The notes under the pieces were generated by a model. That model was not told the origin of the DNA, did not search any database, and was given only the letters and a program-made list of their open reading frames with translations. This document shows, one piece after another, positions 1 through 64,000 of a stretch of 64,000 nt of DNA. Source of the stretch: Escherichia phage Ec_Makalu_003; the sequence record MN882349.1; one strand, written 5' to 3'. How positions within the stretch are numbered: position 1 is the first letter of the stretch; each line of letters starts with the position of its first letter. Both the position numbers and the translations under genes were made by a program.

Positions 1-60
1 TTAATCAAACAGTATTAATATTGTCCATATGTAAACTAAAATTATGTCAGTAATAGATAC

Positions 61-86
61 AAAAAAAGCCGCCCCGAAGGACGGCT
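61..86 (-). terminator. rho-independent terminator after ORF 95..532
   Basis: hairpin agccgccccgaaggacggct (67-86) followed on the minus strand by a U-run (plus A7 at 61-67). Confidence 0.6.
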
Positions 87-94
87 AATGTTAA

Positions 95-532
95 TTATTT
101 GTTGATAACGATCTGATTTCGGCGAATGGTGACATTGCTCTTAGAGATGACCAGATCATCCGGCACTACGTTAGTTTTGTATGGTTGGAAGCGAACAAGC
201 ATCTGATTGCGTTTAGACCCTTCCTTAATCTTGATTTCCATCTGGATATTGTTGCCTACGTGAGCAACCGCAATTTCACCTTTATTCTCATAGACCCACT
301 TGCTGGTAACGTCTCCCGCAAAAGCCTTAATAACTTGCAATGCTTCGTCGTATGCGGTAGAGCTGTGAACTTTCAGAAGGCCAGCCGTAGCAAGACGGGA
401 GCAGGTGATCGCCGGAGATTGCCAAACATCAACATTAATTTGCTCAATCAGAGTAACACCGCCCTGATCAACTGCTTTGAATGCTTCGAACATTGCCTTT
501 TTCATTGCTACGTGGTTTTTACGGAATTTCAT
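95..532 (-). CDS. hypothetical protein, 145 aa (occupies the T4 24.x/rnlB position but is not RnlB-like)
   Basis: long ORF with terminator downstream; no motif recognised. Confidence 0.5.
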   Translation of the reverse strand: MKFRKNHVAMKKAMFEAFKAVDQGGVTLIEQINVDVWQSPAITCSRLATAGLLKVHSSTAYDEALQVIKAFAGDVTSKWVYENKGEIAVAHVGNNIQMEIKIKEGSKRNQMLVRFQPYKTNVVPDDLVISKSNVTIRRNQIVINK

Positions 533-578
533 AATTAGTCACCTCTATTGATTAGTTATTCAGAATATTAATTACAAA

Positions 579-854
579 TCAGGACATTGCCCGTTTGAAT
601 GCGTCCATTATAACAGTGTTATTTGGCTTGTCAACACGTTTTTGAACTTTATTTTTAAATTTTTTGTTTATGTGGTGTTTACGATAAACAACCTTTTCAC
701 GGCTGGCGTAAGCCTCGCGTGCATCTTTTACCATCAACCATGCCTTAGCCGCATCTTGTCCGCTGATCCCGCCAATCTTCTTAGCAATATCAACAAAATT
801 AAGACCGTGATCTTCGCGTAGCATGTAAACCATTAACGCTGTTTTCTTGTCCAT
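579..854 (-). CDS. hypothetical protein, 91 aa, possible HTH
   Basis: ORF co-oriented with neighbours; basic C-terminus. Confidence 0.4.
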   Translation of the reverse strand: MDKKTALMVYMLREDHGLNFVDIAKKIGGISGQDAAKAWLMVKDAREAYASREKVVYRKHHINKKFKNKVQKRVDKPNNTVIMDAFKRAMS

Positions 855-1051
855 TACTTCGCCTCATTGACGATTAACAGGATAGTGATCAGTACCGGAA
901 ACTGGATCATGACAGTACCAATAAACCGGATAAACGCATTTTCTGACTTCCACACATGACATGCGACTAGCTGATAGACCATTGTTGCAACCAAAGCCAG
1001 AAAATACATCTCGATTGGCGTTTCTTTGATCAATCGTACAATCTCATTCAT
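854..1051 (-). CDS. small membrane protein, 65 aa
   Basis: two hydrophobic stretches; stop/start abuts ORF 579..854. Confidence 0.4.
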   Translation of the reverse strand: MNEIVRLIKETPIEMYFLALVATMVYQLVACHVWKSENAFIRFIGTVMIQFPVLITILLIVNEAK

Positions 1052-1210
1052 ACTTCACCTCATACATTCATAAACACAACAACGAATAGGACAGTAACAG
1101 TTATTAAAGCCATTTTCAACCCCATATTCATAATATTTTCTTCGCCTCACGATGACAGTAGCATGTCGATGCGTGCCATTATAGGCATCTAAATCGCTCT
1201 GTCAAGCACA

Positions 1211-1240
1211 AAAACAAAAAAGCCACCCCGAAGGATGGCT
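1211..1240 (-). terminator. rho-independent terminator after hoc
   Basis: hairpin agccaccccgaaggatggct (1221-1240) plus plus-strand A-run 1211-1220. Confidence 0.6.
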
Positions 1241-1251
1241 GATAGATTTCA

Positions 1252-2454
1252 TTAATCACGAATGCGTAGAACTCGCTCTAACGTCTCTCGGTCCAGTTTA
1301 TGTAACTCTTTGGAATGATACATGAAACCATTGCGAGATTCCATGCAAGTGCAATCACTATATTTTTCTTCCGCTGCCGCGATTGTCTCCAGATCTTTGG
1401 CGTACTTGCTGGTTGAATAAACTTCTCGGTTACGCCACTCTAAACCAGCCTCATTGAATTTAACAATCTCGTCAAATACCCACCATCCAATGTAGATAAA
1501 TGAAGTTTTGCGCCACGGGATCGGGTGTACGTAACGAAACATTTTAACAACTTCCATTGAACATTTTCTACTTGTACTTGTTGCAACTTCTACTGTTTCA
1601 TCTTCGATCTGTTGATATAGTTTAGCAACACACCAGAATTTGGCTGTGTCATCGTAAGTAGCACTCTCTTTGAACAGATGACCGTCTGGCATGATAGAAA
1701 ATCCTTCCAGTGCTTCGCCGACCTCACTACCGATTAGAGTCGGTGACATTTGCCCTTCGCGCTGCAAATACCAGTTATATTTGATCGTCAAATTAGGCAT
1801 ACCGCTAGAATCGCCTACAATGTTCTCTGACACAACATAATTAAGTAAGATCTCATTACCTAGTGCCACGGTCTTTGATTCCACCACATCCTGATCTACG
1901 TTCATTGTTGCCAGCATGATTTTAGTCGATGCGCTATCGGCTGAATCTTCCGACTCACCCCACACTTTTACAGTATACACGCCGTTTTTATCTGCTGTAA
2001 ATTTTTGGATCGTAATATCCTGTGTTGTGTCTATAACTTCTTCGCCCTTACTCCAACTATAATGTAGTTCATAGTTGTCTGCTGGAGTCTTCCCACCCGA
2101 AAATTTTACTGTTGCATGTAATTCTACGTTTGTTTGTGATGATACGTAGAATTGCTGCGGTTCGGTGATATTTACGATTAATTCAGCTTCTTCCATGAGG
2201 AAAACTTCAGATTCTACTGATTCCATCGTATCGGTATCTTGTACCGTTACTTTATAGCTACCCGCATTTTCACTTGTTGCGTCTGCTACAGTTAGCGTAG
2301 CTGTGCTATTTTCATGCGGTTGGTCGTCTTTTGTCCATGTATATGTCAAATTGCTGGGTAATGGTTCGTCACCCGCTACAGTCGCCGTTAAGGTGAAACC
2401 ATCTCCAGCAAGAAAACATCTTTTGTTAGATTGTATTGATACTGTGAAAGCCAT
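1252..2454 (-). CDS. hoc: Hoc, highly immunogenic outer capsid protein
   Basis: 400 aa; C-terminal HPIPWRKTSFIYIGWWVFDEI and ESRNGF match the T4 Hoc capsid-binding region as recalled; Ig-like repeats upstream. Confidence 0.85.
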   Translation of the reverse strand: MAFTVSIQSNKRCFLAGDGFTLTATVAGDEPLPSNLTYTWTKDDQPHENSTATLTVADATSENAGSYKVTVQDTDTMESVESEVFLMEEAELIVNITEPQQFYVSSQTNVELHATVKFSGGKTPADNYELHYSWSKGEEVIDTTQDITIQKFTADKNGVYTVKVWGESEDSADSASTKIMLATMNVDQDVVESKTVALGNEILLNYVVSENIVGDSSGMPNLTIKYNWYLQREGQMSPTLIGSEVGEALEGFSIMPDGHLFKESATYDDTAKFWCVAKLYQQIEDETVEVATSTSRKCSMEVVKMFRYVHPIPWRKTSFIYIGWWVFDEIVKFNEAGLEWRNREVYSTSKYAKDLETIAAAEEKYSDCTCMESRNGFMYHSKELHKLDRETLERVLRIRD

Positions 2455-2538
2455 ATAAAGCCACTCCCATAGAAAATCCGAATTTAATTAATTGAAATAG
2501 TTGATTGCTATCAACCAGATAACCATTGCGAGATTCCA
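1326..2538. repeat. 18-bp exact direct repeat aaccattgcgagattcca (1326-1343 and 2521-2538) flanking hoc
   Basis: identical 18-mer inside the hoc 3' coding end and in the hoc upstream region. Confidence 0.7.
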
Positions 2539-2549
2539 ATACATGAGTA

Positions 2550-2714
2550 TTAGAATAGTGATGTAACGAGGCCGAAATAGTATCGATCTCGTCTTGGTAT
2601 TTGTTCTGTTATAAAGTCTGCTGTACTAACAACAATCTTTAACAGAAGTGGATGACCAACGGAGCCATAAACCGGACCTTCTGTTTGATGTAATACATTG
2701 ATTTTGTTAGACAT
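2550..2714 (-). CDS. small hypothetical protein, 54 aa
   Basis: ATG at 2714 preceded by AGAGGA; lies between inh and hoc. Confidence 0.35.
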   Translation of the reverse strand: MSNKINVLHQTEGPVYGSVGHPLLLKIVVSTADFITEQIPRRDRYYFGLVTSLF

Positions 2715-2792
2715 GTAGTATCCTCTTTTAATTGCATAACGGAACTACAATTAAAATTATAACAAATATTTCACAACTTTTATCACCCAAAA

Positions 2793-3509
2793 TTACTTGA
2801 GTGTGTGGAATTGGCTATGTTTAGTCTCTCTCACCTTGACAGACCCATCGCGTTTGATATAATAGATCAGTGACTTGAGGGTGTCGTGTACATACGCGTG
2901 CGGGAAACGCTCTGGATACTTCTTCCAATCTGGAGTATTAACGATCCAGTCGAAAATCCACCACGGGCAGGAGTAGTAACCACGACCGCCACCGATCAAG
3001 CAAATGGTCGGACGGAAACCAGTAAGATCACAAAATGAATCAGTGTCATGTGCAGGAGAACGATGCTCTGCTTCGTCAGAGAAAATGTTTGCTACCGGAG
3101 ATTCCACTTTAACTTCCGGTACAACCACAATTTCAACTGGTACTGTGTGTGGTTTGGCTTCTTCTACAACTGTAACTGGTTCTTCTTTTTGTTCTGGTTC
3201 TTTCATTGCTTCAACCAGAGACGGATCAACTTCGTCGAATACCACTTTATCATCTGCGGTGTCTGCTGCCAGAATAAGATCGTTAATACTGGTTCCTTCT
3301 GCCGGAGTTTCTTCTTCCATTTCGGAAGCCAGTTTAGTTAATTCGGTTTCTACGAACTCGATCATGTTCTCTAGTGATAAAGTCTTTTTGACCTTAATAT
3401 CAAATTGTTTTGCGTAGTCAGCTAATTCTGTTTTAGCTGTTTTCTGTGCTTCTTTGTCGTCGGACGCCGCAATAGCGCGGAGTTCTTCGAAATATTCTTT
3501 ATCAAACAT
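2793..3509 (-). CDS. inh: Inh-like prohead core protein (assigned by position)
   Basis: 238 aa acidic protein in the T4 inh slot between hoc and uvsW; sequence-level identity not verified. Confidence 0.5.
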   Translation of the reverse strand: MFDKEYFEELRAIAASDDKEAQKTAKTELADYAKQFDIKVKKTLSLENMIEFVETELTKLASEMEEETPAEGTSINDLILAADTADDKVVFDEVDPSLVEAMKEPEQKEEPVTVVEEAKPHTVPVEIVVVPEVKVESPVANIFSDEAEHRSPAHDTDSFCDLTGFRPTICLIGGGRGYYSCPWWIFDWIVNTPDWKKYPERFPHAYVHDTLKSLIYYIKRDGSVKVRETKHSQFHTLK

Positions 3510-3535
3510 GCTATTCTCCTGATTGGGGGTGTTTG

Positions 3536-3543
3536 TATAAATA
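3536..3543 (+). promoter_or_regulatory. T4-type late promoter TATAAATA upstream of uvsW
   Basis: exact TATAAATA about 40 nt before the uvsW ATG. Confidence 0.5.
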
Positions 3544-3579
3544 TTTGTATACTGTATTTATTGAGTGAGGCTATTCGCT

Positions 3580-5082
3580 ATGCAAGATATTAAAATTCAC
3601 TTTCTGAACTACTCCCATGTTCAAATTGAATGTAGCGATTCAATTTTATTAGAAATGCGAGATTATTTTAGTTTTGAAGTCGAGGGAGCGCGGTTTCAAA
3701 AAAGATTTAAGTATGGCGGATGGGATGGGCGTATTCGTCTATTAGATTACAATGGAAAGTTGCCAATCGGCCTAACTAAAACCGTTGGCATCTTCGCTAA
3801 AAATATGGGTTATTCTGTTTGGGTAGACCCTCGCTTATTCGAGAAAGAACAGGTTACAGAAGAAGAGATCACAAAATGGTGTAACGACTTAGAATTATAT
3901 TCCGGTGCTAACAGGATCACCCCGCATTGGTATCAATCAAAGGCTGTCTTTGAAGGTATTCATCATAAACGCCGTATGTTAGTTTTGCCTACGTCCGCTG
4001 GTAAATCTGCGATTGCTTGTATGTTGTCTCGCTGGTACTTAGAGAACTACGAAGGGAAAGTGCTGATCATCGTTCCTACCACGTCGCTAGTGCTGCAAAT
4101 GCGTGATGATTTTGTTGATTATCGCCAGTTTCCATATGAAGCAATTCATACTATCATGAGCGGTACTAGTAAACACGTAGGTGATCGCCTGATCGTTGTT
4201 AGTACGTGGCAATCAGCATGTAAACAGCCTCGTGAGTGGTTCCAACAATTCGGGATGGTTATTGTTGACGAATGTCACAAGGCCACGGCTAAAAACCTGC
4301 TAAACATCGTTACTGATATGGATCATTGCCAATTTAAGATCGGTATGACTGGTTCCCCTCGTGACGGGAAAGCTAACATGATGCAGTATGTCGGGCTTTT
4401 CGGTGATATTTCTAAGATCGTGAGTATTGACCGCCTGATGGAAGAAGGGCAGGTGACAAAACTGAAAATTAACTGTCTTTTTCTTCGTTATACCGATGAG
4501 GAATGTAGCGCGGTTAAGGGGAGAGAATATGCGGAAGAGATCAAGTATATTACATCTAACCCACGACGTAATAAGTTTGCTTGCAATTTGGCGCTAAAAC
4601 TCGCTAAGAAGGGCGAAAACGTATTCCTGATGTTCCGCAACACTAAGCACGGAAAACTTATGTATGATGCGTTACAGAAGGTACACGACAAGGTTTATTA
4701 TATTGACGGTGGAGTTAAGACAGAAGAACGTGATGAATTTAAGAAAATGGCGGAAGGTGACACTGGCTTAATCTGTGTTGCGTCTTATGGTGTGTTCTCT
4801 ACTGGTGTTTCCATCAAGAACTTGCATCATGTTATTTTCGGTCATCCAGTGAAGGAATCAACTATCGTTCGTCAGAGTATCGGTCGTGCATTGCGTAAAC
4901 ATGGTTCTAAGGATATTGCTACCGTTTGGGATCTTATCGATCATTTGGCGGTGAAGACAAAGAGCAAGAATGCTAAGAAACAGTTTAGCCACCTTAATTA
5001 TGCTCTTAAACATGCCCTTGAAAGAATAAAAATTTACAACACCGATCGATTCGAATATGTCACGAAAACAATCGAGATTTAA
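3580..5082 (+). CDS. uvsW: UvsW DNA helicase (SF2)
   Basis: near-collinear match to recalled T4 UvsW (FSFEV..YGGWDGRIRLLDYN, LPTSAGKS, VDECH, KLKINCLFLRY); ATG 3580 with SD GAGTGAGG; the track start 3565 is a GTG. Confidence 0.9.
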   Translation: MQDIKIHFLNYSHVQIECSDSILLEMRDYFSFEVEGARFQKRFKYGGWDGRIRLLDYNGKLPIGLTKTVGIFAKNMGYSVWVDPRLFEKEQVTEEEITKWCNDLELYSGANRITPHWYQSKAVFEGIHHKRRMLVLPTSAGKSAIACMLSRWYLENYEGKVLIIVPTTSLVLQMRDDFVDYRQFPYEAIHTIMSGTSKHVGDRLIVVSTWQSACKQPREWFQQFGMVIVDECHKATAKNLLNIVTDMDHCQFKIGMTGSPRDGKANMMQYVGLFGDISKIVSIDRLMEEGQVTKLKINCLFLRYTDEECSAVKGREYAEEIKYITSNPRRNKFACNLALKLAKKGENVFLMFRNTKHGKLMYDALQKVHDKVYYIDGGVKTEERDEFKKMAEGDTGLICVASYGVFSTGVSIKNLHHVIFGHPVKESTIVRQSIGRALRKHGSKDIATVWDLIDHLAVKTKSKNAKKQFSHLNYALKHALERIKIYNTDRFEYVTKTIEI

Positions 5083-5087
5083 TAAAT

Positions 5088-5112
5088 AGGGGCTTTAATG
5101 CCCCTTTATTCT
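5088..5112 (+). terminator. rho-independent terminator after uvsW
   Basis: aggggctttaatgcccct hairpin followed by ttattct. Confidence 0.55.
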
Positions 5113-5125
5113 ACGGAGATTAAAA

Positions 5126-5362
5126 ATGATTAGCTTTAAACGTTTTTTGGTTGAGGCCGCTATTGACGGTTTTATGAGTAAGATTTATTCTTGTAATACT
5201 ATCGAGGGATTGAATGAACTTGAGGCATATTATGAGAAGCGCAAGAAAGAAACAGAATTGAAACCTGCTGATGATATTTCGATTCGTGATGCCATCGCTG
5301 GACGCCGTAAGCAATTGGAGGCCGACAACGAGCCAGAAGAGGAGCCGGAAGAGGATTTTTAA
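5126..5362 (+). CDS. uvsW.1: UvsW.1-like small protein
   Basis: 78 aa acidic protein immediately after uvsW, as in T4. Confidence 0.65.
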   Translation: MISFKRFLVEAAIDGFMSKIYSCNTIEGLNELEAYYEKRKKETELKPADDISIRDAIAGRRKQLEADNEPEEEPEEDF

Positions 5363-5363
5363 G

Positions 5364-5392
5364 ATATAAAAAAGCCCCATCATTGATGGGGC
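5364..5392 (-). terminator. terminator-like hairpin downstream of the uvsY operon
   Basis: gccccatc/gatggggc stem followed on the minus strand by a U-run. Confidence 0.45.
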
Positions 5393-5425
5393 AAAATAAA
5401 CCAATTAAAATCGGTTATCAACAAA

Positions 5426-5602
5426 TTACATTAACAGCATTGTTTGCTCTACGAGTTGTTCTTGTTCTTCGCCGTTCGCATCTTCACTGATCGAACGTTC
5501 TGTTACTAGCTGTAAGCAGTAGCCAGTGTGAACAACGCCGTTTTCTGTCTGGACGGCTAACGCATCCTCGACAGGTTGTTTACAACAAATACAGATTTTC
5601 AT
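5426..5602 (-). CDS. small Cys-rich protein, 58 aa (uvsY.-2 position)
   Basis: ATG at 5602; MKICICCKQP start; not in the ORF track because under 60 aa. Confidence 0.45.
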   Translation of the reverse strand: MKICICCKQPVEDALAVQTENGVVHTGYCLQLVTERSISEDANGEEQEQLVEQTMLLM

Positions 5603-5623
5603 AAAAATTCCTCCTGCATGTAT

Positions 5624-6031
5624 TTAGCGACCAGATTCCAGCATACGCAATTCTATTGCATTCTTGATCGCAAAGCCACGAGATTTAACGATATCAAGTG
5701 CGCGACCAGCGAAATCCATTACCATCTGGTAATATGCAATTTTCGTATCAAGTGGTAAGATCTCGTCGTCTGCTGCCATGACAACTTTCAATTCTGATTT
5801 CTCATACTCAGCGCGACACCAGTCATCACTACGGTTAGTGTAAAAGTCAAGACGATTTTTCATAGCCTTTTTCTTTTTAGCCTCAAGTGCAATCGTCTCT
5901 CGCTTCGCCTCGCTGTAAATCCTTAACCACTTTGAGTATACTACCGGATTATTCAGCGCCTCCCATTGCAACTTAGTCGCATCGATCTTCATGTCAGCTT
6001 CTAATTGTTCTTTCAAATCGTTTAGGTCCAT
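5624..6031 (-). CDS. uvsY: UvsY recombination mediator
   Basis: 135 aa; KSRGFAIK and TKLQWEALNN align to recalled T4 UvsY. Confidence 0.9.
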   Translation of the reverse strand: MDLNDLKEQLEADMKIDATKLQWEALNNPVVYSKWLRIYSEAKRETIALEAKKKKAMKNRLDFYTNRSDDWCRAEYEKSELKVVMAADDEILPLDTKIAYYQMVMDFAGRALDIVKSRGFAIKNAIELRMLESGR

Positions 6032-6078
6032 AATATCCCCTTATTCACACTAAGACCTATATCATATCACCCACAAAA

Positions 6079-6465
6079 TCACTTTGCAAGTCTTATGCGT
6101 AGTTGTTCAAGATCATCTGGGTTATCTATTACTGAAAAGTAGATTGATACTATGATTGAGTTATCGTCGTACTGCGGAGTTACTTCTACTGTCAGGTTTC
6201 GGACCCGTGGTTCATAGTTTCGGATCGCCTCATTAATGTTTTTTGATAAGGTATCCACTGTCAGTGGGTTCATGTTCTCAAACAGTGATTTATTGAGATC
6301 ACATCCAAACAGTGGATCAAATGGACGAGATCCCTTGCGAGTAGTCACGATCAGTAGAATCGAATCCTTAACCGCTTTAATTCCTATGTTCTTTTTAACG
6401 TCGTTATTCCATGACCTGGATATATTGAGATCCAAATCAGTATACATCTGATTAATAGTTGCCAT
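6079..6465 (-). CDS. 25: baseplate wedge protein gp25
   Basis: TTRKGSRPFDP.FGCDL and FSVIDNPDD match T4 gp25; ATG at 6465 (track start 6477 is a TTG). Confidence 0.9.
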   Translation of the reverse strand: MATINQMYTDLDLNISRSWNNDVKKNIGIKAVKDSILLIVTTRKGSRPFDPLFGCDLNKSLFENMNPLTVDTLSKNINEAIRNYEPRVRNLTVEVTPQYDDNSIIVSIYFSVIDNPDDLEQLRIRLAK

Positions 6466-6473
6466 GTTATACC

Positions 6474-7103
6474 TCAAAGAATTTTAAGGAAACTGGATAG
6501 ACCTGATAATGAATATACACCAGATTCCCCGCATTCGCATTTGATCGGTACTGCCAGCGTGATTTGATTTCTTGTTAGCTCGTCGATCACTTCTTCCACT
6601 TTATCCGTGGTAAGCATATCCAGCACGCGGTCAAAGTCCTGTGCGTTCAGGTCGTCTATATTGAATTGCTGATCGCCGATCACGATATATTCGATACATG
6701 CAATTACCATCTGCATAATATCAACATCTTCTGTAAACTTAGGTTGACGAAACTTGATTTTTACTTGTCCTAAGTCCAGAATATACGGTTCAACTTCTGG
6801 TATCTGTGTGCGTGAAACATCAAGAGAATATACTTTCTCTTTATTACATACACCACACACCCAAGTAGCATCAATTTTCATCTTATTGAGGCTGTGACAC
6901 CATAAGAGAAGAAAAATATATTCTGCTTCGCATTTCTCTAGCTCTAATGCATTGATTCCCGTACATTCGTATATAATCTCTATAACAACATCTGACAGCT
7001 TGCCAGTCTCTTTTGCTGCTACCAGTTTTTGAAATTCGCCGAAGGTGAAAGCACGGGCGTGTATCAACTTTTCGCCTATTTGGATCTTGAAAAAGTATTG
7101 CAT
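6474..7103 (-). CDS. 26: baseplate hub protein gp26 (by position and size)
   Basis: 209 aa, divergent from gp51 as in T4. Confidence 0.7.
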   Translation of the reverse strand: MQYFFKIQIGEKLIHARAFTFGEFQKLVAAKETGKLSDVVIEIIYECTGINALELEKCEAEYIFLLLWCHSLNKMKIDATWVCGVCNKEKVYSLDVSRTQIPEVEPYILDLGQVKIKFRQPKFTEDVDIMQMVIACIEYIVIGDQQFNIDDLNAQDFDRVLDMLTTDKVEEVIDELTRNQITLAVPIKCECGESGVYSLSGLSSFLKIL

Positions 7104-7145
7104 AATAAAACACCCTTTATAAACACATAGAATTATTTAGTATTT

Positions 7146-7153
7146 TATAAATA
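7146..7153 (+). promoter_or_regulatory. T4-type late promoter TATAAATA upstream of gene 51
   Basis: exact TATAAATA 20 nt before the gp51 ATG, in the divergent 26/51 intergenic region. Confidence 0.5.
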
Positions 7154-7173
7154 CCCGAAAGGGGGATTATACC

Positions 7174-7944
7174 ATGAATATTATCCGAATAAAACTACCG
7201 GAAGGTGTACAGCGATTTAAACCTTTCACGGTTAAAGATTACAGAGATTTCCTTCTGGTGTCAACTGAAATTAAGATGAATCCAGAAGAAGAACAAACTA
7301 TCCTGGATGAGCTACTAGAAGAAATATACCCAGACGTAGACCCTGCATTTCGTGAATATATTTTCCTGAACGTTTTTACTAGCTCAATAGGTAAAACAAA
7401 GATACCGCTTTGCTTTACTTGCCCGACTTGCAACAAAGAAAGAAAAATGTTGCTCAACTTACAGGTCGAAGCACTAAAACCAATCGTTCTGGAGGCCGCA
7501 GGGCTTAAAATAACTTTCCGGTATGTGAAACCATCAACCGACTATGCAAAAACGTTTCTAGATGCGATAGAGCGTGTATCTGATGGTGTTAATGATTATC
7601 TGTGGACTGAATTGCCGGAAGACGTTCGAGATCAGGTTATTGATTCAATCTCATTTGCTGAATTTGAAGAAGTTGTTAAGCAGATGCACACGATCAAGAT
7701 CGAACAAAAGATATCTTGTTGTGAAAGTCATGACCTAAAATACATAGGTCTTCTTCCATTATTCAAATTGTTGTTGAATCCAGATGAGTTATTCATCTTT
7801 TATCGAATAAACCATCTATTGGCAAAATCAAATTATTCTATCAGTGATCTTATGGACATGTTACCCGTCGAGAGAAACATTGCACTGACACTGGTCGAGA
7901 AAGACGTAAAAGAGGCAAACAATGCAAAGAACGGGGTTTCCTAA
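7174..7944 (+). CDS. 51: baseplate hub assembly protein gp51 (by position and size)
   Basis: 256 aa; Cys pairs CFTCPTC; first gene of the 51-27-28-29 block. Confidence 0.7.
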   Translation: MNIIRIKLPEGVQRFKPFTVKDYRDFLLVSTEIKMNPEEEQTILDELLEEIYPDVDPAFREYIFLNVFTSSIGKTKIPLCFTCPTCNKERKMLLNLQVEALKPIVLEAAGLKITFRYVKPSTDYAKTFLDAIERVSDGVNDYLWTELPEDVRDQVIDSISFAEFEEVVKQMHTIKIEQKISCCESHDLKYIGLLPLFKLLLNPDELFIFYRINHLLAKSNYSISDLMDMLPVERNIALTLVEKDVKEANNAKNGVS

Positions 7945-9031
7945 TGTCTCAATAAAACTTTATCAGGATTATGAGGCGTTTCTAAATCATCGCTTTATAG
8001 AATTGGGTGCTACCTTTGTTACAATGACTCTGCGTGATTCGATTCGTGGGGTGAACGAAGGATTGTTGCAATTCTATGATAATAAAGCGATGCATACAAA
8101 ATTAAACGGGCGGGAGATCATTCAGATTTCGTTATCTACTGCCAACACAGATGAAGTGTTCAACCGAATCTATGGGATCTCTCATAGTAATGTAACGCTT
8201 GACCAAAAATCTGACAACATTTTAACATTCCAGTTAAAGAGCTATCACGAAACACTAAACCTTAAATTTTCTCGCGCATTGACAAATAACGCTGTTAATA
8301 ACGTAACCAGCATGATTGACGCTATCTATAAAGAAGTTCCTTTATGGAAACCAACCATAAAAGGTGATAACGTGGTTATTCCTCGTTGTCCGTGGGTTAG
8401 TACCATAAATGACTATATGGATTTTGTGAGGGCATACGGGCAAAGCGTAGAAACCGAGTCTTTCGTGTATTGCTGGGAAGATTTTGATGGTATAACGATC
8501 GCTGGACATGATACAATATTAAAAAATGAGCCAATACCAGCTATAATCTGTGAGCCTAGACTCATTGGGCAATTTATTGATATGTCGCCTAATCTGATGG
8601 TTTTTAATTTCGAGTGGAAGACTAAGAGCAATGCTAAAGTTAAAAATTCATTTAGCAATGTGACATACACAACTATTGATTTTGTTACTAAGCAGTATAA
8701 TAAAATTATTGTTGGTAATGGGGATAATATTGCACACTTTGCTCATGGTGGCGCTTATGGCGATTTAACTTATAAGAATGCGTTTTTGGAAGGTTCTAAA
8801 CTTGCCACAATAGAACAATATGATTCATATGCTACCGCCGTGTGTCACGGTAATTTTTCGTTGCGCCCCGGTATGGTTATTCGATTCTTTGATGAGAAGC
8901 AACAAGCACGCAATGATTTTATTGTTGACGAAGTGGTGCATGAAATTAGCCGAGAGCAATCATTAACTCACCTGTATATGATCGGTAACAGCGAAGAATT
9001 GCAGGAAGTCAAATTTGAAGGTAAGATATAA
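7922..9031 (+). CDS. 27: baseplate hub subunit gp27
   Basis: 369 aa in T4 order; overlaps the gp51 end. Confidence 0.75.
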   Translation: MQRTGFPNVSIKLYQDYEAFLNHRFIELGATFVTMTLRDSIRGVNEGLLQFYDNKAMHTKLNGREIIQISLSTANTDEVFNRIYGISHSNVTLDQKSDNILTFQLKSYHETLNLKFSRALTNNAVNNVTSMIDAIYKEVPLWKPTIKGDNVVIPRCPWVSTINDYMDFVRAYGQSVETESFVYCWEDFDGITIAGHDTILKNEPIPAIICEPRLIGQFIDMSPNLMVFNFEWKTKSNAKVKNSFSNVTYTTIDFVTKQYNKIIVGNGDNIAHFAHGGAYGDLTYKNAFLEGSKLATIEQYDSYATAVCHGNFSLRPGMVIRFFDEKQQARNDFIVDEVVHEISREQSLTHLYMIGNSEELQEVKFEGKI

Positions 9032-9549
9032 TGACAGAAACTAAACCTATGTTAAAATTTGTTGTTCCTGTAAAAAAATTAGAGATAAACGGGAAACATA
9101 TCAAGATCCCAAAAATGGGGATTAAGCAACATCGATTATTAAAAGATGTTCGTAGCTGTGATGAAACATTAAAGATTCTTCTTGATTCAATCTGTCCTGG
9201 GTTAAACGCTGCCGAGTCTGAATTGGTTATGCTTAACCTTTGTGCGTTTAACGGTAAGTGTCTGGAAGAAAAAGATGGTCTTAAGCTGTCTGATGTGTAT
9301 ATTTGTACAGAGACTGAATTTACTTTAAATGGTAAAGTCTTTAAATTTAAAAATCCAATGTATACTTCTGACCCCATTATCGATGACGCTGATTTCTTGA
9401 GTCATCATTATCACGATCCTAGTGTAGACTTCCATGATTTCCCAGCTTTTATTATGGATTGGGCTACAGGATTAAGAAAAACTATTGCGCTGGATACACC
9501 GGAAGGTACTATCTATGGTGGAATTAACATATTGGATCGCCTATCATGA
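9031..9549 (+). CDS. 28: baseplate hub distal subunit gp28
   Basis: 172 aa; ATGA-type coupling with gp27 and gp29. Confidence 0.7.
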   Translation: MTETKPMLKFVVPVKKLEINGKHIKIPKMGIKQHRLLKDVRSCDETLKILLDSICPGLNAAESELVMLNLCAFNGKCLEEKDGLKLSDVYICTETEFTLNGKVFKFKNPMYTSDPIIDDADFLSHHYHDPSVDFHDFPAFIMDWATGLRKTIALDTPEGTIYGGINILDRLS

Positions 9550-11279
9550 ATGACGCATTAACATCATTTCGCGGGATGCGCAAGGAAGCGGAAGAAAACC
9601 CGATTGATAAACTTAACAAATTAGATAAACTTGATTCTATTGATAATTTGCAAGCCGCGACCGAATTGGTAGCGGAGACAGTAGAACAAAAATCTAATGA
9701 AGTTGTTGGTGCGGTAGAGGATAACACCGCAGCCAACGAATTGACGGCAGAAAATACACAATCTACCGCTGGCAATACCCAAAAAACTTATGAAGAATTG
9801 CAAAAACTCAATAATTTCTCTTCTCAGATGAATGAGAAATTACGTGGTTTTGGTGTTATGATGGAACGTAGATTTGGTGTTGTCAGTAAAATGGCTAGTG
9901 GTATTGGTGCGATTGAAGAAGCACTGAAAAAACCGGAACAACCGCAAACAATGCCATCACCTCAGCCAGTTTTGCCTACTGTACCTGAACAGCCTAATAA
10001 TGACAACTATCAAGGTCTTCCAAAGAAAAAACCAGATGTTGATGACCGAAAGAAAAAGAACGCCACAGATAAGCGTAATGCGGATTCTATGGAAAATCTT
10101 CTTAAAGTTGTTCGTGGAGGATTTAAAGAAACCATAGGTATCTCTAATAAGGTCTTAGGGATGTTATTTAAGATCACTTTGACCGCTATGGCAGAAGCCG
10201 CAAAATGGGGTGCTATTTTGATGGGTATTGTTTTTGTCATTGATACCCTGATGGTTCATTTCAGATATTGGAGCGATTTATTCGAGACAAAATTCAGTGA
10301 ATTTATGGATAAGGCCGGAGATTGGGCTGGTCCTATTAGCGATATTTTAACTACTGTTCGTCAGGTTAGAGATTATTGGTCTAAAGGAGAATATAAAGAA
10401 TTAATTAAATCGCTGGTTATGGGTATTGGTGATGCATTCTATAAAACCTTTATCCAACTTGATCGAATTATCACTACTGGTATTGCTAAAATTCTTCGCA
10501 TGATCCCTGGTATGGGTGATTATGCCGATAATTTAGAATACGGTGCTTTAAAGTCTGCTGTTGCTAAAGGCTATAAGCCAAATGACCGAGAACTCGAATT
10601 AATGGATAAGATCGAGTCTGAACACGAAGAAGACAAATATGGAGAGCGCACAGGATGGACAGGAAAAGCCCGTGATATTGGCGAGGCCATAGGCGAATCT
10701 ATTAAAGATAAATTTAATGAAGGTCTTGTTAGTCTGGGCTGGAGAGATCAAAAGGATGTTGACGCAGAGAAACGACAAGAAGAATTAAAACGCGGGGAAT
10801 ACAAGTCTGTTTCTGCTGAACAACGATCTGCTAGTCGTAAACTTAAAATTAAAAGCGAGGGAGCGATCAATAATATTAATGAAGTTATGGAGAATTTGAG
10901 CGGTGACTATGACAAAGAAAGAATGGAAGAGTTGAAAAAGGATATTGATGTTTACCGTGAGCAAGTTCAAGATCCTACATTAGTTGAAAGTGATCGTTCT
11001 CAGTTAGAGCGTCTTATTGAAAAATTTGATGAGATGTATGCTGATAAAACTAAGGGTGTGGTTCCAACTAATCCTGTTCCTGCAACTGAAACGGAAACAG
11101 CAAAACAAGCGGAACGTACTGAACAAATGCAGAAACAAGCTGCAATCCAGCAACAAACGACAAATCAGACCTCAAACGTAAATAATACACAAATTGTAAC
11201 AAACAATAGAACTATTAAACAGGGTGCACCAACAACTAGAATTGATGCCCCCGGTACAATTAATATGGGGAACTTTTAA
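9546..11279 (+). CDS. 29: baseplate hub / tail length determinator gp29
   Basis: 577 aa; size and position as T4 gp29; hydrophobic central segment. Confidence 0.75.
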   Translation: MNDALTSFRGMRKEAEENPIDKLNKLDKLDSIDNLQAATELVAETVEQKSNEVVGAVEDNTAANELTAENTQSTAGNTQKTYEELQKLNNFSSQMNEKLRGFGVMMERRFGVVSKMASGIGAIEEALKKPEQPQTMPSPQPVLPTVPEQPNNDNYQGLPKKKPDVDDRKKKNATDKRNADSMENLLKVVRGGFKETIGISNKVLGMLFKITLTAMAEAAKWGAILMGIVFVIDTLMVHFRYWSDLFETKFSEFMDKAGDWAGPISDILTTVRQVRDYWSKGEYKELIKSLVMGIGDAFYKTFIQLDRIITTGIAKILRMIPGMGDYADNLEYGALKSAVAKGYKPNDRELELMDKIESEHEEDKYGERTGWTGKARDIGEAIGESIKDKFNEGLVSLGWRDQKDVDAEKRQEELKRGEYKSVSAEQRSASRKLKIKSEGAINNINEVMENLSGDYDKERMEELKKDIDVYREQVQDPTLVESDRSQLERLIEKFDEMYADKTKGVVPTNPVPATETETAKQAERTEQMQKQAAIQQQTTNQTSNVNNTQIVTNNRTIKQGAPTTRIDAPGTINMGNF

Positions 11280-12337
11280 TGAAAATTAGTGTTATCAATG
11301 ATGCCGTTGATAGCTTTAAAGCGGGGGTTAAAACCTCCGCTGGTTTTACCTCAAAAAATAAAGGGAAAACATTAACCGCTCAATTCCCCGCTGAACGTGC
11401 TAGCGGTAATGATGCTAGCGGTTATTATATCAACGACTTATATAATAATGGTCTGTTATTCACTGCATACGATTATACATCTCGTACTACCGGATCGTTG
11501 CGTGATTTCAGGAAAAAGAAAAATGTTGCTAGTGGTTTTGGTGGTAGCGTTAATATCGCTGGTTTTGATTTAAATTTGGGTGGAAGAAATGCTGCATTTG
11601 ACCGAGAGGCAATTGCTAATATTCTTCTTCCTCGTAGTCAATCTGACGTTGACGCTGCTAGCCATAAGTTTAATGATGTTGGTGAATCTGTTATTTCTCG
11701 CGGTGGTGGTACTTTAGGGGGTGCTCTTTCTAATATGGCATCTACTGCCGTTTTTGGTGGTATCGAAAGTATTACTGGTGGATATCTTGCCGATCACGGT
11801 GAACAGATTTATAATACTGCTCGAAGCATGTATGCTGGTGCTGACGCACGAACTAAAAACTACGTATGGCATCTAACCCCACGTAGTATTGAAGACCTTC
11901 GCAATATTCTAATCATATACGAAACGTTTTTAGAATTGTCTTATGGTTCTAGTGGTATTTCCAGCACCGCAAAAGAATTAAAAGCGGAAGTTGATGCGTG
12001 GTATAAAAATACACTATTGAGAAAATCCACCCCAGAGGAAGCGAAGAGAAATGATACTCTGTTTGAAGGGATCACCGATTTTCTATCAAACGTAATTACT
12101 GTATCTAACCCGACAATATGGATGATCTCTAACTTCGGCAAGCGTACATCGTTTGAAGGGCGTAGCGATGCATTTGGTCCCGCTCAGATCTCAAGTGTAC
12201 GTCTGGACAAGTCGCCTGATGGTAAGTTTAATGGCCTTGCTATTTCTCCTAACTTGCCGAGTACCTTTGTTCTGGAAGTATCATTTAGAGAGATCTTGAC
12301 ACTTTCCCGTGGTACTATATTTGGGAGTGCGGCATAA
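11279..12337 (+). CDS. 48: baseplate tail tube cap gp48
   Basis: 352 aa in T4 order. Confidence 0.75.
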   Translation: MKISVINDAVDSFKAGVKTSAGFTSKNKGKTLTAQFPAERASGNDASGYYINDLYNNGLLFTAYDYTSRTTGSLRDFRKKKNVASGFGGSVNIAGFDLNLGGRNAAFDREAIANILLPRSQSDVDAASHKFNDVGESVISRGGGTLGGALSNMASTAVFGGIESITGGYLADHGEQIYNTARSMYAGADARTKNYVWHLTPRSIEDLRNILIIYETFLELSYGSSGISSTAKELKAEVDAWYKNTLLRKSTPEEAKRNDTLFEGITDFLSNVITVSNPTIWMISNFGKRTSFEGRSDAFGPAQISSVRLDKSPDGKFNGLAISPNLPSTFVLEVSFREILTLSRGTIFGSAA

Positions 12338-13269
12338 TGTTTGATTTAAATGACTTTAACGAACAAGCCGCTAACCTTGACTTTCAGCGATCTAACTTAT
12401 TCAGCGTGGCATTTGCCACCACTCCAAGTAATAAGACACAAGCGATCCTAGAAAGTATGGGCGGTGCGGTATATGATATTATACCAAATGCATTAAATGA
12501 CTATTTCGGGATTACTCGTGGTGATTATACTGACGCATTAACAAATCTTGCTGTACAGGGTGTTAGGCGTGCTGTTGATTCATCCGGTGTCAAAAAGTAT
12601 CTTTTAGGTGCAATGTCATCCCGCGTAGTTCAATCTCTTCTGGGGCAATTTGATGTTGGTACATATGCGCTTGACTGGTTCAATATGGCATATAAGACAA
12701 GCGGTCTTCTGGTGTATGCTGTTAAGGTTCCAGAAAACAGATTGAATTATGAAATAGACCGCAACCACAATGCGCCAAACATTCGAATTACGGGACGTGA
12801 TTTTGATCCGCTTGTATTGAGCTTTAGAATGGACTCTAGCGCATCAAACTATAGAGCAATGCAGGATTGGGTTAACTCAGTAGAAGACCCCGTTACAGGG
12901 CTTCGTGCGCTTCCTGTTGACGTTGAAGCAGATATTCAGGTTAACTTACATAACCGAATGGGAGTTCCTCACACGATCATGATGTTTAATGGTTGTGTTC
13001 CTGTTGGTGTGAGTGCACCGGAATTAACCTATGAAAATAACAACGAAATTACAACATTCGATGTTACTTTTGCGTATAGGACTATGCAAACTGGTGCTGT
13101 AGGAGAGCAAGCCGCGCGAGAATGGATTGAGGATAAGGCAATAAACGCAATAACAAACACTTTCGGCAACAATTTACTTGATAGTGGGTTATCTGCTGCT
13201 GGTAATGCTTTATCGCGTCTAAATGGCGTCGGTGGGCGTGTGGTGAATACTGTCACTAACTGGTTCTGA
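12337..13269 (+). CDS. 54: baseplate tail tube initiator gp54
   Basis: 310 aa; last gene of the hub block. Confidence 0.75.
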   Translation: MFDLNDFNEQAANLDFQRSNLFSVAFATTPSNKTQAILESMGGAVYDIIPNALNDYFGITRGDYTDALTNLAVQGVRRAVDSSGVKKYLLGAMSSRVVQSLLGQFDVGTYALDWFNMAYKTSGLLVYAVKVPENRLNYEIDRNHNAPNIRITGRDFDPLVLSFRMDSSASNYRAMQDWVNSVEDPVTGLRALPVDVEADIQVNLHNRMGVPHTIMMFNGCVPVGVSAPELTYENNNEITTFDVTFAYRTMQTGAVGEQAAREWIEDKAINAITNTFGNNLLDSGLSAAGNALSRLNGVGGRVVNTVTNWF

Positions 13270-13277
13270 TAAGCGAA

Positions 13278-13310
13278 AGGCGGGGGACAATCCCCCGCCT
13301 TTTTATTTTG
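13278..13310. terminator. bidirectional rho-independent terminator
   Basis: aggcgggggacaatcccccgcct hairpin with T-runs on both sides. Confidence 0.6.
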
Positions 13311-13788
13311 CTAAATCATTGCAATATTTTAGTGCCTTAGTTTGAAACTCTGCGCTGTTAAGTTCTTCATAACGGTCATAATCACCGTTTAATGCTGCCT
13401 TTCTTGCTTCTTGTTCTATCTGCATGTCAGACATGATAATACAACGATCCCGCGATTTCATCTTCTCAAGTTGTATAGACTCTTCTTGTTGCTTGCGCAA
13501 TTCTTCTTGATGCTTCTTTTCTTCTCGTGCTTTCTCTTCCCGCGCTTCTTTGATTGCATCTTTGAACATCTGCGTTTGTGGTGCTAAACCAACTTTAACG
13601 CGATCCACGTCTCGACGTTCCATTTTAGAAATAAAACATGATTCGATCTGGTCATCGCTTGCATATGCTGCTTTACATTCACGAAGCAAGAAAACCGGAT
13701 CTGATTTAGCATTCATCATAGCTTCCATGTTAGTACAACCAGTAAGCATGAATGCAGCCGCAAGACCAATCAGTTTAATCATTTTCAT
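13303..13788 (-). CDS. lipoprotein, 161 aa
   Basis: signal peptide with lipobox LTGC; charged coiled-coil-like C-terminus. Confidence 0.6.
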   Translation of the reverse strand: MKMIKLIGLAAAFMLTGCTNMEAMMNAKSDPVFLLRECKAAYASDDQIESCFISKMERRDVDRVKVGLAPQTQMFKDAIKEAREEKAREEKKHQEELRKQQEESIQLEKMKSRDRCIIMSDMQIEQEARKAALNGDYDRYEELNSAEFQTKALKYCNDLAK

Positions 13789-14609
13789 TTAGTCACCTCA
13801 CCGAAAATTGTAAATTGTCTACGATTCTCATCGCCGAAAGATTCTACTACGTCGTTTACCTTGATGCAAGTCCCGCGCGGTAAAATTACTTCACATTCGC
13901 AAGGATTCCATGCAATAGACCCAACAACAAAACCTTTATGATCTTTTACGTCAATTACCCATGATACATTACAAGAATGTTGCATCTTTCCGGTCATTGA
14001 TTCATATCGATTCTCACAATAAAGGCTAGTGCTGTTTGAAAGCCATCCTCCAAAGATGATCGGTGTCATGCTGGTCGATACAAAGTTTTTAAAGGTAAAT
14101 TCCTTATCTTCAATAATACGCTCTATTGTCTGAATGTCAAGATGTTGACCGCGATAAAGAGTACCGTTTAACTTTTCGGTTTTATCCATGACACAATCCA
14201 TCAAATCGACAATCTCTGATATCTCATCGGTCATGTCTTCTTCCCCTAAGAGAGCACCATTTACCCATTCGTATTGTTCAGACACATAATCGCAGATTGC
14301 ATTATATTCTGCTGGGGTTATGTTGTTATGTTTGTAATGTTTGAATACATTATCTCCAAAATCTTCGGAATGTACTTCATACATCACATTAATGATTTTC
14401 TTGACAAATCCATAATCTTGCGTTTCTCGCTCAAGGAAACGGATAACTTTCACGTAATCATCAAAGTTAATATGATCGCTGATCATTTCAGTGATCATGT
14501 AACCATTAATCCCCTCAATGCCATATGTTTCGATGTAATTATCCATACGTTCCATCATTGATTCGCGTGATTCTTCGGAAAGGCGAAAATCCTGTAATTT
14601 CTTGAACAT
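13785..14609 (-). CDS. Alt-like ADP-ribosyltransferase paralogue
   Basis: R-S-E triad: LYRGQ, FVSTSMTPIIFGGW, CECEVILPRG, parallel to the motifs in the adjacent Alt. Confidence 0.7.
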   Translation of the reverse strand: MFKKLQDFRLSEESRESMMERMDNYIETYGIEGINGYMITEMISDHINFDDYVKVIRFLERETQDYGFVKKIINVMYEVHSEDFGDNVFKHYKHNNITPAEYNAICDYVSEQYEWVNGALLGEEDMTDEISEIVDLMDCVMDKTEKLNGTLYRGQHLDIQTIERIIEDKEFTFKNFVSTSMTPIIFGGWLSNSTSLYCENRYESMTGKMQHSCNVSWVIDVKDHKGFVVGSIAWNPCECEVILPRGTCIKVNDVVESFGDENRRQFTIFGEVTK

Positions 14610-14624
14610 TTTAAATCTCCCATA

Positions 14625-14660
14625 TAACAGAAAACGGGGCTAGTATAAAACTAGTCCCCG
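14625..14660 (-). terminator. terminator-like hairpin after alt
   Basis: perfect 10-bp stem cggggctagt/actagtccccg followed on the minus strand by a U-rich run. Confidence 0.5.
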
Positions 14661-14687
14661 TTTGAGTCAACCATTATTTCTTAAAAA

Positions 14688-16739
14688 TTACATTTTAAAT
14701 TTATCCGGCATAGCGTCTACAGACACAAGATCAGCGATAAGCTGACGTAGAGTTGCCTTATCTGCTTTCTTACGTTCGGTTTTAGCTTCGGTAATGAAGC
14801 TGGAGAAAGACAGGTCAGAAGCAGGTTTAACAACACCTTCACGGATGAATGCATCACCGTCCGCGATCATCTCACCAGATTCTTGTAATGCTGCCAGTTC
14901 ATTTTTGTTCATAATATGTGCCTCAATGTAATAAGTTTCTTGTGAATCCGTCGATGCCGTAGCACGAGTTACCGTATCAAAGGATAACACAACACCGCGA
15001 GGAAGTAAAATCTCGCATTCTTTGTAAGCAAATGCTTTGTTACCTACTGGCAATACAGGGATGTTTTCCGCGCCAGCAATGGAGAAAGCAACATTAGCGC
15101 CACCTTCACCGCGAGATCCAGCCATAGAATCAACACCAGCAACGGCACTAGCCACGTTTGCATTCCATCCACCAAAAATATTAGGTGCAAGGGAAGTGCT
15201 CACATAGTTTTTAAAGTAAAACGCTTTTTGCTTACGTGCAGTTTCCCACATTTGAGAACGGAAGTCCATACCACGATACAAGATAGTACCTGGATCAAGT
15301 TTAACACCATAGTTAGCAAATGCGTTATCCAGTGCATCACACATCTTGACCAATTCTTCTGGGTCTGCGATGCCTTCAAACTCTTCCAGCTTACGGTCGG
15401 TTAGGAAGTTGTTCATATTGATGTATGCTGCATCCGCATATTCGCTCAACACAAAACCTTCCGCGCCAGGCAGATCAAGATCAATATCTGCCATCATTTC
15501 ACCCATGTTGCTAGCAATTGCTTCAAACATACCGGAAGCAACATTACGCAGGGCATCGGTTTTAATCTGCGTGATGTGACTACGCAGCATTTCAGCTTTT
15601 ACATCTGCTGGCATAGACTGGTCGACGCGATCCATTGCCAGGGCGGTGATCTTGTTTTCGAATACTTCCTCGCTCATGATTTCTTTTAAGCGTTTGATTG
15701 ATGCTGCGATAACTTCCGCAGACAACGGATCATATTGATCCTGAACTTTTACCAGTTCGCTTACTGCATATTTTGCATCGGCTTCGCTTTCAAAAATAGT
15801 ACGCATGAAACCATAGCGAGTGATAATATCACTTGTCCAGTCATTCAGAGAACGGGCGGTTGAACGTTCTAAGGCTTGACGGTCAATCAGAGTATTAAAC
15901 TGTTTCTTAGGTTCTGCTTCGGTGATATCTTCTTCCGGTTTAAGATTAATTTTTTCTGGATGATTCACATAGTCGCTGTTATAGGTCGCTTGAGTTTTCA
16001 GCATTTCTTCTTTAGTCAAACGAGATTTAGCCGCTACGCGTTGTTCTGCTTCCGCGTTTCGTTCTTCTTCCGACACAAGACTAGCCGCATACGCCTCATC
16101 TTTAGTCAGAGATTCACCAGTAGCCTTAGATACCCAGCGATCACCTAAATCACTTTCTACTTTAGTGAACAGGGATTCATCGAGTTTAATCCCTTTAATC
16201 TTATCAATCGCCATCCCGCGACGTTTGACAACAACTAAAGCGATCTTTTTGCTGGTCATTACTTCCTGCTGGAATACTTCAAACTTCGGTGTACGACGCA
16301 CCAAACGCTCTATAACGCGCTTAACCAGTTCGGTCTTACCTTTCATGCGGGATACGTTAAAACGGAACATAACAGCGTCTAATTGCGCTTTACGGGCTGT
16401 TTCCATGACCACATCAAAAGCACTTGACATAACTGCAATCGGGTTATCTCCTAGACCATTTTTAAGCTGTACAATACGACCGCTTTTGTTCATTTCGCAC
16501 AGTACAACATGTGCGGTCTTGTCACCCATACGAATGATTTTAGGTGTTTTGTTGGTGAAGTTACAAAGACGGACAATCACATCTTTATCGCGTGTCTGTA
16601 CTGCAAAAAGCTGTTTAGGATTCTGCTTAGGCTTTAAGCACTGTACCGGAGCAATACTGCCAAAGTTTTCTTCCTCTTCCGTCAACAGCCATTTCTCGAA
16701 AGATTCAATCATTAGATCGTCGATTTCTAAGTTAAACAT
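14688..16739 (-). CDS. alt: Alt ADP-ribosyltransferase
   Basis: 683 aa (T4 Alt is about 682); R-S-E motifs LYRGMDFR, YVSTSLAPNIFGGW, KECEILLPRG; T4 position. Confidence 0.8.
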   Translation of the reverse strand: MFNLEIDDLMIESFEKWLLTEEEENFGSIAPVQCLKPKQNPKQLFAVQTRDKDVIVRLCNFTNKTPKIIRMGDKTAHVVLCEMNKSGRIVQLKNGLGDNPIAVMSSAFDVVMETARKAQLDAVMFRFNVSRMKGKTELVKRVIERLVRRTPKFEVFQQEVMTSKKIALVVVKRRGMAIDKIKGIKLDESLFTKVESDLGDRWVSKATGESLTKDEAYAASLVSEEERNAEAEQRVAAKSRLTKEEMLKTQATYNSDYVNHPEKINLKPEEDITEAEPKKQFNTLIDRQALERSTARSLNDWTSDIITRYGFMRTIFESEADAKYAVSELVKVQDQYDPLSAEVIAASIKRLKEIMSEEVFENKITALAMDRVDQSMPADVKAEMLRSHITQIKTDALRNVASGMFEAIASNMGEMMADIDLDLPGAEGFVLSEYADAAYINMNNFLTDRKLEEFEGIADPEELVKMCDALDNAFANYGVKLDPGTILYRGMDFRSQMWETARKQKAFYFKNYVSTSLAPNIFGGWNANVASAVAGVDSMAGSRGEGGANVAFSIAGAENIPVLPVGNKAFAYKECEILLPRGVVLSFDTVTRATASTDSQETYYIEAHIMNKNELAALQESGEMIADGDAFIREGVVKPASDLSFSSFITEAKTERKKADKATLRQLIADLVSVDAMPDKFKM

Positions 16740-16806
16740 TTTATATCCTCTAGTTGATAACCTATAAACCTATATTTATGAAAAAGGGGCTTAACACCCC
16801 CATTTA

Positions 16807-17019
16807 TTATAATGCACCATCGAGCAATTGCTCTAAGGTGTATCCTGAATAGTCTTTTTCAATCAGGATATATTTTCCTACTCGTTTAATACAACCGCGC
16901 ATTTCAACGTATTCTGCGTAGTTGATGGTGCGAGTTGTTCCATCTTCTAGTAAAGCAGTACCGATTTCGTTAATGCGGTCATAAGTTACGTCGGTAATGA
17001 TGATTTCGATGTTAGCCAT
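16807..17019 (-). CDS. hypothetical protein, 70 aa
   Basis: ORF directly downstream of the PeSL promoter at 17050-17084. Confidence 0.45.
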   Translation of the reverse strand: MANIEIIITDVTYDRINEIGTALLEDGTTRTINYAEYVEMRGCIKRVGKYILIEKDYSGYTLEQLLDGAL

Positions 17020-17049
17020 TTGATACTCCTTAGTAGTTCGTTTCGGTAT

Positions 17050-17084
17050 GGGTGTATTATGATATACACCCTCTGTTATGTCAA
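17050..17084 (-). promoter_or_regulatory. early promoter with stem-loop (PeSL-like)
   Basis: minus strand reads TTGACA, then palindrome GGGTGTAT..ATACACCC around CATAAT, then conserved leader with AGGAG. Confidence 0.6.
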
Positions 17085-17090
17085 CAACTT

Positions 17091-17270
17091 TTAGAACATT
17101 TTTGAAATTAATTCTGCTTTGATTTCGCAGAGAACATCTAAAGATTTCTCGTCACCCGCTTTTGCTGCTTCTGCTTGCATTTTTGAAATGGCTTCAATGT
17201 CAGTGCAATTATAAGCCGCTTGAACTTTAGCGATTGCGATGATTGCCGATTCGATGGTTAAGTGTTTCAT
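17091..17270 (-). CDS. hypothetical protein, 59 aa
   Basis: ATG at 17270 preceded by AGGAGAATCAAAC; downstream of the PeSL at 17303. Confidence 0.4.
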   Translation of the reverse strand: MKHLTIESAIIAIAKVQAAYNCTDIEAISKMQAEAAKAGDEKSLDVLCEIKAELISKMF

Positions 17271-17302
17271 GTTTGATTCTCCTTTCGTTTCGGTATGTGT
17301 GC

Positions 17303-17331
17303 AGTATAGGGGATCGCCGATCCCCTGTCAA
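17303..17331 (-). promoter_or_regulatory. early promoter with stem-loop (PeSL)
   Basis: minus strand: TTGACA, 17-bp perfect palindrome GGGGATCGGCGATCCCC as the spacer, TATACT. Confidence 0.65.
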
Positions 17332-17338
17332 CAACTTT

Positions 17339-17857
17339 TTAGTTATTTTTTAATTGCTCATCTTGCAATAATGCAATCACATGCTGGCGATGTTCTTCCG
17401 ATTGAGGAACACCGAAAAAGTTTGTTTTGTAGAAATACTCTAATCGGTCTTCTCGTGTGCTCTCTTCCATCATGATCGCGGGTAGTCCAAGATTTCGGAA
17501 ACGTCGCTTTTCTGCTGGCGTAAAATCACTGTAATACAACATAGAATCATCATTACCAGCAATGCTAAACTCATCCTTCATAAAGGAGAATATTGCGTTT
17601 AAACGCTGTTTACCGTCCACGATTTCGATCTCATAGCGAGAGCCATCATCAATCTTAGCCATTGCGATAGCACCAACCGGAAAATCATTAATCAGGTTTT
17701 CGATAAACATACGTTTGTTTTCGGTGTCCCATACCAAAGGACGCTGATAATCTGGGTTCATGTTGATATAGCCATCTTCTAACCACGCCTCATAAACAGA
17801 GATGACAAAGTTTTTAGTATTGGTATAGTAACGGCGTTTAGGCGTTAAACGGTTCAT
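17339..17857 (-). CDS. DUF262 / ParB-like (DGQQR-type) domain protein
   Basis: motifs DYQRPLVWD and VDGKQRL; ATG at 17857 with AGGAGA inside the upstream gene end (track start 17893 is a TTG). Confidence 0.6.
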   Translation of the reverse strand: MNRLTPKRRYYTNTKNFVISVYEAWLEDGYINMNPDYQRPLVWDTENKRMFIENLINDFPVGAIAMAKIDDGSRYEIEIVDGKQRLNAIFSFMKDEFSIAGNDDSMLYYSDFTPAEKRRFRNLGLPAIMMEESTREDRLEYFYKTNFFGVPQSEEHRQHVIALLQDEQLKNN

Positions 17858-17858
17858 G

Positions 17859-18191
17859 TTATAGTCTCCTGAATGGATCATCACGTAAATCAATATCTTT
17901 TAAGAACTCATCCCATGAATGGCGGATAATGTTCTTAATTCTCCAGATAAGCGCAGGGATTGAACGCTCTCCCATCTGGAAGTAAGGATCATATGATCCA
18001 TATGCCCAATATGCTACTACAATTCCACAATCGGCGCAATAATATTCTATTTCACTTGCTGGCGACCAAAGTCCATCAATATGATCACGGATCTTGCTTT
18101 CGATGTTATGGCTATGGCAATCAGGGCAACGGATGCAATGACCTTGTTTATCGTAATTTGACGTTAGCGAATACTTAAACAATCTCATCAT
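17859..18191 (-). CDS. zinc-ribbon protein, 110 aa
   Basis: CIRCPDCHSH...YYCADCG; coupled to both neighbours. Confidence 0.5.
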   Translation of the reverse strand: MMRLFKYSLTSNYDKQGHCIRCPDCHSHNIESKIRDHIDGLWSPASEIEYYCADCGIVVAYWAYGSYDPYFQMGERSIPALIWRIKNIIRHSWDEFLKDIDLRDDPFRRL

Positions 18192-18904
18192 AGATCCTTA
18201 TTGGCTTCAAATACTGCCTTTGCGAATCCTCGCGGGGTAAGTGACCTGATAGTCTTTGTTCTGGTTCCTTTCCCGCCTAGCTTAGAATGCTGTTTACTGT
18301 ACCCTTTATTAATCTGCAACGGTTTCTTTTCTGGCATTATAAAGCCTTGTCCGGTCCATAAGCAAGTCTTTTTCGGGTACATATCACGGGCGGCAATATA
18401 CTCAGGAAACGTAGGATGCTTATCATCTTCCGGCAAATAACCGCCATATTCCCACGGATGGAACATGTAATCAGGCTTACGCCACATGCTAGAGATAACG
18501 CTTACAGGATTCTCTATCATGTAGGGAACTCCTAGCCATTCACCCAAATAAGCGGTTATTTTAGCTGCCCTTACATCATGAACTTGAATTAATGGTCCTT
18601 GTTCTCGTTTCTTTCGTTCAAAGTGCGCAGCGCCACTAACAGCTAAATTGGTGCATGGTGGGAATGCAAAGATAATATCCGGTTTCCCCCATTCAAGGTC
18701 CATTGCTCTTTCCAGCCAATTTAAATCAATCCATGTGTTTACATATGTAATGTTTGGATGTTCAAATCTGGTATTATATTTTTTGTATGTACCGTGGTCG
18801 CCATCGTCAGCATTAAAGCAGATCACCTTATGACCTGCTTTAGCCCATTCTAACCCCATTATCCCCGATCCGTCAAAGTTGCAGAATATTAATTTTTGTT
18901 TCAT
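18188..18904 (-). CDS. minimal C5-methyltransferase-fold protein
   Basis: motif I-like FCNFDGSGIMG, motif IV-like FAFPPCTNLAVSG, motif VI-like YMIENP; only 238 aa with no obvious target-recognition domain. Confidence 0.55.
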   Translation of the reverse strand: MKQKLIFCNFDGSGIMGLEWAKAGHKVICFNADDGDHGTYKKYNTRFEHPNITYVNTWIDLNWLERAMDLEWGKPDIIFAFPPCTNLAVSGAAHFERKKREQGPLIQVHDVRAAKITAYLGEWLGVPYMIENPVSVISSMWRKPDYMFHPWEYGGYLPEDDKHPTFPEYIAARDMYPKKTCLWTGQGFIMPEKKPLQINKGYSKQHSKLGGKGTRTKTIRSLTPRGFAKAVFEANKDL

Positions 18905-19146
18905 ATACGCCCCTTTAACCCAACACAGATTTTAGAAGGTTCTTTGCCGTGCCACATTAAGTAAATTCCGTTAATGCGTCCTTGTTTTGTATATGATTCT
19001 TTTCTGATCTTCTTATAGTGTCGTGCTTCCTCAGCCGATTGTTTAGAATGTCGATCATAAAGGAAGAGGAACAAAGGCCAACCATTAGCGGCCTTAATGC
19101 AGTTATTCAAAAATTCCTTATTTCGTTTAATTAATTTTCTTTTCAC
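18901..19146 (-). CDS. hypothetical basic protein, 81 aa
   Basis: ATGA-type overlap with both neighbours. Confidence 0.45.
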   Translation of the reverse strand: MKRKLIKRNKEFLNNCIKAANGWPLFLFLYDRHSKQSAEEARHYKKIRKESYTKQGRINGIYLMWHGKEPSKICVGLKGRI

Positions 19147-19394
19147 GCTGCCCCCATTGGTTTGATAGTAACAGAATCTAAAAGACCTTTGTTAGCCAGT
19201 TCGCGGCAAGTTTTCAGATCCGCAACTTCCCAGCCAGCCGCAATAAGGTTATCAATGAGGCTGTTAGCAACTTCTTCGCTCATGAAAGAGCACTGTTTGC
19301 CGATGGTGTAGCGTACACGCTGTAATTTCAGTTTACGGAAGCCTTTAACGTTCAGGTCTTTAGCGATTTTCTTTGCGGTTTCGATGTTAGCCAT
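19143..19394 (-). CDS. hypothetical protein, 83 aa
   Basis: first gene after the PeSL at 19435. Confidence 0.5.
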   Translation of the reverse strand: MANIETAKKIAKDLNVKGFRKLKLQRVRYTIGKQCSFMSEEVANSLIDNLIAAGWEVADLKTCRELANKGLLDSVTIKPMGAA

Positions 19395-19434
19395 TGTTTG
19401 ATTCTCCTAAGTGGTATCTCGTCTTGATGGTTGT

Positions 19435-19463
19435 ATTGTAGGGGAGTTATCCTCCCCTGTCAA
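19435..19463 (-). promoter_or_regulatory. early promoter with stem-loop (PeSL)
   Basis: TTGACA, spacer GGGGAGGATAACTCCCC, TACAAT. Confidence 0.6.
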
Positions 19464-19477
19464 CACTTTTTATAAAA

Positions 19478-19645
19478 TTATTTGTTAATTTCTGGTGCGT
19501 TGCTAGGATAGTAACCTTCTTTAACTCCGAGGTATTTTGCAACCATCCCTACAATCTTCTGTGCTACTACAATGTCAAATTTCAGATAATCTTCGCCGTG
19601 GGTTTCAATGATATATGCTTCACATGCTGCTTTAGTCTCGAACAT
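19478..19645 (-). CDS. small conserved protein, 55 aa (copy 1; paralogue at 22760..22927)
   Basis: MFETKAACEAYII...GVKEGYYPSNAPEINK; second copy differs by about ten amino acids, with additional synonymous differences. Confidence 0.55.
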   Translation of the reverse strand: MFETKAACEAYIIETHGEDYLKFDIVVAQKIVGMVAKYLGVKEGYYPSNAPEINK

Positions 19646-19678
19646 TTTGATTCTCCTATTTCGTTTCGGTATGTGTGT

Positions 19679-19707
19679 ATTATAGGGGATCTCCCGATCC
19701 CCGTCAA
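19679..19707 (-). promoter_or_regulatory. early promoter with stem-loop (PeSL)
   Basis: TTGACG, spacer GGGATCGGGAGATCCCC, TATAAT. Confidence 0.6.
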
Positions 19708-19721
19708 CAACTTTTTTAAAA

Positions 19722-20003
19722 TTATTCGTGATTAGTTTCGATATTGTGCATTTTGCACCAGTTCAGCCAATCGCCAAGATCTTGATAGTTGATGCTTTTA
19801 TCTGCTGCCATCGTTTTTGTCTTGATACCCATATGTGCGTTATGAGTAAGCATTTTTACAGTGAACTCAATTTTATCGCCTTTAGCTTTAACATCAACCA
19901 GTTTGGTCCACTGGCTACCAGCACCGCGAATGTTCATACCAACGATGTTTCCGATGTATGCTTCTTTGTTGTTCAGGATTTCGGTTGCTTTGATGAATTT
20001 CAT
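19722..20003 (-). CDS. hypothetical protein, 93 aa
   Basis: ORF after a PeSL-family promoter. Confidence 0.5.
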   Translation of the reverse strand: MKFIKATEILNNKEAYIGNIVGMNIRGAGSQWTKLVDVKAKGDKIEFTVKMLTHNAHMGIKTKTMAADKSINYQDLGDWLNWCKMHNIETNHE

Positions 20004-20036
20004 TTTTGATTCTCCAGTTCGTTTCGGTATGGGTGT

Positions 20037-20065
20037 ATTATGCTATGTTCTTACTTTGGTGTCAA
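20037..20065 (-). promoter_or_regulatory. early promoter, PeSL family with degenerate stem
   Basis: TTGACA, 17 nt, CATAAT, conserved leader. Confidence 0.5.
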
Positions 20066-20073
20066 CAACTTTT

Positions 20074-20343
20074 TTAGATATTTTCAGAAATAAATTTTAA
20101 AACTTGACGTAAATGTTTCTCATCTTTGATAGTCGCCGGAAGTTCTTCTTTTACTTCCTGTGCAAGATAGATATTTCCGTTCCAAGTGAAAGACCCGTCT
20201 TCGTTTACGCGATAGCTGAACATCCATTCGCAATCATTTTCGATTTCATATACACACAGAAGGGTGTAATCTTCAAAGCTATTGATTTCAAGGTCGAAGC
20301 CGTGGCGTTTTGCAAAGTTGGTAGTGGTTTTAGTCAGTGCCAT
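20074..20343 (-). CDS. hypothetical protein, 89 aa
   Basis: ORF after a PeSL-family promoter. Confidence 0.5.
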   Translation of the reverse strand: MALTKTTTNFAKRHGFDLEINSFEDYTLLCVYEIENDCEWMFSYRVNEDGSFTWNGNIYLAQEVKEELPATIKDEKHLRQVLKFISENI

Positions 20344-20383
20344 TGTTTGATTCTCCTAAGTGGTATCTCGTTTCGATGGGTGT

Positions 20384-20412
20384 ATTATGCTATAGGCGTG
20401 ATCAGGTGTCAA
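20384..20412 (-). promoter_or_regulatory. early promoter, PeSL family
   Basis: TTGACA, 17 nt containing TGATCA, CATAAT. Confidence 0.5.
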
Positions 20413-20469
20413 TGCCTTTTTTAAAATTTTATGCAATAAAAAAGCCGACACTAAGGTCGGCTAATAAAA

Positions 20470-20778
20470 TCATTTAGACAAATAATCATTCAGTGCAATC
20501 CGGTCGGCATGTTCCGGCGTTACATCAATCGCAATCACTTTAACGCGTGCTTTCTTGCGACCTGGGTTTTCTCGTAACCAGTGCTCATGACCGTGAACAT
20601 TTTTATACTGCGATGCTTCTTCGAAGGTACGGATCGGACCAGGGTAATCAGCGTAAAGGATCTCTAGGTCATCGGTGATGTAAAAATATACGTTGTAATT
20701 ACTGTTCTCTAGCTTAAGCAGAGACTTTCGGAACATTGGGAGATTTTCGCGGGTAAATTCAAAAGTAATATCTTTCAT
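20470..20778 (-). CDS. HxH-HW family protein A, 102 aa
   Basis: ATG at 20778 with GAGGA; motifs YFYITDD, HGHEHWL, VIAIDV. Confidence 0.5.
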   Translation of the reverse strand: MKDITFEFTRENLPMFRKSLLKLENSNYNVYFYITDDLEILYADYPGPIRTFEEASQYKNVHGHEHWLRENPGRKKARVKVIAIDVTPEHADRIALNDYLSK

Positions 20779-20827
20779 AGTATTATCCTCAATAGTTGGA
20801 TGAAAAGGGGGCTTAACGCCCCATATA

Positions 20828-21115
20828 TTAAAACAGTCCTTCCTGTACACCGTAGTAGAGTTCGTCGCTGATAATTTCATTAATGCGACGGTGTGCATAT
20901 TCCTGATTTGCGAAGTTGTCAGCAAGTTCTACTTTAGTTTCACCGTCATGAGTCCATTTAGTGATAACTTTACCATCTGCAAATTTGAAGTTGAACTCTT
21001 TAGCTACTGCATCGCGTACCAGACGTGCGAACTTGTTGTTACGGATTGCATTATCGGTTTCGTGTGCAGCGTGAGCAAATTTGTTAACTTTCAGAGTGAT
21101 AGTGATGTATGCCAT
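20828..21115 (-). CDS. hypothetical protein, 95 aa
   Basis: ORF followed by hairpin ggggcttaacgcccc and a T-run. Confidence 0.5.
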   Translation of the reverse strand: MAYITITLKVNKFAHAAHETDNAIRNNKFARLVRDAVAKEFNFKFADGKVITKWTHDGETKVELADNFANQEYAHRRINEIISDELYYGVQEGLF

Positions 21116-21161
21116 AATTTGATTCTCCTAGTTAGAAAGTGTATCTCGTTTCGATGGGTGT

Positions 21162-21190
21162 ATTATGCTATACACCCGATCTTATGTCAA
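21162..21190 (-). promoter_or_regulatory. early promoter with stem-loop (PeSL)
   Basis: TTGACA, then GGGTGTAT/ATACACCC inverted repeat flanking CATAAT. Confidence 0.55.
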
Positions 21191-21197
21191 CACTTTT

Positions 21198-21476
21198 TTA
21201 TAAAATAATTTTTTGATATTTTTCTATGATGTTTGTGTAATCCACATCAACCGCTATCACCGTTGCTTCGAATCCACCGTTTAGCCAATGGCTATGGTCA
21301 TGATCGTGAAAGAAACCAAGACCAGTACGAAGACCTTCTTTATATTCGGCGCGTACATTTAGATCATCATCGATAAACAGATAAAACCATGAATTTTTAC
21401 TAGGATTGATGATACAACCTTTCAGATTAGGGAGAATATCACGACTAAGAATAAACTTATCACCTACTTTGAACAT
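21198..21476 (-). CDS. HxH-HW family protein B, 92 aa
   Basis: ATG at 21476 with GTGAGGA; motifs FYLFIDDD, HDHDHSHWL, VIAVDV. Confidence 0.5.
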   Translation of the reverse strand: MFKVGDKFILSRDILPNLKGCIINPSKNSWFYLFIDDDLNVRAEYKEGLRTGLGFFHDHDHSHWLNGGFEATVIAVDVDYTNIIEKYQKIIL

Positions 21477-21480
21477 AATA

Positions 21481-21801
21481 TTAGTCCTCACTTATAAGGT
21501 CAAACCAATTGTTTTTCGCATAATGCTTAATGCGTGCTTGATCTGCTTCCGCTGGTGATAGATTCCATGCAACCACTACAACTTCTGACGCGTCGTCATC
21601 CGTTTCTGATACCCAATGATTGTGATTCATACAGTTATTTGCGATCGAGTGAGCAAATGATTTCATCACTGGAGACGTATAATCATAGTAACGGATTTTC
21701 AGATTTTCATCAACATACAAGTAGATCGTATAAGGTTTATATTCAGTAACCAGTAACAGACAGTTACGCAATTCTGGGAAAATCTTTTTAGTTAATTTCA
21801 T
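21481..21801 (-). CDS. HxH-HW family protein C, 106 aa
   Basis: ATG at 21801 with GAGGA; motifs IYLYVDEN, NHNHWV, VVVVAWN. Confidence 0.45.
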   Translation of the reverse strand: MKLTKKIFPELRNCLLLVTEYKPYTIYLYVDENLKIRYYDYTSPVMKSFAHSIANNCMNHNHWVSETDDDASEVVVVAWNLSPAEADQARIKHYAKNNWFDLISED

Positions 21802-21802
21802 T

Positions 21803-22021
21803 TTATAATCCTCGGTCGCGGCTATAGTACACGGTACGCCATACAATTTCATGTTTCGTGTCGCTCCAGCACACGATCTCATTTACTCTTAAATCTTTGT
21901 TATCAACAAAAGATGAACATTGTGACGCTTCTTTCATCATTTTATCTGCTGTTTTCTCATCAAATACAGCACAGATTTCTTTATACACTCGATAATCTTT
22001 GAATTGACTCTGGATACCCAT
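21803..22021 (-). CDS. small protein, about 72 aa (paralogue of 21981..22238)
   Basis: QFKDYRVYKEICAVFDEKTADKMMKEASQCSSF vs KFKDYKAYQQILRVYDAEFAEKMMEDASKCPSF. Confidence 0.45.
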   Translation of the reverse strand: MGIQSQFKDYRVYKEICAVFDEKTADKMMKEASQCSSFVDNKDLRVNEIVCWSDTKHEIVWRTVYYSRDRGL

Positions 22022-22238
22022 AATTAACACCATTCCAACCAATTGTTTTTGAGAAAACGTTTATCCACTGTTGAGTGTAGCATGTTTCTTTCCATGATAC
22101 AATACGAGTAGAATAATGGTTTTTGTTTCCAGAAAAGGACGGGCATTTTGATGCATCTTCCATCATCTTTTCGGCGAACTCCGCGTCATATACCCGCAGG
22201 ATCTGTTGATATGCTTTATAATCTTTAAATTTGCTCAT
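21981..22238 (-). CDS. small protein, 85 aa (paralogue of 21803..22021)
   Basis: tandem paralogue overlapping the next gene in another frame. Confidence 0.45.
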   Translation of the reverse strand: MSKFKDYKAYQQILRVYDAEFAEKMMEDASKCPSFSGNKNHYSTRIVSWKETCYTQQWINVFSKTIGWNGVNYGYPESIQRLSSV

Positions 22239-22503
22239 AATTGTTAACTACCTTATCAGCTTCTTTTATTGTTTTTACATCAACTGCGATAATCCGTAAA
22301 GGTTCGTCGAAGGTCCACCAGTGGTCATGAATATCAGCTTGTGATTTATCACCAAAGGAATCACGAATATCATTTTTACATTTATAGCTAATATGGCCTT
22401 CATAGTCAACATAAAGGTAATTATCGAAAATCGGAGTTTTTAAGATCATACCGAAAAATCTTTCTTTGTGTGTCTTATCAAGTGTTGCAGTAATTCGCAT
22501 CAT
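22225..22503 (-). CDS. HxH-HW family protein D, 92 aa
   Basis: motifs YLYVDYEG, IHDHWW, IIAVDV. Confidence 0.5.
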   Translation of the reverse strand: MMRITATLDKTHKERFFGMILKTPIFDNYLYVDYEGHISYKCKNDIRDSFGDKSQADIHDHWWTFDEPLRIIAVDVKTIKEADKVVNNYEQI

Positions 22504-22515
22504 AATATATTCCTC

Positions 22516-22695
22516 TTAGAAAGGGATGGTCATTTCTTGAGCTTGTACATTCTCGTTAGGATTAAACTTCATCCAACCGATATTGTCTACCAGCATATGT
22601 ACATTTTTATCATATCCTACGTGAGTAGTCAACACTAAATGTGCTTTACCTTCAACGATGATTTCCATGTACTTCTGAACTTCGATAGCTTTCAT
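22516..22695 (-). CDS. hypothetical protein, 59 aa
   Basis: ATG at 22695 after the conserved leader GGAGAATCAAA. Confidence 0.35.
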   Translation of the reverse strand: MKAIEVQKYMEIIVEGKAHLVLTTHVGYDKNVHMLVDNIGWMKFNPNENVQAQEMTIPF

Positions 22696-22721
22696 TTTGA
22701 TTCTCCGTTTGTTGTCTTGAT

Positions 22722-22756
22722 GGGAGTATCTTACTACTCCCTTTAATCATTGTCAA
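22722..22756 (-). promoter_or_regulatory. early promoter with stem-loop (PeSL)
   Basis: TTGACA followed by palindrome GGGAGTAGTAAGATACTCCC. Confidence 0.55.
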
Positions 22757-22759
22757 CTA

Positions 22760-22927
22760 TTATTTGTTAATTTCTGGTGCGTTGCTCGGATAGTAACCTT
22801 CTTTAACACCCAGATATTTTGCAACCATTCCGGTGATCTTCTGTGCTACTACGATATCGAATTTCAGGTAGTCTTCACCGTGGTTTGCTACAATGTATGC
22901 TTCGCATTCTGCTTTAGTCTGGAACAT
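22760..22927 (-). CDS. small conserved protein, 55 aa (copy 2; paralogue of 19478..19645)
   Basis: MFQTKAECEAYIV...GVKEGYYPSNAPEINK. Confidence 0.55.
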   Translation of the reverse strand: MFQTKAECEAYIVANHGEDYLKFDIVVAQKITGMVAKYLGVKEGYYPSNAPEINK

Positions 22928-22961
22928 TTTTGATTCTCCTATATCTCGTTGGTATGTGTGC

Positions 22962-22990
22962 ATTATAGGGGATCACCGATCCCCTGTCAA
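22962..22990 (-). promoter_or_regulatory. early promoter with stem-loop (PeSL)
   Basis: TTGACA, spacer GGGGATCGGTGATCCCC, TATAAT. Confidence 0.65.
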
Positions 22991-22995
22991 CAACT

Positions 22996-23289
22996 TTATA
23001 ATGCTTTATACGCGTATTTCATAAATTTGTCTGCCACTTCATTGGCATGTTCAGATTCTACGCCTGATTCGAGAACAATAGCTAGGTCGGTTTCGTCATT
23101 CCCGCCGTACCAATGATTTGATGTTCGATTTTTTTCAATTGGAAATTGGTCACTTTTATCTGTGCGACAAAATACATCTAAATGCTCGTCGATGTAAAAG
23201 ATCCAATCTTCATAAAGAATAACGGTATTAGCAAGATTTTTATTGCCTTCAACGAAAGGTTCCGCGACAAATAGCTTAGTTTGTTCCAT
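22996..23289 (-). CDS. HxH-HW family-like protein F, 97 aa
   Basis: ATG at 23289 with GAGGA; FYIDEHLDV...SNHWYGG; weakest family member. Confidence 0.4.
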   Translation of the reverse strand: MEQTKLFVAEPFVEGNKNLANTVILYEDWIFYIDEHLDVFCRTDKSDQFPIEKNRTSNHWYGGNDETDLAIVLESGVESEHANEVADKFMKYAYKAL

Positions 23290-23305
23290 AGTAATTTCCT
23301 CAAAA

Positions 23306-23497
23306 TTATACAGTTTCGTAAACTTCCCAATGTTCAGCGCCAACACGCTTAACGAAAAGGTTTTCTTTGATGTTATTCATAAACGTCTGGATGGATTTAA
23401 TGCGGTTTGAAGGTTTCCATTCTTCGTTGGCATTGCGTCGATACATCATAACATTACCAGTTCGCTTATATTCAGCAACCATTTTAAGACCACACAT
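23306..23497 (-). CDS. hypothetical protein, 63 aa
   Basis: ORF between family members. Confidence 0.4.
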   Translation of the reverse strand: MCGLKMVAEYKRTGNVMMYRRNANEEWKPSNRIKSIQTFMNNIKENLFVKRVGAEHWEVYETV

Positions 23498-23554
23498 AAT
23501 ATTATCCTCAATTTGTGGGAGAGTATTACCCCTCCCAATGATTGTTATGTTATA

Positions 23555-23875
23555 TCACACAAAATGGCGTGTCAATGCTTCTTTTGCGGTTCCGCTAAGA
23601 CTTTCAATCTCGCCTGGCATAACATCAACCGCCAGAACTTCTACAACATCTTCGGACCCTAACCAGTGAGTATGGCCTTTGTAGAACTTGATAACCAGAC
23701 CACCTTCCTCGTCCCATTTAACGCTATCGCTAGCCCACCACACATCACCGTCGATAAAGTTGATGTAAAGCACACTACGCCACATTGAATTAATTACTTT
23801 CAATACTGCGCCTTTCATCTCTTCCACGGTATGGTCTTCCATTTTGAAGACCTCACCTACCTGAACTTTTGCCAT
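23555..23875 (-). CDS. HxH-HW family protein E, 106 aa
   Basis: motifs LYINFIDGD, KGHTHWL, VLAVDV. Confidence 0.5.
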   Translation of the reverse strand: MAKVQVGEVFKMEDHTVEEMKGAVLKVINSMWRSVLYINFIDGDVWWASDSVKWDEEGGLVIKFYKGHTHWLGSEDVVEVLAVDVMPGEIESLSGTAKEALTRHFV

Positions 23876-23892
23876 TTAGTCACCTCTCTTTA

Positions 23893-24072
23893 TTACATAA
23901 CAATCACGCCAGCCGTTGAAAGTTGATGTTTCAACTGAGCATTTTCTGCTACTGTCAAATCAATGATTTCTTGTGACGCTGCAATCATATAACCATTGGT
24001 GATATTGTTTTGCATCAGTTCAATGGTTTCTTCGTTGTAGCGGATTTTAGCGATGATTTCGTTGAAGTTCAT
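23893..24072 (-). CDS. hypothetical protein, 59 aa
   Basis: ATG at 24072 downstream of the PeSL at 24107. Confidence 0.4.
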   Translation of the reverse strand: MNFNEIIAKIRYNEETIELMQNNITNGYMIAASQEIIDLTVAENAQLKHQLSTAGVIVM

Positions 24073-24106
24073 AATTGATTCTCCTAGTTCGTTTCGGTAT
24101 GTGTGC

Positions 24107-24135
24107 AGTATAGGGGATCGCCGATCCCCTGTCAA
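24107..24135 (-). promoter_or_regulatory. early promoter with stem-loop (PeSL)
   Basis: identical to the 17303-17331 element: TTGACA, GGGGATCGGCGATCCCC, TATACT. Confidence 0.65.
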
Positions 24136-24148
24136 CAACTTTTTTGAA

Positions 24149-24625
24149 TTATTTTTCTTGATGCTCGCGCTCGTACTTTTCGAAATAAAATTCTACTGGC
24201 TGATCGTGGATTGAAAGCAAGCCAAAGCGTTTAGCCGCACGTAATCCCATGTTACGTTGAATGTACTTCTGGAAGTTCTCGCGTATACACTTACGCCAGT
24301 ATTCTAAGCCCATACAGCTTTTGTAAAGATTGCATTGCACACAAGCCGGATTCATGTTGTCAAGTATATCGTGCTCCGGTTTATGCATTCCTACAACCTT
24401 ATACTTCCACGATCCATCATCATTACGGGCAATTCGTCCATTTTCATCATAGACTACTTTTGAGCGTCGCAATACTGGTTTGATGTGGTCTGCGTGCCAG
24501 CGATCCCCTAGTTCCTCGCCACAATAGGCACAACGCCCACCGTATTTCATTTTCAGGATCTGGCGTTGCTCTTTCTTTGACAATTTTTTAGGTTTAGGGG
24601 CTTTCGCCCCTTCATTATCACACAT
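24149..24625 (-). CDS. HNH endonuclease
   Basis: CAYCGEELGDRWHADHIKPV and NMNPACVQCN; start overlaps the DNA ligase stop by 8 nt. Confidence 0.7.
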   Translation of the reverse strand: MCDNEGAKAPKPKKLSKKEQRQILKMKYGGRCAYCGEELGDRWHADHIKPVLRRSKVVYDENGRIARNDDGSWKYKVVGMHKPEHDILDNMNPACVQCNLYKSCMGLEYWRKCIRENFQKYIQRNMGLRAAKRFGLLSIHDQPVEFYFEKYEREHQEK

Positions 24626-26114
24626 CGAATACCTCTTTTACTGTATTTGCAGTGGTCTTGTCGTAGCGAATACGTTTGATGATTGGGAGAAATAAAGAGA
24701 ACTCCGGTTCATCTTCTTTACGTGATTTGCTGCGGATATATCCGTTGCATGTCATCTCAATGACTTTTCCGATCAGGTTATGACGGTCAGCCCATAACAT
24801 TTCTCGGTCGAGTTCATTTCGACGATCGAACGGAATTACACGTTCAATACCATCATCATCTTTTTCGGTTGTGGTGTCGGTCAATCCCGATCCGGTGTTA
24901 GTCGTCATTCGTCCGCACGCACTACGGACAGTAAAACCGCCTACCTTGTTAGGATCTTTACTATGCGGATATACATCAACAATTTCCGCGTCGAAGTCAA
25001 TCACTTCTTTAAATTTAACCTGATCTTTACTGCGACGATCTTCAAATACACCATGTAAATTTTTAAGGATAATACCTTCTAATCCCATGTTGACATAACG
25101 ATGATATACTTCGCGAGCTTCATCGATATTGTTAACTACAGTGTTTTCGATTATCTGAACACGAGGATCGTTAAGTTCTTCAACAATCTGTTTTAGTTCT
25201 TCGAATCGATCTTTATATTGCTTCGTTGCTTTCTCGTTTCCGTAATACACATCACGGTCGATAACATCCCAGACAGTGTAAACAATACATTGGGCTTCTT
25301 CTTTTGGAATAGTTCCTTTCAGTGATTTGTTGAGGATACCATTTCCGGTCTGACGGTCTGCAACAACGGATTCTTTCACTGCTTCCGCTACTGGCGTTAA
25401 TGGCATTTCCTCTTCTTCAAATATCCATGATAGAGTACCATCATAAACGCTCTCAACGAAGTTCTGCGCTGGTGTTTGAGAAAGGGTAGGCATATATACC
25501 AACTCACCATCTAAAACAATTCCACGGCCTCGTAGACGCTCTAAAACAGCAAACAAATCATCCAGCCCCTGATAGGTATTACCTGAACGGGTATAGATTG
25601 CTAATGTTTCTCCGTCAATATCAGCCATACCACGAGCGCCATCGCTTTTAAGTTGTGCATACGCCGGATATTTGATATTGGCAATAGTCTTATCAGAACA
25701 TGACGATGCAAGGTGGCACGGCTGCTGAGGAATCAGCTTCTTCCATACCTTGTTTGCGGTGGTAGCGGAACAACCGCATTCCAGATCACGATTCAGGACC
25801 ATCATTGCAACTTTAGCATCATCTTCTGACAAGCAAGTCAGAGTATCGGTAACTAGCTGTAATGCAGCATTACCAGTTACTTGACGCGTGGCAAGTTTAT
25901 TTTTAAAGACCTGTAATGCACCGGATAAAGACAATACAGACGAATAGCGAGACGGTTTATCGTATTTCTTTACGCCAAACGTAACCTGCTTGCAATATGC
26001 CAGATAAAAGCATTCTTTCAGCGTTTCATTGCTTGCAGATTCTTTCAGGATCTTTTCTTTCAGCGATGTTTTGTCAGTGGCTGCAAGCTGATTAATGATA
26101 TTAAGAATTGACAT
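24618..26114 (-). CDS. 30: ATP-dependent DNA ligase gp30
   Basis: motifs QLKSDGAR (KxDG adenylation), VLDGELVY, RDLECG, as recalled from T4 ligase; ATG at 26114 (track start 26120 is a GTG). Confidence 0.9.
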   Translation of the reverse strand: MSILNIINQLAATDKTSLKEKILKESASNETLKECFYLAYCKQVTFGVKKYDKPSRYSSVLSLSGALQVFKNKLATRQVTGNAALQLVTDTLTCLSEDDAKVAMMVLNRDLECGCSATTANKVWKKLIPQQPCHLASSCSDKTIANIKYPAYAQLKSDGARGMADIDGETLAIYTRSGNTYQGLDDLFAVLERLRGRGIVLDGELVYMPTLSQTPAQNFVESVYDGTLSWIFEEEEMPLTPVAEAVKESVVADRQTGNGILNKSLKGTIPKEEAQCIVYTVWDVIDRDVYYGNEKATKQYKDRFEELKQIVEELNDPRVQIIENTVVNNIDEAREVYHRYVNMGLEGIILKNLHGVFEDRRSKDQVKFKEVIDFDAEIVDVYPHSKDPNKVGGFTVRSACGRMTTNTGSGLTDTTTEKDDDGIERVIPFDRRNELDREMLWADRHNLIGKVIEMTCNGYIRSKSRKEDEPEFSLFLPIIKRIRYDKTTANTVKEVFDV

Positions 26115-26580
26115 TTTCACCTCGTTTTGTTAAACGTTCACGAATATCATTTAGGATACTACAAAATTCCGATTCGGTCAATATGGTCTTTAACGGATCA
26201 GTTCCACCTATGCTATGACGCAATTTCTTATTTCCGGTAGCGAGCAATGCTTTACAAAAATCTGGGTTATTTCGTGCCATCGTAACAAATGCCAGATGTA
26301 CCAGTCTGTAATAATGCTCACTCATTCGATGAATCGGGCGACCCTGAAAATATAGCATGTGATTCTCTATCTTTTCAGTCCTTCCGGTTCTTTTTGCTTT
26401 GCAGCCGTGCATCAAAAAGATTTCTCTTTGTCTCTGAGGGTTCTTAAATCTTAGCCCCTGTAAAAATCCTTCTGTGCTGTTAATATCGCAACCAAATAGA
26501 CGGAATGGCCTTTTATTGAAATTACTCAACTCGCCAGATGGATAAGGTCCACCCGCATAGATATCAATTTCAGAAGTCAT
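26101..26580 (-). CDS. NADAR-like domain protein (YbiA-like)
   Basis: 159 aa; GELSNFN, STEGFLQGLRF, ALLATGNKKL and ILNDIRERL parallel E. coli YbiA as recalled; overlaps the ligase start. Confidence 0.55.
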   Translation of the reverse strand: MTSEIDIYAGGPYPSGELSNFNKRPFRLFGCDINSTEGFLQGLRFKNPQRQREIFLMHGCKAKRTGRTEKIENHMLYFQGRPIHRMSEHYYRLVHLAFVTMARNNPDFCKALLATGNKKLRHSIGGTDPLKTILTESEFCSILNDIRERLTKRGENVNS

Positions 26581-26734
26581 TGAAACTAATCTCGCTAATC
26601 AGAGAGAACGGATCATAATCGTCATGAGGAATATCGATAGTAATCGAGTGAGGATTTACCCATACACCAAACTGGTCTTCTTCGGTGAATACTTCGGTAT
26701 GGATTTCGTGGATGTTTACATTCATAGTTTTCAT
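26570..26734 (-). CDS. hypothetical protein, 54 aa
   Basis: ATG at 26734 with AAGGAA; its stop overlaps the start of the NADAR-like gene. Confidence 0.35.
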   Translation of the reverse strand: MKTMNVNIHEIHTEVFTEEDQFGVWVNPHSITIDIPHDDYDPFSLISEISFNDF

Positions 26735-26780
26735 AATAAAAATTCCTTAATAATCAATAACTTACAAAATCATATAGCCA

Positions 26781-26806
26781 AAATATAGGCGGGATTATTT
26801 CCCGCC
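26781..26806 (-). terminator. rho-independent terminator after gene 31
   Basis: ggcgggattatttcccgcc hairpin followed on the minus strand by a U-rich run. Confidence 0.55.
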
Positions 26807-26817
26807 GTTTAAACTCA

Positions 26818-27141
26818 TTAACCGTAAACTACCACAATATTCTGTTTGTGTGTTACAGTCCATTTCAGGTCGATCTCTTCTTCCTTCTTAACGCCGTTAA
26901 TAACGTCTGGATGAGGAACTTTATTCATCTTGCCGTGTGGCAGTAGAACAGTTTTACCCAGCAATTCTTTATCTACAGTTTCACCAATATCAATAATCTT
27001 ACCTACCAGCGGAATCTCGCCCATAGTGCGCTTTTGCTCAATAATGATCCCCATAGAGCTTTTTACTTCGGTTCCTGCGCTTTCTGCTTTAGCTTCGATA
27101 ATTACATAATCACCAAGTGCTTTAGGAGTTTTAACGGTCAT
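26818..27141 (-). CDS. 31: co-chaperonin gp31 (GroES-like)
   Basis: 107 aa; KVPHPDV and overall pattern like T4 gp31. Confidence 0.75.
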   Translation of the reverse strand: MTVKTPKALGDYVIIEAKAESAGTEVKSSMGIIIEQKRTMGEIPLVGKIIDIGETVDKELLGKTVLLPHGKMNKVPHPDVINGVKKEEEIDLKWTVTHKQNIVVVYG

Positions 27142-27181
27142 AATTTCTTACCTCTTCAAATCAATACAGTTTAATGATGAA

Positions 27182-27502
27182 TTATTTATAAATTTCGACG
27201 ATCTGCGCTGGAGTCAGCCCGTCTACATTAATCAGACTATCAAGCCCAAAACTACGGAAACCTTCAACTGCAATTTCATATACTGGCAAAGATGTTTCTG
27301 ATTCTTTACGCGGTTTTTCTACATTAGGAACTAACCATTTTTCGTATGTTTCAAAAGGCATCAGTGCCGGATCTCGCGTGGCGATCATCTCGCGGACAGT
27401 ACCATCTTTCTTAGTAAACTGCAAAGAGTGAGTACCGACCGAAAACATTTTCTTTAGTGCTTCACGAAGTGCGATAATATCAATTTGTTCAGTCATTATC
27501 AA
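27182..27502 (-). CDS. hypothetical protein, 106 aa (31.x position)
   Basis: ORF between cd and 31. Confidence 0.5.
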   Translation of the reverse strand: MIMTEQIDIIALREALKKMFSVGTHSLQFTKKDGTVREMIATRDPALMPFETYEKWLVPNVEKPRKESETSLPVYEIAVEGFRSFGLDSLINVDGLTPAQIVEIYK

Positions 27503-28016
27503 TACCCTTCAAATCAGTCAGTAATGCTTTTGGAATACGCGTAACCGTAATGTCAGCTTTATCCAAAATATCAGCCCAATCACGCCCACCATTTCGATCA
27601 TATGTGTCGCAATAGTATAGATGTTTAATTCCACTGTTTGCAATTGCTTTAGCGCAATCTGGACACGGTGAAGCCGTACACCACATACTAGCTCCTTCAA
27701 TCGATACACCGCTACGGGCAGCAAACAAAATAGCATTTAATTCAGCATGGATCTCGTTTTTCTGTGACCATGCACTATGCTCTGGTCGTTTTTCTGGGAT
27801 CATTTTACCTTCATCATCCAGCCAACCGCTTTTATGTGCATGACAGCTACAGTTTTCTTGTCCTGCTGGAGTACCATTAAATCCAGTAGAAATGATTCGC
27901 CCGTCTTTTTCAATTAGTGCGCCTACCTTCCACGAAACACATTTAGAGTTCTTTGCGATCAGGTAGGCGATCTGCATGTAAGTTTGTGATAACATAATAT
28001 AATCCTCACATATCAA
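27489..28016 (-). CDS. cd: dCMP deaminase
   Basis: zinc-binding HAELNAI and PCPDCAKAI motifs of cytidine/dCMP deaminases. Confidence 0.85.
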   Translation of the reverse strand: MICEDYIMLSQTYMQIAYLIAKNSKCVSWKVGALIEKDGRIISTGFNGTPAGQENCSCHAHKSGWLDDEGKMIPEKRPEHSAWSQKNEIHAELNAILFAARSGVSIEGASMWCTASPCPDCAKAIANSGIKHLYYCDTYDRNGGRDWADILDKADITVTRIPKALLTDLKGIDND

Positions 28017-28220
28017 TTAACCGTATACGCGAAAGTATTCTACTGACCCGTCGCTATACTGTTTTACATTGAATGTATTCACACCATGATTATTTCTCAT
28101 GATGACATATAAACTACGACGTTCATCGCTAAACGGCATAACTGGTGCTGGTTCAATGTCAACATTAAAACCACGTTTAGCAAGTGCTTCGCCTAATTTC
28201 TTGATTTTATCGGTAAACAT
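28017..28220 (-). CDS. hypothetical protein, 67 aa
   Basis: abuts cd and pseT. Confidence 0.45.
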   Translation of the reverse strand: MFTDKIKKLGEALAKRGFNVDIEPAPVMPFSDERRSLYVIMRNNHGVNTFNVKQYSDGSVEYFRVYG

Positions 28221-29098
28221 TAAAAGTCTCCGTAGTTAACCTGAAAACATTCTACACCGATTGTGCGGTACATGTCAACCACTTGGTCACGGTCATCCAC
28301 TGCCAAAACAACATGATAACGTGGTGCAATTTCCGAGAAAAAGATCTCTTTCTTCACTTCATGATCTGGACGTCGATCATTAGTTTCACGTTGAAAGTGA
28401 TCGCTAGGTTCAATACCCTGTTCACGCAACCATTGCAGAGTATCTTCTTCGCAAACATCCTCACGCCCTGAGCATGTAATGATACGATAACCATTATCAC
28501 GATACAGTTTAAGCATTTCGATCACTTGCGGACGCGGTTTATCTTCTTTGACCTTTGTCCAGTCAAACGGATGACGACCGCCCTTATCCGCTAATGTTCC
28601 ATCAATATCAAAGATCACTGCCTTTGGCAGCATGGTATTCGGTTTGTATACTTCTTGACCCATATATTCTTGCATCAGATAAAATTGGTTACGTAAATGA
28701 GATAGCGGAATTGCTTTCTCGCCGCGATAGAAATTACGTTTCTTTAGTGTCTCAAACGGTTCATTGAACACTTGTTCAGTATACACCGCGTTAAATTCTT
28801 TTGCAAGTTCTTTGTAGAATACACGATGTTTTTCTTTCAGGTTGGTATCAGAGATAATTATACTCAATCCGCGTGATAGAGTCTCGCGAGCAATCATTCT
28901 CTGAACAGACTCTACCAGCTTTTCCTTTTCCTTAGTATATTTGTATTTCAAAGGTGAGTCAACACCAAACAACATAAGACGAAGATCATCACGATTCACA
29001 TTACGATAATTACTAAACCGTTTACACGTTTCCATAGCCCATGTAGTTTTACCGGACCCAGAACAACCAACGGTTAAAATCACTTCACATTTCGGCAT
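28220..29098 (-). CDS. pseT: polynucleotide kinase / 3'-phosphatase
   Basis: P-loop GCSGSGKTT at the N-terminus and HAD motif VIFDIDGTLA in the C-terminal half. Confidence 0.85.
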   Translation of the reverse strand: MPKCEVILTVGCSGSGKTTWAMETCKRFSNYRNVNRDDLRLMLFGVDSPLKYKYTKEKEKLVESVQRMIARETLSRGLSIIISDTNLKEKHRVFYKELAKEFNAVYTEQVFNEPFETLKKRNFYRGEKAIPLSHLRNQFYLMQEYMGQEVYKPNTMLPKAVIFDIDGTLADKGGRHPFDWTKVKEDKPRPQVIEMLKLYRDNGYRIITCSGREDVCEEDTLQWLREQGIEPSDHFQRETNDRRPDHEVKKEIFFSEIAPRYHVVLAVDDRDQVVDMYRTIGVECFQVNYGDF

Positions 29099-29550
29099 TA
29101 TTTCTCCTTCGGTTTACACCGTTCCTCATTGAGTTCTTTGCGATAATAACACATGATCAACTTACTTTCAAGTGTATATCTCTTAATATCAGCCAACCAG
29201 ACTCTAAATTTTTGGGAGTCCTCCCATGACATAGAAACTCTAGGCTTACCGTCTATTGTATCCACATTCAGGTCAATGTCAACTTTTTCTATTGGTGCTG
29301 GTAGTGGTGGATGTAATTTCGGTTCCTGTGAATAATGGTCCAGTGTACACGAAGAAAGAGCAAATACAATAGGCACAGCGAAGACATGGATTATGGCGGT
29401 CTGAAAATTCTTATGTGTTTTCTTAAATATCCAGTGTATCACGAAAATTGAAAACACCATCAGGATAATAATGCTTGCACCTATCCACAGATAATCAACC
29501 AGATTAAAATTGCTTATCTGCTCTTGCGTAGGCAATATTTCTATGCTCAT
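29098..29550 (-). CDS. probable o-spanin lipoprotein
   Basis: internal signal peptide with lipobox FALSSC; at the T4 pseT.2/pseT.3 locus; true start may be an internal Met. Confidence 0.5.
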   Translation of the reverse strand: MSIEILPTQEQISNFNLVDYLWIGASIIILMVFSIFVIHWIFKKTHKNFQTAIIHVFAVPIVFALSSCTLDHYSQEPKLHPPLPAPIEKVDIDLNVDTIDGKPRVSMSWEDSQKFRVWLADIKRYTLESKLIMCYYRKELNEERCKPKEK

Positions 29551-29870
29551 TTAGTAGCCTCCTTTAATTCTTCGGTAAACTCCTTAAATGAGTCATTAAG
29601 CTGTTTCTCTACCAACTTGGGTTTTTGTGCTACTACATAGCCTCGTGTAGCGTCTTTCATTGCTTTGTTTTGTTCTTCTGCAAACTTAGTTCTTATTCCG
29701 TACATATCCTTTTGTAGTGAGTCTACGACCTTCATCTTTTCATCTGTCTTTTTCTTATACTCTGTAAATTCCTGATTCAGTCGATCTACCTCCTTTTTAT
29801 TTTCCCACCACATATTGCCACCTACCCCCAGCAACACAGATATGATAACAATGTATATCAGCTTTGACAT
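29547..29870 (-). CDS. probable i-spanin
   Basis: ATG at 29870; N-terminal TM helix then charged coiled-coil; coupled to the o-spanin candidate. Confidence 0.5.
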   Translation of the reverse strand: MSKLIYIVIISVLLGVGGNMWWENKKEVDRLNQEFTEYKKKTDEKMKVVDSLQKDMYGIRTKFAEEQNKAMKDATRGYVVAQKPKLVEKQLNDSFKEFTEELKEATK

Positions 29871-29882
29871 ATTACCCCCAAC

Positions 29883-29908
29883 GACAAAAGGCGGGGAACT
29901 AGCCCCGC
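29883..29908 (-). terminator. terminator-like hairpin after rnlA
   Basis: gcgggg..ccccgc hairpin followed on the minus strand by CUUUUGU. Confidence 0.4.
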
Positions 29909-29914
29909 TTATTA

Positions 29915-31084
29915 TTACCAATCAATCTTATCAGCCGGAATAAGTTTCTTATAATTCCGTAGATAGTAAGTTTTCATTGAATCCAGAATACGGTCATAAT
30001 CAAGGCCATCAAATGCAATCATCAGACACATGAAAATATATGCTTGTGCATCACCATGTTTACGTGATTCGATAGTCGCATTTGATGCATATGTCTTTCT
30101 GTCTTCTCCAGCGTGTGCGTTATAAAATTCTGTTGCTGTCGTGAAGGCATTGCGAAGAATAGACCTGAATGCTTCCTCGAATAGCTCGATTCGTTCCAGT
30201 GCTCCCGGTTCGCCTTCATATGCAGCACGCAAATCATCGGTTTCGCTTTCTACGACATAGTAGATCAAGTTATTAGGAAACATCGATGTATTTTTAATGT
30301 TATGCACACCAATATACCATTCACTTTTCACCTTGAACATCTGTCCGTCTTTGGTTCGTGCAACAATTCCTTCGATACCTTCTGCGGTCCGAACTTCGTC
30401 AAGAATATTGCCAAAACGCGCTGAATCAACCTGTAACGCATTTACCAGATGAGGACGTAGGATTGCGTCAGCAAATAGCATTTGATGCGGTACGTACTCT
30501 CCTGTGACGTTATGGCGTACATTCAGAAGTGTTAGCGACGGTTCAGAATATTCTACAACAATTCGGTTGCTGGGTGCTGTATATTCAAAGTTGAAAGTAT
30601 AATCAGACCCAATATCAGCAATCTTAGCGCGTAGATCCGCATACTTCTCTGAATACAGAAGACCGTTTGCTCTCTCTGCCTGGCTTGAGTACAAGGCCGC
30701 TTTAGACTTCAACTGAACATAGCCGTTATCAATGTATGTGCTTACTAGACTACCGTCCATTTTGTCCATGACCATTTCCACATCTTCCGGCTTAAAGCGA
30801 GCGCGATCATTCTCACCTAAATTAAAAAACTTCTCCATAGGACGAGATGCAATGCGGACCGGACGACCTTTATCGTCAATTTCAAACATGATCCCGCGAC
30901 ACTCTAACGCATCTGGTTTATTCCACATTTCCGGTTTGCTCAAGTACAGATAGCTAAAAATGCGCATACGGGTTTGCATCGCCGTAATTTCATCTTTGTA
31001 ATAGAACGTATCAGATCCGTCACATAGTGCCATCAGATTTTTGAACAATGCTAAAACTTTTTTGTTGTTTTCTTTTGTTGACAT
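29915..31084 (-). CDS. rnlA: RNA ligase 1
   Basis: ALECRGIMFE and IASRPMEKFFNL match T4 RnlA as recalled. Confidence 0.85.
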   Translation of the reverse strand: MSTKENNKKVLALFKNLMALCDGSDTFYYKDEITAMQTRMRIFSYLYLSKPEMWNKPDALECRGIMFEIDDKGRPVRIASRPMEKFFNLGENDRARFKPEDVEMVMDKMDGSLVSTYIDNGYVQLKSKAALYSSQAERANGLLYSEKYADLRAKIADIGSDYTFNFEYTAPSNRIVVEYSEPSLTLLNVRHNVTGEYVPHQMLFADAILRPHLVNALQVDSARFGNILDEVRTAEGIEGIVARTKDGQMFKVKSEWYIGVHNIKNTSMFPNNLIYYVVESETDDLRAAYEGEPGALERIELFEEAFRSILRNAFTTATEFYNAHAGEDRKTYASNATIESRKHGDAQAYIFMCLMIAFDGLDYDRILDSMKTYYLRNYKKLIPADKIDW

Positions 31085-31481
31085 AATTTGTGTTCCATTC
31101 TGGTTTAAATTTGGTGATCAAAACAGGTTCTTCGATATCGGCAGTGCTTATAATATCTTTACCCGTTGGATTCTCAATATATAACTCAAAACACTGGCGG
31201 TAATAGAATGTTACTGTCTTGCCTTCCTCTAGCGCCTTATGAATATTCTTACTCTTGCGAGTATCCGCTGTTGGTGTTTGTCTGTTAATGCTAGTCCGGT
31301 AATAATTGATCCGCTTTCTTAGATTGACAGTCTGACCAATATATACCAGTTCATCATCAACCACAATAGCGTAAAGAACATTTAAACGGTTCTTCTGAGG
31401 CGGTAGAATCACATCACCATCTTTACACTCTAAACATGAATATTTAACGAATCCATAGTTTTCTATTAGCTCATTAATCAT
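31020..31481 (-). CDS. denA: endonuclease II (GIY-YIG)
   Basis: VLYAIVVDDELVYIGQTVNLRKRINYYRT matches the T4 DenA GIY-YIG core; 3' end overlaps rnlA. Confidence 0.75.
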   Translation of the reverse strand: MINELIENYGFVKYSCLECKDGDVILPPQKNRLNVLYAIVVDDELVYIGQTVNLRKRINYYRTSINRQTPTADTRKSKNIHKALEEGKTVTFYYRQCFELYIENPTGKDIISTADIEEPVLITKFKPEWNTNYVNKRKQQKSFSIVQKSDGTM

Positions 31482-31500
31482 TATCCTTTCCTCACGTCAC

Positions 31501-31524
31501 AACAAAGGCGGGATTTCTCCCGCC
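31501..31524 (-). terminator. terminator-like hairpin upstream of denA
   Basis: ggcggga-tttc-tcccgcc hairpin followed on the minus strand by UUUGUU. Confidence 0.4.
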
Positions 31525-31531
31525 CACCTTA

Positions 31532-31930
31532 TTAACTTTCCAGAATATCGCGAGCTTCGTTACGCTCTTTGATGATTTTCAGGACAAATTCCAGTTTTTC
31601 TTTGTTCAGTGTCCCGTTTTCCATCGCTTCTTTTACGGTGAACACTCCGCCACCTTGCCCGTATACAGTGACAGTGATTTCGCCTAACATCGTGGTATGA
31701 AAACCGCCAATTTTCGGTGATTCGAACGAAACAATCACCTCGCGGACAGTATTACCGTCGTTGATTTCTGAGAGGGTAATGTCGTTTTTGTAGGCGGTTG
31801 CTTTAACCATACGGATCAGCATAGTCTGATCTGGGGAGATGGTCATTTTATCCATTGCATGTTGCAATGCAGCGTAACCGAAAACTTTAACGAAGTCCAG
31901 AACGTCTTTGCGAGTTTGAAATTTAATCAT
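31532..31930 (-). CDS. hypothetical protein, 132 aa
   Basis: first ORF of a PeSL cassette. Confidence 0.5.
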   Translation of the reverse strand: MIKFQTRKDVLDFVKVFGYAALQHAMDKMTISPDQTMLIRMVKATAYKNDITLSEINDGNTVREVIVSFESPKIGGFHTTMLGEITVTVYGQGGGVFTVKEAMENGTLNKEKLEFVLKIIKERNEARDILES

Positions 31931-31965
31931 CTTGATACTCCTTAGTAAGTTAGTTTCGTTTCGAT

Positions 31966-32001
31966 GGGGGGTATATTACTACTCCCGTGATATGCTGTCA
32001 A
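31966..32001 (-). promoter_or_regulatory. early promoter with stem-loop (PeSL)
   Basis: TTGACA followed by imperfect palindrome GGGAGTAGTAATATACCCCC. Confidence 0.55.
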
Positions 32002-32009
32002 TTGCTTTT

Positions 32010-32159
32010 TTATGCAACCGCAAACATCAACATTTGAACATTCTTGGCTGTCTGGCTTTCAAAGTTCTGACATTCTTTGATAATGTCCTCTACTTTCTCG
32101 CCAGAGATCTCCGCGTAAGTTTCGATTGCCATTTTCAGTACCGCGTCAAAGTTGTTCAT
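32010..32159 (-). CDS. hypothetical protein, 49 aa
   Basis: ATG at 32159 after a conserved leader. Confidence 0.3.
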   Translation of the reverse strand: MNNFDAVLKMAIETYAEISGEKVEDIIKECQNFESQTAKNVQMLMFAVA

Positions 32160-32191
32160 TTGGTTCTCCTTAAAGTGTATTTCGTTTCGAT

Positions 32192-32226
32192 GGGGGTATA
32201 TTACTACCCCCGTTATTCAGTGTCAA
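32192..32226 (-). promoter_or_regulatory. early promoter with stem-loop (PeSL)
   Basis: TTGACA followed by perfect palindrome GGGGGTAGTAATATACCCCC. Confidence 0.6.
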
Positions 32227-32445
32227 CTACTTTTTAATGACAAGTTCGAATTTTGCTACCTTGCGTCCTCGTTTATTGAAAGCAACCCACGGACGGTTTT
32301 CAATGTAGAACAATTCTTCACCAATAATGAATATTGGCTGATTGTAAAGGCGACCCATCAGGTCACGTTGGCGAATAGTAGTAGATTCGTATACTTCGCC
32401 TACTACAAAGTGTTTGCTGATAGAGTCGGTGCAAGTAAATTTCAT
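32227..32445 (-). CDS. small protein, 72 aa (paralogue of 59488..59694)
   Basis: shared C-terminal NKRGRKVAKFELVIKK vs TKRNGDPVAKFEIIK. Confidence 0.5.
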   Translation of the reverse strand: MKFTCTDSISKHFVVGEVYESTTIRQRDLMGRLYNQPIFIIGEELFYIENRPWVAFNKRGRKVAKFELVIKK

Positions 32446-32472
32446 TTTGATTCTCCTTTGTTTCGTTTCGAT

Positions 32473-32507
32473 GGGAGTATCTTACAACTCCCAATATTCA
32501 GTGTCAA
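32473..32507 (-). promoter_or_regulatory. early promoter with stem-loop (PeSL)
   Basis: TTGACA followed by palindrome GGGAGTTGTAAGATACTCCC. Confidence 0.6.
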
Positions 32508-32514
32508 CTGCTTT

Positions 32515-32733
32515 TTACTTGTTGTATTCATTCCACCAACGAGTAAGTTTATCGATTATTTTTGTGTTTCTATCCAATTTCTCCCACCGTTTACGCGGGT
32601 TTATAAGCCGGAATAGGTAGGGTGTACTTGTTAAGTGAACTCGGTCAAAATAATGGTTGATAAGCTGGCATTCAATTCTCAATTTCATCTTTTTACGATG
32701 AAAATATGCAATCACTTGTTCTTCTGTTTCCAT
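32515..32733 (-). CDS. hypothetical protein, 72 aa
   Basis: ORF after a PeSL-family promoter. Confidence 0.45.
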   Translation of the reverse strand: METEEQVIAYFHRKKMKLRIECQLINHYFDRVHLTSTPYLFRLINPRKRWEKLDRNTKIIDKLTRWWNEYNK

Positions 32734-32757
32734 ATGTTCCTCCGTTTCGATGCGTGC

Positions 32758-32786
32758 ATTATGCTATACCCCGGTCCGATTGTCAA
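32758..32786 (-). promoter_or_regulatory. early promoter, PeSL family with degenerate stem
   Basis: TTGACA, 17 nt, CATAAT. Confidence 0.5.
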
Positions 32787-32833
32787 CACCCAATAACAAA
32801 AAAGTCGCCACTATGGGCGACTTAGGTTAAACA

Positions 32834-33310
32834 TTAATCATGACCGTGGTTGGCAAGATCCGCTCGTGTCTTATCTTTGTGATTTCCTACGTCAAAGACA
32901 CGATAGCCGTTTTCTCGGAGAACTTTAATCACTTCTGGGTTATCCTCAAAGACTCCCACCACTTCATCTTTATCAAATGATTTAATTACCTCTAATTTGA
33001 TGTGATAGTCTTTACGGGAATCGGTACGGCCTCTCATAAAGATTTTATCAAAACACACCCCGTTAGAAATTAACCAATCAATTGTTTCCATGTAAGCATG
33101 TGAACTTCGTCCGGTGAGGATGTAAATCAAATGCCCGTTGTCGGAAAGAGCATTAATAACACGAATTACATCGTAAATGGGGGAATCTCCCCCACATGCC
33201 TTGTTATATTCGATCCATGACTCGACTTTATCAAGATTTTCGGTTGGCATCTTTGCTAGTCGATGCGTTGGATCTGTGATCGTAAAATCTAAATCGACAA
33301 AATATATCAT
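32834..33310 (-). CDS. HAD-superfamily phosphatase-like protein
   Basis: N-terminal DLDFTIT (DxDxT) motif. Confidence 0.5.
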   Translation of the reverse strand: MIYFVDLDFTITDPTHRLAKMPTENLDKVESWIEYNKACGGDSPIYDVIRVINALSDNGHLIYILTGRSSHAYMETIDWLISNGVCFDKIFMRGRTDSRKDYHIKLEVIKSFDKDEVVGVFEDNPEVIKVLRENGYRVFDVGNHKDKTRADLANHGHD

Positions 33311-34467
33311 AGATATTTCCCGAATCGGTTGTAGTCATCGTCTGTTAAATCGGTATTAACCTGAGATACCAGATACATAATCTCTACTTCCTGCGCTGCA
33401 TTCTGTACTTCGTCAGAGTTCAACCATTTACGCATCCACGGTAAAGGATGACGACGAACACTAAACGGGCTTTTCAGTCCGGCAGCACGCATACGGGAAT
33501 CTGCCAGGTATTCTACATAGGTTTTCAGAATTTCCGGTGACAGGTTAGGAATTGCCCCCATTGCGAATAAGTGATCTACCCATTCTTTTTCTTGCTCGAC
33601 AACATCCAGAAAGATTTTCGTTGCTTCGTCTTCAAGTTCTTCCGCAATCTGTTTCCACTCATCACCATCAGCCCCCGTTTGCCATTGACGAATAATGTAT
33701 TGTGTGCCTTTTAGGTGAAGTTGTTCGTCACGCGCAATAAATTTCATGATCTTCGCGTTACCTTCCAGTAAACCACGTTCGGCAAAGCTGAAAGTACATG
33801 CAAAGGACACATAAAAACGGATTGCTTCCAAAGCATTAACGCAGTGTGCACACAGATAAATCGACGCCATCAGATCTCGTTTTGTATCTTCAAAAAATCT
33901 TCTTGCATCATCTAATGCTGTCTGGTCGTCTCGTTCTTCCCAATAGCGGAGATCTTCTTTTGCATTCTCATACTTACGAATCCAATAAAGAACATCGTCA
34001 TAGTATTGTCCGATAGATTCCGCTCGCTTCATGATCGCAGGGTTATCGATGATCTGGTCAAACTCACTAGCCGGATCAATGAAACAGTTACGCATAATGT
34101 GAGTATAACTGCGGCTATGAATTGTCTCGCTGAATGTCCAGGTTTGTAACCATGTATCGAGAGTTGGATCAGATACAATTGGACCAAATGCTGCGGACGG
34201 TGCGCGACCTTGAATAGAATCAAGTAATGTCTGATACTTCAAGTTTTCTGTAAAGAAACGTTTTTCAACATCGCCCATATTCAGATATTGAATGCGGTCG
34301 GTTGCAAGTGAAATCTCTTCTGGACGCCAGAAAAATGACAGAGATTTTTCAATTAATTCTTCAAATACTTGATGACGCTGAATGTCATAGCGAGCAATCC
34401 CTAAATCACTACCCAGAAACATTGGTTCGTTCATAATATCAACATGTTCGCGGTTAAATACGCTCAT
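33307..34467 (-). CDS. nrdB: ribonucleotide reductase small subunit
   Basis: 386 aa; ferritin-like di-iron pattern; T4 position. Confidence 0.85.
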   Translation of the reverse strand: MSVFNREHVDIMNEPMFLGSDLGIARYDIQRHQVFEELIEKSLSFFWRPEEISLATDRIQYLNMGDVEKRFFTENLKYQTLLDSIQGRAPSAAFGPIVSDPTLDTWLQTWTFSETIHSRSYTHIMRNCFIDPASEFDQIIDNPAIMKRAESIGQYYDDVLYWIRKYENAKEDLRYWEERDDQTALDDARRFFEDTKRDLMASIYLCAHCVNALEAIRFYVSFACTFSFAERGLLEGNAKIMKFIARDEQLHLKGTQYIIRQWQTGADGDEWKQIAEELEDEATKIFLDVVEQEKEWVDHLFAMGAIPNLSPEILKTYVEYLADSRMRAAGLKSPFSVRRHPLPWMRKWLNSDEVQNAAQEVEIMYLVSQVNTDLTDDDYNRFGKYL

Positions 34468-34482
34468 TAATTCACCTCACTA

Positions 34483-34650
34483 TCACTTTTTAATACAAAA
34501 GAACTTAGTATTTCTGTTTATGTCTCTATCCTGTTGCAATTCCTGCATGGCTTCAAAACAACTTTGATGTGATGAAAACTCTACGCTGGTAACAGTTCCT
34601 TTATTATATACCCCGACACTAACGGAAAGCAATAACCATAATGTAGCCAT
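34483..34650 (-). CDS. small protein, 55 aa (tandem paralogue)
   Basis: MATLWLLLSV... hydrophobic N-terminus; TAATG coupling. Confidence 0.4.
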   Translation of the reverse strand: MATLWLLLSVSVGVYNKGTVTSVEFSSHQSCFEAMQELQQDRDINRNTKFFCIKK

Positions 34651-34823
34651 TAGTTCACCTTCTGCTTTTCAATGCAATACAGATTCATAAAGCGTTTATT
34701 GTCTTCGCGGATAATCTCGCGAGCTTTAACGCAATCCTGCTTTGTTGCAAATTCAATGCTTGACATATTTCCGTAATTATACATTGAATTGCTTATTGCA
34801 ATCAATAACCATACAGTAGCCAT
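34650..34823 (-). CDS. small protein, 57 aa (tandem paralogue)
   Basis: MATVWLLIAI...; TAATG coupling to both neighbours. Confidence 0.4.
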   Translation of the reverse strand: MATVWLLIAISNSMYNYGNMSSIEFATKQDCVKAREIIREDNKRFMNLYCIEKQKVN

Positions 34824-34990
34824 TATCCGACAACCTCAAAACATTTATCATCAGGAAGAATAGCCCATTCTACGCCGTATTCATCCTTAACGTAGTAGCA
34901 AGTCCCATCATGTCGAGCATCATATTCATCACCGACAACAAAGCTATCAGCTAGCTCAAAATCTACAGCAACACATTTTAATTTTGCCAT
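34823..34990 (-). CDS. small protein, 55 aa
   Basis: ATG at 34990 with GAGGA, directly after the PeSL at 35022. Confidence 0.4.
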   Translation of the reverse strand: MAKLKCVAVDFELADSFVVGDEYDARHDGTCYYVKDEYGVEWAILPDDKCFEVVG

Positions 34991-35021
34991 AATAAAATCC
35001 TCATTTGTTTTTGATGGTTGC

Positions 35022-35050
35022 AGTATAGCGGGGATTTCTCCCCGCGTCAA
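35022..35050 (-). promoter_or_regulatory. early promoter with stem-loop (PeSL)
   Basis: TTGACG, spacer CGGGGAGAAATCCCCGC, TATACT. Confidence 0.6.
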
Positions 35051-35058
35051 CACTTATT

Positions 35059-37302
35059 TTACAGTTTGCAAGATGAACATTCGCTAGCGTCTTCCGTACC
35101 ATCAGCACCATCACGCACGTTAGCGTAATACAGTGTCTTGAGGCCGTAATATTGAGCAAACAGCATATCATCTAACACATCAGCAATATCGACTTTACCA
35201 GTCTTATAAGTGCTTGGATCATAGGATGTATTGGAACTGATCGCCTGATCTACAAACTTCTGCATGATCGCTGCCAGTGTCAGATAAGGTTTGTTACCCT
35301 TCTTGATCAGTGTCCAAAGCAGGTCAATAACATCAGCATTATTCTCTACGTTCGGAATAACCTGATTAAATTGCCCTTCTTTCGATCCTTTAACCGATAC
35401 AATCCCGCGAGGCGGTTCTATTCCATTGGTGCTATTAGATACCTGAGAAGACGACTCACAAGGCATCAGCGCCGATAGTGTACTGTTACGAATGCCATAT
35501 TTTTTCAGGTCTTCGCGCAGTTCTTCCCAATCCATTTCATACACCGGGTCAACCAGTTCATCTACTGTCTTTTTGTACCAGTCAATAGGAAGTTCACCGC
35601 GACCATAACGTGTTTCGTGCATCAGTTCGCAAGCGCCCTTCTCTTTTGCTAGCTGCACACTAGCTTTAATCAGAGCATATTGCAAGCGTTCAAACGTTTT
35701 ATGCGTAAACTCGTTAGCGTCTTCATATGTGAAGAAATTATCCGCCAGATATGATGCAAAGTTAGTCACACCAACACCCAGAGAGCGACGTTTTTTGGCT
35801 GTCAGTGCTTGTTCTACAGGATAATCCTGGTAATCTAACAAGTTGTCAAGCGCACGCACCATAACCATAGCGATCCGCTCTACTTCTTCCATATTTTCGA
35901 TATCGAAATTACCTAAAACATATGCTGCCAAAGTACACAGAGCAATTTCGGAGTCATCATGCCCCATTGGTTTAGTAGGCAGTGCAATTTCACAACACAG
36001 GTTAGATTGTTTAATCGGTGCTACATTACGAATAAACGCCCCGTGATTGTTCATGTTGTCTGTGAACGCTGGATAGATTCGACCAGTGTTAAAACGTTCA
36101 ATTGCCACCGCTAAAAACAGGTCTTCGGCTTTAACACGAGTTTTACGAACACTCGGATCTTTTTCCAGTTTTTCATAAAGCTGGCGGAATCCTTCCTCAT
36201 CTCGGAAGTACAGATCCCACAACAAGCCACCCGCAACATCTGGACTAAACAGAGTAATGTAATCACGTTTAAGGAATCGCTCTACCATCAGGTTATTAAT
36301 CTGTACGCCGTAATCAAGATGACGAATGCGGTTATCTTCTACCCCTTTGTTGTTCTTCAACACAATAAGACTTTCAAACTCTAAATGCCACATTGGGTAA
36401 TAGAGAGTCGCCGCCCCGCCACGAATACCGCCTTGTGAGCATGACTTAACGGCAGTCTGAAAATGCTTCCAGAATGGGATAACGCCAGTATGACGAACTT
36501 CACCATGCCCGATCTTAGATCCTTCCGCGCGAATCATACCAGCATTGATACCGATACCAGCACGCTTACTAATATACTTGATGATTGCATTTGCTGTTTC
36601 GTTGATGCCCTGCAATGAGTCATCACTTTCAATCACCACACACGAACTAAATTGTCGTGTTGGAGTACGCACACCAGCCATAATCGGAGTAGGCAGAGAA
36701 ATTTGCTTATTCGCAACAGCATTATAAAAATCAATCACATGTTCGAGTCGATTTTCTGTCTCTTCTTGATGTAAACACATACCGATCAGCATATACGCAA
36801 ATTGCGGTGTTTCAATGATTTTCTTAGTGCTGCGATCCTGAACAAGATATTTCTCTTTTAACTGCATCGCACCAGCATAGGTCATTTTAAAGTCAAGTTT
36901 ATGGTCGATGAATTTCTCCAGATATTCCACTTCTTCACGGGAATACTTTTGCAGAATTTCGCGATCATATTTTCCGGTTGCAATATTACGCTCAATATGG
37001 CTGTAAAAATCAATAGGTTGGAATTGACCGTATACTGATTTACGAAGCGCGAACATTGCAAGGTTACTTGCTACATATTGATAATCAGGCGTTTCTACCG
37101 TGATGTTATCTGCGGCGACCTTAATCAATACTTTCTGGATATCGTTGGTAGACATACCTTCTGTCAGAAGTGGTTCAACCATATCAAACAATTCATATGG
37201 ATCAACGTTATGACCTTCGGCTGCCGCTTCCAGAATTTTCATTACTTTTTCTTTTTCAAACGGAACAGTCAGACCGGAAGACTTAACAACATTTTTAATC
37301 AT
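35059..37302 (-). CDS. nrdA: ribonucleotide reductase large subunit
   Basis: 747 aa; N-terminal ATP-cone-like region and catalytic Cys/Glu-rich core typical of class Ia NrdA. Confidence 0.9.
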   Translation of the reverse strand: MIKNVVKSSGLTVPFEKEKVMKILEAAAEGHNVDPYELFDMVEPLLTEGMSTNDIQKVLIKVAADNITVETPDYQYVASNLAMFALRKSVYGQFQPIDFYSHIERNIATGKYDREILQKYSREEVEYLEKFIDHKLDFKMTYAGAMQLKEKYLVQDRSTKKIIETPQFAYMLIGMCLHQEETENRLEHVIDFYNAVANKQISLPTPIMAGVRTPTRQFSSCVVIESDDSLQGINETANAIIKYISKRAGIGINAGMIRAEGSKIGHGEVRHTGVIPFWKHFQTAVKSCSQGGIRGGAATLYYPMWHLEFESLIVLKNNKGVEDNRIRHLDYGVQINNLMVERFLKRDYITLFSPDVAGGLLWDLYFRDEEGFRQLYEKLEKDPSVRKTRVKAEDLFLAVAIERFNTGRIYPAFTDNMNNHGAFIRNVAPIKQSNLCCEIALPTKPMGHDDSEIALCTLAAYVLGNFDIENMEEVERIAMVMVRALDNLLDYQDYPVEQALTAKKRRSLGVGVTNFASYLADNFFTYEDANEFTHKTFERLQYALIKASVQLAKEKGACELMHETRYGRGELPIDWYKKTVDELVDPVYEMDWEELREDLKKYGIRNSTLSALMPCESSSQVSNSTNGIEPPRGIVSVKGSKEGQFNQVIPNVENNADVIDLLWTLIKKGNKPYLTLAAIMQKFVDQAISSNTSYDPSTYKTGKVDIADVLDDMLFAQYYGLKTLYYANVRDGADGTEDASECSSCKL

Positions 37303-37313
37303 ATTACCTCACT

Positions 37314-37616
37314 TCATATATCAAGCGTATTTTCTGGAGTATCGCCGAAAACTCTATTAACGAGATCCGCCAATACTTCACCGTGGCATTTCTTAGGGTA
37401 GCAAGTACAACCTAAGCGCATATGTCTTAATACTTCTAAATGCGCCCGTGTTATCTCACCATTTCGAATCTTATTATACAACCACTCTTTGTATAATGCA
37501 ATAGCTTTCTCTCGTCCGTATTCTTTGGCGGTGTATGGATTTCCCCACATAGTACCACGCTGAATATTAACATCAAAATCGCTATTGTATTTGTTTACAA
37601 CGCGGCATATTTTCAT
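37314..37616 (-). CDS. hypothetical protein, 100 aa
   Basis: ORF preceded by a GC palindrome directly abutting its SD. Confidence 0.5.
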   Translation of the reverse strand: MKICRVVNKYNSDFDVNIQRGTMWGNPYTAKEYGREKAIALYKEWLYNKIRNGEITRAHLEVLRHMRLGCTCYPKKCHGEVLADLVNRVFGDTPENTLDI

Positions 37617-37652
37617 TTGATACTCCTTGCGGGGATTCCTCCCCGCAATTGT

Positions 37653-38885
37653 TTATACTGCCATTTGAGCGGTGATCGCTGGATGGCTTTGATAGTTGTG
37701 AATTTTAAAGTCTTTCGGAGTTTTTGTCAATACCTCATCTAAAGATTTAAATTCCGGCAACTCAATTGTTGGTTTATCAAACGGAACACGGCTTAACTGT
37801 TCCATCACTTGGTCAAAGTGATTTTTGTAAATGTGAGTATCTCCGCCGGAGAAAATCAGTTCTCCTACTTCGAGATCACACATTTTCGCTATGATGTGAG
37901 TTAACAGCGCATAGCTGGCGACGTTAAAGGGCAAACCCAAAAAGCTGTCTACGCTTCGCTGAAACCACATACAAGACAGTTTACCCTCATTGACATAGAA
38001 TTGCACGAACGGATGACATACACCTAATACAGCATTATGTGTTCCTTGTACGTTCCATGAGTCAATGATGATACGTCGATCCGTTGGATTGTTTTTAATT
38101 TGTTCAATCACGTTTTGTAACTGGTCTTCCCAAATCTTCGGGCGATAGACATATTCTTCATCGTCTTTAGTGCTCGATGTGTCTATGTCCATACTAGCAA
38201 AGATCGTGGTATCCGGTGCTAAAATGTCACCGCCTAGATAATCACTATCAAGCAGATAACCGAAATAACCATCATCTACCCATTCCTGGAATCCCCACAA
38301 GCAATATGCATCATTAACAAAATTAGATTGAGTCTTCCAGTGGTCCGCTACTAAGAATTGATTATATTCAGAATCAAACTCTTCATAACGCATACCACGC
38401 CAGATAGCACATAAACGCTCTTCTGTGTCATTGTTTGGCGTAAAGTCTTCTACCCACGGGTGTTTAAATGTATGTGTATATTTGCTCTTAACGCGCTTAA
38501 TTTTGATTTCACCGTGTGGATGAATCGGTTTGCGTCGCCACGCCATACCATACATATTGCCGACATTATAACCATTGAATCGCAAGGGATTCTTTTCTTT
38601 CATATCAAGACAGTTGCCGCGCCAAATATCAAATGCTTCCTCGTCAAACTTTCCGCGTGTAATTTCCTGTAAGCGACGGCGGTCAAGTGATCCCTCCATA
38701 AACCATAGCAATTCGCCAATTACAGAGGCTGTAGCCATCTTTTTAGTGGTCAGTAATGGGAAACCCTTGCTTAAATCAATTCGCATCTCTGTGCCGAATT
38801 TAGAGAGCGTACCTACCCCCGTGCGGTCTTCACGAGGCCAGCCATTATCAAGAACATCACGCAATAGTTTCAAATATTCTTTCAT
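37653..38885 (-). CDS. td: thymidylate synthase with a large internal insertion
   Basis: DRTGVGT, FPLLTTKK, DRRIIIDSWN, CHPF, LGLPFNVASYALL; 410 aa versus about 286 in T4. Confidence 0.8.
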   Translation of the reverse strand: MKEYLKLLRDVLDNGWPREDRTGVGTLSKFGTEMRIDLSKGFPLLTTKKMATASVIGELLWFMEGSLDRRRLQEITRGKFDEEAFDIWRGNCLDMKEKNPLRFNGYNVGNMYGMAWRRKPIHPHGEIKIKRVKSKYTHTFKHPWVEDFTPNNDTEERLCAIWRGMRYEEFDSEYNQFLVADHWKTQSNFVNDAYCLWGFQEWVDDGYFGYLLDSDYLGGDILAPDTTIFASMDIDTSSTKDDEEYVYRPKIWEDQLQNVIEQIKNNPTDRRIIIDSWNVQGTHNAVLGVCHPFVQFYVNEGKLSCMWFQRSVDSFLGLPFNVASYALLTHIIAKMCDLEVGELIFSGGDTHIYKNHFDQVMEQLSRVPFDKPTIELPEFKSLDEVLTKTPKDFKIHNYQSHPAITAQMAV

Positions 38886-39126
38886 CCCACATCACCTTTT
38901 TCTTATTGATTGCTTTCTTACGCAGTTTTGCTACTGTCTCGTCAATATCGATAAAGACAACGCCACGGTCGAATATAGTAGCAGGTCTTGAGATATCGCT
39001 ATTTTCTTGCACAGGAAGCCATGATGCGCTCGCTTCATCATAGAGATATTGTAAACCGTAATAATCTACGGCTACTGCGTAGTTTTCACTGGTAGCCGTC
39101 CATAATTGAATAATACCGATTTTCAT
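38857..39126 (-). CDS. hypothetical protein, about 89 aa
   Basis: ATG at 39126 coupled (TAATG) to the upstream mini-ORF. Confidence 0.4.
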   Translation of the reverse strand: MKIGIIQLWTATSENYAVAVDYYGLQYLYDEASASWLPVQENSDISRPATIFDRGVVFIDIDETVAKLRKKAINKKKVMWDERIFETIA

Positions 39127-39218
39127 TATTGTTCCCGTCCGCAATGTAAGCACCGACTACCAGCAAACATCAAAGATTCACCACAATGTTTGCACTCATA
39201 ATCTGTAAGAATTTTCAT
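39126..39218 (-). CDS. zinc-ribbon mini-protein, 30 aa
   Basis: MKILTDYECKHCGESLMFAGSRCLHCGREQ; sits between frd and the next ORF. Confidence 0.3.
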   Translation of the reverse strand: MKILTDYECKHCGESLMFAGSRCLHCGREQ

Positions 39219-39219
39219 G

Positions 39220-39789
39220 TTACGCCTTCTTACGTTCTAAAATTTGTTCGCTGATCAGGTAATTATCAAGGAAGTAATTATGTTCTTCTTTGGTTACAAA
39301 GTCAAAATACAATTCCTGAATCATTTCCTTAGAGATACCAACATCATATTCAAATGGATCGTTGACCCCTGATCGTTGAACATACGTTAACACAATACGG
39401 TCCGCAAAGTCAACCGCTTTTTCAATCAGGGAAGGTCCGCCGATAACACTTACCAAACCTTGCGTTTTCTCCAGGACTTTTAACAGATCCTTTAATTCAA
39501 TTCCAGTATACACATTAGGCTGGTCGCCGTTTTTGGCTTTCGGTGTCGGCTTGCTGGCATCGGTACTAATAACCACATTAAGACGACCTTCCAGTGCTTT
39601 AGGGAGACTTTCAAAGGTATTACGTCCCATTACAACCGCCGCAAGATCAACATCTCCCATAGTGCGCATTTTAAAGTTTTCCATGTCCTTTTTGATTGGA
39701 CGACCCCACGGTAAACCGCCTTTAAAACCAAAAGCCCAATTTTCATCTGACATTTTAGTGTCACCAATCGCAAATACACATTGAATCAT
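39220..39789 (-). CDS. frd: dihydrofolate reductase
   Basis: GLPWGRP and VVMGRNTFESLP DHFR motifs. Confidence 0.8.
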   Translation of the reverse strand: MIQCVFAIGDTKMSDENWAFGFKGGLPWGRPIKKDMENFKMRTMGDVDLAAVVMGRNTFESLPKALEGRLNVVISTDASKPTPKAKNGDQPNVYTGIELKDLLKVLEKTQGLVSVIGGPSLIEKAVDFADRIVLTYVQRSGVNDPFEYDVGISKEMIQELYFDFVTKEEHNYFLDNYLISEQILERKKA

Positions 39790-39804
39790 AATATAAATCT
39801 CCCA

Positions 39805-40134
39805 TCAAATCAGTTTGAAATAGTTTTCGTTTACATTTTCTTCTGTGATTGCTGTCTTAAATTCAGCTTCATCATCAGGCGAAACATAATAGCGTTCGGA
39901 ATAATCACGCCACATTTTCAGTAAGCTAACACCAACATTAACACCGTTTTCCCAGAAACGGAATACAATTTTATGTGCGGTGTAACGGTAATCACTTTGA
40001 ATCAAGCTACCATCCCCGCGACGGGCTTCATAAACCGTAATACATTCACGATTAGCGGCTTTAAGGCATTCTTCAATAGTTCCGCATGAGACAATTTCGG
40101 TTGATTCGTCTACGATTTTTTCTACTGTCCACAT
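39805..40134 (-). CDS. hypothetical protein, 109 aa
   Basis: ORF after a PeSL-family promoter. Confidence 0.5.
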   Translation of the reverse strand: MWTVEKIVDESTEIVSCGTIEECLKAANRECITVYEARRGDGSLIQSDYRYTAHKIVFRFWENGVNVGVSLLKMWRDYSERYYVSPDDEAEFKTAITEENVNENYFKLI

Positions 40135-40165
40135 AATATAATCCTCTCTTTGTTTCGATGTTTGT

Positions 40166-40193
40166 ATTATACATCATCTGTATTCGGTGTCAA
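40166..40193 (-). promoter_or_regulatory. early promoter, PeSL family without a clear stem
   Basis: TTGACA, 16 nt, TATAAT. Confidence 0.5.
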
Positions 40194-40519
40194 CCTTTTT
40201 GTTCCATGAAAAGCGGTGCTGTTTCTTCTTTCAGTTTAATAACTAGCGCGGAAACTTCATCAAGAAAATCTTTTTCCATATGAGCAAGCATTGATTTAGA
40301 ATCTTTGATGACTTTCAAAGAATATTCACTTAGATTTCCTTTTCCTAACAATAATGCAGGATACACACTATGTGGGATCTCGATTTCATGATATTCGCTC
40401 ATAGTATAATATTTGTGAATTTTTAAATCTATATTTCTTCGTTGTACGTCCACATCAGCAATGACATACAGAAGTTCGATTTTATCACTTTTCTGGGAAA
40501 GGGTAGCATTCAAAAACAT
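40190..40519 (-). CDS. hypothetical protein, 109 aa
   Basis: ATG at 40519 preceded by GGAGGA. Confidence 0.5.
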   Translation of the reverse strand: MFLNATLSQKSDKIELLYVIADVDVQRRNIDLKIHKYYTMSEYHEIEIPHSVYPALLLGKGNLSEYSLKVIKDSKSMLAHMEKDFLDEVSALVIKLKEETAPLFMEQKG

Positions 40520-40549
40520 TGTTAATCCTCCGTTGTTTCGATGTGTGGT

Positions 40550-40577
40550 ATTATACATTACCGCGCCAGAATGTCAA
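40550..40577 (-). promoter_or_regulatory. early promoter, PeSL family
   Basis: TTGACA, 16 nt, TATAAT. Confidence 0.5.
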
Positions 40578-40638
40578 TATATTTTTCATAAAAATTTAGG
40601 CAATAAAAAGCCTCCCCGAAGGAAGGCTTTAAAATTCA

Positions 40639-41613
40639 TTACATCCCTAACAGAGCGTCAAGATCATCCAGATCAGAAGCGGAGGAAGTACCGCCACCCA
40701 GGTCCAGAGATGCCATCAGGTCATCAGCGGAAGAATCTAACGCCGTGCTAGCTGCGTTAATACCAACTACAGTGCTAGCTGCGGTAGTACCAGCGTCGAA
40801 TGCATTCATCTGTGCGTCAAAATCATCAAGCTGGCTGTTAATCGCTGCCGCAGCACTGGAAGCCGCAGCACCAGCTACCATAGAAACGCCCATAGTTTTC
40901 TTAAATTTGGTTTCCAGTTCATCGAACGGTTTAAACTGGCTAGGCGCTACAATCTCACTCAGATCAACCATGTTTTCCATCAGATATTTCTGATATGCTT
41001 CGTCTTCAATTTTCGGAAGCTGTGATTGCTGCATGAAACGAGAATCATCATAGTTCTGGTGTTTATCAACCTTCTTAGCTTTCAGGAGGAAGTTAGCACC
41101 GGAGAACACACAAGTTACATCTACCGGAACTTCGCCCATGTCGGTATTCACGTTAACCATCGCAACGATCTTATCATAAATTTTCTGACCGAAGCGGAAT
41201 TTAAATACCTTACCTTCGTTTTCTGGTGCTTGAGGATCTTTCAGTACCAGAATGTTTGCGTAGTAAGACGCTTTACGCTTAATCAGTTGCCATTCGGTTT
41301 TATCGGTATTGTACAAATCTTTTTCGTTAATATATTTGCACACAGGGCAAGAATCAAAATCACCGTGGGTGCTGGAGCAGTTTTCCCAATACCATTTTCC
41401 ATTAACTTTGAAGGAATGGTTTACCAGTTTCACAATCGGCAGACCGTCTTCTGTCTTAGACGGCAGGAAGCGAATCAGGGCTTCACCGTTACCTGCTGCA
41501 TCAGTCTTAATCTTCCACTCTTTCGGGTCTTCTTTGGAGAAACCGTTGCCACCTTTCAGTGCGGCCAGTTGAGCTTGCAGTTTGGAAGAATCTTGGCGTT
41601 TAAACATATTCAC
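40639..41613 (-). CDS. 32: single-stranded DNA-binding protein gp32
   Basis: [24 protein letters not shown] and acidic C-terminal tail match T4 gp32. Confidence 0.9.
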
Positions 41614-41667
41614 TATTCCTTCTTTTGATTAATTTACGAGACTATTATACAGATTTAAATTTACTTG

Positions 41668-42348
41668 TCAACTATTTGTTTCGGCTTTTAATTGAGATAT
41701 TTCTTTACACTCTTTAACGACTTTAACAAATAATGCTCTTGCTTTTGCGGCGTCAATAACAAGTAGTTTCTTGTACGCCTTCATTTTAACACTATAAGTT
41801 TGCCAAATCAAGTCTTTGGCTACCTTGTCGTGTTCGTCGATTATATTTAGAAAGCTATCTAACAACATAAACGACTCAAACGATATAATCCGATTTTGCA
41901 GTAGTTTAAAGATACCGCTAGTTTCGGTTGCGGGATTGTATGTAATTAGCTCTTTAAGAGTAACCCCGCGTTTCTCGGAGAAGTATACCAGACTTTTAAC
42001 GTCATCGTCAAATCTTGTTGCTGCATCGGTTATCTTTCCTATGTATTCCATATAAAAGCCGTATGCGTCAACATCAGTGATTTCACCTACCCATGCATCG
42101 GTATTAGCTACCAGATTGCTTAGGAATAGGAAGTATAATTCTCTTAGATTGTACTTTTCCGCTAATTTTGCGAAATAATACTTATCTCTGCGTTTATTGA
42201 ATGCGGCATCAGACAACCGCATCCTCCAATTGTATTTTACGCAATCATAACGCCCGTTCATATGAGCTTTCATCATGCAATATAACATATACACAGATTT
42301 AGCATTAATTCGCATATCTGGATCTGGAGGAAGACGGTTTCTGATCAT
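41668..42348 (-). CDS. 59: helicase loader gp59
   Basis: KSVYMLYCMMKAHMNGRYDCVKYNWRMRLSDAAFNKRRDKYYF closely parallels T4 gp59. Confidence 0.85.
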   Translation of the reverse strand: MIRNRLPPDPDMRINAKSVYMLYCMMKAHMNGRYDCVKYNWRMRLSDAAFNKRRDKYYFAKLAEKYNLRELYFLFLSNLVANTDAWVGEITDVDAYGFYMEYIGKITDAATRFDDDVKSLVYFSEKRGVTLKELITYNPATETSGIFKLLQNRIISFESFMLLDSFLNIIDEHDKVAKDLIWQTYSVKMKAYKKLLVIDAAKARALFVKVVKECKEISQLKAETNS

Positions 42349-42357
42349 ACATACCCC

Positions 42358-42627
42358 TTAAATATCGAGAGTGTTGGTCGGTTCGTCGATCACTCCCTTC
42401 CTGAGCGTTCTATTTACTATACATTCTTGTGTGATCTTGTCAATAATGGACACCGGAATATACTTCTGATAGTGACCATATTCGATAGAGTTTTCCTCTA
42501 CAAACTGAGTTGTCGCTTCAAGATAAGTCAATCCCTCTTCAACAACCAGTTTTTCGATTGCAAGACCGTTTGCTGTTTTGTTCGCGGCTTTTACCGCATG
42601 TTCATTAAGCATTGAACACCCGATCAT
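42358..42627 (-). CDS. 33: late transcription co-activator gp33
   Basis: YLEATTQFVEENSI matches the T4 gp33 core. Confidence 0.75.
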   Translation of the reverse strand: MIGCSMLNEHAVKAANKTANGLAIEKLVVEEGLTYLEATTQFVEENSIEYGHYQKYIPVSIIDKITQECIVNRTLRKGVIDEPTNTLDI

Positions 42628-42880
42628 AGAGTTCTACCGCTTCGTCGCGTTCTGCTTCGAAGGTTTCGCGCTGTTGCTGGTGATATAGTTTAAACAGAAT
42701 ACCCCACATTTTACCATCTACGCCTAATTCTTCTTTAGCACGCTGTTTGATCTCTTTGATCTTATCGCCATATGCTTCTTGAATGGTTTTCTGATCGCTG
42801 GCTTCTTTAATCAGTTGTGCCAGTGTATTTCCGTGTACTGCTTCATCAAATACTACTTTTTCTTTTTTCTGTTCAGTCAT
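42605..42880 (-). CDS. dsbA: dsDNA-binding protein DsbA-like (by position)
   Basis: 91 aa ORF in the T4 dsbA slot. Confidence 0.55.
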   Translation of the reverse strand: MTEQKKEKVVFDEAVHGNTLAQLIKEASDQKTIQEAYGDKIKEIKQRAKEELGVDGKMWGILFKLYHQQQRETFEAERDEAVELYDRVFNA

Positions 42881-42884
42881 AATA

Positions 42885-43484
42885 TTAACCCTCTTTAGTC
42901 ATTAATTGAAAACCACGTTCAGCTTTTGAGATTTCGCTAGGACGTAAATCATCACCTACATATTCTAGCATCATTTCTCTGATAATGTCAAGTGCTTTTT
43001 CATCACCTGATTTTAACTCGAACTCAAGTTCATAATGAGCAGTGTCGCCCAATCCTTCGCCTACTTTGCCATAATAGAAAGTGTCTTTGCACATTTCCAC
43101 TATACCACAACCCATATCTAGAGTCAATGACTTGCGATATGTCATTACTTGCATTATTGTAGTGATATAGTCTGAGTTTACCTCTAGACTATCAATAAAA
43201 TGGACGAACTCATCCCAATTTGAAAATGTCGTTTCCTCGCGGTTGAATAGTCCAGATTCATTATCACCAATTTTGACCATGATCTCTGATTTTCTACAGT
43301 CAAGTCGTGCATAAATTCCTTTTTGACGTAGCGCATGGTCTTCGGTATCATAATAAAATTCGTGTTTTAATATGTTATCTCGATCTACGATATTATAACC
43401 GTCATACATTGCCACCCACAAATCACAGATGGTTTCGACGCCAATTTGTGAGTGTGCATAGTATTTTAACTCAAGTTCTTTCAT
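42885..43484 (-). CDS. CYTH-like (triphosphate tunnel metalloenzyme) protein
   Basis: N-terminal ELELKYYA (ExExK), YARLD, NREETTF, C-terminal HYELEFELK (ExE), about 200 aa. Confidence 0.55.
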   Translation of the reverse strand: MKELELKYYAHSQIGVETICDLWVAMYDGYNIVDRDNILKHEFYYDTEDHALRQKGIYARLDCRKSEIMVKIGDNESGLFNREETTFSNWDEFVHFIDSLEVNSDYITTIMQVMTYRKSLTLDMGCGIVEMCKDTFYYGKVGEGLGDTAHYELEFELKSGDEKALDIIREMMLEYVGDDLRPSEISKAERGFQLMTKEG

Positions 43485-43494
43485 GTGTCAACCC

Positions 43495-44442
43495 TTAGAA
43501 CTCACCAATTTTCTGCAACATTTTAACTAACGCATTTGTTACAAAATAGTTATAAATTTTACCGCGTGGTGCTGGTTTAGATTTTTCCCATGCTAACAAA
43601 ATTTCATATTCGATGTTATCAGGAATAAATTCAAAATCAATAAGTTCGCGGTTTTCGTCAAAGCGTTGTGCTTCTTCCTCTGTCATCAAAGACTTTGGAT
43701 CTTCGGCATCGAAAATTTGCTCTAACCATTTGGTTGCAATTGGTTTAGCTCGTTCCCCTTCCAGCCGTGAGATAATGAAATCACTACGGCACTTGATGGA
43801 AGCTACACCGTCTTTTGCGTCACCCTTAACACATTTTACCATAAGGTCTTTGTAAGGACTACCATATTTGCATTTCTTCCATGCTTTCTGTACTGGTGCC
43901 CACTGTTTCACGTTTTTGTATTTGTGCAACTGTGTGTAGTCACCATCGCCGGAGTTGATTAGCACCTGGCGACCTTCTACAGAAAACTTTTTAGTTAACA
44001 CAGCGATTATATCGTCTGCCTCAACTTTGTCAACCTTAATAACGTGATAAGGCATGTTCTCTTTAAACTCTTCGGTGATCTTATTGATCGCAGCAAAGAT
44101 CATCTCCCAATCACGCGGATCTGCGTCTCGCTTTTCCTTACGGTTACGCTTGTAATAAGGTGCGATATCACGTCGCCAGTAACCTTTGCTAGAGTCAAAG
44201 GCAAGTACCGTAATCGGGTATTGCTCTTTGAATTTTGTCATATTATAACGCATGGTGTCAAGGATAAGATGACGGATCATACCTTCATTAATCGGATCTT
44301 CCGGCTTAAATGTATGAGAGATAGTAGCAATCATAAGCTGCGACATATCAATCAAATGCACACCTTCCGGCAGTTTATCTTCTGGATCATCGAAGAAATC
44401 ATTAAGTGTAGCGGTAGTTTTTGTAAACGGGTTATACGTCAT
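43495..44442 (-). CDS. rnh: RNase H (5'-3' exonuclease, FEN-like)
   Basis: GYWRRD, ADDIIAV, SGDGDYTQLHKYKNVKQW, PRGKIYNYFV parallel T4 RNase H. Confidence 0.85.
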   Translation of the reverse strand: MTYNPFTKTTATLNDFFDDPEDKLPEGVHLIDMSQLMIATISHTFKPEDPINEGMIRHLILDTMRYNMTKFKEQYPITVLAFDSSKGYWRRDIAPYYKRNRKEKRDADPRDWEMIFAAINKITEEFKENMPYHVIKVDKVEADDIIAVLTKKFSVEGRQVLINSGDGDYTQLHKYKNVKQWAPVQKAWKKCKYGSPYKDLMVKCVKGDAKDGVASIKCRSDFIISRLEGERAKPIATKWLEQIFDAEDPKSLMTEEEAQRFDENRELIDFEFIPDNIEYEILLAWEKSKPAPRGKIYNYFVTNALVKMLQKIGEF

Positions 44443-44444
44443 AA

Positions 44445-44657
44445 TTAAGTTCTCTCCACTCTCACAACAACATATTCGCCAAACGAGTTAGATACTTCAC
44501 GGTCATACCCGTATTTCTCCATAACTCGCAGAATTGCATTGTTTAATTCAGCACGGAAATAATTGTAATCCTTATCTGGGATTCTGTCAACTATCCATTT
44601 TGCACCGTCTGACAAATCAACTTTAACCATAATATCATCCTCTTTTGTTTCTATCAA
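44445..44657 (-). CDS. hypothetical protein, 70 aa
   Basis: ORF abutting the rnh end. Confidence 0.45.
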   Translation of the reverse strand: MIETKEDDIMVKVDLSDGAKWIVDRIPDKDYNYFRAELNNAILRVMEKYGYDREVSNSFGEYVVVRVERT

Positions 44658-44666
44658 GCCTCATTT

Positions 44667-44674
44667 TATAAATA
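44667..44674 (+). promoter_or_regulatory. T4-type late promoter TATAAATA upstream of gene 34
   Basis: exact TATAAATA about 30 nt before the gp34 ATG, followed by AAGGAGA. Confidence 0.55.
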
Positions 44675-44702
44675 TGAACATACTATAAAAGGAGACCCAA
44701 TA

Positions 44703-47700
44703 ATGGCAGATTTTTCTCAACATTTCAAGGCCACATTTGGCTTTGACGCTGGTAATGAAAAGGTCGTCAATGTAGCATTGGCTGATAAGAATGTCAACAC
44801 CGATGCGGTCAACGTTGAATTTTTCAATTACCATAATGGTATTACTCAGTATGACACAACTCGCGGTTATGATCAATACGGAACTACAATCTATCAAAAC
44901 CGTCCGTATTATGCAAAAGAAGATATCACAAAGCCAGCAGGTGATTTTGACCCGACTAAATGGCAAGCACTGCGCACGGACCCACGTTGGGATTATATTG
45001 CAGCAACTTCCGGTGATACTCCTTTACAGTCTGGTGATTATATCGCAGCAGATGGTCAATTTGCAAACTTGACTTTCTCTATGCCATCTAAACCAGCAGA
45101 GGGGGACACTATAACAGTAAAAGATATCGGTGGCAAGTGTGGTGTTAACGAATTATCGTTCTTGAGTTCAGGACATGAGTTTTATCATAACGGTAATGTG
45201 TATAACCGAAAATGGTATTGCACTACCCCGTATGCAATGAACTATTTCATCTTTGTTCGTAATCGTTGGCATGTTTATCAGACAGGAACAGAGCCACGCG
45301 GTGTGTACGCACAGCCAGCGATTGATGCTATTCAAATGCAGAATGGTGATCAGGTATTTCGTCGTAGTTCTTTGGGTAATATTACCTTAGTGCTTCCTAA
45401 GTTTGCCAACAATGGCGACATGATCCAGACTACAGACCTTGACGGATTAACCGCAACCAACCACGTTACGGTTAAAGTTCATGAGCACGCAGAAGAACAA
45501 TCAATTGGCACGTCCGGTCTAAAAGAGATTATCGGTAAGCGTAGCGGTCATGGTGTATTCATCTTTGACAAGACGGAAAACTTATGGCGTTTGTGGGATG
45601 GTGATCAGTCTGTTCGTCTTAAACCGATCATCGATGACACTCGCTTGCAACCTAATAGCTATGTTGCCGTATTTGGTGATCGTGATGTTACTCTGACGCT
45701 GCCGACCAATGTCGAGCCGGGTGATCGTATTCAAGTTTCTATGCAGTATATGCACGGAAACCAGAATTGCCGTATTATCACCGCCACAGAGGATACAAAA
45801 ATCCTCATGTCGAAAAACATGGTTCAGTTTCCGAAGCGTAGCGAGTACCCATTCAACGGGACCGACACATGGAAGGAAGTGTCTGAATTGTCGTTCAATG
45901 CGGCTAGTGATTATGTACCTTATCTGGAGTTCTCTTATTCAGAAGGTGATGATGGTAAGAAACATTGGCTGGTAGCACACTCTCATCCGATCGTCGAACG
46001 AGTAGACCCTACTCGTAAAGATCGTGTTGGTGTCATTGCACTGGCTACCCAGACTGAAACGAATAAAAACCATGAAGAGAATCCTAGCGACGAAGTTGCC
46101 GTAACACCAAAAATGCTGGCTAATAAAACAGCCAACGAAACTCGACGCGGTATTGCTCGTATTGCTACTCAGGCGGAAACGCATCAAGATACTGGTTCCA
46201 GCTTCCTGGATGATGTTATCGTTACACCTAAAAAGTTAAATGACTGTGTTGCTACCGAAGCCCGTCGTGGTGTGATGGAAATTGCAACCCAGCACGAAAC
46301 CAATGAAGGTTTAGACGATACACGCGCTATTACTCCTAAGAAATTAGAAGAACGTCGCGCTTCCGAAGACCTCGCTGGTATTGCTGAAATTGTTCAGGTA
46401 GGCGGTCGTGCTGCCGCTCGACGTGGTGAAGCTGGTACAGGGATCTATAACATCAATGACCATGCTAAAATTGTTACACCACAAAACATCAACGAGGTCA
46501 AGGCGACCGAAACTTCCCGTGGTGTTGGCTATCTGGCAACTGACGCGGAAGTGCAAGGGGCTACAGAATCAACCCCGCAAGATGCTTTACTAATCACGAC
46601 TCGCACGCTAACGAAACGTACTGCTACCGAATCGCGCACTGGTATCGCTGAAATTGCAACTCAGGAAGAAACAAACTTAGGTCAAAGTGATAACCATATC
46701 ATCACGCCTAAAAAGCTGCATACTCGCCGTGCGACGGAAACTCTACACGGTTTAGCAGAAATTGCAACTCAGCCGGAATTTGACGCAGGTCTTGACGATG
46801 CTCGCATTTCTACCCCATTGAAGATTAAAACCTTCTTTGAGAATGCACAGCGTTTGAAAGTAGATCCGACTCAGGGGCTTAACCTTACTGGTGATTTGTG
46901 GCAAGGTATCATGATCAGCGGTCTGGACGCAACCGAAGACACAAAAGGTGTCGCTAAAGTTGCTACTACTCAGCTTACTGACGCTGGTCAAGATGATACT
47001 ACAATCATCACGCCTAAAAAGCTGCAAGGCAAAAAGGCCACCGAAGGTAAAGAAGGTATTATCCGAGTTGGTACTCAAGCCGAAACCGTGGCTGGTACAC
47101 TGGCTAATGTAGCAATTTCTCCGAAGAACTTCAAATATGTTGTTCAGACAGAGGATACATGGAAAGCAACCGAAGCTCGTCGTGGTTTCTTGAAAGTTGC
47201 TACTCAGGAAAACTGTTTTGTTGGTGACAATCTGCAAGGTTCTACTCAAGAACTAGGAAACTATCAGCATGACGGAATTGCTGTTACTCCGAAAGGATTA
47301 AACTACGCACTTGCTAATTTCTTGCCTAAGATGGCAACCGCTCAGAATAGTTTGAAATTGGGTAACGTAGAGGCCGCTAAATGGGCGCGTAGAGACATTG
47401 ACCAGACCATAGAGAGCAATTACACGTTTAATAAAAACGTTAACGTGAAGGGCGATTTAGAGTGCTTAAAATCAGGTTCCTTTGAAACTCTGTATGTGAC
47501 TAAGAACTCTACTGATGATCCGAGTAATGGTCATCTGGTGTTGGGTGAGCGTGGAGTTGACGGTCACACCGGAATTACTCTGCATGGCACAACCGCATCG
47601 GAAGGCATGAAAAACTCCTGGTCTATTATCGTTGGTGGTACTGGAACGGCGCAAGCAGTTAATAGTGGCGCTATCGCTTTCGGTCAAATCAATGATGGTG

Positions 47701-48443
47701 GAGTCGTCGAGCATTACGCCTTTGCTATGGAACACAATGGCGACGCGACAGCATATAGAGACTTTATTGCAGGTCGTAACCTGTATGCGAAACAAGGCGG
47801 TTTATACATTGTTGACCAGTCTAATCCGGCAATGACTCGTTCCCCAGATGGTATGCTGAATATCGGTCACGGTGGAAGTGTTAACATCAAGGCAGGTTCT
47901 CAAACGTTAACTACAGAGATCGCCGGACAGAAATATCAGATCGTACACGCAGGAAACGCCGACGAAGTTCTTAACCGTCGGTTTGTTAAGAATGCTGGCG
48001 ATACAATGGTCGGTAAGCTGACTATGGATAATGCGCCTATTGTTTCTGTTAAACATGAAGCTAGCGCGGCAACCGCTCCGGCAATTGGTAACATCGGTTT
48101 CTGGAATATGCGAGTTACTACCCAGAACATCAAAGAAACTTATCCAGAGAAGAAAAACGGTACTCTGATGCAATGGGGTACTGACGCGGACGGGCTTACC
48201 CAGCTTTGGTCCCCTGATGGTACTCATAAACATTATATCCGTTCCGGTACTGGTGGTCAATGGACCGCATGGGGTGAAATTTACACCAAACAGAATAAGC
48301 CTACCGCTCAGGAAATCGGGGCAGTAGTTGCAGAAGGTGGTTTAATGAACTCTATGACGGTGCGTGACTGGATCAAGGTTGGTAATGTTAAAATCATCGC
48401 CAATAATCTGACTCGTACCGTAGATTTTATCTGGGAAGACTAA
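44703..48443 (+). CDS. 34: long tail fiber proximal subunit gp34
   Basis: 1246 aa; repeated IATQxET...TPKKL fibre repeats in the central region. Confidence 0.85.
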   Translation: MADFSQHFKATFGFDAGNEKVVNVALADKNVNTDAVNVEFFNYHNGITQYDTTRGYDQYGTTIYQNRPYYAKEDITKPAGDFDPTKWQALRTDPRWDYIAATSGDTPLQSGDYIAADGQFANLTFSMPSKPAEGDTITVKDIGGKCGVNELSFLSSGHEFYHNGNVYNRKWYCTTPYAMNYFIFVRNRWHVYQTGTEPRGVYAQPAIDAIQMQNGDQVFRRSSLGNITLVLPKFANNGDMIQTTDLDGLTATNHVTVKVHEHAEEQSIGTSGLKEIIGKRSGHGVFIFDKTENLWRLWDGDQSVRLKPIIDDTRLQPNSYVAVFGDRDVTLTLPTNVEPGDRIQVSMQYMHGNQNCRIITATEDTKILMSKNMVQFPKRSEYPFNGTDTWKEVSELSFNAASDYVPYLEFSYSEGDDGKKHWLVAHSHPIVERVDPTRKDRVGVIALATQTETNKNHEENPSDEVAVTPKMLANKTANETRRGIARIATQAETHQDTGSSFLDDVIVTPKKLNDCVATEARRGVMEIATQHETNEGLDDTRAITPKKLEERRASEDLAGIAEIVQVGGRAAARRGEAGTGIYNINDHAKIVTPQNINEVKATETSRGVGYLATDAEVQGATESTPQDALLITTRTLTKRTATESRTGIAEIATQEETNLGQSDNHIITPKKLHTRRATETLHGLAEIATQPEFDAGLDDARISTPLKIKTFFENAQRLKVDPTQGLNLTGDLWQGIMISGLDATEDTKGVAKVATTQLTDAGQDDTTIITPKKLQGKKATEGKEGIIRVGTQAETVAGTLANVAISPKNFKYVVQTEDTWKATEARRGFLKVATQENCFVGDNLQGSTQELGNYQHDGIAVTPKGLNYALANFLPKMATAQNSLKLGNVEAAKWARRDIDQTIESNYTFNKNVNVKGDLECLKSGSFETLYVTKNSTDDPSNGHLVLGERGVDGHTGITLHGTTASEGMKNSWSIIVGGTGTAQAVNSGAIAFGQINDGGVVEHYAFAMEHNGDATAYRDFIAGRNLYAKQGGLYIVDQSNPAMTRSPDGMLNIGHGGSVNIKAGSQTLTTEIAGQKYQIVHAGNADEVLNRRFVKNAGDTMVGKLTMDNAPIVSVKHEASAATAPAIGNIGFWNMRVTTQNIKETYPEKKNGTLMQWGTDADGLTQLWSPDGTHKHYIRSGTGGQWTAWGEIYTKQNKPTAQEIGAVVAEGGLMNSMTVRDWIKVGNVKIIANNLTRTVDFIWED

Positions 48444-48448
48444 TTAAA

Positions 48449-48464
48449 GGGGGCGAAAGCCCCC
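48449..48464 (+). other. GC hairpin with GAAA tetraloop between genes 34 and 35
   Basis: gggggcgaaagccccc; no T-run, so likely an RNA structure rather than a strong terminator. Confidence 0.4.
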
Positions 48465-48476
48465 TATGGGGTTATT

Positions 48477-49616
48477 ATGACACAAGATATAGAATTACGC
48501 AACACTGGAATTAGGTTTGCGCATTTCGATGAGGACTCCGCGACATTTACCAGCATTTCAGAAAACAACTCTGTGATGTATAAGCTGGAAGTGCGCGGAT
48601 CTAATGCGGATTCTACCAAACCAGCAAGGATTAGATTTAATGGAGTGGAGATCGTTGGCACTGGCTATGAAAATGGCCTAAATTTTAAAGTTCTTACTCC
48701 AACTGGACAACTACACGAAGAAAAGGTATTCTATGGTCGCGGTGCTGTTTTGGCAATGCGTGATTATCTTTCTTTGCTGAAAGGTGACTATATCATTGCG
48801 ATGGCAACGCATGGAGAATTGTTTGCAGATCCGGTAAGTGATGTTGTATTTTCTAAGCTGGGATCTGTATCATTCCCGAATCACATTTTGTTACAGCAAA
48901 TGCCTCGTGTATCCTATGCAGCAATTTATTCTACGAAAATGGGTAAAATTGTGTGCGAAGGTATGCAAGCGACCCACGGGGAAGGACAAGATTCATCTAT
49001 ACAAATTGAGAAAGTCTATGATACTATAGATGATCTTGCTATAACAGGAACACCACAACGATTTTTAGATTATCCGGTTGAGTATGTTAGCGAAGATGCC
49101 GAACATTTCGAGCTAATACAATGGCCTCATGATGAGATCAGCTCACCACTTGAAGATTTTAACATAAAGGCAGGTGACAAACTATCAATATCTTTTGAAT
49201 TGTTCCGTGATAGTGCCGCAGCCGCAGCCAACGTAACAGCGCGTTTCTATCACAACTACTTCACCGATGGACAATATCAAACTGGTGTTCGATACAATGC
49301 CAGCAAAAAAGACCAATGGGAAAAGTTTGAAGCCGTCTATACCGTACCGGAAGGAGTTGATAGTGTAGTAACTGGTTGTATCAGATATCCAACCAACTCC
49401 AATGAAGGTATTGTTAAAATTAGAAACATACTAATAACGCCGATCAGTGGAGTCGTCAAAACTACTGGTCCTACTTCATTTGGCGTTAATGGTGTTAGAA
49501 CAACTCATATTCAGGATAACGGTGATTTTACTAACCCTGTAATGAGTCTTCTTAAACTACCTAGAGATAATAAACACATCACATCCAACAACTTTAAAGA
49601 GTTCGATGTTGATTAA
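48477..49616 (+). CDS. 35: long tail fiber hinge protein gp35 (by position and size)
   Basis: 379 aa after gp34. Confidence 0.7.
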   Translation: MTQDIELRNTGIRFAHFDEDSATFTSISENNSVMYKLEVRGSNADSTKPARIRFNGVEIVGTGYENGLNFKVLTPTGQLHEEKVFYGRGAVLAMRDYLSLLKGDYIIAMATHGELFADPVSDVVFSKLGSVSFPNHILLQQMPRVSYAAIYSTKMGKIVCEGMQATHGEGQDSSIQIEKVYDTIDDLAITGTPQRFLDYPVEYVSEDAEHFELIQWPHDEISSPLEDFNIKAGDKLSISFELFRDSAAAAANVTARFYHNYFTDGQYQTGVRYNASKKDQWEKFEAVYTVPEGVDSVVTGCIRYPTNSNEGIVKIRNILITPISGVVKTTGPTSFGVNGVRTTHIQDNGDFTNPVMSLLKLPRDNKHITSNNFKEFDVD

Positions 49617-49627
49617 CATTTTTAACA

Positions 49628-49656
49628 AGCCGATCCATGTGGTCGGCTTTATTTTT
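49628..49656 (+). terminator. rho-independent terminator after gene 35
   Basis: agccgatcc..ggtcggct hairpin followed by TTTATTTTT. Confidence 0.55.
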
Positions 49657-49777
49657 ATACAGTTGGTTAAATTGTAACCAAAACGAAGAAAGATCTTTAG
49701 AATAATAGAAAATTTGTTTCGGTTAAAAATTAGACAGTGCCGTAGGCACGTCGCGAAGCGATATTTTGTTAACATTC

Positions 49778-49785
49778 TATAAATA
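49778..49785 (+). promoter_or_regulatory. T4-type late promoter TATAAATA upstream of gene 36
   Basis: exact TATAAATA about 35 nt before the gp36 ATG. Confidence 0.55.
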
Positions 49786-49818
49786 CTCGGAACTATAACT
49801 AATTTTTGAGGTTACTTT

Positions 49819-51309
49819 ATGGCAGATTTGAAATATGGATCTACTGTAGGTGGATCTCCCATTTGGACGCAAGGAAACTTGACGATCCAGCCAGCGGGGG
49901 ATCAGCTTTTCTACAAAGGTCATAAAATCTATACCGCTTTTGATAGACCTTCGGCTACCGATTTTGATGCTGTTAGTGCATCCGAAGGTGGCACATTTCA
50001 AAAGCAAGTTCATTTCGAGGAAGGTTTAAGCGTAGGTAGCGCATCGGCTGGAGAAACCAAAAAGAATGGTATCTTTAAAGGTCAGAGTGACGCTGCTAAT
50101 TTTGACGGCGTAAGCTGGGGTTTGCATTCATGGAAGTCAATCGGCTTTGTTAATGCCCGTGATGGCGTTATTATGGCGTATATTGACACCACAACGGGCG
50201 AATTTAAGTCTAAAGGGACTATCGAAGGGACAACCATTAAAGACACAGGTCAACGCGTCTATAGCCCTGTTAATAAACCAACGAATAATGATTTAGATTT
50301 GGTGTCTCGTCGCGGTGATACCCTCACAGGAACATATAATTTAAACACTGTCACTGTTAAACTATCGGTTGATTCGAAATTAATTGCAAGGGAACGTGAT
50401 TTAATTAATTTTGATGCGACTAAGATCTATTATGGTAACGTTCTTGATACGTTGGTATTCCGAAGTAAAGATGAGCCTACCATTTTTGTTAATGGCAAAG
50501 AAGGTCGTTTTTATCACACCAACAATAAACCAACTAAAGCCGATGTGGGACTAGGCAATGTCACCAATGATGCACAGGTTAAACGTGCTGGTGATATTAT
50601 GGAAGGTAACTTGCAAGCGCCTAGAATGTTGGCGACAAACGATCCTGCTGGTCCGAATGAATTGGTTCGTTTGAGCTACTTTGAGAGAAAATCAATGGTA
50701 GCAAATCCAACCATCATAGGAAACGTTGATTGGAACACTCTTATTAATCGCGGTATCTATCGTGTGGAAAATGCGGGATCAGGTACTAATAAACCGTCTG
50801 ATAGCTATTATAACGGCGTTTTGATGGTATACCGACCAGAAGATGCGGTCGGTACTCGTCGAATTGTTCAGGTGTATTATCCTGAATCTATTGACCATCC
50901 GATGTGCTGGCGTTCTTGTTCTAATGAATCGTGGACTGCATGGAACTATGTAGATCACCGTAAATTAGCCGATATTCGCTATGTTAACGTAACTGGTGAT
51001 ACCATGACAGGACCGTTAACTGTTCCGGCTGCAAATGGCGTTAGAACGGCTAGAGGTGCATATAATGGTGATAACTACTATGCTGGGTTAAATAGTGCCG
51101 ATGGCACGGCTATGATTCACCGTATCAGCGATATTAAAGCCACCGAAAAATTGGGGATCACCCACGACTCAAAGGTCGTGTTTTTCCGTTCTAGAAACAA
51201 TACTCAAACCGTGGATCGCTATCAGCTTTATCATGAAGGTAATAAACCTACTCCGGCTGATGTTGGTGCGGTTCCACTTAATGCGGTGATTGATTTTGGT
51301 ACTTTCTAA
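49819..51309 (+). CDS. 36: long tail fiber distal connector gp36 (enlarged)
   Basis: 496 aa in the gp36 slot, versus about 221 aa in T4. Confidence 0.6.
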   Translation: MADLKYGSTVGGSPIWTQGNLTIQPAGDQLFYKGHKIYTAFDRPSATDFDAVSASEGGTFQKQVHFEEGLSVGSASAGETKKNGIFKGQSDAANFDGVSWGLHSWKSIGFVNARDGVIMAYIDTTTGEFKSKGTIEGTTIKDTGQRVYSPVNKPTNNDLDLVSRRGDTLTGTYNLNTVTVKLSVDSKLIARERDLINFDATKIYYGNVLDTLVFRSKDEPTIFVNGKEGRFYHTNNKPTKADVGLGNVTNDAQVKRAGDIMEGNLQAPRMLATNDPAGPNELVRLSYFERKSMVANPTIIGNVDWNTLINRGIYRVENAGSGTNKPSDSYYNGVLMVYRPEDAVGTRRIVQVYYPESIDHPMCWRSCSNESWTAWNYVDHRKLADIRYVNVTGDTMTGPLTVPAANGVRTARGAYNGDNYYAGLNSADGTAMIHRISDIKATEKLGITHDSKVVFFRSRNNTQTVDRYQLYHEGNKPTPADVGAVPLNAVIDFGTF

Positions 51310-51314
51310 TTTTA

Positions 51315-51337
51315 GCGGGGATTCTCTCCCCGCTTTT
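51315..51337 (+). terminator. terminator-like hairpin after gene 36
   Basis: gcgggga-ttctc-tccccgc followed by TTTT. Confidence 0.5.
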
Positions 51338-51379
51338 CTAAATAATATTATTCTAATAACCGTTTAAGGATTTTATAAA

Positions 51380-54322
51380 ATGGCAGATTTAAGCAGAATC
51401 CAATTTAAACGTACTAGCACTAAAGGCCGTCGACCTGATGCTGGTACGATGAATCCGGGGGAATTGGCAATCAACCTTGCGGATCAATATCTTCTTACTA
51501 AAAATGATTCCGGCGCTATTATCAATTTAAGTTGTCCTCCGGTTTATGACCGTGATGTTACAATGGCGGGTAAGGTTAAAGGAAATAATTATATTTTAAG
51601 TAAAACCGCCAATTATCTGGAAGACCAGACAGCGAGAGATCTTAACTACTTTGGTGCTTTCCGTACCAATAGTCTAGATGGACTCATGGATCTAACCCTT
51701 AACGTTCCTCACTCTTCCGGTAAAGCGCATGGTCGAGGATTTACTTTCCGTTATGGGACTGGCGGATCTCGTGTTGAAACCTATGGTTTTGATGTTCAGG
51801 GACAAAAAGCATTTAGTTATAAAATGTATCATGAAGGGGATAAACCGACTCCCTCAGAATTGAACGTTTATAGCAAACAAGAAGTTGACCGTATGTTTGT
51901 TAAAACCGTTAAACTTGCTACAGTTCCTGTTGATATCGTTGACGGTTATTTTAAATTAGCAACTGCATTGATTCCGCAAAACGGTCGTAGTGTATTTTTC
52001 CGTATTCATGGTGGTAACGGATATAACGTTACTGCATACGATCAAGTTGATATTGTAGAAATTGTTATTCGCAGTGGAAATAATCGTCCTAAAGGTGTTA
52101 ACGTTATTGCATACCGCCGAAATACAAACAAAGCATTTGATGTTTTGGCTGTTAATACTTCTGGTGATAACTATGATATCTACGTGAAATATCAGCGTTA
52201 CACTGATAACGTTATTGTTGAATTTGGTAAAAGTGTTGATGTTGATCTGGTGGTTCATGACGTTCCAGACTTTGTTGTTGATCGTCCTGTTGGTGATAAT
52301 GTTATTGGCGGTCGCGCGGTAACTCTTTTTAACACCGAAAACAAACGAGGTGTGTTGAGTTTTGACGATAACACACAAAATAGTTATGATATTGTTCACT
52401 TGAGTAATGATAAAGGTACTGGAAGGAAATATATTCGTAAATTCCGTAGTAACTATAATGAAATGATCTGGCATGAGACGGTTCAAGGTTCCAGTTATCG
52501 ACTCGCCACGGGTAGTACAGATGCTCAGGAAATTATAACTATTGAATCTAGTAGCTCAATTGCTGGAACTCATAAAGGTAATATTATTTCTGGTCGTATG
52601 CTGTTAAATGGCGGATCTAATGCCATTACACTACGCCGACCTGCTGGTCAGTCTAATCATATCGCTTTTCAGGATAACCGCACCGGAGATATTACTCGTC
52701 AAGGATGGATCGGTTATGCAAACGCTGATACTAACGTTTTTGAATGGTATAGTGATGTAGGCGGTAGTTCTATTCGTCAACATATTGACGGCCAGATAGA
52801 ACTTCAAACTGGCAATATGAAGCGAGTTTATACTAACGCTCAATTCATCTCAATGAATAGCGACGCCTACCGTATGCTCTATGGTAATTATGGTGCATTC
52901 TGGCGTAATGACGGCGTTAAAGTTTATCTTCTTTCTACTGCCGAAAATGATAAATTGGGCGGATGGAATACTTATCGTCCATTCATTTATGATTTAACTT
53001 CCGGTAACGTTCAATTAGGTGGTGATGGTAACGAAGATGCATTAACTTTAGAATGTGCTTCTCGTGCCGCTCGCTTTAGTAATGACGTTTACATTAAGAA
53101 AGGGCATTTGACTTTCGATGCTGGTCGATTAAATTCTCGTGATTACTTCCGGTTTAACCATTGGGGTGATAGCAATAACGCCCGTGATAACATCCTACAG
53201 CTTGACGATAGCAAAGGTGCACACTTCACCACTGAACGTACTTTAGCAACTGGTGCGATTAGAACTAAATTCTTCGGTGATTTGGAAGCTGCTGGTCAAA
53301 TTAAATGGGGTAAAGGGACCGCCGCATCTACGTTTACTCTACGTGTATGGGGTAACGATAGTCGTAAACAAATATTTGAATGCGGCGATGAAAGCGGGTG
53401 GCATTGGTATACCCAACGCGCTGGCGGTCCAGATACTTCTGCAATTGAGTTTGCCATCAACGGTACTGTTAAGCCTCAAGCAATTCACACTGGCGGTAAT
53501 ATCACTATCAACGGTGCTGATATTGAGTTTAAACGCACTGGCAATAAGCACATCTGGTTTAGAGACCCGAACGGTTTAGAGTTAGGCTTGATGTACTGCG
53601 ATGATGCTGGTGCTATTCGCTTCCGTGGTCAGAAACAAGCCCAGGCGTGGAAATTTGCAGATAAAATGATCCAGTTGGAATCTGGCACTGTATCCGGTGG
53701 CGGTAATGGCCTGATTCGTGGTGAAGTTGCTGGCGGTAGTTGGGCTAGCTGGCGTGACCGTGCTGCTGGCCTTATGGTTGGGTGTCCTCAATCCGTTGAT
53801 TCGGCACATAACGTATGGAAAGCGACGCATTGGGGTAAATATCATATCGCAGCAATGGGTGTACATGTTCCTAGTGGTACGATTACCAATGCTTTAGCTC
53901 GCCTAAACGTTCATGACGCTAACTTTGACTTTAGCGCCTCCGGTGACCTGTCGGTAGGGCGTAATGGTTCGTTTAACGATGTTTATATTCGTTCTGATGC
54001 TCGCCTTAAAATCAACAAAGAAGAGTATAAAGAGAATGCCACCGATAAAGTTAATCGCTTGACGGTATACACCTATGACAAGGTTAAATCTTTAACCGAC
54101 CGCACTGTCATTGCTCATGAAGTTGGTATTATTGCTCAGGATCTTGAAAAAGAATTGCCGGAAGCAGTAACAACTTCTAAGGTCGGCGATCCTGATAAGC
54201 CAGAAGAGATCTTAACAATTTCTAACTCTGCTGTCAACGCTCTTTTAATTAAGGCGTTTCAGGAAATGAGCGAAGAATTGAAAGTCGTTAAAGCTGAACT
54301 AGCGGAACTTAAAAAGAATTAA
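51380..54322 (+). CDS. 37: long tail fiber distal subunit gp37 with C-terminal intramolecular chaperone domain
   Basis: 980 aa; C-terminal YIRSDARLKINKEEY...TVYTYDK resembles the S74 chaperone/autoprotease domain of phage fibres. Confidence 0.75.
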   Translation: MADLSRIQFKRTSTKGRRPDAGTMNPGELAINLADQYLLTKNDSGAIINLSCPPVYDRDVTMAGKVKGNNYILSKTANYLEDQTARDLNYFGAFRTNSLDGLMDLTLNVPHSSGKAHGRGFTFRYGTGGSRVETYGFDVQGQKAFSYKMYHEGDKPTPSELNVYSKQEVDRMFVKTVKLATVPVDIVDGYFKLATALIPQNGRSVFFRIHGGNGYNVTAYDQVDIVEIVIRSGNNRPKGVNVIAYRRNTNKAFDVLAVNTSGDNYDIYVKYQRYTDNVIVEFGKSVDVDLVVHDVPDFVVDRPVGDNVIGGRAVTLFNTENKRGVLSFDDNTQNSYDIVHLSNDKGTGRKYIRKFRSNYNEMIWHETVQGSSYRLATGSTDAQEIITIESSSSIAGTHKGNIISGRMLLNGGSNAITLRRPAGQSNHIAFQDNRTGDITRQGWIGYANADTNVFEWYSDVGGSSIRQHIDGQIELQTGNMKRVYTNAQFISMNSDAYRMLYGNYGAFWRNDGVKVYLLSTAENDKLGGWNTYRPFIYDLTSGNVQLGGDGNEDALTLECASRAARFSNDVYIKKGHLTFDAGRLNSRDYFRFNHWGDSNNARDNILQLDDSKGAHFTTERTLATGAIRTKFFGDLEAAGQIKWGKGTAASTFTLRVWGNDSRKQIFECGDESGWHWYTQRAGGPDTSAIEFAINGTVKPQAIHTGGNITINGADIEFKRTGNKHIWFRDPNGLELGLMYCDDAGAIRFRGQKQAQAWKFADKMIQLESGTVSGGGNGLIRGEVAGGSWASWRDRAAGLMVGCPQSVDSAHNVWKATHWGKYHIAAMGVHVPSGTITNALARLNVHDANFDFSASGDLSVGRNGSFNDVYIRSDARLKINKEEYKENATDKVNRLTVYTYDKVKSLTDRTVIAHEVGIIAQDLEKELPEAVTTSKVGDPDKPEEILTISNSAVNALLIKAFQEMSEELKVVKAELAELKKN

Positions 54323-54362
54323 GGAAACTCCCAGGGAAGGGAACTACTAAGGAGAAACGGCT

Positions 54363-54602
54363 ATGGTCTATAATATCGTCATTGGTGCTTTGTCTAATTT
54401 CGGAATGAAATTATTGTCAAAGTTAATTAGTGAAAAGATGCTCACTAAAATTTTCTTCTATTGCGCTCGTCGTCTTGCGGCTTATACCAATACGCCAATT
54501 GATGATCGTTTTGTGGAAGAACTTTATAAGGAGTTTAATAAAGATCAGTCAGAAGATAGTAACGAGCAAGATAAACCTAGTGATAGTCAACTACCTAAAT
54601 AA
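54363..54602 (+). CDS. hypothetical protein, 79 aa, in the gene 38 position
   Basis: hydrophobic N-terminal segment, acidic C-terminus; too small to be a gp38 adhesin. Confidence 0.4.
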   Translation: MVYNIVIGALSNFGMKLLSKLISEKMLTKIFFYCARRLAAYTNTPIDDRFVEELYKEFNKDQSEDSNEQDKPSDSQLPK

Positions 54603-54635
54603 GAGTACACTGTCATAGTTATCTTAGGGCATTAT

Positions 54636-55292
54636 ATGCAAGTTTCTGAAAAAGGGAAAGACTTTGCTATCTCAAATGTCCTGCGCGCTATTTTCACAAC
54701 TAAAAGCACGGAGTTGCTCGTACTTCGTGTTTTTGCTGCCGTCGTGTTGTCCATATTAGCATTTGTCGTTTATAGTAAAAACGAGTTATTCGCGCTTTAT
54801 AAAGAGACTCGTTATGAGACTTATGCTCACATTCTCCAGGTAGAGAAAGACCGCAATTTTGATAATGCAGCACAGGAGCAGTTACAGATAGTTCATGTAT
54901 CGGCTGATGCCGATTTTTCTGCTGTTTTTAGTTTTCGTCCGAAAAACCTAAACTATTTTGTTGATTTGGTGGCATATGAAGGAAAGCTACCGCATACAAT
55001 CGATGAAAAAAATTTAGGCGGATTCCCTATCAATAAAACGAGTGAAGAATATCGTAGGCATCTTTTAGGTAAATCATATTTTACCGATAAAGATTTCCAG
55101 TATATTCCATCAAGAGAAAAGAAATTAGAGAATATCGATATAGGTTTCATGTATTCTTGTCCTATATTCAATCTCGATAATGTCTATTCTGGTAGTATCG
55201 CCATTTCATGGAAGAATAAACCGGATATTGACATTGAGAATTTAGATACTCTTTGCAATCAATCTGCCAGAATCCTCGGAAGGATTAGATAA
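54636..55292 (+). CDS. t: holin
   Basis: 218 aa; single N-terminal TMD; LQIVHVSADADFSAVFSFRPKNLNYFVDLVAYEGKLP and MYSCPIFNLDNVY parallel T4 holin T. Confidence 0.85.
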   Translation: MQVSEKGKDFAISNVLRAIFTTKSTELLVLRVFAAVVLSILAFVVYSKNELFALYKETRYETYAHILQVEKDRNFDNAAQEQLQIVHVSADADFSAVFSFRPKNLNYFVDLVAYEGKLPHTIDEKNLGGFPINKTSEEYRRHLLGKSYFTDKDFQYIPSREKKLENIDIGFMYSCPIFNLDNVYSGSIAISWKNKPDIDIENLDTLCNQSARILGRIR

Positions 55293-55298
55293 ATTAAA

Positions 55299-55329
55299 GG
55301 GGAAGCCTTTCGGCCTCCCCTTCTTTTTT
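55299..55329 (+). terminator. rho-independent terminator after t
   Basis: ggggaagcctttcggcctcccc hairpin followed by TTCTTTTTTA. Confidence 0.6.
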
Positions 55330-55576
55330 ATTGGCGCATAGAAGCCCCTGAATCGCATTTTGACGCTGTATGATGAAAACAGGTAGCGTACCAGTCATCG
55401 GCTTGTTTGTCTTCGTCAGAAAACGCGTAATTTCGTTGTATGCCGTTTTCTACTTTGACCAGTGCAATAGCTGTTTCTGGAAGATCAATTAATCTGACAA
55501 AATCACCATCTTCCCACTCTACACGAGCAATATCATAGCCCATCTCAAAGTATACAATCGCTTGTTCTAGTTTCAT
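55328..55576 (-). CDS. hypothetical protein, 82 aa
   Basis: ORF in the t-52 variable block. Confidence 0.45.
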   Translation of the reverse strand: MKLEQAIVYFEMGYDIARVEWEDGDFVRLIDLPETAIALVKVENGIQRNYAFSDEDKQADDWYATCFHHTASKCDSGASMRQ

Positions 55577-55905
55577 TTTGGAAACTTCCCGTAAATGTTT
55601 TCTGCCAGCTTACGTGCATCGATGATAATGTCATTCATGCTATGCCCGTAGTGTTCAGCCATTGACATAATACAATCAACAAAGAAATTATATCGGCAAC
55701 GATTCAAGATTTGCTCTTTGCTGTAAACTTCATACTTGACGGTCGCGTGTACTTTCTCGATTGCCTTAATCGCTGTATTGACTTCACTGATAATGGTTTT
55801 CGCATTGTATGCACCACGACGGATCAGGATTTGAGTCAATTCTCTTGCAATATCTTGCATTTCTTCATATTCATGTTCAAGCATAATTAACCTCTCAAAA
55901 TACAA
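55573..55905 (-). CDS. hypothetical protein, 110 aa
   Basis: ATGA-type coupling with neighbours. Confidence 0.45.
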   Translation of the reverse strand: MYFERLIMLEHEYEEMQDIARELTQILIRRGAYNAKTIISEVNTAIKAIEKVHATVKYEVYSKEQILNRCRYNFFVDCIMSMAEHYGHSMNDIIIDARKLAENIYGKFPK

Positions 55906-55908
55906 TAC

Positions 55909-56241
55909 TTACAGATGAAAACCTGTTACGATCACCGCGTCGATCATACCGCTAGGGATAAACGGTTCACCCTCTTTTATCTCAACTTTGAATTGATGCC
56001 ATTTCGCTAATACTTCTTCCGGTACACCCAGCGATTCGGCATCTGCTTTAGTTTCATCCATAATCCAGCTAGGCTGCATGAGAGCATAGTTTACATAGTC
56101 CATTTCTGGGGTCATGTCATCAATGTTAATATATTTGCAGTTGACGCGTTTCAGAATTTCAAATTCTTTTTCATCAACCTGTACCATGTATAATTCAGTA
56201 GTTTCTGGAATCAGTTCCCACACAATCAGTACATTTTTCAT
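55909..56241 (-). CDS. hypothetical protein, 110 aa
   Basis: ORF in the t-52 variable block. Confidence 0.45.
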   Translation of the reverse strand: MKNVLIVWELIPETTELYMVQVDEKEFEILKRVNCKYINIDDMTPEMDYVNYALMQPSWIMDETKADAESLGVPEEVLAKWHQFKVEIKEGEPFIPSGMIDAVIVTGFHL

Positions 56242-56249
56242 AGTTCACC

Positions 56250-56618
56250 TCACTTAACAAAGATTTTCTTTAATGCTTTCAGGATCGTTGCTTCCGGCGC
56301 TTCTTCCGGTGGAGGAAGCAATTCTACCACTTCCTCTTCCAACTCGATATAGTCTACCAGATATTCTACATAGAATGCAAGTGCTTCCATGAAATTAGAT
56401 GCTACATCCGATTCACCACAAGCGCCTACATGCATTGTATAAACATCACTGCGATCAAGTTTGTGGATGCTTCCCAGATAGTTCCGGTTATACCAGACTT
56501 CCCACACTTTCAGTTTTCCGGTTTTAGTTGCTGTCTTATAATCTGTTTCGTAGTGGTGCAGTTGACGTTGCAGATCATTGATAATAACACATTTTTCGTA
56601 ATTGTTTTGAATTTCCAT
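56250..56618 (-). CDS. hypothetical protein, 122 aa
   Basis: ORF in the t-52 variable block. Confidence 0.45.
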   Translation of the reverse strand: MEIQNNYEKCVIINDLQRQLHHYETDYKTATKTGKLKVWEVWYNRNYLGSIHKLDRSDVYTMHVGACGESDVASNFMEALAFYVEYLVDYIELEEEVVELLPPPEEAPEATILKALKKIFVK

Positions 56619-56628
56619 GATGTAATCC

Positions 56629-56820
56629 TCACTTATCGTTAAGAAGTTCTAAAACTTTCTGTCGTACTTTGTCAATATTAGTTGACTCAAATACTGTACG
56701 GTATCCCCAACTTTGACCGTATGATCGAGAGCAATCCCCGTATCCCCATTGTTCAACCTGATAGTATTCAAGGAATGGGTGTTGCCGAACTATGATACCA
56801 TCGCGATTAAAAATTACCAT
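56629..56820 (-). CDS. hypothetical protein, 63 aa
   Basis: ORF in the t-52 variable block. Confidence 0.4.
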   Translation of the reverse strand: MVIFNRDGIIVRQHPFLEYYQVEQWGYGDCSRSYGQSWGYRTVFESTNIDKVRQKVLELLNDK

Positions 56821-56843
56821 AATATAATCCTCACGTCAACAAA

Positions 56844-57122
56844 CTATTTTCGGTTATACTTCTGCCACTTTCGGTAATACTGCTTGTAATGTTGTTTAAT
56901 GTTTGGCGGTTCGTCACTATACATGTTATCAACCATCATGTCAATAAGACCCTCCGGTGTTTGATAGCTCCCCGCTCGAATAAGTTCCTTAATTAAAAGA
57001 TCTTGCGTCGCTTTATACTCTACAATAACAACTGTCTTTTCTGCCTTTCCAATTCCGATCTGGTCGTTAGCTCTCATAGCATCCCACCAGTCTTTTTTAA
57101 ACTTCATGTTATTGAATTGCAT
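56844..57122 (-). CDS. hypothetical protein, 92 aa
   Basis: ORF in the t-52 variable block. Confidence 0.45.
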   Translation of the reverse strand: MQFNNMKFKKDWWDAMRANDQIGIGKAEKTVVIVEYKATQDLLIKELIRAGSYQTPEGLIDMMVDNMYSDEPPNIKQHYKQYYRKWQKYNRK

Positions 57123-57133
57123 AATTTAACCTC

Positions 57134-57892
57134 TTACTTGCAAACGTATTGATCTACATCAATTGCGCCACCGAATGTAGGATGACGTTTTTCAAATCGA
57201 ATAGTTCCGTCGTTTGGTTCGAAAACGGAGTATTCATATAGATCTTTCTTGCCAACATTCTTATAAAACCCGCCTTTAGTCATAACGGTTTCTTGTACGT
57301 TTGCTTTGTGTACATTGTATTCATCAATGTACACAAAATCAACCATCTTCCCATTTTTAATAGTTACTTTAAGATCCCCTGGCTGGTTTCCATATTTTGC
57401 ATACAGTGGAGATTCTTTAATTTTGGTGGAAATTCCATCTTTCATACTCCACTCATAACGAACGGTGCATTGATAGGTAAAAGTTTCGACCTTCGGTTCT
57501 TCCACCACTTTTGCTTCCTGTTTCGGTTGTTCTTCTTCAACCTTCGCAGAAGTCTCTGAATCGCTTTCTGACGCTGTTTCTTCTTTGGGTAATACATTCA
57601 TCAAGTTTTGGATTTGAGCGTTGTATACAGCCTCAAGTGGCTGAATCTGCCCTATATTGATCATTGTATCACGAACAGTTTTATTCCAGTTGCGTTGCTC
57701 TTGTTTCAGAGACGGATCAATCTTAACAGCCTTAACATATACTTCATGAAGTTTAGAATCAAGTGCGGAGATTGACTCGTTAGCACAAATAAACTTCTCT
57801 GATTTGGTGGTAGCCTTAGTGCAATCAAAGGACGCAGCATTAGCACCGATGGCAGTAGCAGAAAGAAAGATAGCAGCGATAATGTTTTTCAT
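57134..57892 (-). CDS. secreted protein with DUF1311 / LprI-like N-terminal domain
   Basis: signal peptide MKNIIAAIFLSATAIGANA then CTKATTKSEKFICANESISALDSKLHEVY...QRNW. Confidence 0.55.
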   Translation of the reverse strand: MKNIIAAIFLSATAIGANAASFDCTKATTKSEKFICANESISALDSKLHEVYVKAVKIDPSLKQEQRNWNKTVRDTMINIGQIQPLEAVYNAQIQNLMNVLPKEETASESDSETSAKVEEEQPKQEAKVVEEPKVETFTYQCTVRYEWSMKDGISTKIKESPLYAKYGNQPGDLKVTIKNGKMVDFVYIDEYNVHKANVQETVMTKGGFYKNVGKKDLYEYSVFEPNDGTIRFEKRHPTFGGAIDVDQYVCK

Positions 57893-57920
57893 AATATATT
57901 CCTCAATGTCTTGTCTTGAT

Positions 57921-57955
57921 GGGAGTATCTTACTACTCCCTTAATCCGGTGTCAA
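57921..57955 (-). promoter_or_regulatory. early promoter with stem-loop (PeSL)
   Basis: TTGACA followed by palindrome GGGAGTAGTAAGATACTCCC, same stem as the 22722 element. Confidence 0.6.
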
Positions 57956-57962
57956 CTACTTT

Positions 57963-58118
57963 TTAAATTTCTTCTACAGTAAAGTCTTCAATGTTGTTGT
58001 GCTCGGAGAACGTTGCCAGACCAGCATTCCATGCATCATCCTCAGAGAAGAATACACCGTAACGTTCATATCCTTTAGCGCCTTCAAATTTAATCATTAA
58101 TTTGTGAGTATGTTTCAT
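57963..58118 (-). CDS. hypothetical protein, 51 aa
   Basis: ATG at 58118 after the conserved leader. Confidence 0.35.
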   Translation of the reverse strand: MKHTHKLMIKFEGAKGYERYGVFFSEDDAWNAGLATFSEHNNIEDFTVEEI

Positions 58119-58149
58119 TTTGATTCTCCATCGTTGTCTTGATGAGTTT

Positions 58150-58178
58150 AGTATAGGGGATCACCGATCCCCTGTCAA
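58150..58178 (-). promoter_or_regulatory. early promoter with stem-loop (PeSL)
   Basis: TTGACA, spacer GGGGATCGGTGATCCCC, TATACT. Confidence 0.65.
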
Positions 58179-58187
58179 CAACTATTT

Positions 58188-58400
58188 TTAATTTTTACCC
58201 ACGCGTAAATTAATGCGCATTTTCTGCATAGCCATGATCTGGTTTACTGCTTCTTCTTTACGCTCTTTCGTGATAATGTGACCAGATTCCGCAAACGCTC
58301 CCGCAACTTCTTCTACGATCTCGCGAACTTGAGAACGTCCAAAGATGCGATTTCCTTCGTAGCTCATAAACTCGGTTACTACTTGCTCAATAGATTTCAT
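58188..58400 (-). CDS. hypothetical protein, 70 aa
   Basis: ORF after a PeSL. Confidence 0.45.
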   Translation of the reverse strand: MKSIEQVVTEFMSYEGNRIFGRSQVREIVEEVAGAFAESGHIITKERKEEAVNQIMAMQKMRINLRVGKN

Positions 58401-58427
58401 GTGATTCTCCTTCTTTCGTTTCGGTGT

Positions 58428-58462
58428 GGGAGTATGTTAATACTCCCGTTTCTTTACATCAA
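58428..58462 (-). promoter_or_regulatory. early promoter with stem-loop (PeSL variant)
   Basis: TTGATG followed by perfect palindrome GGGAGTATTAACATACTCCC. Confidence 0.55.
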
Positions 58463-58469
58463 CCAGTTT

Positions 58470-58712
58470 TTAGAAATTTTTCGCTTCTTCTTCGGTCATC
58501 ATAACCGCGCATTCGTGCATAACTTTGAAAACCGGATCAATCATGTCGAATGCCTCGCGAGACAATTTACGAGAAGCGATTTTGATTGCTTCAACGTCTT
58601 CTACTACAGGAACAAAAACAGTTTTCAGTTCATCGAGCACAGCAGCTTCTTTTTCATTCAGGAAGATTCCAGCGTCGTACAGTGCAACTTCGATAACATT
58701 AACTTTAACCAT
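58470..58712 (-). CDS. hypothetical protein, 80 aa
   Basis: ATG at 58712. Confidence 0.45.
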   Translation of the reverse strand: MVKVNVIEVALYDAGIFLNEKEAAVLDELKTVFVPVVEDVEAIKIASRKLSREAFDMIDPVFKVMHECAVMMTEEEAKNF

Positions 58713-58746
58713 TTTTATTTCCTCCAGTTCGTTTCGGTATGTGAGT

Positions 58747-58775
58747 ATAATACTACCGATGACCTTTGGCGTCAA
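58747..58775 (-). promoter_or_regulatory. early promoter, PeSL family with degenerate stem
   Basis: TTGACG, 17 nt, TATTAT. Confidence 0.5.
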
Positions 58776-58976
58776 CTAGTTTTTGTTATTTTCGTGAAAA
58801 TTTTTCGTCGCCTCATGTGCTTTTCGCTGGGCTTCTTGTTGTGCTTGCTGGCGTGCTGCCTCTTGTGAAGCCATAACGGAAGCATTTGCAGCAGTTACAG
58901 CCGCTACCATCGCTGCGGTATTAGCATTTACAGTACATGCACTAGCCAGCAAAGCAATTGCAATCATTTTCTTCAT
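58776..58976 (-). CDS. small secreted protein, 66 aa
   Basis: signal peptide MKKMIAIALLASACTVNA; Ala/Gln-rich mature part. Confidence 0.45.
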   Translation of the reverse strand: MKKMIAIALLASACTVNANTAAMVAAVTAANASVMASQEAARQQAQQEAQRKAHEATKNFHENNKN

Positions 58977-59158
58977 AGTTTCCCCTTTAGGTTATCTTCG
59001 ACCTTCATCCATTCCGCGTATTCTTGCGCAGCTACTTTCGGATTTAGTCCGTCTTCGTACATTGCATCGAGTAATTCTTCGTCGGTGGGCTTATACCCTA
59101 GATAAGCCTCCACCTGATTTTTCCAAATTTTATACCAGTTCATATTATCACCAATCAA
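58973..59158 (-). CDS. hypothetical protein, 61 aa
   Basis: coupled to neighbours. Confidence 0.4.
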   Translation of the reverse strand: MIGDNMNWYKIWKNQVEAYLGYKPTDEELLDAMYEDGLNPKVAAQEYAEWMKVEDNLKGKL

Positions 59159-59420
59159 GAGCGCGTGTCTCTGCGTCTTCCCATGCTTGATCCATTACAG
59201 CCTTAAAAACATACTCTAAGGTATCATCTTTAGAGAATCCGAAGACTTTAGACGGAATATCTTCGATTGCCACTCCCGCAACTTCTGCATTACGCGCTTG
59301 GCAATAATGCAACTCTAAGTTATCGAGATAGCGACCGCCTAATTTCTCCATATCGTCCCAACATTTCCAATAACCGACTTTATCGGCAATTGCTAACACT
59401 TTGCTGTTTTTGTTGCTCAT
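59148..59420 (-). CDS. hypothetical protein, 90 aa
   Basis: ORF after the PeSL at 59446. Confidence 0.45.
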   Translation of the reverse strand: MSNKNSKVLAIADKVGYWKCWDDMEKLGGRYLDNLELHYCQARNAEVAGVAIEDIPSKVFGFSKDDTLEYVFKAVMDQAWEDAETRALDW

Positions 59421-59445
59421 CTTTGATTCTCCTTTTGTTTGGTGT

Positions 59446-59481
59446 GGGGAGTATTTTACTACTCCCTTGTTCTGGTGTCAA
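59446..59481 (-). promoter_or_regulatory. early promoter with stem-loop (PeSL)
   Basis: TTGACA followed by palindrome GGGAGTAGTAAAATACTCCCC. Confidence 0.55.
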
Positions 59482-59487
59482 TAGACT

Positions 59488-59694
59488 TTATTTGATTATT
59501 TCAAATTTTGCTACCGGATCACCATTTCGTTTGGTTGCAGTAAGTTGTTGCTTGTCAAAGTAAAACCAAATATAGTCACCATGAACTACATCAAATGTAT
59601 TTCCGCTATTGTCCGTGAATGCATCAACATCATAATCACACCCGACACTAAAGCTATAATTGATGTGGTCGGTTTCAATGCAACGTACTTTCAT
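59488..59694 (-). CDS. small protein, 68 aa (paralogue of 32227..32445)
   Basis: ATG at 59694; C-terminal TKRNGDPVAKFEIIK. Confidence 0.45.
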   Translation of the reverse strand: MKVRCIETDHINYSFSVGCDYDVDAFTDNSGNTFDVVHGDYIWFYFDKQQLTATKRNGDPVAKFEIIK

Positions 59695-59727
59695 TTTTTG
59701 ATTCTCCTGTTGTTTCAGTTTGGGTGT

Positions 59728-59756
59728 ATTATGCAATGTTTGATTATGGGAGTCAA
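59728..59756 (-). promoter_or_regulatory. early promoter, PeSL family with degenerate stem
   Basis: TTGACT, 17 nt, CATAAT. Confidence 0.5.
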
Positions 59757-59805
59757 CAACTTTTCAAATAAAAAAGCCGACCACAAGGATCGGCTTAATA
59801 ATCAA

Positions 59806-60201
59806 TTACTTACTAAATTTCTTTTTGGCTTCGTCTACTGCATGAGATGCTAGTACCGCTGCCGCATGTGCACTTTTATCTGTGTTACAGAGAACACCCA
59901 GATAAACATCACGCCAAAGTTTAATCATCTCGTAGATCATATCAATATCATTTTCTTGTTTGTTGGCGATGCTATTCGTCGTTATCTGGTAAGGCAACGG
60001 TTTGATCTGTACTGGTTCCGCCATCGGGCTAATCGGTTTCGGATCGGTCATAATAGGTTCTGTTGTCGGTGATGTTTTCCATACGCCATTATCCCACGGT
60101 TTAATCGTTGTATCGTACAGTTTATAAGGATTTTTGTCTGGATTAACCATCCATGCATGATGATTACCCAAACCATTTGCAGTGATGCGTCGTTCAGTCA
60201 T
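59806..60201 (-). CDS. hypothetical protein, 131 aa
   Basis: ORF upstream of gene 52; not MotA-like. Confidence 0.45.
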   Translation of the reverse strand: MTERRITANGLGNHHAWMVNPDKNPYKLYDTTIKPWDNGVWKTSPTTEPIMTDPKPISPMAEPVQIKPLPYQITTNSIANKQENDIDMIYEMIKLWRDVYLGVLCNTDKSAHAAAVLASHAVDEAKKKFSK

Positions 60202-60204
60202 AAT

Positions 60205-60408
60205 TTATTTCCTCTCTGATAATTCTTTCATCAAGCTGTCGATCTTTGCTCTGTGTTCTGGCGTGTTTGTCATCTCTGCTAATTTGCTCAGAGATTCACT
60301 GGTGATCCGGTTGGATTCTTCCAGTGTTTCAACGACCATTGGCACAATCTTTTTATTTTTGTACACAAATGCAATATAACCGCCTTCTGGATACTCTTTC
60401 ATAATCAA
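60205..60408 (-). CDS. hypothetical protein, 67 aa
   Basis: ATGA overlap with gene 52. Confidence 0.45.
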   Translation of the reverse strand: MIMKEYPEGGYIAFVYKNKKIVPMVVETLEESNRITSESLSKLAEMTNTPEHRAKIDSLMKELSERK

Positions 60409-61784
60409 CCCTTCTTAAGTTCTTTAAGATCTTTCTTATATTCCTTCATTGCGGTCGTCTTTGTCCAATACTCATATTCACTATGATGTTTATCGGCATC
60501 TTTGACCAGTCGATCATACTCTTCTTGGGTAACGCTGTACAATGGCATAGAAACTAGCTTATCGGCGTATGGACGCAGTTTTTCATGTCCATTGATGGAT
60601 TGCATTACCTCGGCCTTTTTCTTTCCCTGTAGCTCGATTTCGCCCTTAATTACGCGATCGATAAATTCTGCTTTAGCCATTGCATAATTGTATGCTTCCA
60701 GTGTTTCGGCTTGCATCAATTCAATGCGTTTATCTACATAGCCTAATCGGATTTCGACGAATCGACGGATCAGATCGCTCGCTTTCTCGAATACTTCAAC
60801 TAAACCACGTTCGTTAACTACTACGATATTTTGGGCTACTAACTGCGTTAGTTTAAAATCCTTCATGATTTGCTCATGTCGAGCGGATTCATCTTCGCTT
60901 TTGAAATAATCGCGTTTCAGTGTTACTTCAAATCTGAATCCATCCTTAGAGCAACGGTCATTATACGATACAATCAGATCTTTTTCTTCCAGTGCATCCA
61001 GTACCGCTACATATTCTTCACGGTCGAACTTATAAGGAACTTCTGATATTGTCAGTTTAGTCTTGCCGTTTAGTTCATATGTACCCTCAAGAATCACACC
61101 ATCGCGATCATCTCGCGGGATAACTTTACCCGTGAATTTCGGGAATTGAACAGTAGGTTCTTTATCCAGTTTTCCGGCAAGTGCTAGCTCTGTGCATTCG
61201 ATGAGGCTTTCCAGTGAATGCGGTAAAATGTCAGTTTTATACCCTGTAGCAATACCACTAATACCATTAGCCAATACCATTGGTACAACTGGCAAGTAGA
61301 ATGCTGGCGGGATGTGTTCCAGATCTTCGTGCTTAGGTGCGCAATTCATATCTTTATAGATTTTAAAGAAGTTTTCATGCACACGAGCAAAGATATAACG
61401 TGCTGCCCCCGCTTTCTGGACTAAACGCGATCCAAAGTTACCTTGACCGTCAAGCAGCGGAGTATTATTGCTCCATGTATTCGCCATGAGCGATCCGGCT
61501 TCTACGGCATTAGTTTCCCCGTGATGATAACCTAACTCAGCAACACCAGATCCAATATCTGCCATCTTACGGAATTTTTTACGGTCGCCTTTACTCTTTT
61601 GCAAAGCACATTCCATAACAAAGCGTTGCACTGGTTTAAGCCCATCTACTAATTGAGGAATCCCGCGTTCCTCGGCAGAATAGATCGCATATTCCTTAGC
61701 TTCATTATGTACAATGCTTTCAAGGCTACGGTAAGTAATTGTGTTTATAATTTGACTAATTTTATCCATCTTCACCTCATACAC
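60405..61784 (-). CDS. 52: DNA topoisomerase II medium subunit gp52
   Basis: GyrA-type motifs GLKPVQRF and ARY (active-site Tyr); 459 aa. Confidence 0.85.
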   Translation of the reverse strand: MYEVKMDKISQIINTITYRSLESIVHNEAKEYAIYSAEERGIPQLVDGLKPVQRFVMECALQKSKGDRKKFRKMADIGSGVAELGYHHGETNAVEAGSLMANTWSNNTPLLDGQGNFGSRLVQKAGAARYIFARVHENFFKIYKDMNCAPKHEDLEHIPPAFYLPVVPMVLANGISGIATGYKTDILPHSLESLIECTELALAGKLDKEPTVQFPKFTGKVIPRDDRDGVILEGTYELNGKTKLTISEVPYKFDREEYVAVLDALEEKDLIVSYNDRCSKDGFRFEVTLKRDYFKSEDESARHEQIMKDFKLTQLVAQNIVVVNERGLVEVFEKASDLIRRFVEIRLGYVDKRIELMQAETLEAYNYAMAKAEFIDRVIKGEIELQGKKKAEVMQSINGHEKLRPYADKLVSMPLYSVTQEEYDRLVKDADKHHSEYEYWTKTTAMKEYKKDLKELKKG

Positions 61785-62139
61785 GCTTACAAATCACATT
61801 CTTTACTTTATCAGATTTATCAGCCCAATCCAATAGCCATTTTAACGGAAGGATGGAAACAATAAACGGGGCAGCAATCAAAGCAAACATGATACACCGG
61901 ATAATCAGGAAAACGCAAGTAACAAAGCTAGCGATAGTGATCCCGACAAAACAAAATACCATAGAAAACAGAGTAATGATATAGAAAGGCCAGAATACCC
62001 ACTCCCGCATCTTAACGCCTTTGTATTCCCTGAATTGCTTAAAGTCTACAAACAATTCGCGGATAGACGCATACAGAACAGAAAAATCATCTTTCATTGC
62101 TCTGAATGAGCAATCTTCTATTTTAGAATGACCTAGCAT
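61777..62139 (-). CDS. membrane protein, 120 aa
   Basis: two strongly hydrophobic segments. Confidence 0.45.
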   Translation of the reverse strand: MLGHSKIEDCSFRAMKDDFSVLYASIRELFVDFKQFREYKGVKMREWVFWPFYIITLFSMVFCFVGITIASFVTCVFLIIRCIMFALIAAPFIVSILPLKWLLDWADKSDKVKNVICKRV

Positions 62140-62141
62140 TA

Positions 62142-62435
62142 TTAACCGCCTTTCATCATTGATACTGGAATTGTTTTCTGGTTTGTGTATAGGTGTCCTA
62201 CTTCAAATTTTTCTTGAATCACCACAACGTTACAATATCCGCTGTCTTTAAGTTTTCTGATAATGTCTCGCTTTTGTTCGTCGGTGATAGGATTGACGGT
62301 TCGAACAAGTTCACCGCAAATAATAGCACCATCTTTACAATTACCAGTAACTTTCATGCTACGACCGTGAACAACAACCACATCACCGTAAATCACATTT
62401 TCGTCGTCGTATTTGGTAATAATCGTGACCGTCAT
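62142..62435 (-). CDS. hypothetical protein, 97 aa
   Basis: ORF between 52 and rIIB. Confidence 0.45.
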   Translation of the reverse strand: MTVTIITKYDDENVIYGDVVVVHGRSMKVTGNCKDGAIICGELVRTVNPITDEQKRDIIRKLKDSGYCNVVVIQEKFEVGHLYTNQKTIPVSMMKGG

Positions 62436-62480
62436 AATATATTCCCTCTAAGAAAGGCCGCGCAAAGCGGCCTACGTTGA

Positions 62481-62804
62481 TTATTGTTCTACAGTATAAC
62501 CGTTGTTTTCAAGCCATGCAATAACAATCTTTTCGCCAATTTCATCGAGCATTTCATCAGCGCCATATTCTTTAATGAAAGTCGATGGGTCATTATTGCT
62601 TACTACATGCTGAATAACAACATGTTCAGGGATTGCATCTAACAGTTCATCATGGTCATACTCGTTAGCAATATCTTCAACGGTAACATTATTAGCCAGA
62701 TCCACATCGTCTAAAGTCACCGTAACGCGATGAGATGGATATAATACCTGTTCTACTTCAACATGTGCACTTTCGCAAGTAACCTTCATATCAATCATAA
62801 TCAA
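62481..62804 (-). CDS. acidic hypothetical protein, 107 aa
   Basis: ORF between 52 and rIIB. Confidence 0.45.
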   Translation of the reverse strand: MIMIDMKVTCESAHVEVEQVLYPSHRVTVTLDDVDLANNVTVEDIANEYDHDELLDAIPEHVVIQHVVSNNDPSTFIKEYGADEMLDEIGEKIVIAWLENNGYTVEQ

Positions 62805-62812
62805 TTCCTCTG

Positions 62813-63814
62813 TTAGTAATGGCTAAAACCTTCGGTTACATCTTCAACCACATAGTAACGATGACAGCGCATTTTGGCATTCGCATAATCTTTCGGGATA
62901 CTTACAACGTGACGCGGGTCAACTTTACATTTAATGATTCGGCCTCGTCCACCGCCATAGTGTGGAATATAGTGTTTCGCTGCAACGTGGAGGCCATTAG
63001 AGCAAGTGCGATCATCATCTGGGTCCACGTCTTTACGCTTCATTTTAACCGTGCGCCCTGGGCTATTATCAAACGTATGCGTAAAGAAATCTTTATAATC
63101 AACATCAACACGTTTCCATGCATAGAAACAACCATCTTCCCCGATCTCAATGTCGTTGTGCTCTAAGAAGTCAAACAGACGATCTACCGCCTTACGGCTA
63201 GGATTCTTCTTGCACTTCTCAAAGAAGTTCAGATAGTGCGTATATGGCTTATTCTCTTTAATCGACTCAACAACTCGACGAGTCAGATTATTATCAAGAA
63301 CAATATTATGATAATACACAATACCATTTTCGATACGGAAAGCGCCGTGATAATATACTTCAACCGCTTTCTTAATGTCAATCAGCGTAATAGCTTTGAT
63401 GAAATCATTTTGTTTAATCGCTTCCAGTGCTTCATTAAAGTTAACATGTGATGGGTCAGCAGTATAAACAATGTCACCACATGTAATAGTAATGAATTTA
63501 GATGAGGCTATTGCTACGATTTTTGAGGAAGTGGTCACGGGCTTTTTTGCGCGTTCACCGCCTTTTCCTTTACTGGTTTTACGGCGTGCTTTACGGTTTT
63601 CCAGTGCCTTGCGACCTTCCGCTACTGCGTCTTTCTGAATCAGTAATACACGGGAGGCAGTGCGACGAGATACACCAAATGCTGCCGCAAGTGCTTCGCG
63701 GGTAGTAAACTTACCTTCGCCCCACTGTTTAGCCAGTTTGATTTGTTTCGCAGAGTCCAGGCATTGAACGTTACGGTCAGAGACGGTGATTTTTGCTTTA
63801 GTCATAGTATTCAT
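62813..63814 (-). CDS. rIIB: rIIB
   Basis: FYAWKRVD, TFDNSPGRTVKMKR, CSNGLHVAAK, DPRHVVSIP, YYVVEDVTE match T4 RIIB as recalled. Confidence 0.8.
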   Translation of the reverse strand: MNTMTKAKITVSDRNVQCLDSAKQIKLAKQWGEGKFTTREALAAAFGVSRRTASRVLLIQKDAVAEGRKALENRKARRKTSKGKGGERAKKPVTTSSKIVAIASSKFITITCGDIVYTADPSHVNFNEALEAIKQNDFIKAITLIDIKKAVEVYYHGAFRIENGIVYYHNIVLDNNLTRRVVESIKENKPYTHYLNFFEKCKKNPSRKAVDRLFDFLEHNDIEIGEDGCFYAWKRVDVDYKDFFTHTFDNSPGRTVKMKRKDVDPDDDRTCSNGLHVAAKHYIPHYGGGRGRIIKCKVDPRHVVSIPKDYANAKMRCHRYYVVEDVTEGFSHY

Positions 63815-63866
63815 TCCTCTATTAGTGGGCGACTATCGCCGCCCGATTCACAACATTATACCAGAA

Positions 63867-64000
63867 TTATTTTGCTTCGACAACCTTGCGGATCGTGCGG
63901 TCTGATACATTATAGATTCGTGCCAGTTCGCCTTTAGTCAAGCCGCGAGCGTATTGTTTACGGATGGTTTCTTTCTGGATAGCGGTCAGTTTAGTCATAA
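63867..64000 (-). CDS. partial ORF with HTH-like region, truncated by the window edge
   Basis: reading frame open to the window end; could be the 3' end of a longer gene such as rIIA. Confidence 0.3.
   Translation of the reverse strand, partial: MTKLTAIQKETIRKQYARGLTKGELARIYNVSDRTIRKVVEAK

Follow-up and report, generated by a model that had tools for sequence, protein, structure and literature searches.

The window, the whole 64,000-nucleotide stretch analysed here (Escherichia phage Ec_Makalu_003, MN882349.1), comes from an RB49-like T-even phage (Krischvirus), and over bases 1-5100 it shares 98% identity with Escherichia phage Ec_Makalu_002 and 96% with RB49. Read along the minus strand, the locus runs from inh, which encodes the prohead protease inhibitor (2793-3509), through a 338-nt spacer to hoc (1252-2454) and an intrinsic terminator (1221-1240) that is also annotated in Ec_Makalu_002. 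The resident hoc is a 400-aa ORF. Residues 1-304 of its product match the RB49 Hoc crystal structure (PDB 3SHS, E = 1e-191), and residues 296-384 align to residues 281-367 of T4 Hoc, in the capsid-binding domain (PDB 5VF3 chain Z, E = 2e-15). Pfam places Ig_2, PKD, Ig_3, V-set, and I-set above cut-off, so the N-terminal string of Ig-like domains is present, and the protein carries at its C-terminus a capsid-binding domain with the conserved ESRNG loop. Compared with the window, hoc of vB_EcoM_G37-3 (locus L025, 1251-2461) has lost 1, 2, and 1 nt at three sites, each time with a frameshift, and its annotation is split into two fragments, which reflects either sequencing error or real decay of hoc; the uvsW gene of this phage is flagged only as “similar to helicase”.

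Several other features of the window were recorded. Two perfect sigma-70 consensus promoters (TTGACA-16-TATAAT, 12/12) are present, one at 2836-2863 on the plus strand, within the 3′ end of inh, to which it is antisense, and directed at uvsW, and one at 1178-1205 on the minus strand, directly past the hoc terminator and ahead of small ORFs at 854-1150. The C-terminus of Inh (the last ~60 residues, 2793-2980, minus strand; GYYSCPWWIFDWIVNTPDWKKY...YYIKRDGSVKV) loosely resembles the Hoc capsid-binding domain (GWWVFDEI...LEW...ESRNG), and an hhalign comparison with a profile of eight Hoc C-terminal domains gave E = 0.0015 with a probability of only 16.5%. If this likeness were real, inh, the large hoc paralog described below, and hoc would make up a three-gene array with one common domain. 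Elsewhere in the window, a family of repeats of ~50-70 nt (GTTTCGGTATGGGTGTATTAT...GTCAACAACTTTT) occurs in at least 13 copies at 17037-24160, 31947-32800, and 57898-59764, some holding GC-rich palindromes such as GGGGATCGCCGATCCCC. On the minus strand, these repeats look like early-promoter regions (TTGAC...TATAAT-like), with hairpins nearby, between small early genes.

The starting point of this analysis was an 18-mer, AACCATTGCGAGATTCCA, of which the original prediction had reported exact copies inside the 3′ end of hoc and just upstream of this gene. The report holds: the window contains two exact copies, at 1326-1343 and 2521-2538 (plus-strand coordinates), and no third copy at up to three mismatches, and at least two matches were found in 0 of 100 shuffles. 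The bases flanking the two copies are unlike, which sets the length of the repeat at exactly 18 nt. Read on the minus strand, both copies give (M/L)ESRNG(F/Y). Copy 1 encodes M-ESRNG-F, the capsid-binding β3-β4 loop of the resident Hoc, and copy 2 encodes L-ESRNG-Y within the spacer between inh and hoc. The second copy had been placed about 65 bp upstream of the hoc start in a start-less frame; we measured 66 nt to the hoc ATG and a 60-codon open frame that lacks an ATG.

The protein reading gives the 18-mer its meaning. Glu355-Ser356-Arg357-Asn358-Gly359 of T4 Hoc form a highly conserved loop between β-strands 3 and 4 of the C-terminal domain, this loop makes contact at the centre of the gp23* hexamer, and binding is weakened when it is mutated (Fokine et al. 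2023, PMC10385173). Since ESRNG is the conserved Hoc loop, both copies of the 18-mer encode the hallmark of the Hoc capsid-binding domain. The similarity also extends past the repeat: the ESRNG frame of the spacer is identical to Hoc residues 349-387 at 15 of 39 residues (E = 1e-8 at the protein level), and outside the 18-mer the DNA of the spacer and of the hoc 3′ end match at 47 of 99 positions. The repeat is thus genuine and no product of chance, a patch of identity within a homologous segment that has otherwise diverged. As a tblastn query, the RB49 version of the ESRNG frame matched annotated Hoc genes of many T-even genera at their very C-termini. The 18-mer itself is no general motif, which the original prediction had named as the finding that would speak against it: in a scan of IMG/VR it was found only in Krischvirus-like contigs, apart from one chance match (locus L011), which we rejected as an unrelated contig without a Hoc-like frame.

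The decisive match to the spacer came from Shigella phage SSG23, a divergent Krischvirus, in which the interval between inh and hoc holds an intact CDS of 2,541 bp (846 aa). The N-terminus of its product (MSDKINILHQTMGPVYASVGHELVLKLVVSTADF...) corresponds to a 54-aa ORF of the window (2550-2714, MSNKINVLHQTEGPVYGSVGHPLLLKIVVSTADF...), and its C-terminus (...TKYPDEIETIAASLHHYSNTHVLESRNGYLVDGTQLF, followed by the stop) corresponds to the ESRNG frame of the spacer. An intact paralog of 846-847 aa lies between inh and hoc in six GenBank phages (SSG23, SFHK24, Brandy, JK32, UPWr_E1, and G2248) and at the same position in one 150-kb IMG/VR contig (L014), so that the suggested search for relatives with two hoc-like genes was positive. 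The annotation of JK32 already names both genes Hoc. In SSG23, UPWr_E1, Brandy, JK32, and G2248, the intact paralog has multiple Ig-like domains (Pfam Ig_3, Ig_2, and I-set), and an ungapped alignment pairs its C-terminal domain with T4 Hoc 292-366 (E = 3.7e-12). Tyr293, His295, Arg300, Trp310, Asp313, and ESRNG are conserved (T4 numbering), with Trp309 replaced by Tyr. Judged by its sequence, the 846-aa paralog is thus a genuine Hoc-family protein. Its C-terminal domain is 49-53% identical to that of Krischvirus Hoc, the closest within the sample compared, a level consistent with an old duplication inside the lineage.

Both ends of this large gene are retained in the window. The 5′ stump (2604-2714, minus strand) comprises the ATG at 2714 and about 37 codons (MSNKINVLHQTEGPVYGSVGHPLLLKIVVSTADF-ITE), with which the annotated “hypothetical protein” of 54 aa begins. 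Counted from the ATG, 98 of its first 102 nt agree with the start of the UPWr_E1 gene, and the stump ends ...TTT-ATA-ACA-GAA (2604). The ribosome-binding site of the former gene, AAGAGGA (2719-2725, minus strand), is retained as well and is annotated as such in Ec_Makalu_002. BLASTP of the 54-aa ORF against the resident Hoc gave nothing significant, so that its identity is recognisable only from the intact SSG23 gene. The 3′ stump (2492-2603, minus strand) consists of the last 37 codons of the paralog, lacks an ATG, and is out of frame with the 5′ stump. It starts CAAATACC... (2603), corresponds to the final 112 nt of the intact gene, diverges by 8.9-9.8% from the intact 3′ ends of Brandy, SSG23, and JK32, and in translation matches the end of the paralog (...KYPDEIETIAASLHHYSNTHVLESRNGYLVDGTQLF, then the stop). 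The stump ends at the former stop codon, TAA, which is now CAA (2492-2494, minus strand). Searches that used the fragments alone were uninformative: neither stump ORF had a Pfam match, and a PDB sequence search with the 60-aa translated stump found no match even at E = 10, the query being too short. The spacer (2492-2714) contains no complete capsid-binding domain (~96 residues, T4 281-376) in one ATG-started frame; its ESRNG frame keeps only the last 37 of the ~96 residues, without the part carrying Tyr293, His295, Arg300, the Trp-Trp pair, and Asp313. Measured against the T4 and RB49 Hoc structures (PDB 3SHS and 5VF3 chain Z), the resident gene is an RB49-type Hoc, whereas copy 2 sits in no functional Hoc gene but in a run of 37 codons without a start.

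The homologies to the left and right parts of the intact genes meet at 2604/2603 on the minus strand (...ATA-ACA-GAA/C-AAA-TAC-C...). The junction can be fixed at this position because the other window-type genomes read ...ATAGCAGAA/CAAATACCC, as expected from the left part of UPWr_E1 and the right part of the intact genes. The closest intact relative is a mosaic, with UPWr_E1 nearest on the left and SSG23, Brandy, and JK32 nearest on the right. The net loss is 2,318-2,321 nt (~2.3 kb), and since this is not a multiple of three, the two stumps lie in different frames. Little or no microhomology is seen at this junction in the relatives available for comparison. We also considered that the deletion had been in frame, at a GATTTTA microhomology, with a 1-nt frameshift arising afterwards, and dropped this reading on the sequences of Phi1, MIZ4, ECD7, and G37-3, which point to one out-of-frame breakpoint and a separate 9-nt (KDF) difference. 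Downstream of the 3′ stump, the former spacer between the paralog and hoc is itself reduced (2469-2491, minus strand). In SSG23 and UPWr_E1, a GC-rich UUCG hairpin with a U-tract follows the intact gene (-17 to -20 kcal/mol); in the window it has been reduced to AAATTCGGATTTT, with only AAATTCGGATTTTCT left of this spacer, and a terminator search found no terminator at 2469-2491. Effects of this loss on transcription are something we can only infer, since no canonical T4 late promoter (TATAAATA) lies on the minus strand near inh or hoc, the only one there being that of uvsW at 3536-3543.

We surveyed 58 Krischvirus records and sampled the junction and the substitutions in 13 genomes with a stump. 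An intact paralog is present in 6 of the records, a stump of the window type in 11, and a shorter stump of the RB49 type in 41. The primary junction is the same in all 13 sampled stumps, and this common junction is consistent with one ancestral deletion. Genomes of the RB49 type lack a further 75 bp (window 2609-2683) between 7-nt direct repeats, AACAGAA. They are the derived form, because the missing stretch has its homologue in codons 12-36 of the intact gene. This second loss is a clear example of deletion mediated by short repeats, and it incidentally makes an ATG-started ORF of 65 aa, annotated as RB49p168.2. The annotation of the spacer varies between records, from a 54-aa ORF to a 29-aa ORF, ORFs of 63 to 76 aa in the other frame, or none.

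Taken together, we consider it very likely that the spacer between inh and hoc is what the collapse of a second, much larger Hoc-family gene has left, and that the two 18-mers are the same conserved motif in two paralogous genes of this family, one of them now a pseudogene stump. The original prediction had read the repeat as the footprint of an ancestral duplication or deletion involving hoc. It was right in that copy 2 is a leftover of a deleted hoc-like gene and that relatives with two hoc genes exist, but the lost gene was a separate 846-aa paralog between inh and hoc and not hoc itself. Nor is the 18-mer the scar, which lies ~70 nt further upstream at 2604/2603; the repeat is the conserved ESRNG motif, and its exactness, discussed below, is a lineage-specific trait and not a trace of the event.

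A direct role for the repeat would require that the 18-mers were crossover sites of a duplication or deletion, or boundaries for the exchange of hoc alleles. The two copies are indeed direct repeats bracketing most of hoc, and T-even phages form deletions between short direct repeats. However, the junction is at 2604/2603 and not at the 18-mer, and the only breakpoint found at a repeat is that of the 75-bp deletion, at the unrelated AACAGAA. Copy 2 is flanked on either side by diverged homologous sequence, making it an island and not a boundary, and the predicted recombinants, with hoc deleted or with a chimeric hoc tail, were found in none of the 58 related records. We regard a role of this kind as highly improbable.

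The exactness of the match deserves separate consideration. The Arg codon of ESRNG is CGT in all seven intact paralogs, which therefore match the hoc sequence, with CGC, at 17 of 18 positions at best; all 13 sampled stumps have CGC, like hoc. Under independent codon choice with the codon usage of the window, resampling gave a run of at least 18 nt in only 0.29% of trials, and in the retained tail the codon is the same at 5 of 5 motif residues as compared with 2 of the 9 identical residues outside the motif. This excess of exact matching leaves some room for a micro gene conversion, in which short-patch recombination copying hoc into the stump created the 18/18 identity or keeps it. If true, the stump would be a reservoir or a recombination partner for the capsid-binding loop of hoc. 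However, the case comes down to a single nucleotide. As the 3′ stump is ~9-10% diverged and the finding was chosen for its exactness, there is nothing remarkable in one T to C transition at the only mismatched position. Any converted tract would be at most 18 nt, as the bases flanking the repeat differ, and the copy in the JSE stump, where Ser has become Tyr (EYRNG), was mutated without correction. Similar islands arise elsewhere: the UPWr_E1 paralog pair has a second identity island of 17 nt at the conserved HPIPWR motif, codons are common to the paralog pair at 42-53% of conserved residues in the first half of the domain, and the unrelated “Hoc I” gene of CGG4-1 independently matches 17 of the 18 nt. 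Two differences separate the 18-mers of paralog and hoc in UPWr_E1, and five separate the two copies in G2248, through synonymous changes in the Ser, Arg, and Asn codons, so the motif is under no constraint at the nucleotide level. We therefore hold conversion to be quite unlikely, and the 18/18 identity is best described as a lineage-specific coincidence for which no special mechanism is needed.

It is also possible that the stump works as a small gene, with either the 5′ ORF (54 aa, or 29 aa in RB49-type genomes) or the 65-aa ORF in the ESRNG frame of RB49-type genomes (RB49p168.2) being translated and having a role, such as in modulating the binding of Hoc or the expression of hoc. All 13 genomes have a Shine-Dalgarno sequence and an ATG for the 5′ ORF, the variants in ECD7 and G37-3 being still Shine-Dalgarno-like. 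The 75-bp deletion is in frame for this ORF, its ratio of nonsynonymous to synonymous substitutions is 6:5, and these ORFs are annotated as CDSs in several records. However, such counts are too small for significance, the tail of the 5′ ORF is an out-of-frame reading of the old gene, and, as noted above, Pfam recognises nothing in either ORF. With low probability, the 5′ ORF may be translated, as junk or as a co-opted peptide. The ESRNG frame fares no better, as it lacks an ATG in window-type genomes and a Shine-Dalgarno sequence in RB49-type genomes, and holds too little of the domain. Across the 13 genomes, it shows a ratio of 8:3, roughly the neutral expectation, and in JSE the motif itself is disrupted; the frame is under no constraint at the protein level. 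In our judgement, the spacer does not keep its copy of ESRNG as a capsid-binding element, and we judge a functional small gene to be unlikely. That the stump is anything but inert, be it as a co-opted peptide of 54 aa here and 29 aa in the RB49 type or as an ESRNG patch kept identical to hoc by short-patch conversion, strikes us as very unlikely.

The remnant of a deleted paralog can be placed in a simple history. The ancestor of the RB49-like phages would have carried inh, a large Hoc paralog of ~846 aa with a string of Ig-like domains and a capsid-binding domain, and hoc. A single internal deletion of ~2.3 kb would then have taken out the gene from codon ~37 up to its last 37 codons and joined the ends out of frame. 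Decay would have followed, with the stop codon changing to CAA and the downstream terminator hairpin being lost, and RB49-type genomes would later have lost the 75 bp between the two AACAGAA repeats. Copy 2 would have survived through its location in the retained 3′ stump, and its resemblance to hoc would reflect the ESRNG motif, the best-conserved part of the capsid-binding domain, which both paralogs write with nearly the same codons. One CGT to CGC change would have turned a match of 17/18 into an exact one in the stump lineage, and the copy in JSE has since mutated. The sequences themselves establish that both stump ends are homologous to the intact gene, where the junction lies, how the states are distributed among relatives, and that the ESRNG frame is free of protein-level constraint; a deletion rather than an insertion, a single event, and a stump without function are what we infer.

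The locus resembles known systems in part. An internal deletion followed by decay is also the pattern of the deletion remnants and pseudogenes known from variable regions of T4-like genomes, and the 75-bp loss at AACAGAA fits it; unlike the short-repeat deletions of these phages, the primary junction has little or no microhomology in the available relatives, and the 18-mer has no connection with either of the two junctions. Two Hoc-like proteins can occur in one phage (PMC10385173). Second or very large Hoc-like proteins are found, each alongside a shorter Hoc, in Serratia phage Muldoon (1,174 aa and 314 aa), Enterobacter phage PG7, and Salmonella phage CGG4-1 (“Hoc I/Hoc II”) (PMC10385173), whereas in the window and 51 other Krischvirus records the second gene has been cut to a stump of ~220 nt. 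We also observed extra “hypothetical” genes beside hoc whose products have an ESRNG-bearing Hoc capsid-binding domain at the C-terminus: VR5_180 of phage VR5 (272 aa; locus L005, 2799-3617), CGG41_168 of phage CGG4-1 (944 aa; locus L004, 780-3614), and IT22_00196 of phage IT22 (122 aa; locus L006, 3252-3620). Several Hoc-tailed proteins per genome seem to be common and under-annotated in the T-even genera.

The Hoc architecture, the ESRNG loop, and the existence of phages with two Hoc proteins are already published (PMC10385173). For the remnant in RB49-like phages, we found no published account in the literature on RB49, hoc pseudogenes, and second hoc genes. What is described here is ordinary gene decay and not a new element, and it reveals no new mechanism. 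The practical gain is in annotation, as the “hypothetical proteins” between inh and hoc in 52 Krischvirus records (e.g., RB49p168.2, phi1p168.1, and Makalu002_170) are best read as decayed fragments of a second hoc and not as genes. From a biological perspective, RB49 Hoc is a structural reference for the family, and its lineage once had a second, far longer Hoc fibre that some relatives still have. The long fibre would compete with Hoc for the same site at the centre of the capsomer. RB49, on the one hand, and SSG23, JK32, and UPWr_E1, on the other, form a natural pairing of one-Hoc and two-Hoc phages in which the part played by the long fibre in adhesion or dispersal may be studied.

Follow-up and report, generated by a model that had tools for sequence, protein, structure and literature searches.

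The alt locus and its two proposed transcription units

The DNA analysed here, referred to as the window, is a stretch of 64,000 nucleotides from Escherichia phage Ec_Makalu_003 (MN882349.1), and it is 99.8% identical at the DNA level to Ec_Makalu_002. It contains the alt locus of a T4-type coliphage of the RB49-like group (Krischvirus), where three genes follow each other on the minus strand in the order alt, short ADP-ribosyltransferase (ART) and lipoprotein. The three open reading frames that had been noted in a preliminary description of this DNA, for Alt (683 aa), its 274-aa paralogue and a lipoprotein, were all recovered at the stated positions on that strand. The features of the locus are as follows.

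13275..13303, both strands: bidirectional terminator, serving the lipoprotein gene and gene 54, which converge here
13303..13788, minus strand: lipoprotein gene, 161 aa; equivalent to RB49p182; phrog_16112
13746..13735, minus strand: lipobox LTGC within the lipoprotein gene
13785..13788, minus strand: ATGA stop/start overlap of the short ART and lipoprotein genes; GAGG precedes the ATG by 7 nt
13785..14609, minus strand: short Alt-family ART gene, 274 aa, catalytic domain only; equivalent to RB49p183 / RB49ORF183c; phrog_15144
13890..14156, minus strand: catalytic motifs of the short ART (YRG 14156..14148, STS 14078..14070, ECE 13898..13890)
14629..14663, minus strand: intrinsic terminator of alt, a bulged hairpin of 11-13 bp followed by UUUUCU
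14642..14670, minus strand: sigma-70 early-type promoter of the short-ART/lipoprotein operon, TTGACT-17-TATACT
14688..16739, minus strand: alt, open reading frame of 683 aa, full-length Alt-type ADP-ribosyltransferase
15012..15278, minus strand: catalytic motifs of Alt (YRG 15278..15270, STS 15200..15192, ECE 15020..15012)
16773..16780, minus strand: T4-type late-promoter-like box CATAAATA, 33 nt upstream of the alt ATG
16785..16801, minus strand: terminator-like hairpin and T-run separating alt from the 70-aa early ORF that precedes it

All three genes were present in each of the 58 Krischvirus records found, and their pN/pS values, computed against other Krischvirus genomes, were low (alt 0.02-0.04, short ART 0.03-0.05, lipoprotein 0.13-0.16); thus these are real genes and not chance reading frames. 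All of them have been annotated before, and the paralogy of alt and the short ART is published. The alt paralogue of RB49, RB49p183, carries the public annotation "similar to C-terminal part of T4 Alt" and was listed by Nolan et al. 2006 (PMC1524935), and the annotations of RB49 and W115 concur with the three-gene reading of the locus. The succession given in the preliminary description, Alt, a truncated R-S-ExE paralogue and a lipoprotein, agrees with these sources, while the novelty implied there could not be upheld, since tandem alt paralogues are known in T2, T4, 44RR and RB49. What is new is confined to the lipoprotein, of which very different alleles were found among otherwise near-identical phages.

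The locus appears to be divided into two transcription units, one consisting of alt and the other of the short ART and lipoprotein genes. The box upstream of alt differs from TATAAATA at its first base, and two distant relatives, L010 and L011, have its equivalent AATAAATA behind the terminator. ATAAATA is depleted in the window (8 copies, against 23.5 +/- 4.4 expected) and each of the 8 copies precedes an ATG by 20-45 nt, the box of alt being one of them; the survey of ATAAATA positions in the window revealed no such box upstream of the short ART. The hairpin preceding alt is weak (dG -9.7, z -1.5); GEC-3S carries an annotated terminator at this position, and L010 has a stronger equivalent.

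The intrinsic terminator of alt folds with a dG of -18.9 kcal/mol (z = -6.3), which none of 200 shuffled sequences equalled, and L010, L013 and L014 retain it, two of its base pairs having undergone compensatory changes. The terminator and the -10 box of the short-ART promoter share sequence, so that the two signals are interlocked. This promoter matches the consensus at 10 of 12 positions and was annotated independently at that spot in GEC-3S. The arrangement TTGAC[AT]-17-TATACT is conserved in L010, L013, L014 and L021, and TTGACA-17-TATGAT is found in L020, although the proteins of these relatives are only 43-63% identical. The bidirectional terminator at the end of the operon (dG -22.9, z -5.4) is annotated on both strands in GEC-3S.

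Two ADP-ribosyltransferases of different architecture

The 683-aa gene is almost certainly alt, and it is so annotated in RB49 and GEC-3S. Its product matches phrog_802, the full-length T4 Alt family, over residues 16-683 (E=1e-179) and has both the N-terminal region and the C-terminal tail of that architecture. It scores 36 bits against PF03496 (gathering cut-off 23.4) and is 27% identical to T4 Alt over 695 columns (E=1e-60), which cover residues 15-679 of the T4 protein. An N-terminal domain homologous to T4 and T2 Alt is followed by the ART domain at approx. 398-610 and by a C-terminal tail ending in MPDKFKM. The catalytic residues are Y488-R489-G490, S514-T515-S516 and E574-C575-E576, and the motif coordinates listed above were obtained by arithmetic conversion of the residue positions from the start codon at 16739.

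In the 274-aa paralogue the motifs YRG, STS and ExE were reported to be retained, and they are indeed present as Y152-R153-G154, S178-T179-S180 and E238-C239-E240, with the same spacing as in Alt (25 residues from R to S and 60 from S to E) and with the glutamates E238 and E240 unsubstituted. The protein scores 58.1 bits against PF03496, with the same cut-off; in BLASTP a stretch of 109 catalytic-core residues is 37% identical to Alt (E=1e-16), and its residues 70-274 align with Alt 398 to about 610. The N-terminal approx. 400 residues of Alt (1 to about 397) are absent, as had been described, but the paralogue does not carry the "different" N-terminal region that had been supposed, and the C-terminal approx. 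75 residues are missing as well. Only positions 331-602 of phrog_802 are covered by the alignment, and the protein has a family of its own, phrog_15144; it was therefore rejected as a full Alt, being Alt-related in the catalytic domain while the full-length architecture is absent. Membership in the Mod family was ruled out too, since no similarity to ModA or ModB was detected by BLASTP (E>1).

The profile of the short-ART family matches the C3/VIP2/iota/CDTa/Certhrax ARTs, with the YR and ExE motifs aligned. The AF2 model of the short ART (pLDDT 80.4, pTM 0.76) displays the predicted ART fold, a split beta-sandwich with N-terminal helices, and in Foldseek it retrieved Vis, C3bot2, Certhrax, iota Ia and CDTa at probability 1.0 (TM 0.6-0.7 on the target). 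The catalytic residues are invariant in the alignment of all short-ART family members, which are 24-83% identical to the protein of the window, and they are kept in the short ARTs of L020 and L019. The short ARTs are monophyletic in 200 of 200 bootstraps and separate from every full-length Alt, T2 Alt2 among them; they represent an old subfamily, and they are under strong purifying selection. In the R-S-E clade of ARTs, ExE is the arginine-specific form. Judged by these sequence features, the short ART is very probably an active enzyme.

In T4, gpAlt is a prohead-core protein present in about 40 copies, from which gp21 cuts an N-terminal peptide (PMC9958956). No Krischvirus virion proteome was found in the literature searched, and a gp21-processed virion Alt is known for T4 only. 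The difference in packaging considered in the preliminary description is indirectly favoured by the promoter classes, late-type before alt and sigma-70 early-type before the short ART, and the latter is probably made early and left unpackaged. It could instead be a virion protein like Alt, so that the phage would deliver two ARTs together with its DNA. Such a double delivery would have a precedent in T2, which has two full-length tandem alt genes at the same locus and presumably injects both products; moreover, the short ART belongs to the Alt family and not to the Mod family, and an LxE tripeptide of the gp21-site type, L10-S11-E12, lies near its N-terminus. We regard it as unlikely for three reasons: the entire N-terminal region that T4 and Krischvirus Alts have conserved is missing from the short ART, the gene is preceded by a conserved early sigma-70 promoter of its own and lacks an ATAAATA box, and the protein is not orthologous to T2 Alt2. 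That the gene is a functionless, decaying remnant of a duplicated alt, as the deleted and frame-shifted second copy (alt.-1/alt.-2) is at the same position in T4, has practically no chance of being correct, because it is already contradicted by the frame that is intact in 58 genomes, the pN/pS, the catalytic residues unchanged in a family diverging to 24% identity, the complete modelled fold and the monophyly and age of the subfamily.

The lipoprotein and its alleles

The overlap of the short-ART stop with the lipoprotein start, as previously noted, is borne out by the sequence, since it reads ...ACT AAA TGA in one frame and ATG AAA ATG in the overlapping one; the junction is tight in all relatives (-8 to +1 nt). 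The lipoprotein begins with MKMIKLIGLAAAFMLTGC, which comprises a basic n-region, a hydrophobic h-region and the canonical lipobox L-T-G-C, and the signal peptide and lipobox pattern [LVI][ASTVI][GAS]C was found as MKMIKLIGLAAAFM-LTGC. The lipobox and four invariant cysteines of the mature part are shared by all members of the family, and position +2 holds Thr, Ala or Ser but in no member Asp, which by the E. coli Lol rule would predict sorting to the outer membrane. These signals make a lipidated envelope protein a very likely assignment, and the annotations read "putative lipoprotein" in W115 and "Lipoprotein" in UniRef for KFS-EC. The AF2 model (pLDDT 87.6) is all-helical with a helix of 62 residues, the mature part being 143 aa long. 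The family is confined to 11 clusters among 1.84 billion proteins, the Foldseek search of the PDB gave no solved structure at E<=0.001, and no sequence or fold relative of known function was detected.

At least three alleles were distinguished in the 58 Krischvirus records (A in 50, B in 2 and C in 6). Their mature parts are only 24-28% identical, whereas the neighbouring ART is 98-100% identical, and the point at which DNA identity between alleles is lost lies within the codons of the signal peptide. Wherever it was recovered, the lipoprotein gene adjoins the short ART and a convergent gene 54. A homologue of T4 Imm or Sp was not detectable in approx. 85% of an RB49-type genome.

Since the lipoprotein would be early, envelope-located and always retained, yet is swapped between divergent alleles, a superinfection-exclusion type of role is the one we think most likely for it, and we propose it tentatively, as possible rather than probable. 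Receptor masking after the manner of Llp (T5) or Cor (T1/phi80/N15) was also considered; the protein would then attach to the outer-membrane receptor of its own phage from the periplasmic side, block superinfection and protect the progeny from debris. A predicted early outer-membrane-type lipoprotein in a lytic phage, the several divergent alleles, as seen for receptor-specific Llp-like proteins, and a weak match to phrog_1119 (Cor, E=0.008) are in line with this, but the match spans only residues 1-45, i.e. the signal peptide, and there is no fold match to solved structures, thus homology of the mature part to Cor or Llp was rejected. The gene also lies approx. 40 kb from the receptor-binding fibre gene and is not adjacent to it. 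When compared with the gp37 tail-fibre tip, coarsely, by DNA identity of the tip region, the alleles did not follow the tip type one to one: near-identical tips are found with each of the alleles A, B and C (those of Whisky and PHB13 are approx. 92% identical to that of the window, while their lipoproteins are approx. 30% identical), and allele A also occurs with many very different tip types and with gp38-type adhesins. The RB49-like long gp37 tip was nevertheless present in 6 of 8 non-A phages, against roughly 16 of 50 A records, counts which ignore relatedness. Receptor masking is, on the whole, improbable.

A functionally coupled pair of short ART and lipoprotein, in which the latter serves as an immunity or regulatory partner of the enzyme or the ART acts on envelope biogenesis, might be read from their strict co-occurrence and from the tightly coupled or overlapping frames in every context recovered. 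However, all occurrences belong to one phage clade, therefore the co-occurrence could simply reflect vertical inheritance. The predicted compartments differ, since the ART has no signal peptide and the lipoprotein is exported, and the replacement of the mature lipoprotein by alleles of approx. 25% identity beside a nearly unchanged ART argues against a co-evolving physical interface. A coupled pair is thus very unlikely, and the lipoprotein appears to act independently of the ART. Even less credible is a lysis component, an o-spanin or an Lpp-like tether affecting lysis timing: the modelled long helix has about the length of Lpp and allele B matches the Lpp/OprI alanine-zipper family, but with a score below the cut-off (21.5 bits against 43), RB49 has its own pseT.2/pseT.3 spanin pair, there is neither an adjacent i-spanin nor a C-terminal transmembrane segment, and the 143-aa mature protein is helical and not proline-rich. 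With an ART as its neighbour, it was rejected as a member of the two-component o-spanins.

Proposed model and comparison with known systems

On balance, we favour an explanation in which a packaged late Alt, an early unpackaged ART and an envelope-acting, possibly exclusion-type lipoprotein are encoded at this locus. The terminator would insulate alt from upstream early transcription and the late-type CATAAATA box would direct late synthesis; since this terminator is weak, Alt may also come early by read-through. By analogy with T4, Alt would be built into the prohead core through its specific N-terminal region and, once injected with the DNA, would ADP-ribosylate arginines of host proteins, the T4 precedent being the alpha subunit of RNA polymerase. 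The strong sigma-70 promoter interlocked with the alt terminator would drive the bicistronic operon, from which the short ART, presumably an active arginine-specific mono-ART, would be made de novo within minutes of infection and stay unpackaged. The lipoprotein, the second gene of the operon, would be translationally coupled to the short ART. In the periplasm its helical domain, stapled by disulfides, would be held out on a long charged helix, and the protein may act at the envelope to protect an infected cell from secondary or competing phages.

According to a speculative and somewhat unlikely extension, the lipoprotein would be the first of a novel class of polymorphic determinants by which RB49-like phages exert exclusion or an "immunity-type" effect at the envelope; it would be tethered to the outer membrane, its disulfide-stapled helices carried by a spacer helix in the periplasm. 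If this were true, alleles A, B, C and others would be exchangeable, the one present determining which relatives are able to superinfect an infected cell, and a single early operon with a free-standing Alt-type ART would switch on host takeover and exclusion together.

Llp and Cor are outer-membrane lipoproteins and Spackle of T4 is a small helical disulfide-containing periplasmic protein; Llp (T5), Cor (T1, phi80, N15) and Spackle are early phage-encoded envelope proteins, as the present lipoprotein probably is. The lipoprotein of this locus, however, has no sequence or fold relationship to any of them, is two to three times larger than Llp and Cor and does not lie beside the receptor-binding gene.

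The 683-aa protein is an orthologue of T4 Alt, with the same length, three-part layout and R-S-ExE, and its gene lies, as in T4, between gene 54 and the early genes on the ligase side. Unlike T4 Alt, it is strongly diverged, and in this lineage the gene stands behind a terminator and the late-type box. As with the short ART, the extra Alt-family gene of T2, Alt2, is found directly downstream of alt, before the convergent gene 54, and the T4 alt.-1/alt.-2 remnant and ORF187c/188c of 44RR have the same position. T2 Alt2, however, is a full-length protein of 685 aa that includes the Alt N-terminus, whereas the Krischvirus copy consists of the catalytic domain only, is stable where the second T4 copy is broken, has its own early promoter and belongs to a separate clade.

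With the bacterial mono-ART toxins of PF03496 (C3-like, VIP2, iota-Ia, CDTa, Certhrax and Vis) the short ART has the fold and the R, STS and ExE motifs in common, but the identity is only 13-20%, the N-terminal helical region (1 to about 95) and the insert 187-207 are specific to its family, and it would be an intracellular effector of a phage and not a secreted toxin. A functional analogy is proposed with ModA and ModB of T4, which are early, unpackaged ARTs of about 200 aa. These are small, catalytic-domain-only R-S-E enzymes driven by early promoters and made after infection; despite the lack of detectable sequence similarity to them, the short ART would combine a Mod-like architecture and timing with an Alt-like ancestry. 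RB49 has a single Mod-family gene, RB49p014 (33% identical to T4 ModB, E=1e-9), thus, together with Alt and the short ART, three ARTs are present as in T4, in a different mix.

Organisation of the alt locus and its two ADP-ribosyltransferases

The window phage is RB49-like and belongs to the genus Krischvirus (Straboviridae). Over 13000-17100 it shares 99.8% identity with Escherichia phage Ec_Makalu_002 and 97-98% with RB49, Phi1, JSE, GEC-3S and further phages, a set of 58 records. A preliminary description had placed two ADP-ribosyltransferases (ARTs) and a lipoprotein here, and the three open reading frames were recovered at exactly its coordinates:

14688..16739, minus strand: alt, ORF of 683 aa
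13785..14609, minus strand: short ART, ORF of 274 aa
13303..13788, minus strand: lipoprotein, ORF of 161 aa

The overlap that it had reported between the last two frames is seen in the sequence as an ATGA in which the short ART ends and the lipoprotein begins, with a GAGG 7 nt ahead of the ATG. The baseplate genes 29-48-54 (plus strand, 9546..13269) are arranged tail-to-tail with the alt-locus genes. In essence the earlier reading of the locus was correct. Upstream of alt, also on the minus strand, lie a gene for a DUF262-domain protein (W115 annotation; 17339-17893) and a 238-aa ORF (18188-18904) which corresponds to the DNA methyltransferase RB49p189 of the RB49 annotation; these two early genes may be linked to DNA modification or anti-restriction.

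Both Alt and the short ART score above the Pfam gathering cut-off for PF03496 (C3/VIP2-type ADP-ribosyltransferases). The three catalytic motifs, said earlier to be kept by the short protein, could all be located, and the spacing between the catalytic residues is the same in the two enzymes:

Alt (683 aa): YRG 488-490; STS 514-516; ExE E574-C-E576
Short ART (274 aa): YRG 152-154; STS 178-180; ExE E238-C-E240

Since profile-profile alignment maps residues 70-274 of the short ART onto Alt 398-~610, the short protein is essentially the Alt catalytic domain. It lacks the N-terminal ~400 residues of Alt, in agreement with the preliminary description, and also the ~75-residue C-terminal tail (...MPDKFKM). 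Across the short-ART family, where identity to the protein of the window ranges over 24-83%, Y152, R153, G154, Q155, S178, T179, S180, E238 and E240 are invariant. The catalytic Glu, whose loss had been named as an argument against the assignment, has thus not been lost. The R, STS and ExE are retained also in two more distant copies (L020, L019). In this ART clade the ExE motif denotes arginine specificity.

Searched against solved structures, the family profile matched C3, VIP2, iota-Ia, CDTa, Certhrax and Vis with the YR and ExE motifs aligned, and the AlphaFold model (pLDDT 80.4, pTM 0.76) matched enzymes of the same types with a probability of 1.0. The pN/pS values against other Krischvirus genomes were 0.03-0.05 for the short ART and 0.02-0.04 for Alt.

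Two metagenomic Alt-like proteins, P0048 (415 aa) and P0049 (316 aa), are short at the N-terminus as well. Unlike the short-ART family, they retain the C-terminal tail of Alt (...KKFKM / ...EKFII). The catalytic region of P0048 is nearly identical to that of T2 Alt2, and this protein may be a truncated gene call.

Transcription signals at the alt locus

The 78 nt between the alt stop and the short ART start hold, on the minus strand, a sigma-70 promoter (TTGACT-17-TATACT), which the depositors of GEC-3S annotated at the matching place. The alt terminator, a hairpin followed by UUUUCU (dG -18.9 kcal/mol, z -6.3), occupies the same stretch, and the -10 hexamer TATACT falls in the loop and 3' arm of the hairpin, so that promoter and terminator are interlocked. 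This composite was located as follows:

14629-14670 of the window, minus strand: interlocked terminator and sigma-70 promoter
L010 5937-6000, L013 1769-1841, L014 1769-1898 and L021 442-512 (relatives): the same arrangement

Read-through from alt would halt at the terminator, and a new transcript would begin there. Since it would start ~7 nt downstream of the promoter, without the 5' arm of the hairpin, it would not terminate itself. The composite has been kept in metagenomic relatives whose short ARTs are just 43-63% identical, and two compensatory pair changes were found among the relatives in the terminator stem.

Upstream of alt a terminator-like hairpin is followed by CATAAATA, 33 nt ahead of the ATG; the distant relative L010 carries AATAAATA at the equivalent place. 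ATAAATA, the core of late promoters, is about three times rarer in the window than expected (8 observed against 23.5 +/- 4.4), and every one of the eight copies lies 20-45 nt upstream of an ATG, e.g. ahead of genes 34 and 36, as if stray copies were selected against:

Plus strand: 3537, 5082, 7147, 44668, 49779
Minus strand: 3561, 16779, 27189

Because of the hairpin, CATAAATA and the ATAAATA pattern, we infer that alt would be expressed mainly late. Late expression is what one would expect of a prohead-core protein. T4 contains about 40 copies of gpAlt, from which gp21 removes the N-terminal peptide (PMC9958956). The hairpin ahead of alt is weak (z -1.5), thus early transcription may to some extent run through into alt. 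An early operon would consist of the short ART and the lipoprotein and would be closed by a bidirectional terminator (13275..13303). No Krischvirus virion proteome was found in the literature library searched.

The lipoprotein and its alleles

The N-terminus of the 161-aa protein, MKMIKLIGLAAAFMLTGC, contains a canonical lipobox, as had been stated in the preliminary description. At position +2 the window protein has Thr; other alleles have Ala or Ser there, and Asp never occurs. Under the sorting rule for E. coli lipoproteins this predicts an outer-membrane location. Four cysteines, invariant across relatives, are found in the mature protein, and C38-C51 and C116-C156 are the disulfides predicted. 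In the AlphaFold model (pLDDT 87.6) the fold consists of helices throughout, one of which spans 62 residues (72-133); the first 45 of these are rich in Glu, Lys and Arg. Fold searches of the model against PDB and BFVD returned only its own family, and neither the protein nor its alleles gave a match above threshold in Pfam, NCBIfam or PHROG; the sub-threshold matches were Cor (signal peptide), Lpp/OprI (21.5 of 43 bits) and TimA. A profile search against 1.84 billion representative proteins gave only 11 clusters: nine of 155-174 aa, P0037 (a 103-aa partial) and P0058 (1252 aa, E~1e-4). None has a member of known function, the P0058 match being known by length and E only. The lipobox and the four cysteines are present in all eight cluster members retrieved. 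We found no study of this protein in the literature library searched. Another small ORF with lipoprotein-like features (66 aa, MKKMIAIALLASAC..., 58776-58976, minus strand), with an Ala/Gln-rich, helical-looking tail and no functional annotation, is situated in the early region toward rIIB.

Wherever the context could be recovered, the order was Alt, short PF03496 ART, lipoprotein and convergent gene 54, at every level of divergence (L010-L013, L019-L021), with an ART/lipoprotein junction of -8 to +1 nt. A lipoprotein gene occupies this position in 58/58 Krischvirus records. In eight of them the product is just ~30% identical to that of the window, while the adjoining ART is 98-100% identical. 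Three alleles can be distinguished:

Allele A, 50 records: window, RB49 and others
Allele B, 2 records: JK32, Whisky
Allele C, 6 records: AV108, E26, PHB13, G37-3, 011D4, PTE-Eco09

The mature proteins of A and either B or C share 24-28% identity. This is lower than the 38% between A and its L010 orthologue, though the L010 ART is just 45% identical. At the DNA level the identity is ~99% as far as halfway through the signal-peptide codons, beyond which it breaks down. It returns at the lipoprotein stop codon and terminator in E26 (MN655998.1, L008 1501-2010), where the allele-C ORF is intact and was left unannotated in the record. In the allele B phages the divergence runs on into the 3' end of gene 54 (Whisky, L007 2040-2160; JK32, L009 2043-2160; against window 13150-13270), whose product has 309 aa instead of 310, therefore the exchanged segment included part of a structural gene. 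Within allele A the lipoprotein pN/pS is 0.13-0.16, indicating purifying selection. Judging from these alignments, the gene is always retained yet exchanged as a cassette, which argues for an important function with a variable target. Exchange beside a near-constant ART argues against a co-evolving physical partnership with that enzyme.

Superinfection exclusion or protection of the infected cell is the role that fits best, and we propose it tentatively, since the lipoprotein is predicted to be early and envelope-located and is polymorphic. T4 Imm and Sp homologues were not detectable in the ~85% of an RB49-type genome searched, and the RB49 annotations contain no Imm or Sp entries. A Llp/Cor-type masking of the phage's own receptor was also considered. 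A coarse test gave this model no support and revealed no one-to-one link between lipoprotein allele and gp37 tip: closely similar tips are shared by phages of all three alleles, and allele A is also found together with tips and adhesins that differ strongly. Non-A alleles are weakly enriched among phages with an RB49-like tip, in a count that ignores relatedness. The protein has no homology to T4 Sp, Imm or Alt.-3, and a spanin function was rejected because RB49 has pseT.2/pseT.3.

The distal tail-fibre tip itself is highly mosaic in Krischvirus. The segment 52800-54640 covers the 3' part of gene 37, the small ORF that follows and the beginning of holin gene t. RB49 (OZ035808) and Phi1 match all of it at 95-96%, Ec_Makalu_002, 99.8% identical at the alt locus, matches just 51% of it at 89.9%, and some relatives have a gp38-type adhesin in its place. 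Outside the window, the RB49 record NC_005066 (L016) has an annotated gp38-like adhesin gene, RB49p079 (45367-46143, minus strand), in an early-gene region far from the tail-fibre cluster.

Significance and comparison with T4 and T2

That T4-type phages can have an additional Alt-family gene in the interval from alt to gene 54 was already known. In the RB49 record, RB49p183 carries the label "similar to C-terminal part of T4 Alt protein". Annotations of two ADP-ribosyltransferases appear in several records, with a "putative lipoprotein" besides in W115. Nolan et al. 2006 (PMC1524935) count RB49ORF183c, 44RRORF188c and T4 alt.-1/alt.-2 among the paralogous duplications of alt. The locus is therefore ordinary for its phage group, already annotated and published; it is a re-discovery, of value mainly as a correct call. 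The present analysis contributes the layout of promoter and terminator, the finding that the short-ART subfamily is old and intact, its strict pairing with the lipoprotein and the cassette behaviour of the latter.

The short ART is a natural, catalytic-domain-only Alt, ancient, strongly conserved and apparently expressed early. Its comparison with the full-length Alt of the same phage would reveal the role of the N-terminal ~400 residues, in packaging or target choice, and would show whether an Alt-family enzyme took on a Mod-like job. The lipoprotein cassette is never lost, and its ~25%-identical alleles are swapped among otherwise ~98% identical phages. Such retained-but-swapped alleles are typical of genes of phage-phage or phage-host conflict, and exclusion assays on therapy-cocktail phages could readily take the lipoprotein as their target.

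According to the T4T record, T4 retains alt.-1 and alt.-2 as the remains of a second alt copy, and T2 has a tandem pair of full-length alt genes followed by an alt.-3 homologue. T4 Alt.-3 has the same position as the lipoprotein, but it is not a lipoprotein. When catalytic domains were placed in a neighbour-joining tree, the short ART of the window and those of four metagenomic relatives grouped as a single clade in 200/200 bootstraps. No full-length Alt fell within it, neither T2 Alt2 nor the Alt encoded next to the short ART in each phage. This separation argues that the short ART is an old, stable subfamily (phrog_15144). The same tree rules out an orthologue of the second alt copy of T2/T4 and a recent copy of the neighbouring alt. 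The short ART is not a Mod homologue either, having no detectable similarity to T4 ModA or ModB (E>1); the one Mod-family gene of RB49 is a different gene, RB49p014, beside srd (33% identity to ModB, E=1e-9). Thus RB49-type phages have three ARTs, namely Alt, a short Alt and one Mod, in place of the Alt, ModA and ModB of T4.

Follow-up and report, generated by a model that had tools for sequence, protein, structure and literature searches.

The stretch of DNA analysed in this work (the window, 64 kb of Escherichia phage Ec_Makalu_003) carries a block of small genes, with alt on one side and ORF212 and gene 30 on the other, in which one arrangement of promoter and stem-loop returns again and again. 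What are these repeated units, and do they have a part in the coming and going of the genes that they precede? The phage belongs to the genus Krischvirus (RB49 group; Ec_Makalu_001 is 99.5% identical), and the block is collinear with ORF185-ORF212 of phi1 and RB49, the region where Arbiol et al. (2010; PMC2839356) defined PeSLs (promoter-early stem-loops) and tested them by reporter assays and mini-circle PCR, the elements treated being PeSL193/192, 206/205 and 211/210 and the mini-circles those of ORFan192 and ORFan210. Several PeSL cores of the block match RB49 or phi1 copies base for base, and GEC-3S has annotated promoters at the equivalent intergenic positions. We are confident (probability roughly 0.9) that the units are PeSLs, the composite regulatory cassettes known from T4-like phages of the RB49 group; an earlier note had named this very system, and every described component of it is present. 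The units are genuine but previously described, and the feature is ordinary and well explained.

A unit measures about 75-90 nt and consists, in this order, of an A-rich tract, TTGACA, a 17-nt spacer, a -10 box, a conserved leader, GGAGAATCAA and ATG. Ten units of the block are complete; each lies on the minus strand and has a spacer of 17 nt. This agrees with the earlier note, which had counted at least ten copies of one architecture there. Its description of the -10 box as TATAAT or TATACT was too narrow, as CATAAT, TACAAT and TAAGAT occur as well, and the common leader end it proposed is found in nine of the ten copies (GGAGAATCAA, 0-5 nt, ATG), the 17084 copy ending in GGAGTATCAAATG. The block was correctly placed between alt and gene 30, but the array is slightly wider than 17050-24135: it runs from about 16,780 (the terminator after ORF185) to about 24,160, where its left neighbour, the HNH-type ORF212 (24149-24625), lies immediately before gene 30. 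The copies, with the first position of the -35 box in brackets, and their cargo are as follows.

24074-24147 (24135), minus strand: PeSL between ORF212 and ORF209; spacer-class hairpin GGGGATCGGCGATCCCC, dG -12.0, z -5.1, profile E 3.8e-17
22928-23001 (22990), minus strand: PeSL206/205; spacer-class hairpin GGGGATCGGTGATCCCC, consensus TTGACA-17-TATAAT (12/12), 41-nt core the same as in RB49 PeSL206/205
22695-22767 (22756), minus strand: PeSL205/204; -10 box TAAGAT inside hairpin GGGAGTA...TACTCCC, dG -10.4
21117-21203 (21190), minus strand: PeSL199/198; -10 box CATAAT inside hairpin GGGTGTAT...ATACACCC, dG -12.4
20346-20425 (20412), minus strand: PeSL197/194; promoter and leader, without internal hairpin
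20004-20076 (20065), minus strand: PeSL194/193; promoter and leader, hairpin undetectable, dG -0.5
19645-19720 (19707), minus strand: PeSL193/191 (phi1 topology, without ORF192); spacer-class hairpin GGGGATC-GGGA-GATCCCC
19396-19476 (19463), minus strand: PeSL191/190, heading the 5-gene cassette ORF190-ORF187; spacer-class hairpin GGGGAG-GATAA-CTCCCC, dG -17.9, z -9.8
17271-17342 (17331), minus strand: PeSL187/186; same palindrome as the 24135 copy, the two sharing about 57 nt of uninterrupted identity (90% identical)
17018-17096 (17084), minus strand: PeSL186/185; -10 box CATAAT inside hairpin GGGTGTAT...ATACACCC, dG -10.6
23497-23575 (23575), minus strand: degenerate variant; TTGACA-17-TAACAT, hairpin GGGAG...CTCCC past the -10 box, leader TTGAGGATAATATTATG preceding ORF207
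16807-24072, minus strand: cargo of 23 small genes, equivalents of ORF185-ORF209, in ten PeSL-headed cassettes

The cassettes follow each other as [209-206], [205], [204-199], [198-197], [194], [193], [191], [190-187], [186] and [185], with ORF192, ORF195/196, ORF210 and ORF211 missing from the complement of the window. The 17-mer GGGGATCGGCGATCCCC, described before as a perfect 17-bp palindrome present twice, has exact minus-strand copies at 17309-17325 and 24113-24129 (chance expectation 0) and one-mismatch relatives at 22968-22984 and 58156-58172. Its symmetry is imperfect, however: it is an interrupted inverted repeat, in which a non-symmetric 3-nt centre separates 7-nt inverted arms, and it reads on the plus strand with one mismatch.

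With the ten block copies as the basis of an nhmmer profile, iterated once, 23 copies are found in the window at E <= 1.5e-5, exclusively on the minus strand: ten in the block, five at 31.9-35.1 kb, two at 40.1-40.6 kb and six at 57.9-59.8 kb, the number and the clusters that the first reading had estimated. It had seen small ORFs behind the copies of the block; each of the 23 matches ends at the ATG of an ORF (49-252 aa). Of near-consensus sigma-70 promoters (at least 11 of 12 positions), the minus strand has 29 and the plus strand one, whilst dinucleotide shuffles give 3.0 +/- 1.7 on both strands together. Outside the block the copies lie as follows.

31932-32798, minus strand: four PeSL copies (-35 boxes at 32001, 32226, 32507 and 32786), ORF225-229 region upstream of nrdB
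34999-35061, minus strand: PeSL copy in the nrdA/nrdB inter-region; spacer hairpin CGGGGAGAAATCCCCG, dG -15.4
40137-40588, minus strand: two weaker copies (-35 boxes at 40193 and 40577); 16-nt spacer, strong hairpin absent, E about 1e-5
57898-59768, minus strand: six PeSL copies (-35 boxes at 57955, 58178, ~58463, 58775, 59481 and 59756), ORF261-267 variable region

When the cassette map of the window is compared with 17 related genomes, the cassettes ORF211, ORF210, ORF195/196, ORF192, ORF191 and ORF186 and the operon ORF190-187 are present or absent as whole units; the position of PeSL193/191 has an insertion in RB49, G2494, MIZ6 and JSE. The differences are largely whole PeSL-bounded cassettes with chimeric PeSLs at the junctions: in KFS-EC at the deletion of ORF186, in Cognac and FL04 at a deletion of five cassettes, between the paralogues ORF205 and ORF191, and in the window at the deletion of ORF210, where a lone chimeric PeSL (212/209), with the palindrome of the 187/186 copy, stands in the place of the ORF210 (sometimes also ORF211) cassettes of relatives. 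Crossovers at PeSL junctions fall within 15-60 nt of shared PeSL sequence and leave clean chimeras, junction homology being 42-75 nt at PeSLs and 3-17 nt elsewhere, and eight of the 17 indel end points lie within PeSLs, which make up 10.4% of the block (P = 1.4e-4). The cassette-boundary variation whose absence the earlier note had named as refuting its reading is present among these relatives, but gene presence does not vary exactly at PeSLs throughout, some indels lying away from them.

These other indels deserve weight. PeSL-free boundaries serve as end points at much the same rate as those with a PeSL (7/13 vs 7/10; Fisher P = 0.67), and about six kinds of indel are internal to cassettes; therefore PeSLs are not required for variation, and their enrichment in end points could in part arise because indels respecting gene boundaries survive. 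It is possible, though rather unlikely, that the units are simply strong early promoters of one family that have a leader in common, alike through duplication and common selection on expression, and that they mark boundaries without driving rearrangement, boundary-respecting indels being those that survive. The recurrent intra-operon indels (deletion of ORF189.1, replacement of ORF207, insertion at 23874), whose junction homology is only 3-17 nt, speak in its favor. It does not lead one to expect, however, the clean chimeras at PeSL junctions, the joining of two distant PeSL/paralogue copies in multi-cassette deletions, or the mini-circles with joints located in PeSLs that were obtained by inverse PCR (PMC2839356). 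On the PeSL reading, the repeats would be the cause of rearrangement, and not merely its site.

The hairpins are the second peculiarity of the units. The earlier note expected a GC-rich palindrome in each copy, and one is found in eight of the ten block copies (dG -10 to -18 kcal/mol, z -3 to -10), but none inside the promoter of the 20412 and 20065 copies. Its location with respect to the promoter hexamers is constant: it either fills the 17-nt spacer exactly or encloses the -10 box exactly. PMC2839356 gives the inside of the spacer and an overlap with the -10 box as the commonest hairpin positions. Stems are constant and loops variable, with at least seven different stem sequences, and pairing is maintained in 98-99% of cells with three compensated pairs; the PeSL199/198 equivalent of GEC-3S, RB49 and KFS-EC has a doubly compensated stem, GGGGATAT...ATATCCCC. 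No U-tract was found after the PeSL hairpins, their stability shows no RNA-strand bias (-13.1 vs -13.3 kcal/mol on the two strands), and they are not classical terminators. Canonical ones exist in the array as separate features.

20443-20462, minus strand: canonical intrinsic terminator (hairpin and T-tract) after ORF197, annotated in relatives too and immediately upstream of the hairpin-free PeSL197/194
20808-20822, minus strand: canonical terminator-like hairpin GGGGCGTTAAGCCCC and T-tract between ORF198 and ORF197
16785-16801, minus strand: terminator-like hairpin and T-tract closing the array before alt

The fixed location, the missing U-tract and the lack of strand asymmetry would suit a GGGG...CCCC inverted repeat acting on DNA, be it as the site of a dimeric protein (an early-promoter repressor or recombination factor), as a cruciform or supercoiling-sensitive element, or, for the GGGGATC...GATCCCC type only, as what could be a Dam-methylation-sensitive promoter switch. 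GATC is 3.3-fold enriched in promoter cores, and the original authors too speculated on a stem-binding protein. We nevertheless find this improbable: the diversity of stems, the variable loops and the compensatory changes point to pairing rather than recognition of a single sequence, crossover points shift in position, unlike in site-specific recombination, a single stem type common to paralogous copies accounts for the GATC enrichment, and one spacer-class hairpin, alone between promoter and lacZ, attenuated the reporter. Still far less probable is that the units are mobile-element ends, or that they belong to a site-specific cassette system of integron type that has a recombinase of its own. 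Although cassettes act as units of insertion and deletion, circular intermediates are reported and the PeSL authors themselves drew the integron analogy, a Pfam search of ten proteins from the block gave no integrase, no transposase and no recombinase, target-site duplications and terminal inverted repeats are absent, crossover points vary, and the exact motif occurs in 0 of 185,579 bacterial and archaeal genomes and in only two IMG/VR contigs (~150 and ~165 kb).

How might PeSLs work, then? The near-consensus sigma-70 promoter would be read by unmodified host RNA polymerase straight after infection, making PeSL-driven transcription presumably early, and the transcript would offer a short, A/C-rich, unstructured leader and a strong GGAG Shine-Dalgarno before the ATG of one to six small early genes. 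The hairpin lies within the promoter and precedes the start site which that promoter serves; it would therefore be transcribed only by polymerases arriving from the upstream cassette; on these incoming transcripts it may attenuate or terminate read-through, or stabilise the 3′ end. If it stops read-through, each cassette would thus be transcriptionally insulated. Promoter activity, mini-circle formation and the attenuating effect of one spacer-class hairpin are taken from published assays (PMC2839356), in which PeSL206/205 gave about 13,000 Miller units and the PeSL211/210 hairpin lowered expression to much the same degree as rrnB T1; hairpins enclosing the -10 box may act as terminators. What the present comparison itself offers is architecture, non-randomness, strand bias, hairpins, orthology to published PeSLs, cassette variation and chimeric junctions. 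As the units are direct repeats, identical over uninterrupted stretches of as much as about 57 nt, the general homologous recombination of the phage can cross over between copies, by which whole cassettes would be deleted, duplicated or swapped and a single chimeric PeSL would remain.

Several known systems resemble this one. Rho-independent terminators likewise put a GC-rich hairpin behind the preceding gene, at its 3′ end, but PeSL hairpins lack their U-tract. Integron gene cassettes (attC and IntI) are also small, mostly single-gene units arrayed in one direction, with reports of excised circular intermediates, whereas the PeSL system has neither integrase nor attC-type site, gives each cassette a promoter, and crosses over at variable points. 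Morons (Hendrix et al. 2000) are autonomous gene units with their own promoter and terminator, but no conserved repeat bounds them and they are thought to come from illegitimate recombination, whilst here the regulatory unit is the repeat. A further parallel is Botstein-Campbell modular exchange, in which conserved linkers permit modules to be exchanged. The PeSL-like elements of T4/PST and KVP40/nt-1 (Comeau, Arbiol and Krisch 2014; PMC4122927) and those at the T-even internal-protein loci are composite promoter-terminator repeats too; they border variable genes where T4-like phages have hyperplastic regions and were proposed as recombination linkers. According to their authors the T-even ones are analogues that rest on early promoters of the T4 type and have weaker, AT-rich stems, whereas the copies described here are of the sigma-70-consensus, G/C-stem type. 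The closest likeness is to the PeSLs of RB49 and phi1 (Arbiol, Comeau, Kutateladze, Adamia and Krisch 2010, Genome Biol Evol 2:140), with which these units share genus, region (ORF185-ORF212), cassette behaviour, the stop codon in an A-rich tract, the sigma-70 consensus promoter, the Shine-Dalgarno and ATG, and the GGGG...CCCC hairpin, placed either within the spacer or across the -10 box; there is no difference in kind, and this genome carries its own complement of cassettes.

The block carries ten complete units of a single architecture, all on its minus strand; they were located by a regular-expression scan combined with inspection of the sequence, in agreement with an earlier note that had announced at least ten copies. 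The neighbours of the block are these:

14688-16739, minus strand: alt, bounding the block on one side
24149-24625: HNH-type ORF (ORF212; Pfam HNH), bounding the block opposite alt
24618-26120: gene 30 ligase, bounding the block opposite alt

Each unit (named here by the start of its -35 box) consists of an A-rich tract, TTGACA, exactly 17 nt, a -10 box (TATAAT, TATACT, CATAAT, TACAAT or TAAGAT), a conserved A/C-rich leader in the form of ACACATACCGAAACGA, ACCCATCGAAACGAGATAC or ACTCCCATCAAGACAA, then GGAGAATCAA, 0-5 nt and ATG. In the alignment of the block copies the A-rich tract preceding TTGACA appears as a conserved (T)AAAAAGTTG, and the stop codons of upstream ORFs lie 5-25 nt ahead of this tract or of TTGACA. 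A consensus scan gives at least 11 of 12 matches to the sigma-70 -35/-10 consensus with a 17-nt spacer in nine of the ten copies, and 10 of 12 in the tenth (22756); the GGAGAATCAA(0-5 nt)ATG ending is likewise present in 9/10. When an nhmmer profile was built from the ten units and iterated once, it returned 23 matches in the window (E <= 1.5e-5), all on the minus strand and each ending on the ATG that opens an ORF of 49-252 amino acids. They fall at 17.0-24.1 kb (alt-gene 30), 31.9-35.1 kb (denA-nrdB), 40.1-40.6 kb (frd region) and 57.9-59.8 kb (ORF261-267 region), and the earlier count of about 23 copies in these clusters was thus accurate. As the profile misses degenerate promoter-early stem-loops (PeSLs), e.g., RB49 193/192 (-35 TTTGAA; positions 5820-5884 of the RB49 record) at E < 1e-3, 23 is a lower bound for the window.

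Near-consensus sigma-70 promoters (at least 11/12) show an extreme strand bias, with 29 on the minus strand of the window versus 1 on the plus strand, shuffles giving 3.0 +/- 1.7 for the two strands combined. A loose promoter scan finds no overall enrichment (31 vs 25.1), the excess being confined to near-consensus sites. Several of the near-consensus promoters lie within or beside conserved replication genes and have no PeSL leader (e.g., 41671, 42443, 42991, 43491, 44033 and 44590).

The data support the identification of these units as the PeSLs of RB49-group phages, an element already known and characterised in the same locus of sister genomes. Arbiol et al. 2010 (PMC2839356) counted 52 copies in phi1 and 51 in RB49, and described the PeSL as a sigma-70 consensus promoter preceded by an AT-rich region in which the stop codon of the upstream gene lies, together with a stem-loop that is often polyG/polyC and falls into five subclasses by position (most commonly within the spacer or across the -10 box); its 3′ end supplies the next gene with a Shine-Dalgarno sequence and a start codon. 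Every sequence-level feature that defines the PeSL in that work is found in the units, which also cluster, as PeSLs do, in hyperplastic regions ahead of small genes of unknown function. The earlier note had named this same system, and its reading is supported by the sequence-level features and by positional orthology to the phi1 and RB49 copies. ORF185-ORF212 of these two phages are collinear with the block, and the same intergenic positions score as PeSLs there; promoters are annotated at the equivalent positions of GEC-3S, and copy 22990 has a 41-nt core in common with PeSL206/205 of RB49 (i.e., the element between ORF206 and ORF205). The published in vivo data on promoter, attenuator and mini-circles cover PeSL206/205, 193/192, 211/210, ORF192 and ORF210: PeSL206/205 showed strong promoter activity, the hairpin of PeSL211/210 attenuated to a degree comparable to rrnB T1, and mini-circles of ORF192 and ORF210, formed by crossover within the flanking PeSLs, were recovered (PMC2839356). 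The PeSL206/205, 211/210, ORF192 and ORF210 cases map to the region equivalent to the block.

The distribution of the element is narrow. Of the 63 phage records that match the 7.2-kb block, nearly all belong to Krischvirus (RB49 group); the top match is Escherichia phage Ec_Makalu_001 at 99.5% identity. The exact motif of the spacer class had zero occurrences in the bacterial or archaeal genomes scanned and was found in IMG/VR in two contigs only, of ~150 and ~165 kb. In these exact-motif scans the element was thus confined to phage genomes of that size. An Rfam 15 scan of 16500-24500 gave one sub-threshold chance match and otherwise nothing. An integron or other site-specific cassette system, which calls for a dedicated recombinase and a fixed crossover site, was rejected, as Pfam found no recombinase domain in the ten block proteins scanned and crossover positions differ within the PeSL; a CRISPR-like or tandem-repeat reading is excluded by the nature of the units, which are promoters with irregular spacing set by the genes; and a MITE or transposon is dismissed by the absence of terminal inverted repeats, target-site duplications and transposase alike.

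Eight of the ten block copies carry a hairpin within the promoter, with dG of -10 to -18 kcal/mol and z of -3 to -10 against shuffles. It fills the spacer in five copies (24135, 22990, 19707, 19463 and 17331) and holds the -10 box in its loop in three (22756, 21190 and 17084). In copy 20412 the internal hairpin is absent and a canonical hairpin-plus-T-tract terminator (20443-20462) stands just ahead, upstream of the A-rich tract; folding of the block copies found no hairpin in 20065. The 17-mer GGGGATCGGCGATCCCC, which the earlier note had called a perfect palindrome, does occur exactly at 17309-17325 and 24113-24129 (chance expectation none), although it is an interrupted inverted repeat of 7+3+7. 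Across 18 genomes the loops are free to vary and the stems are retained in at least seven different sequences; the copies enclosing the -10 box were split into two alignments (A2 and A3), because two registers exist and a single structure for all of them failed. Stem pairing is kept in 98-99% of cells, with three compensated pairs that are probably two or three events, e.g., the replacement of GGGTGTAT/ATACACCC by GGGGATAT/ATATCCCC in PeSL199/198 equivalents; such covariation backs the pairing, weakly if taken on its own.

A rho-independent terminator needs a GC-rich hairpin followed directly by a U-tract, and this class was rejected for the PeSL hairpins: the U-tract is absent after them (the tails are ATACTGCA, ATCAAG and the like) and a terminator scan of the sense strand called none. 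Neither folding energy nor G.U counts differ between strands over 55 distinct cores (P = 0.22), in a sense-versus-antisense comparison that cannot separate a role in RNA from a role in DNA. With no U-tract and equal stability on both strands, the sequence alone is no proof of an RNA-terminator role. We consider it improbable, at roughly one chance in ten, that the hairpin belongs to the promoter itself and works at the DNA level, in addition to or instead of terminating RNA synthesis that arrives from upstream. In that case it could form a cruciform, or serve as a switch that binds a protein or responds to supercoiling or methylation. The idea arises from a geometry locked to the promoter, in which the 17-nt spacer is exactly filled or the -10 box exactly enclosed, from the missing U-tract and both-strand stability, and from the two GATC sites within the spacer of the commonest stem. 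If it were true, early promoters would be tuned or shut off, or recombination nucleated, by the hairpin. GATC (the Dam site) is 3.3-fold enriched in the 23 promoter cores from -35 to -10, e.g., 24107-24135 and 17303-17331 (12 sites in 667 nt vs 0.0054/nt window-wide), in counts that are not independent because the PeSL copies are paralogous; most of the sites belong to the GGGGATC...GATCCCC stem, with its pair of Dam sites per spacer.

A related arrangement is seen at 14630-14670 (minus strand), between alt and the next ADP-ribosyltransferase gene, where a promoter, TTGACT-17-TATACT, is overlapped by a hairpin of -18 kcal/mol with a T-tract after it. By its sequence this is a true overlap of terminator and promoter; it is essentially the same in 14 fetched relatives and is barely detected by the PeSL profile.

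The cargo of the block is largely featureless to Pfam, which gave no match for six of the ten proteins scanned. The cassette at 17339-19394 (minus strand), entirely missing from MIZ4, holds five genes: ORF187, a GmrSD_N/DUF262 protein (Pfam E 4e-20); ORF188, a zinc-ribbon protein by a weak match below the Pfam cut-off; a 238-aa protein that is a C-5 cytosine methyltransferase by the relatives' annotation and has no Pfam match; and two further small ORFs. Several paralogue families occur among the cargo genes. Small proteins encoded within 20470-23875 (minus strand) end in an HxHW...(V/I)IA(V/I)DV motif; BLASTP groups ORF197, 199, 200 and 208, to which ORF203 was added by eye, and the overlapping genes ORF201 and ORF202 are paralogues too (43% aa); the scanned members of these families had no Pfam match. 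A second repeated leader, TTGAGGATAATAYTATG, stands at 20779-20830 and 23498-23545 (minus strand), ahead of ORF197 and ORF207, preceded by a GC hairpin (GGGGCGTTAAGCCCC or GGGAG...CTCCC) and with no consensus promoter directly upstream; related GAGGA-type leaders follow PeSLs 57955, 35050 and 40193.

Cassette content was compared by taking the block region from 17 relatives, placing PeSLs by profile and clustering the segments between them. Since BLAST HSPs overlapped by more than 60 nt at PeSL or paralogue repeats (Makalu_001, GEC-3S, phi1, FL04, Cognac), the cassette map and junction alignments were used instead. Against the window order A|B|C|D|E|F|B'|G|H|I, whole-cassette differences concern ORF211 (K), ORF195/196 (L), ORF191 (B') and ORF186 (H); the ORF210 cassette (J) is lacking in the window, Makalu_002, JK32 and UPWr_E1, and ORF192-type insertions occur in RB49, G2494, MIZ6 and JSE. 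MIZ4 lacks a contiguous run from ORF191 to ORF186, and with it the five-gene operon ORF190-187. In FL04 and Cognac five cassettes in a row are missing, and the junction joins the paralogous cassettes of ORF205 (22759-22930) and ORF191 (19477-19648), duplicates with 89% aa identity (86% nt over 172 nt) that both follow a spacer-class PeSL; this deletion is attributed to recombination between the two copies.

Several junctions are chimeric. In KFS-EC the PeSL starts as PeSL187/186 and ends with the PeSL186/185 leader, and PeSL 24135 of the window combines the upstream flank of Makalu_001 PeSL212/210 with the leader of PeSL210/209. The switch lies near the Shine-Dalgarno/ATG in Cognac and between the -35 and the loop in FL04; a variable crossover position was also reported by Arbiol et al. 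2010 (PMC2839356), and it is what general homologous recombination, not a site-specific enzyme, would be expected to give. Junction overlap is 42-75 nt at PeSLs versus 3-17 nt for the remaining indels. The 3′ end of ORF212 (24149-24260) is 100% identical to Makalu_002 and only 92% to Makalu_001, the block on its right matches Makalu_001 at 99.5%, and this change of lineage coincides with the PeSL at 24135; these identities suggest that the window is a mosaic in which one lineage gives way to the other there.

The earlier note had proposed to check whether gene presence varies exactly at PeSL boundaries. The 17 relatives do differ by whole PeSL-bounded cassettes, but indels are also found at PeSL-free boundaries. 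The recurrent intra-operon cases comprise a 178-nt insertion at 17858, the deletion of ORF189.1 (18904-19129) in JSE, JK32 and UPWr_E1, replacements ending at 22019, the replacement or deletion (the latter in UPWr_E1) of ORF207 (23304-23495), and a 265-nt insertion at 23874. The single-gene deletions (18888-19146 and 23303-23497) have a junction overlap of only 16-17 nt, at translational-coupling sites. Eight of 17 indel end points fall in PeSLs, which make up 10.4% of the block (P = 1.4e-4 vs random position); counted by gene boundaries, PeSL-bearing ones are end points in 7/10 cases and PeSL-free ones in 7/13, with no excess (Fisher P = 0.67). The comparative data thus support PeSLs as good recombination substrates, yet are no proof that they are the main driver of variation. 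The original paper agrees with this: of its 14 differential ORFans, 10 lay directly next to a PeSL (PMC2839356).

For the modular shuffling of genes in large lytic phages, few concrete mechanisms have been proposed at the sequence level, and PeSLs are one of them; the 17-genome map gives both the reach of this model (gain and loss of whole cassettes with chimeric junctions) and its limit (indels independent of PeSLs, which are about as frequent at gene boundaries inside operons). In annotation, the 23 sites can be labelled as early promoters and cassette boundaries. Compared with the PeSL of Arbiol et al. 2010, nothing new in kind is found in the window; it is a natural genome with the exact predicted excision product of the ORF210 cassette, the excised mini-circle of which had been seen in the 2010 experiments.
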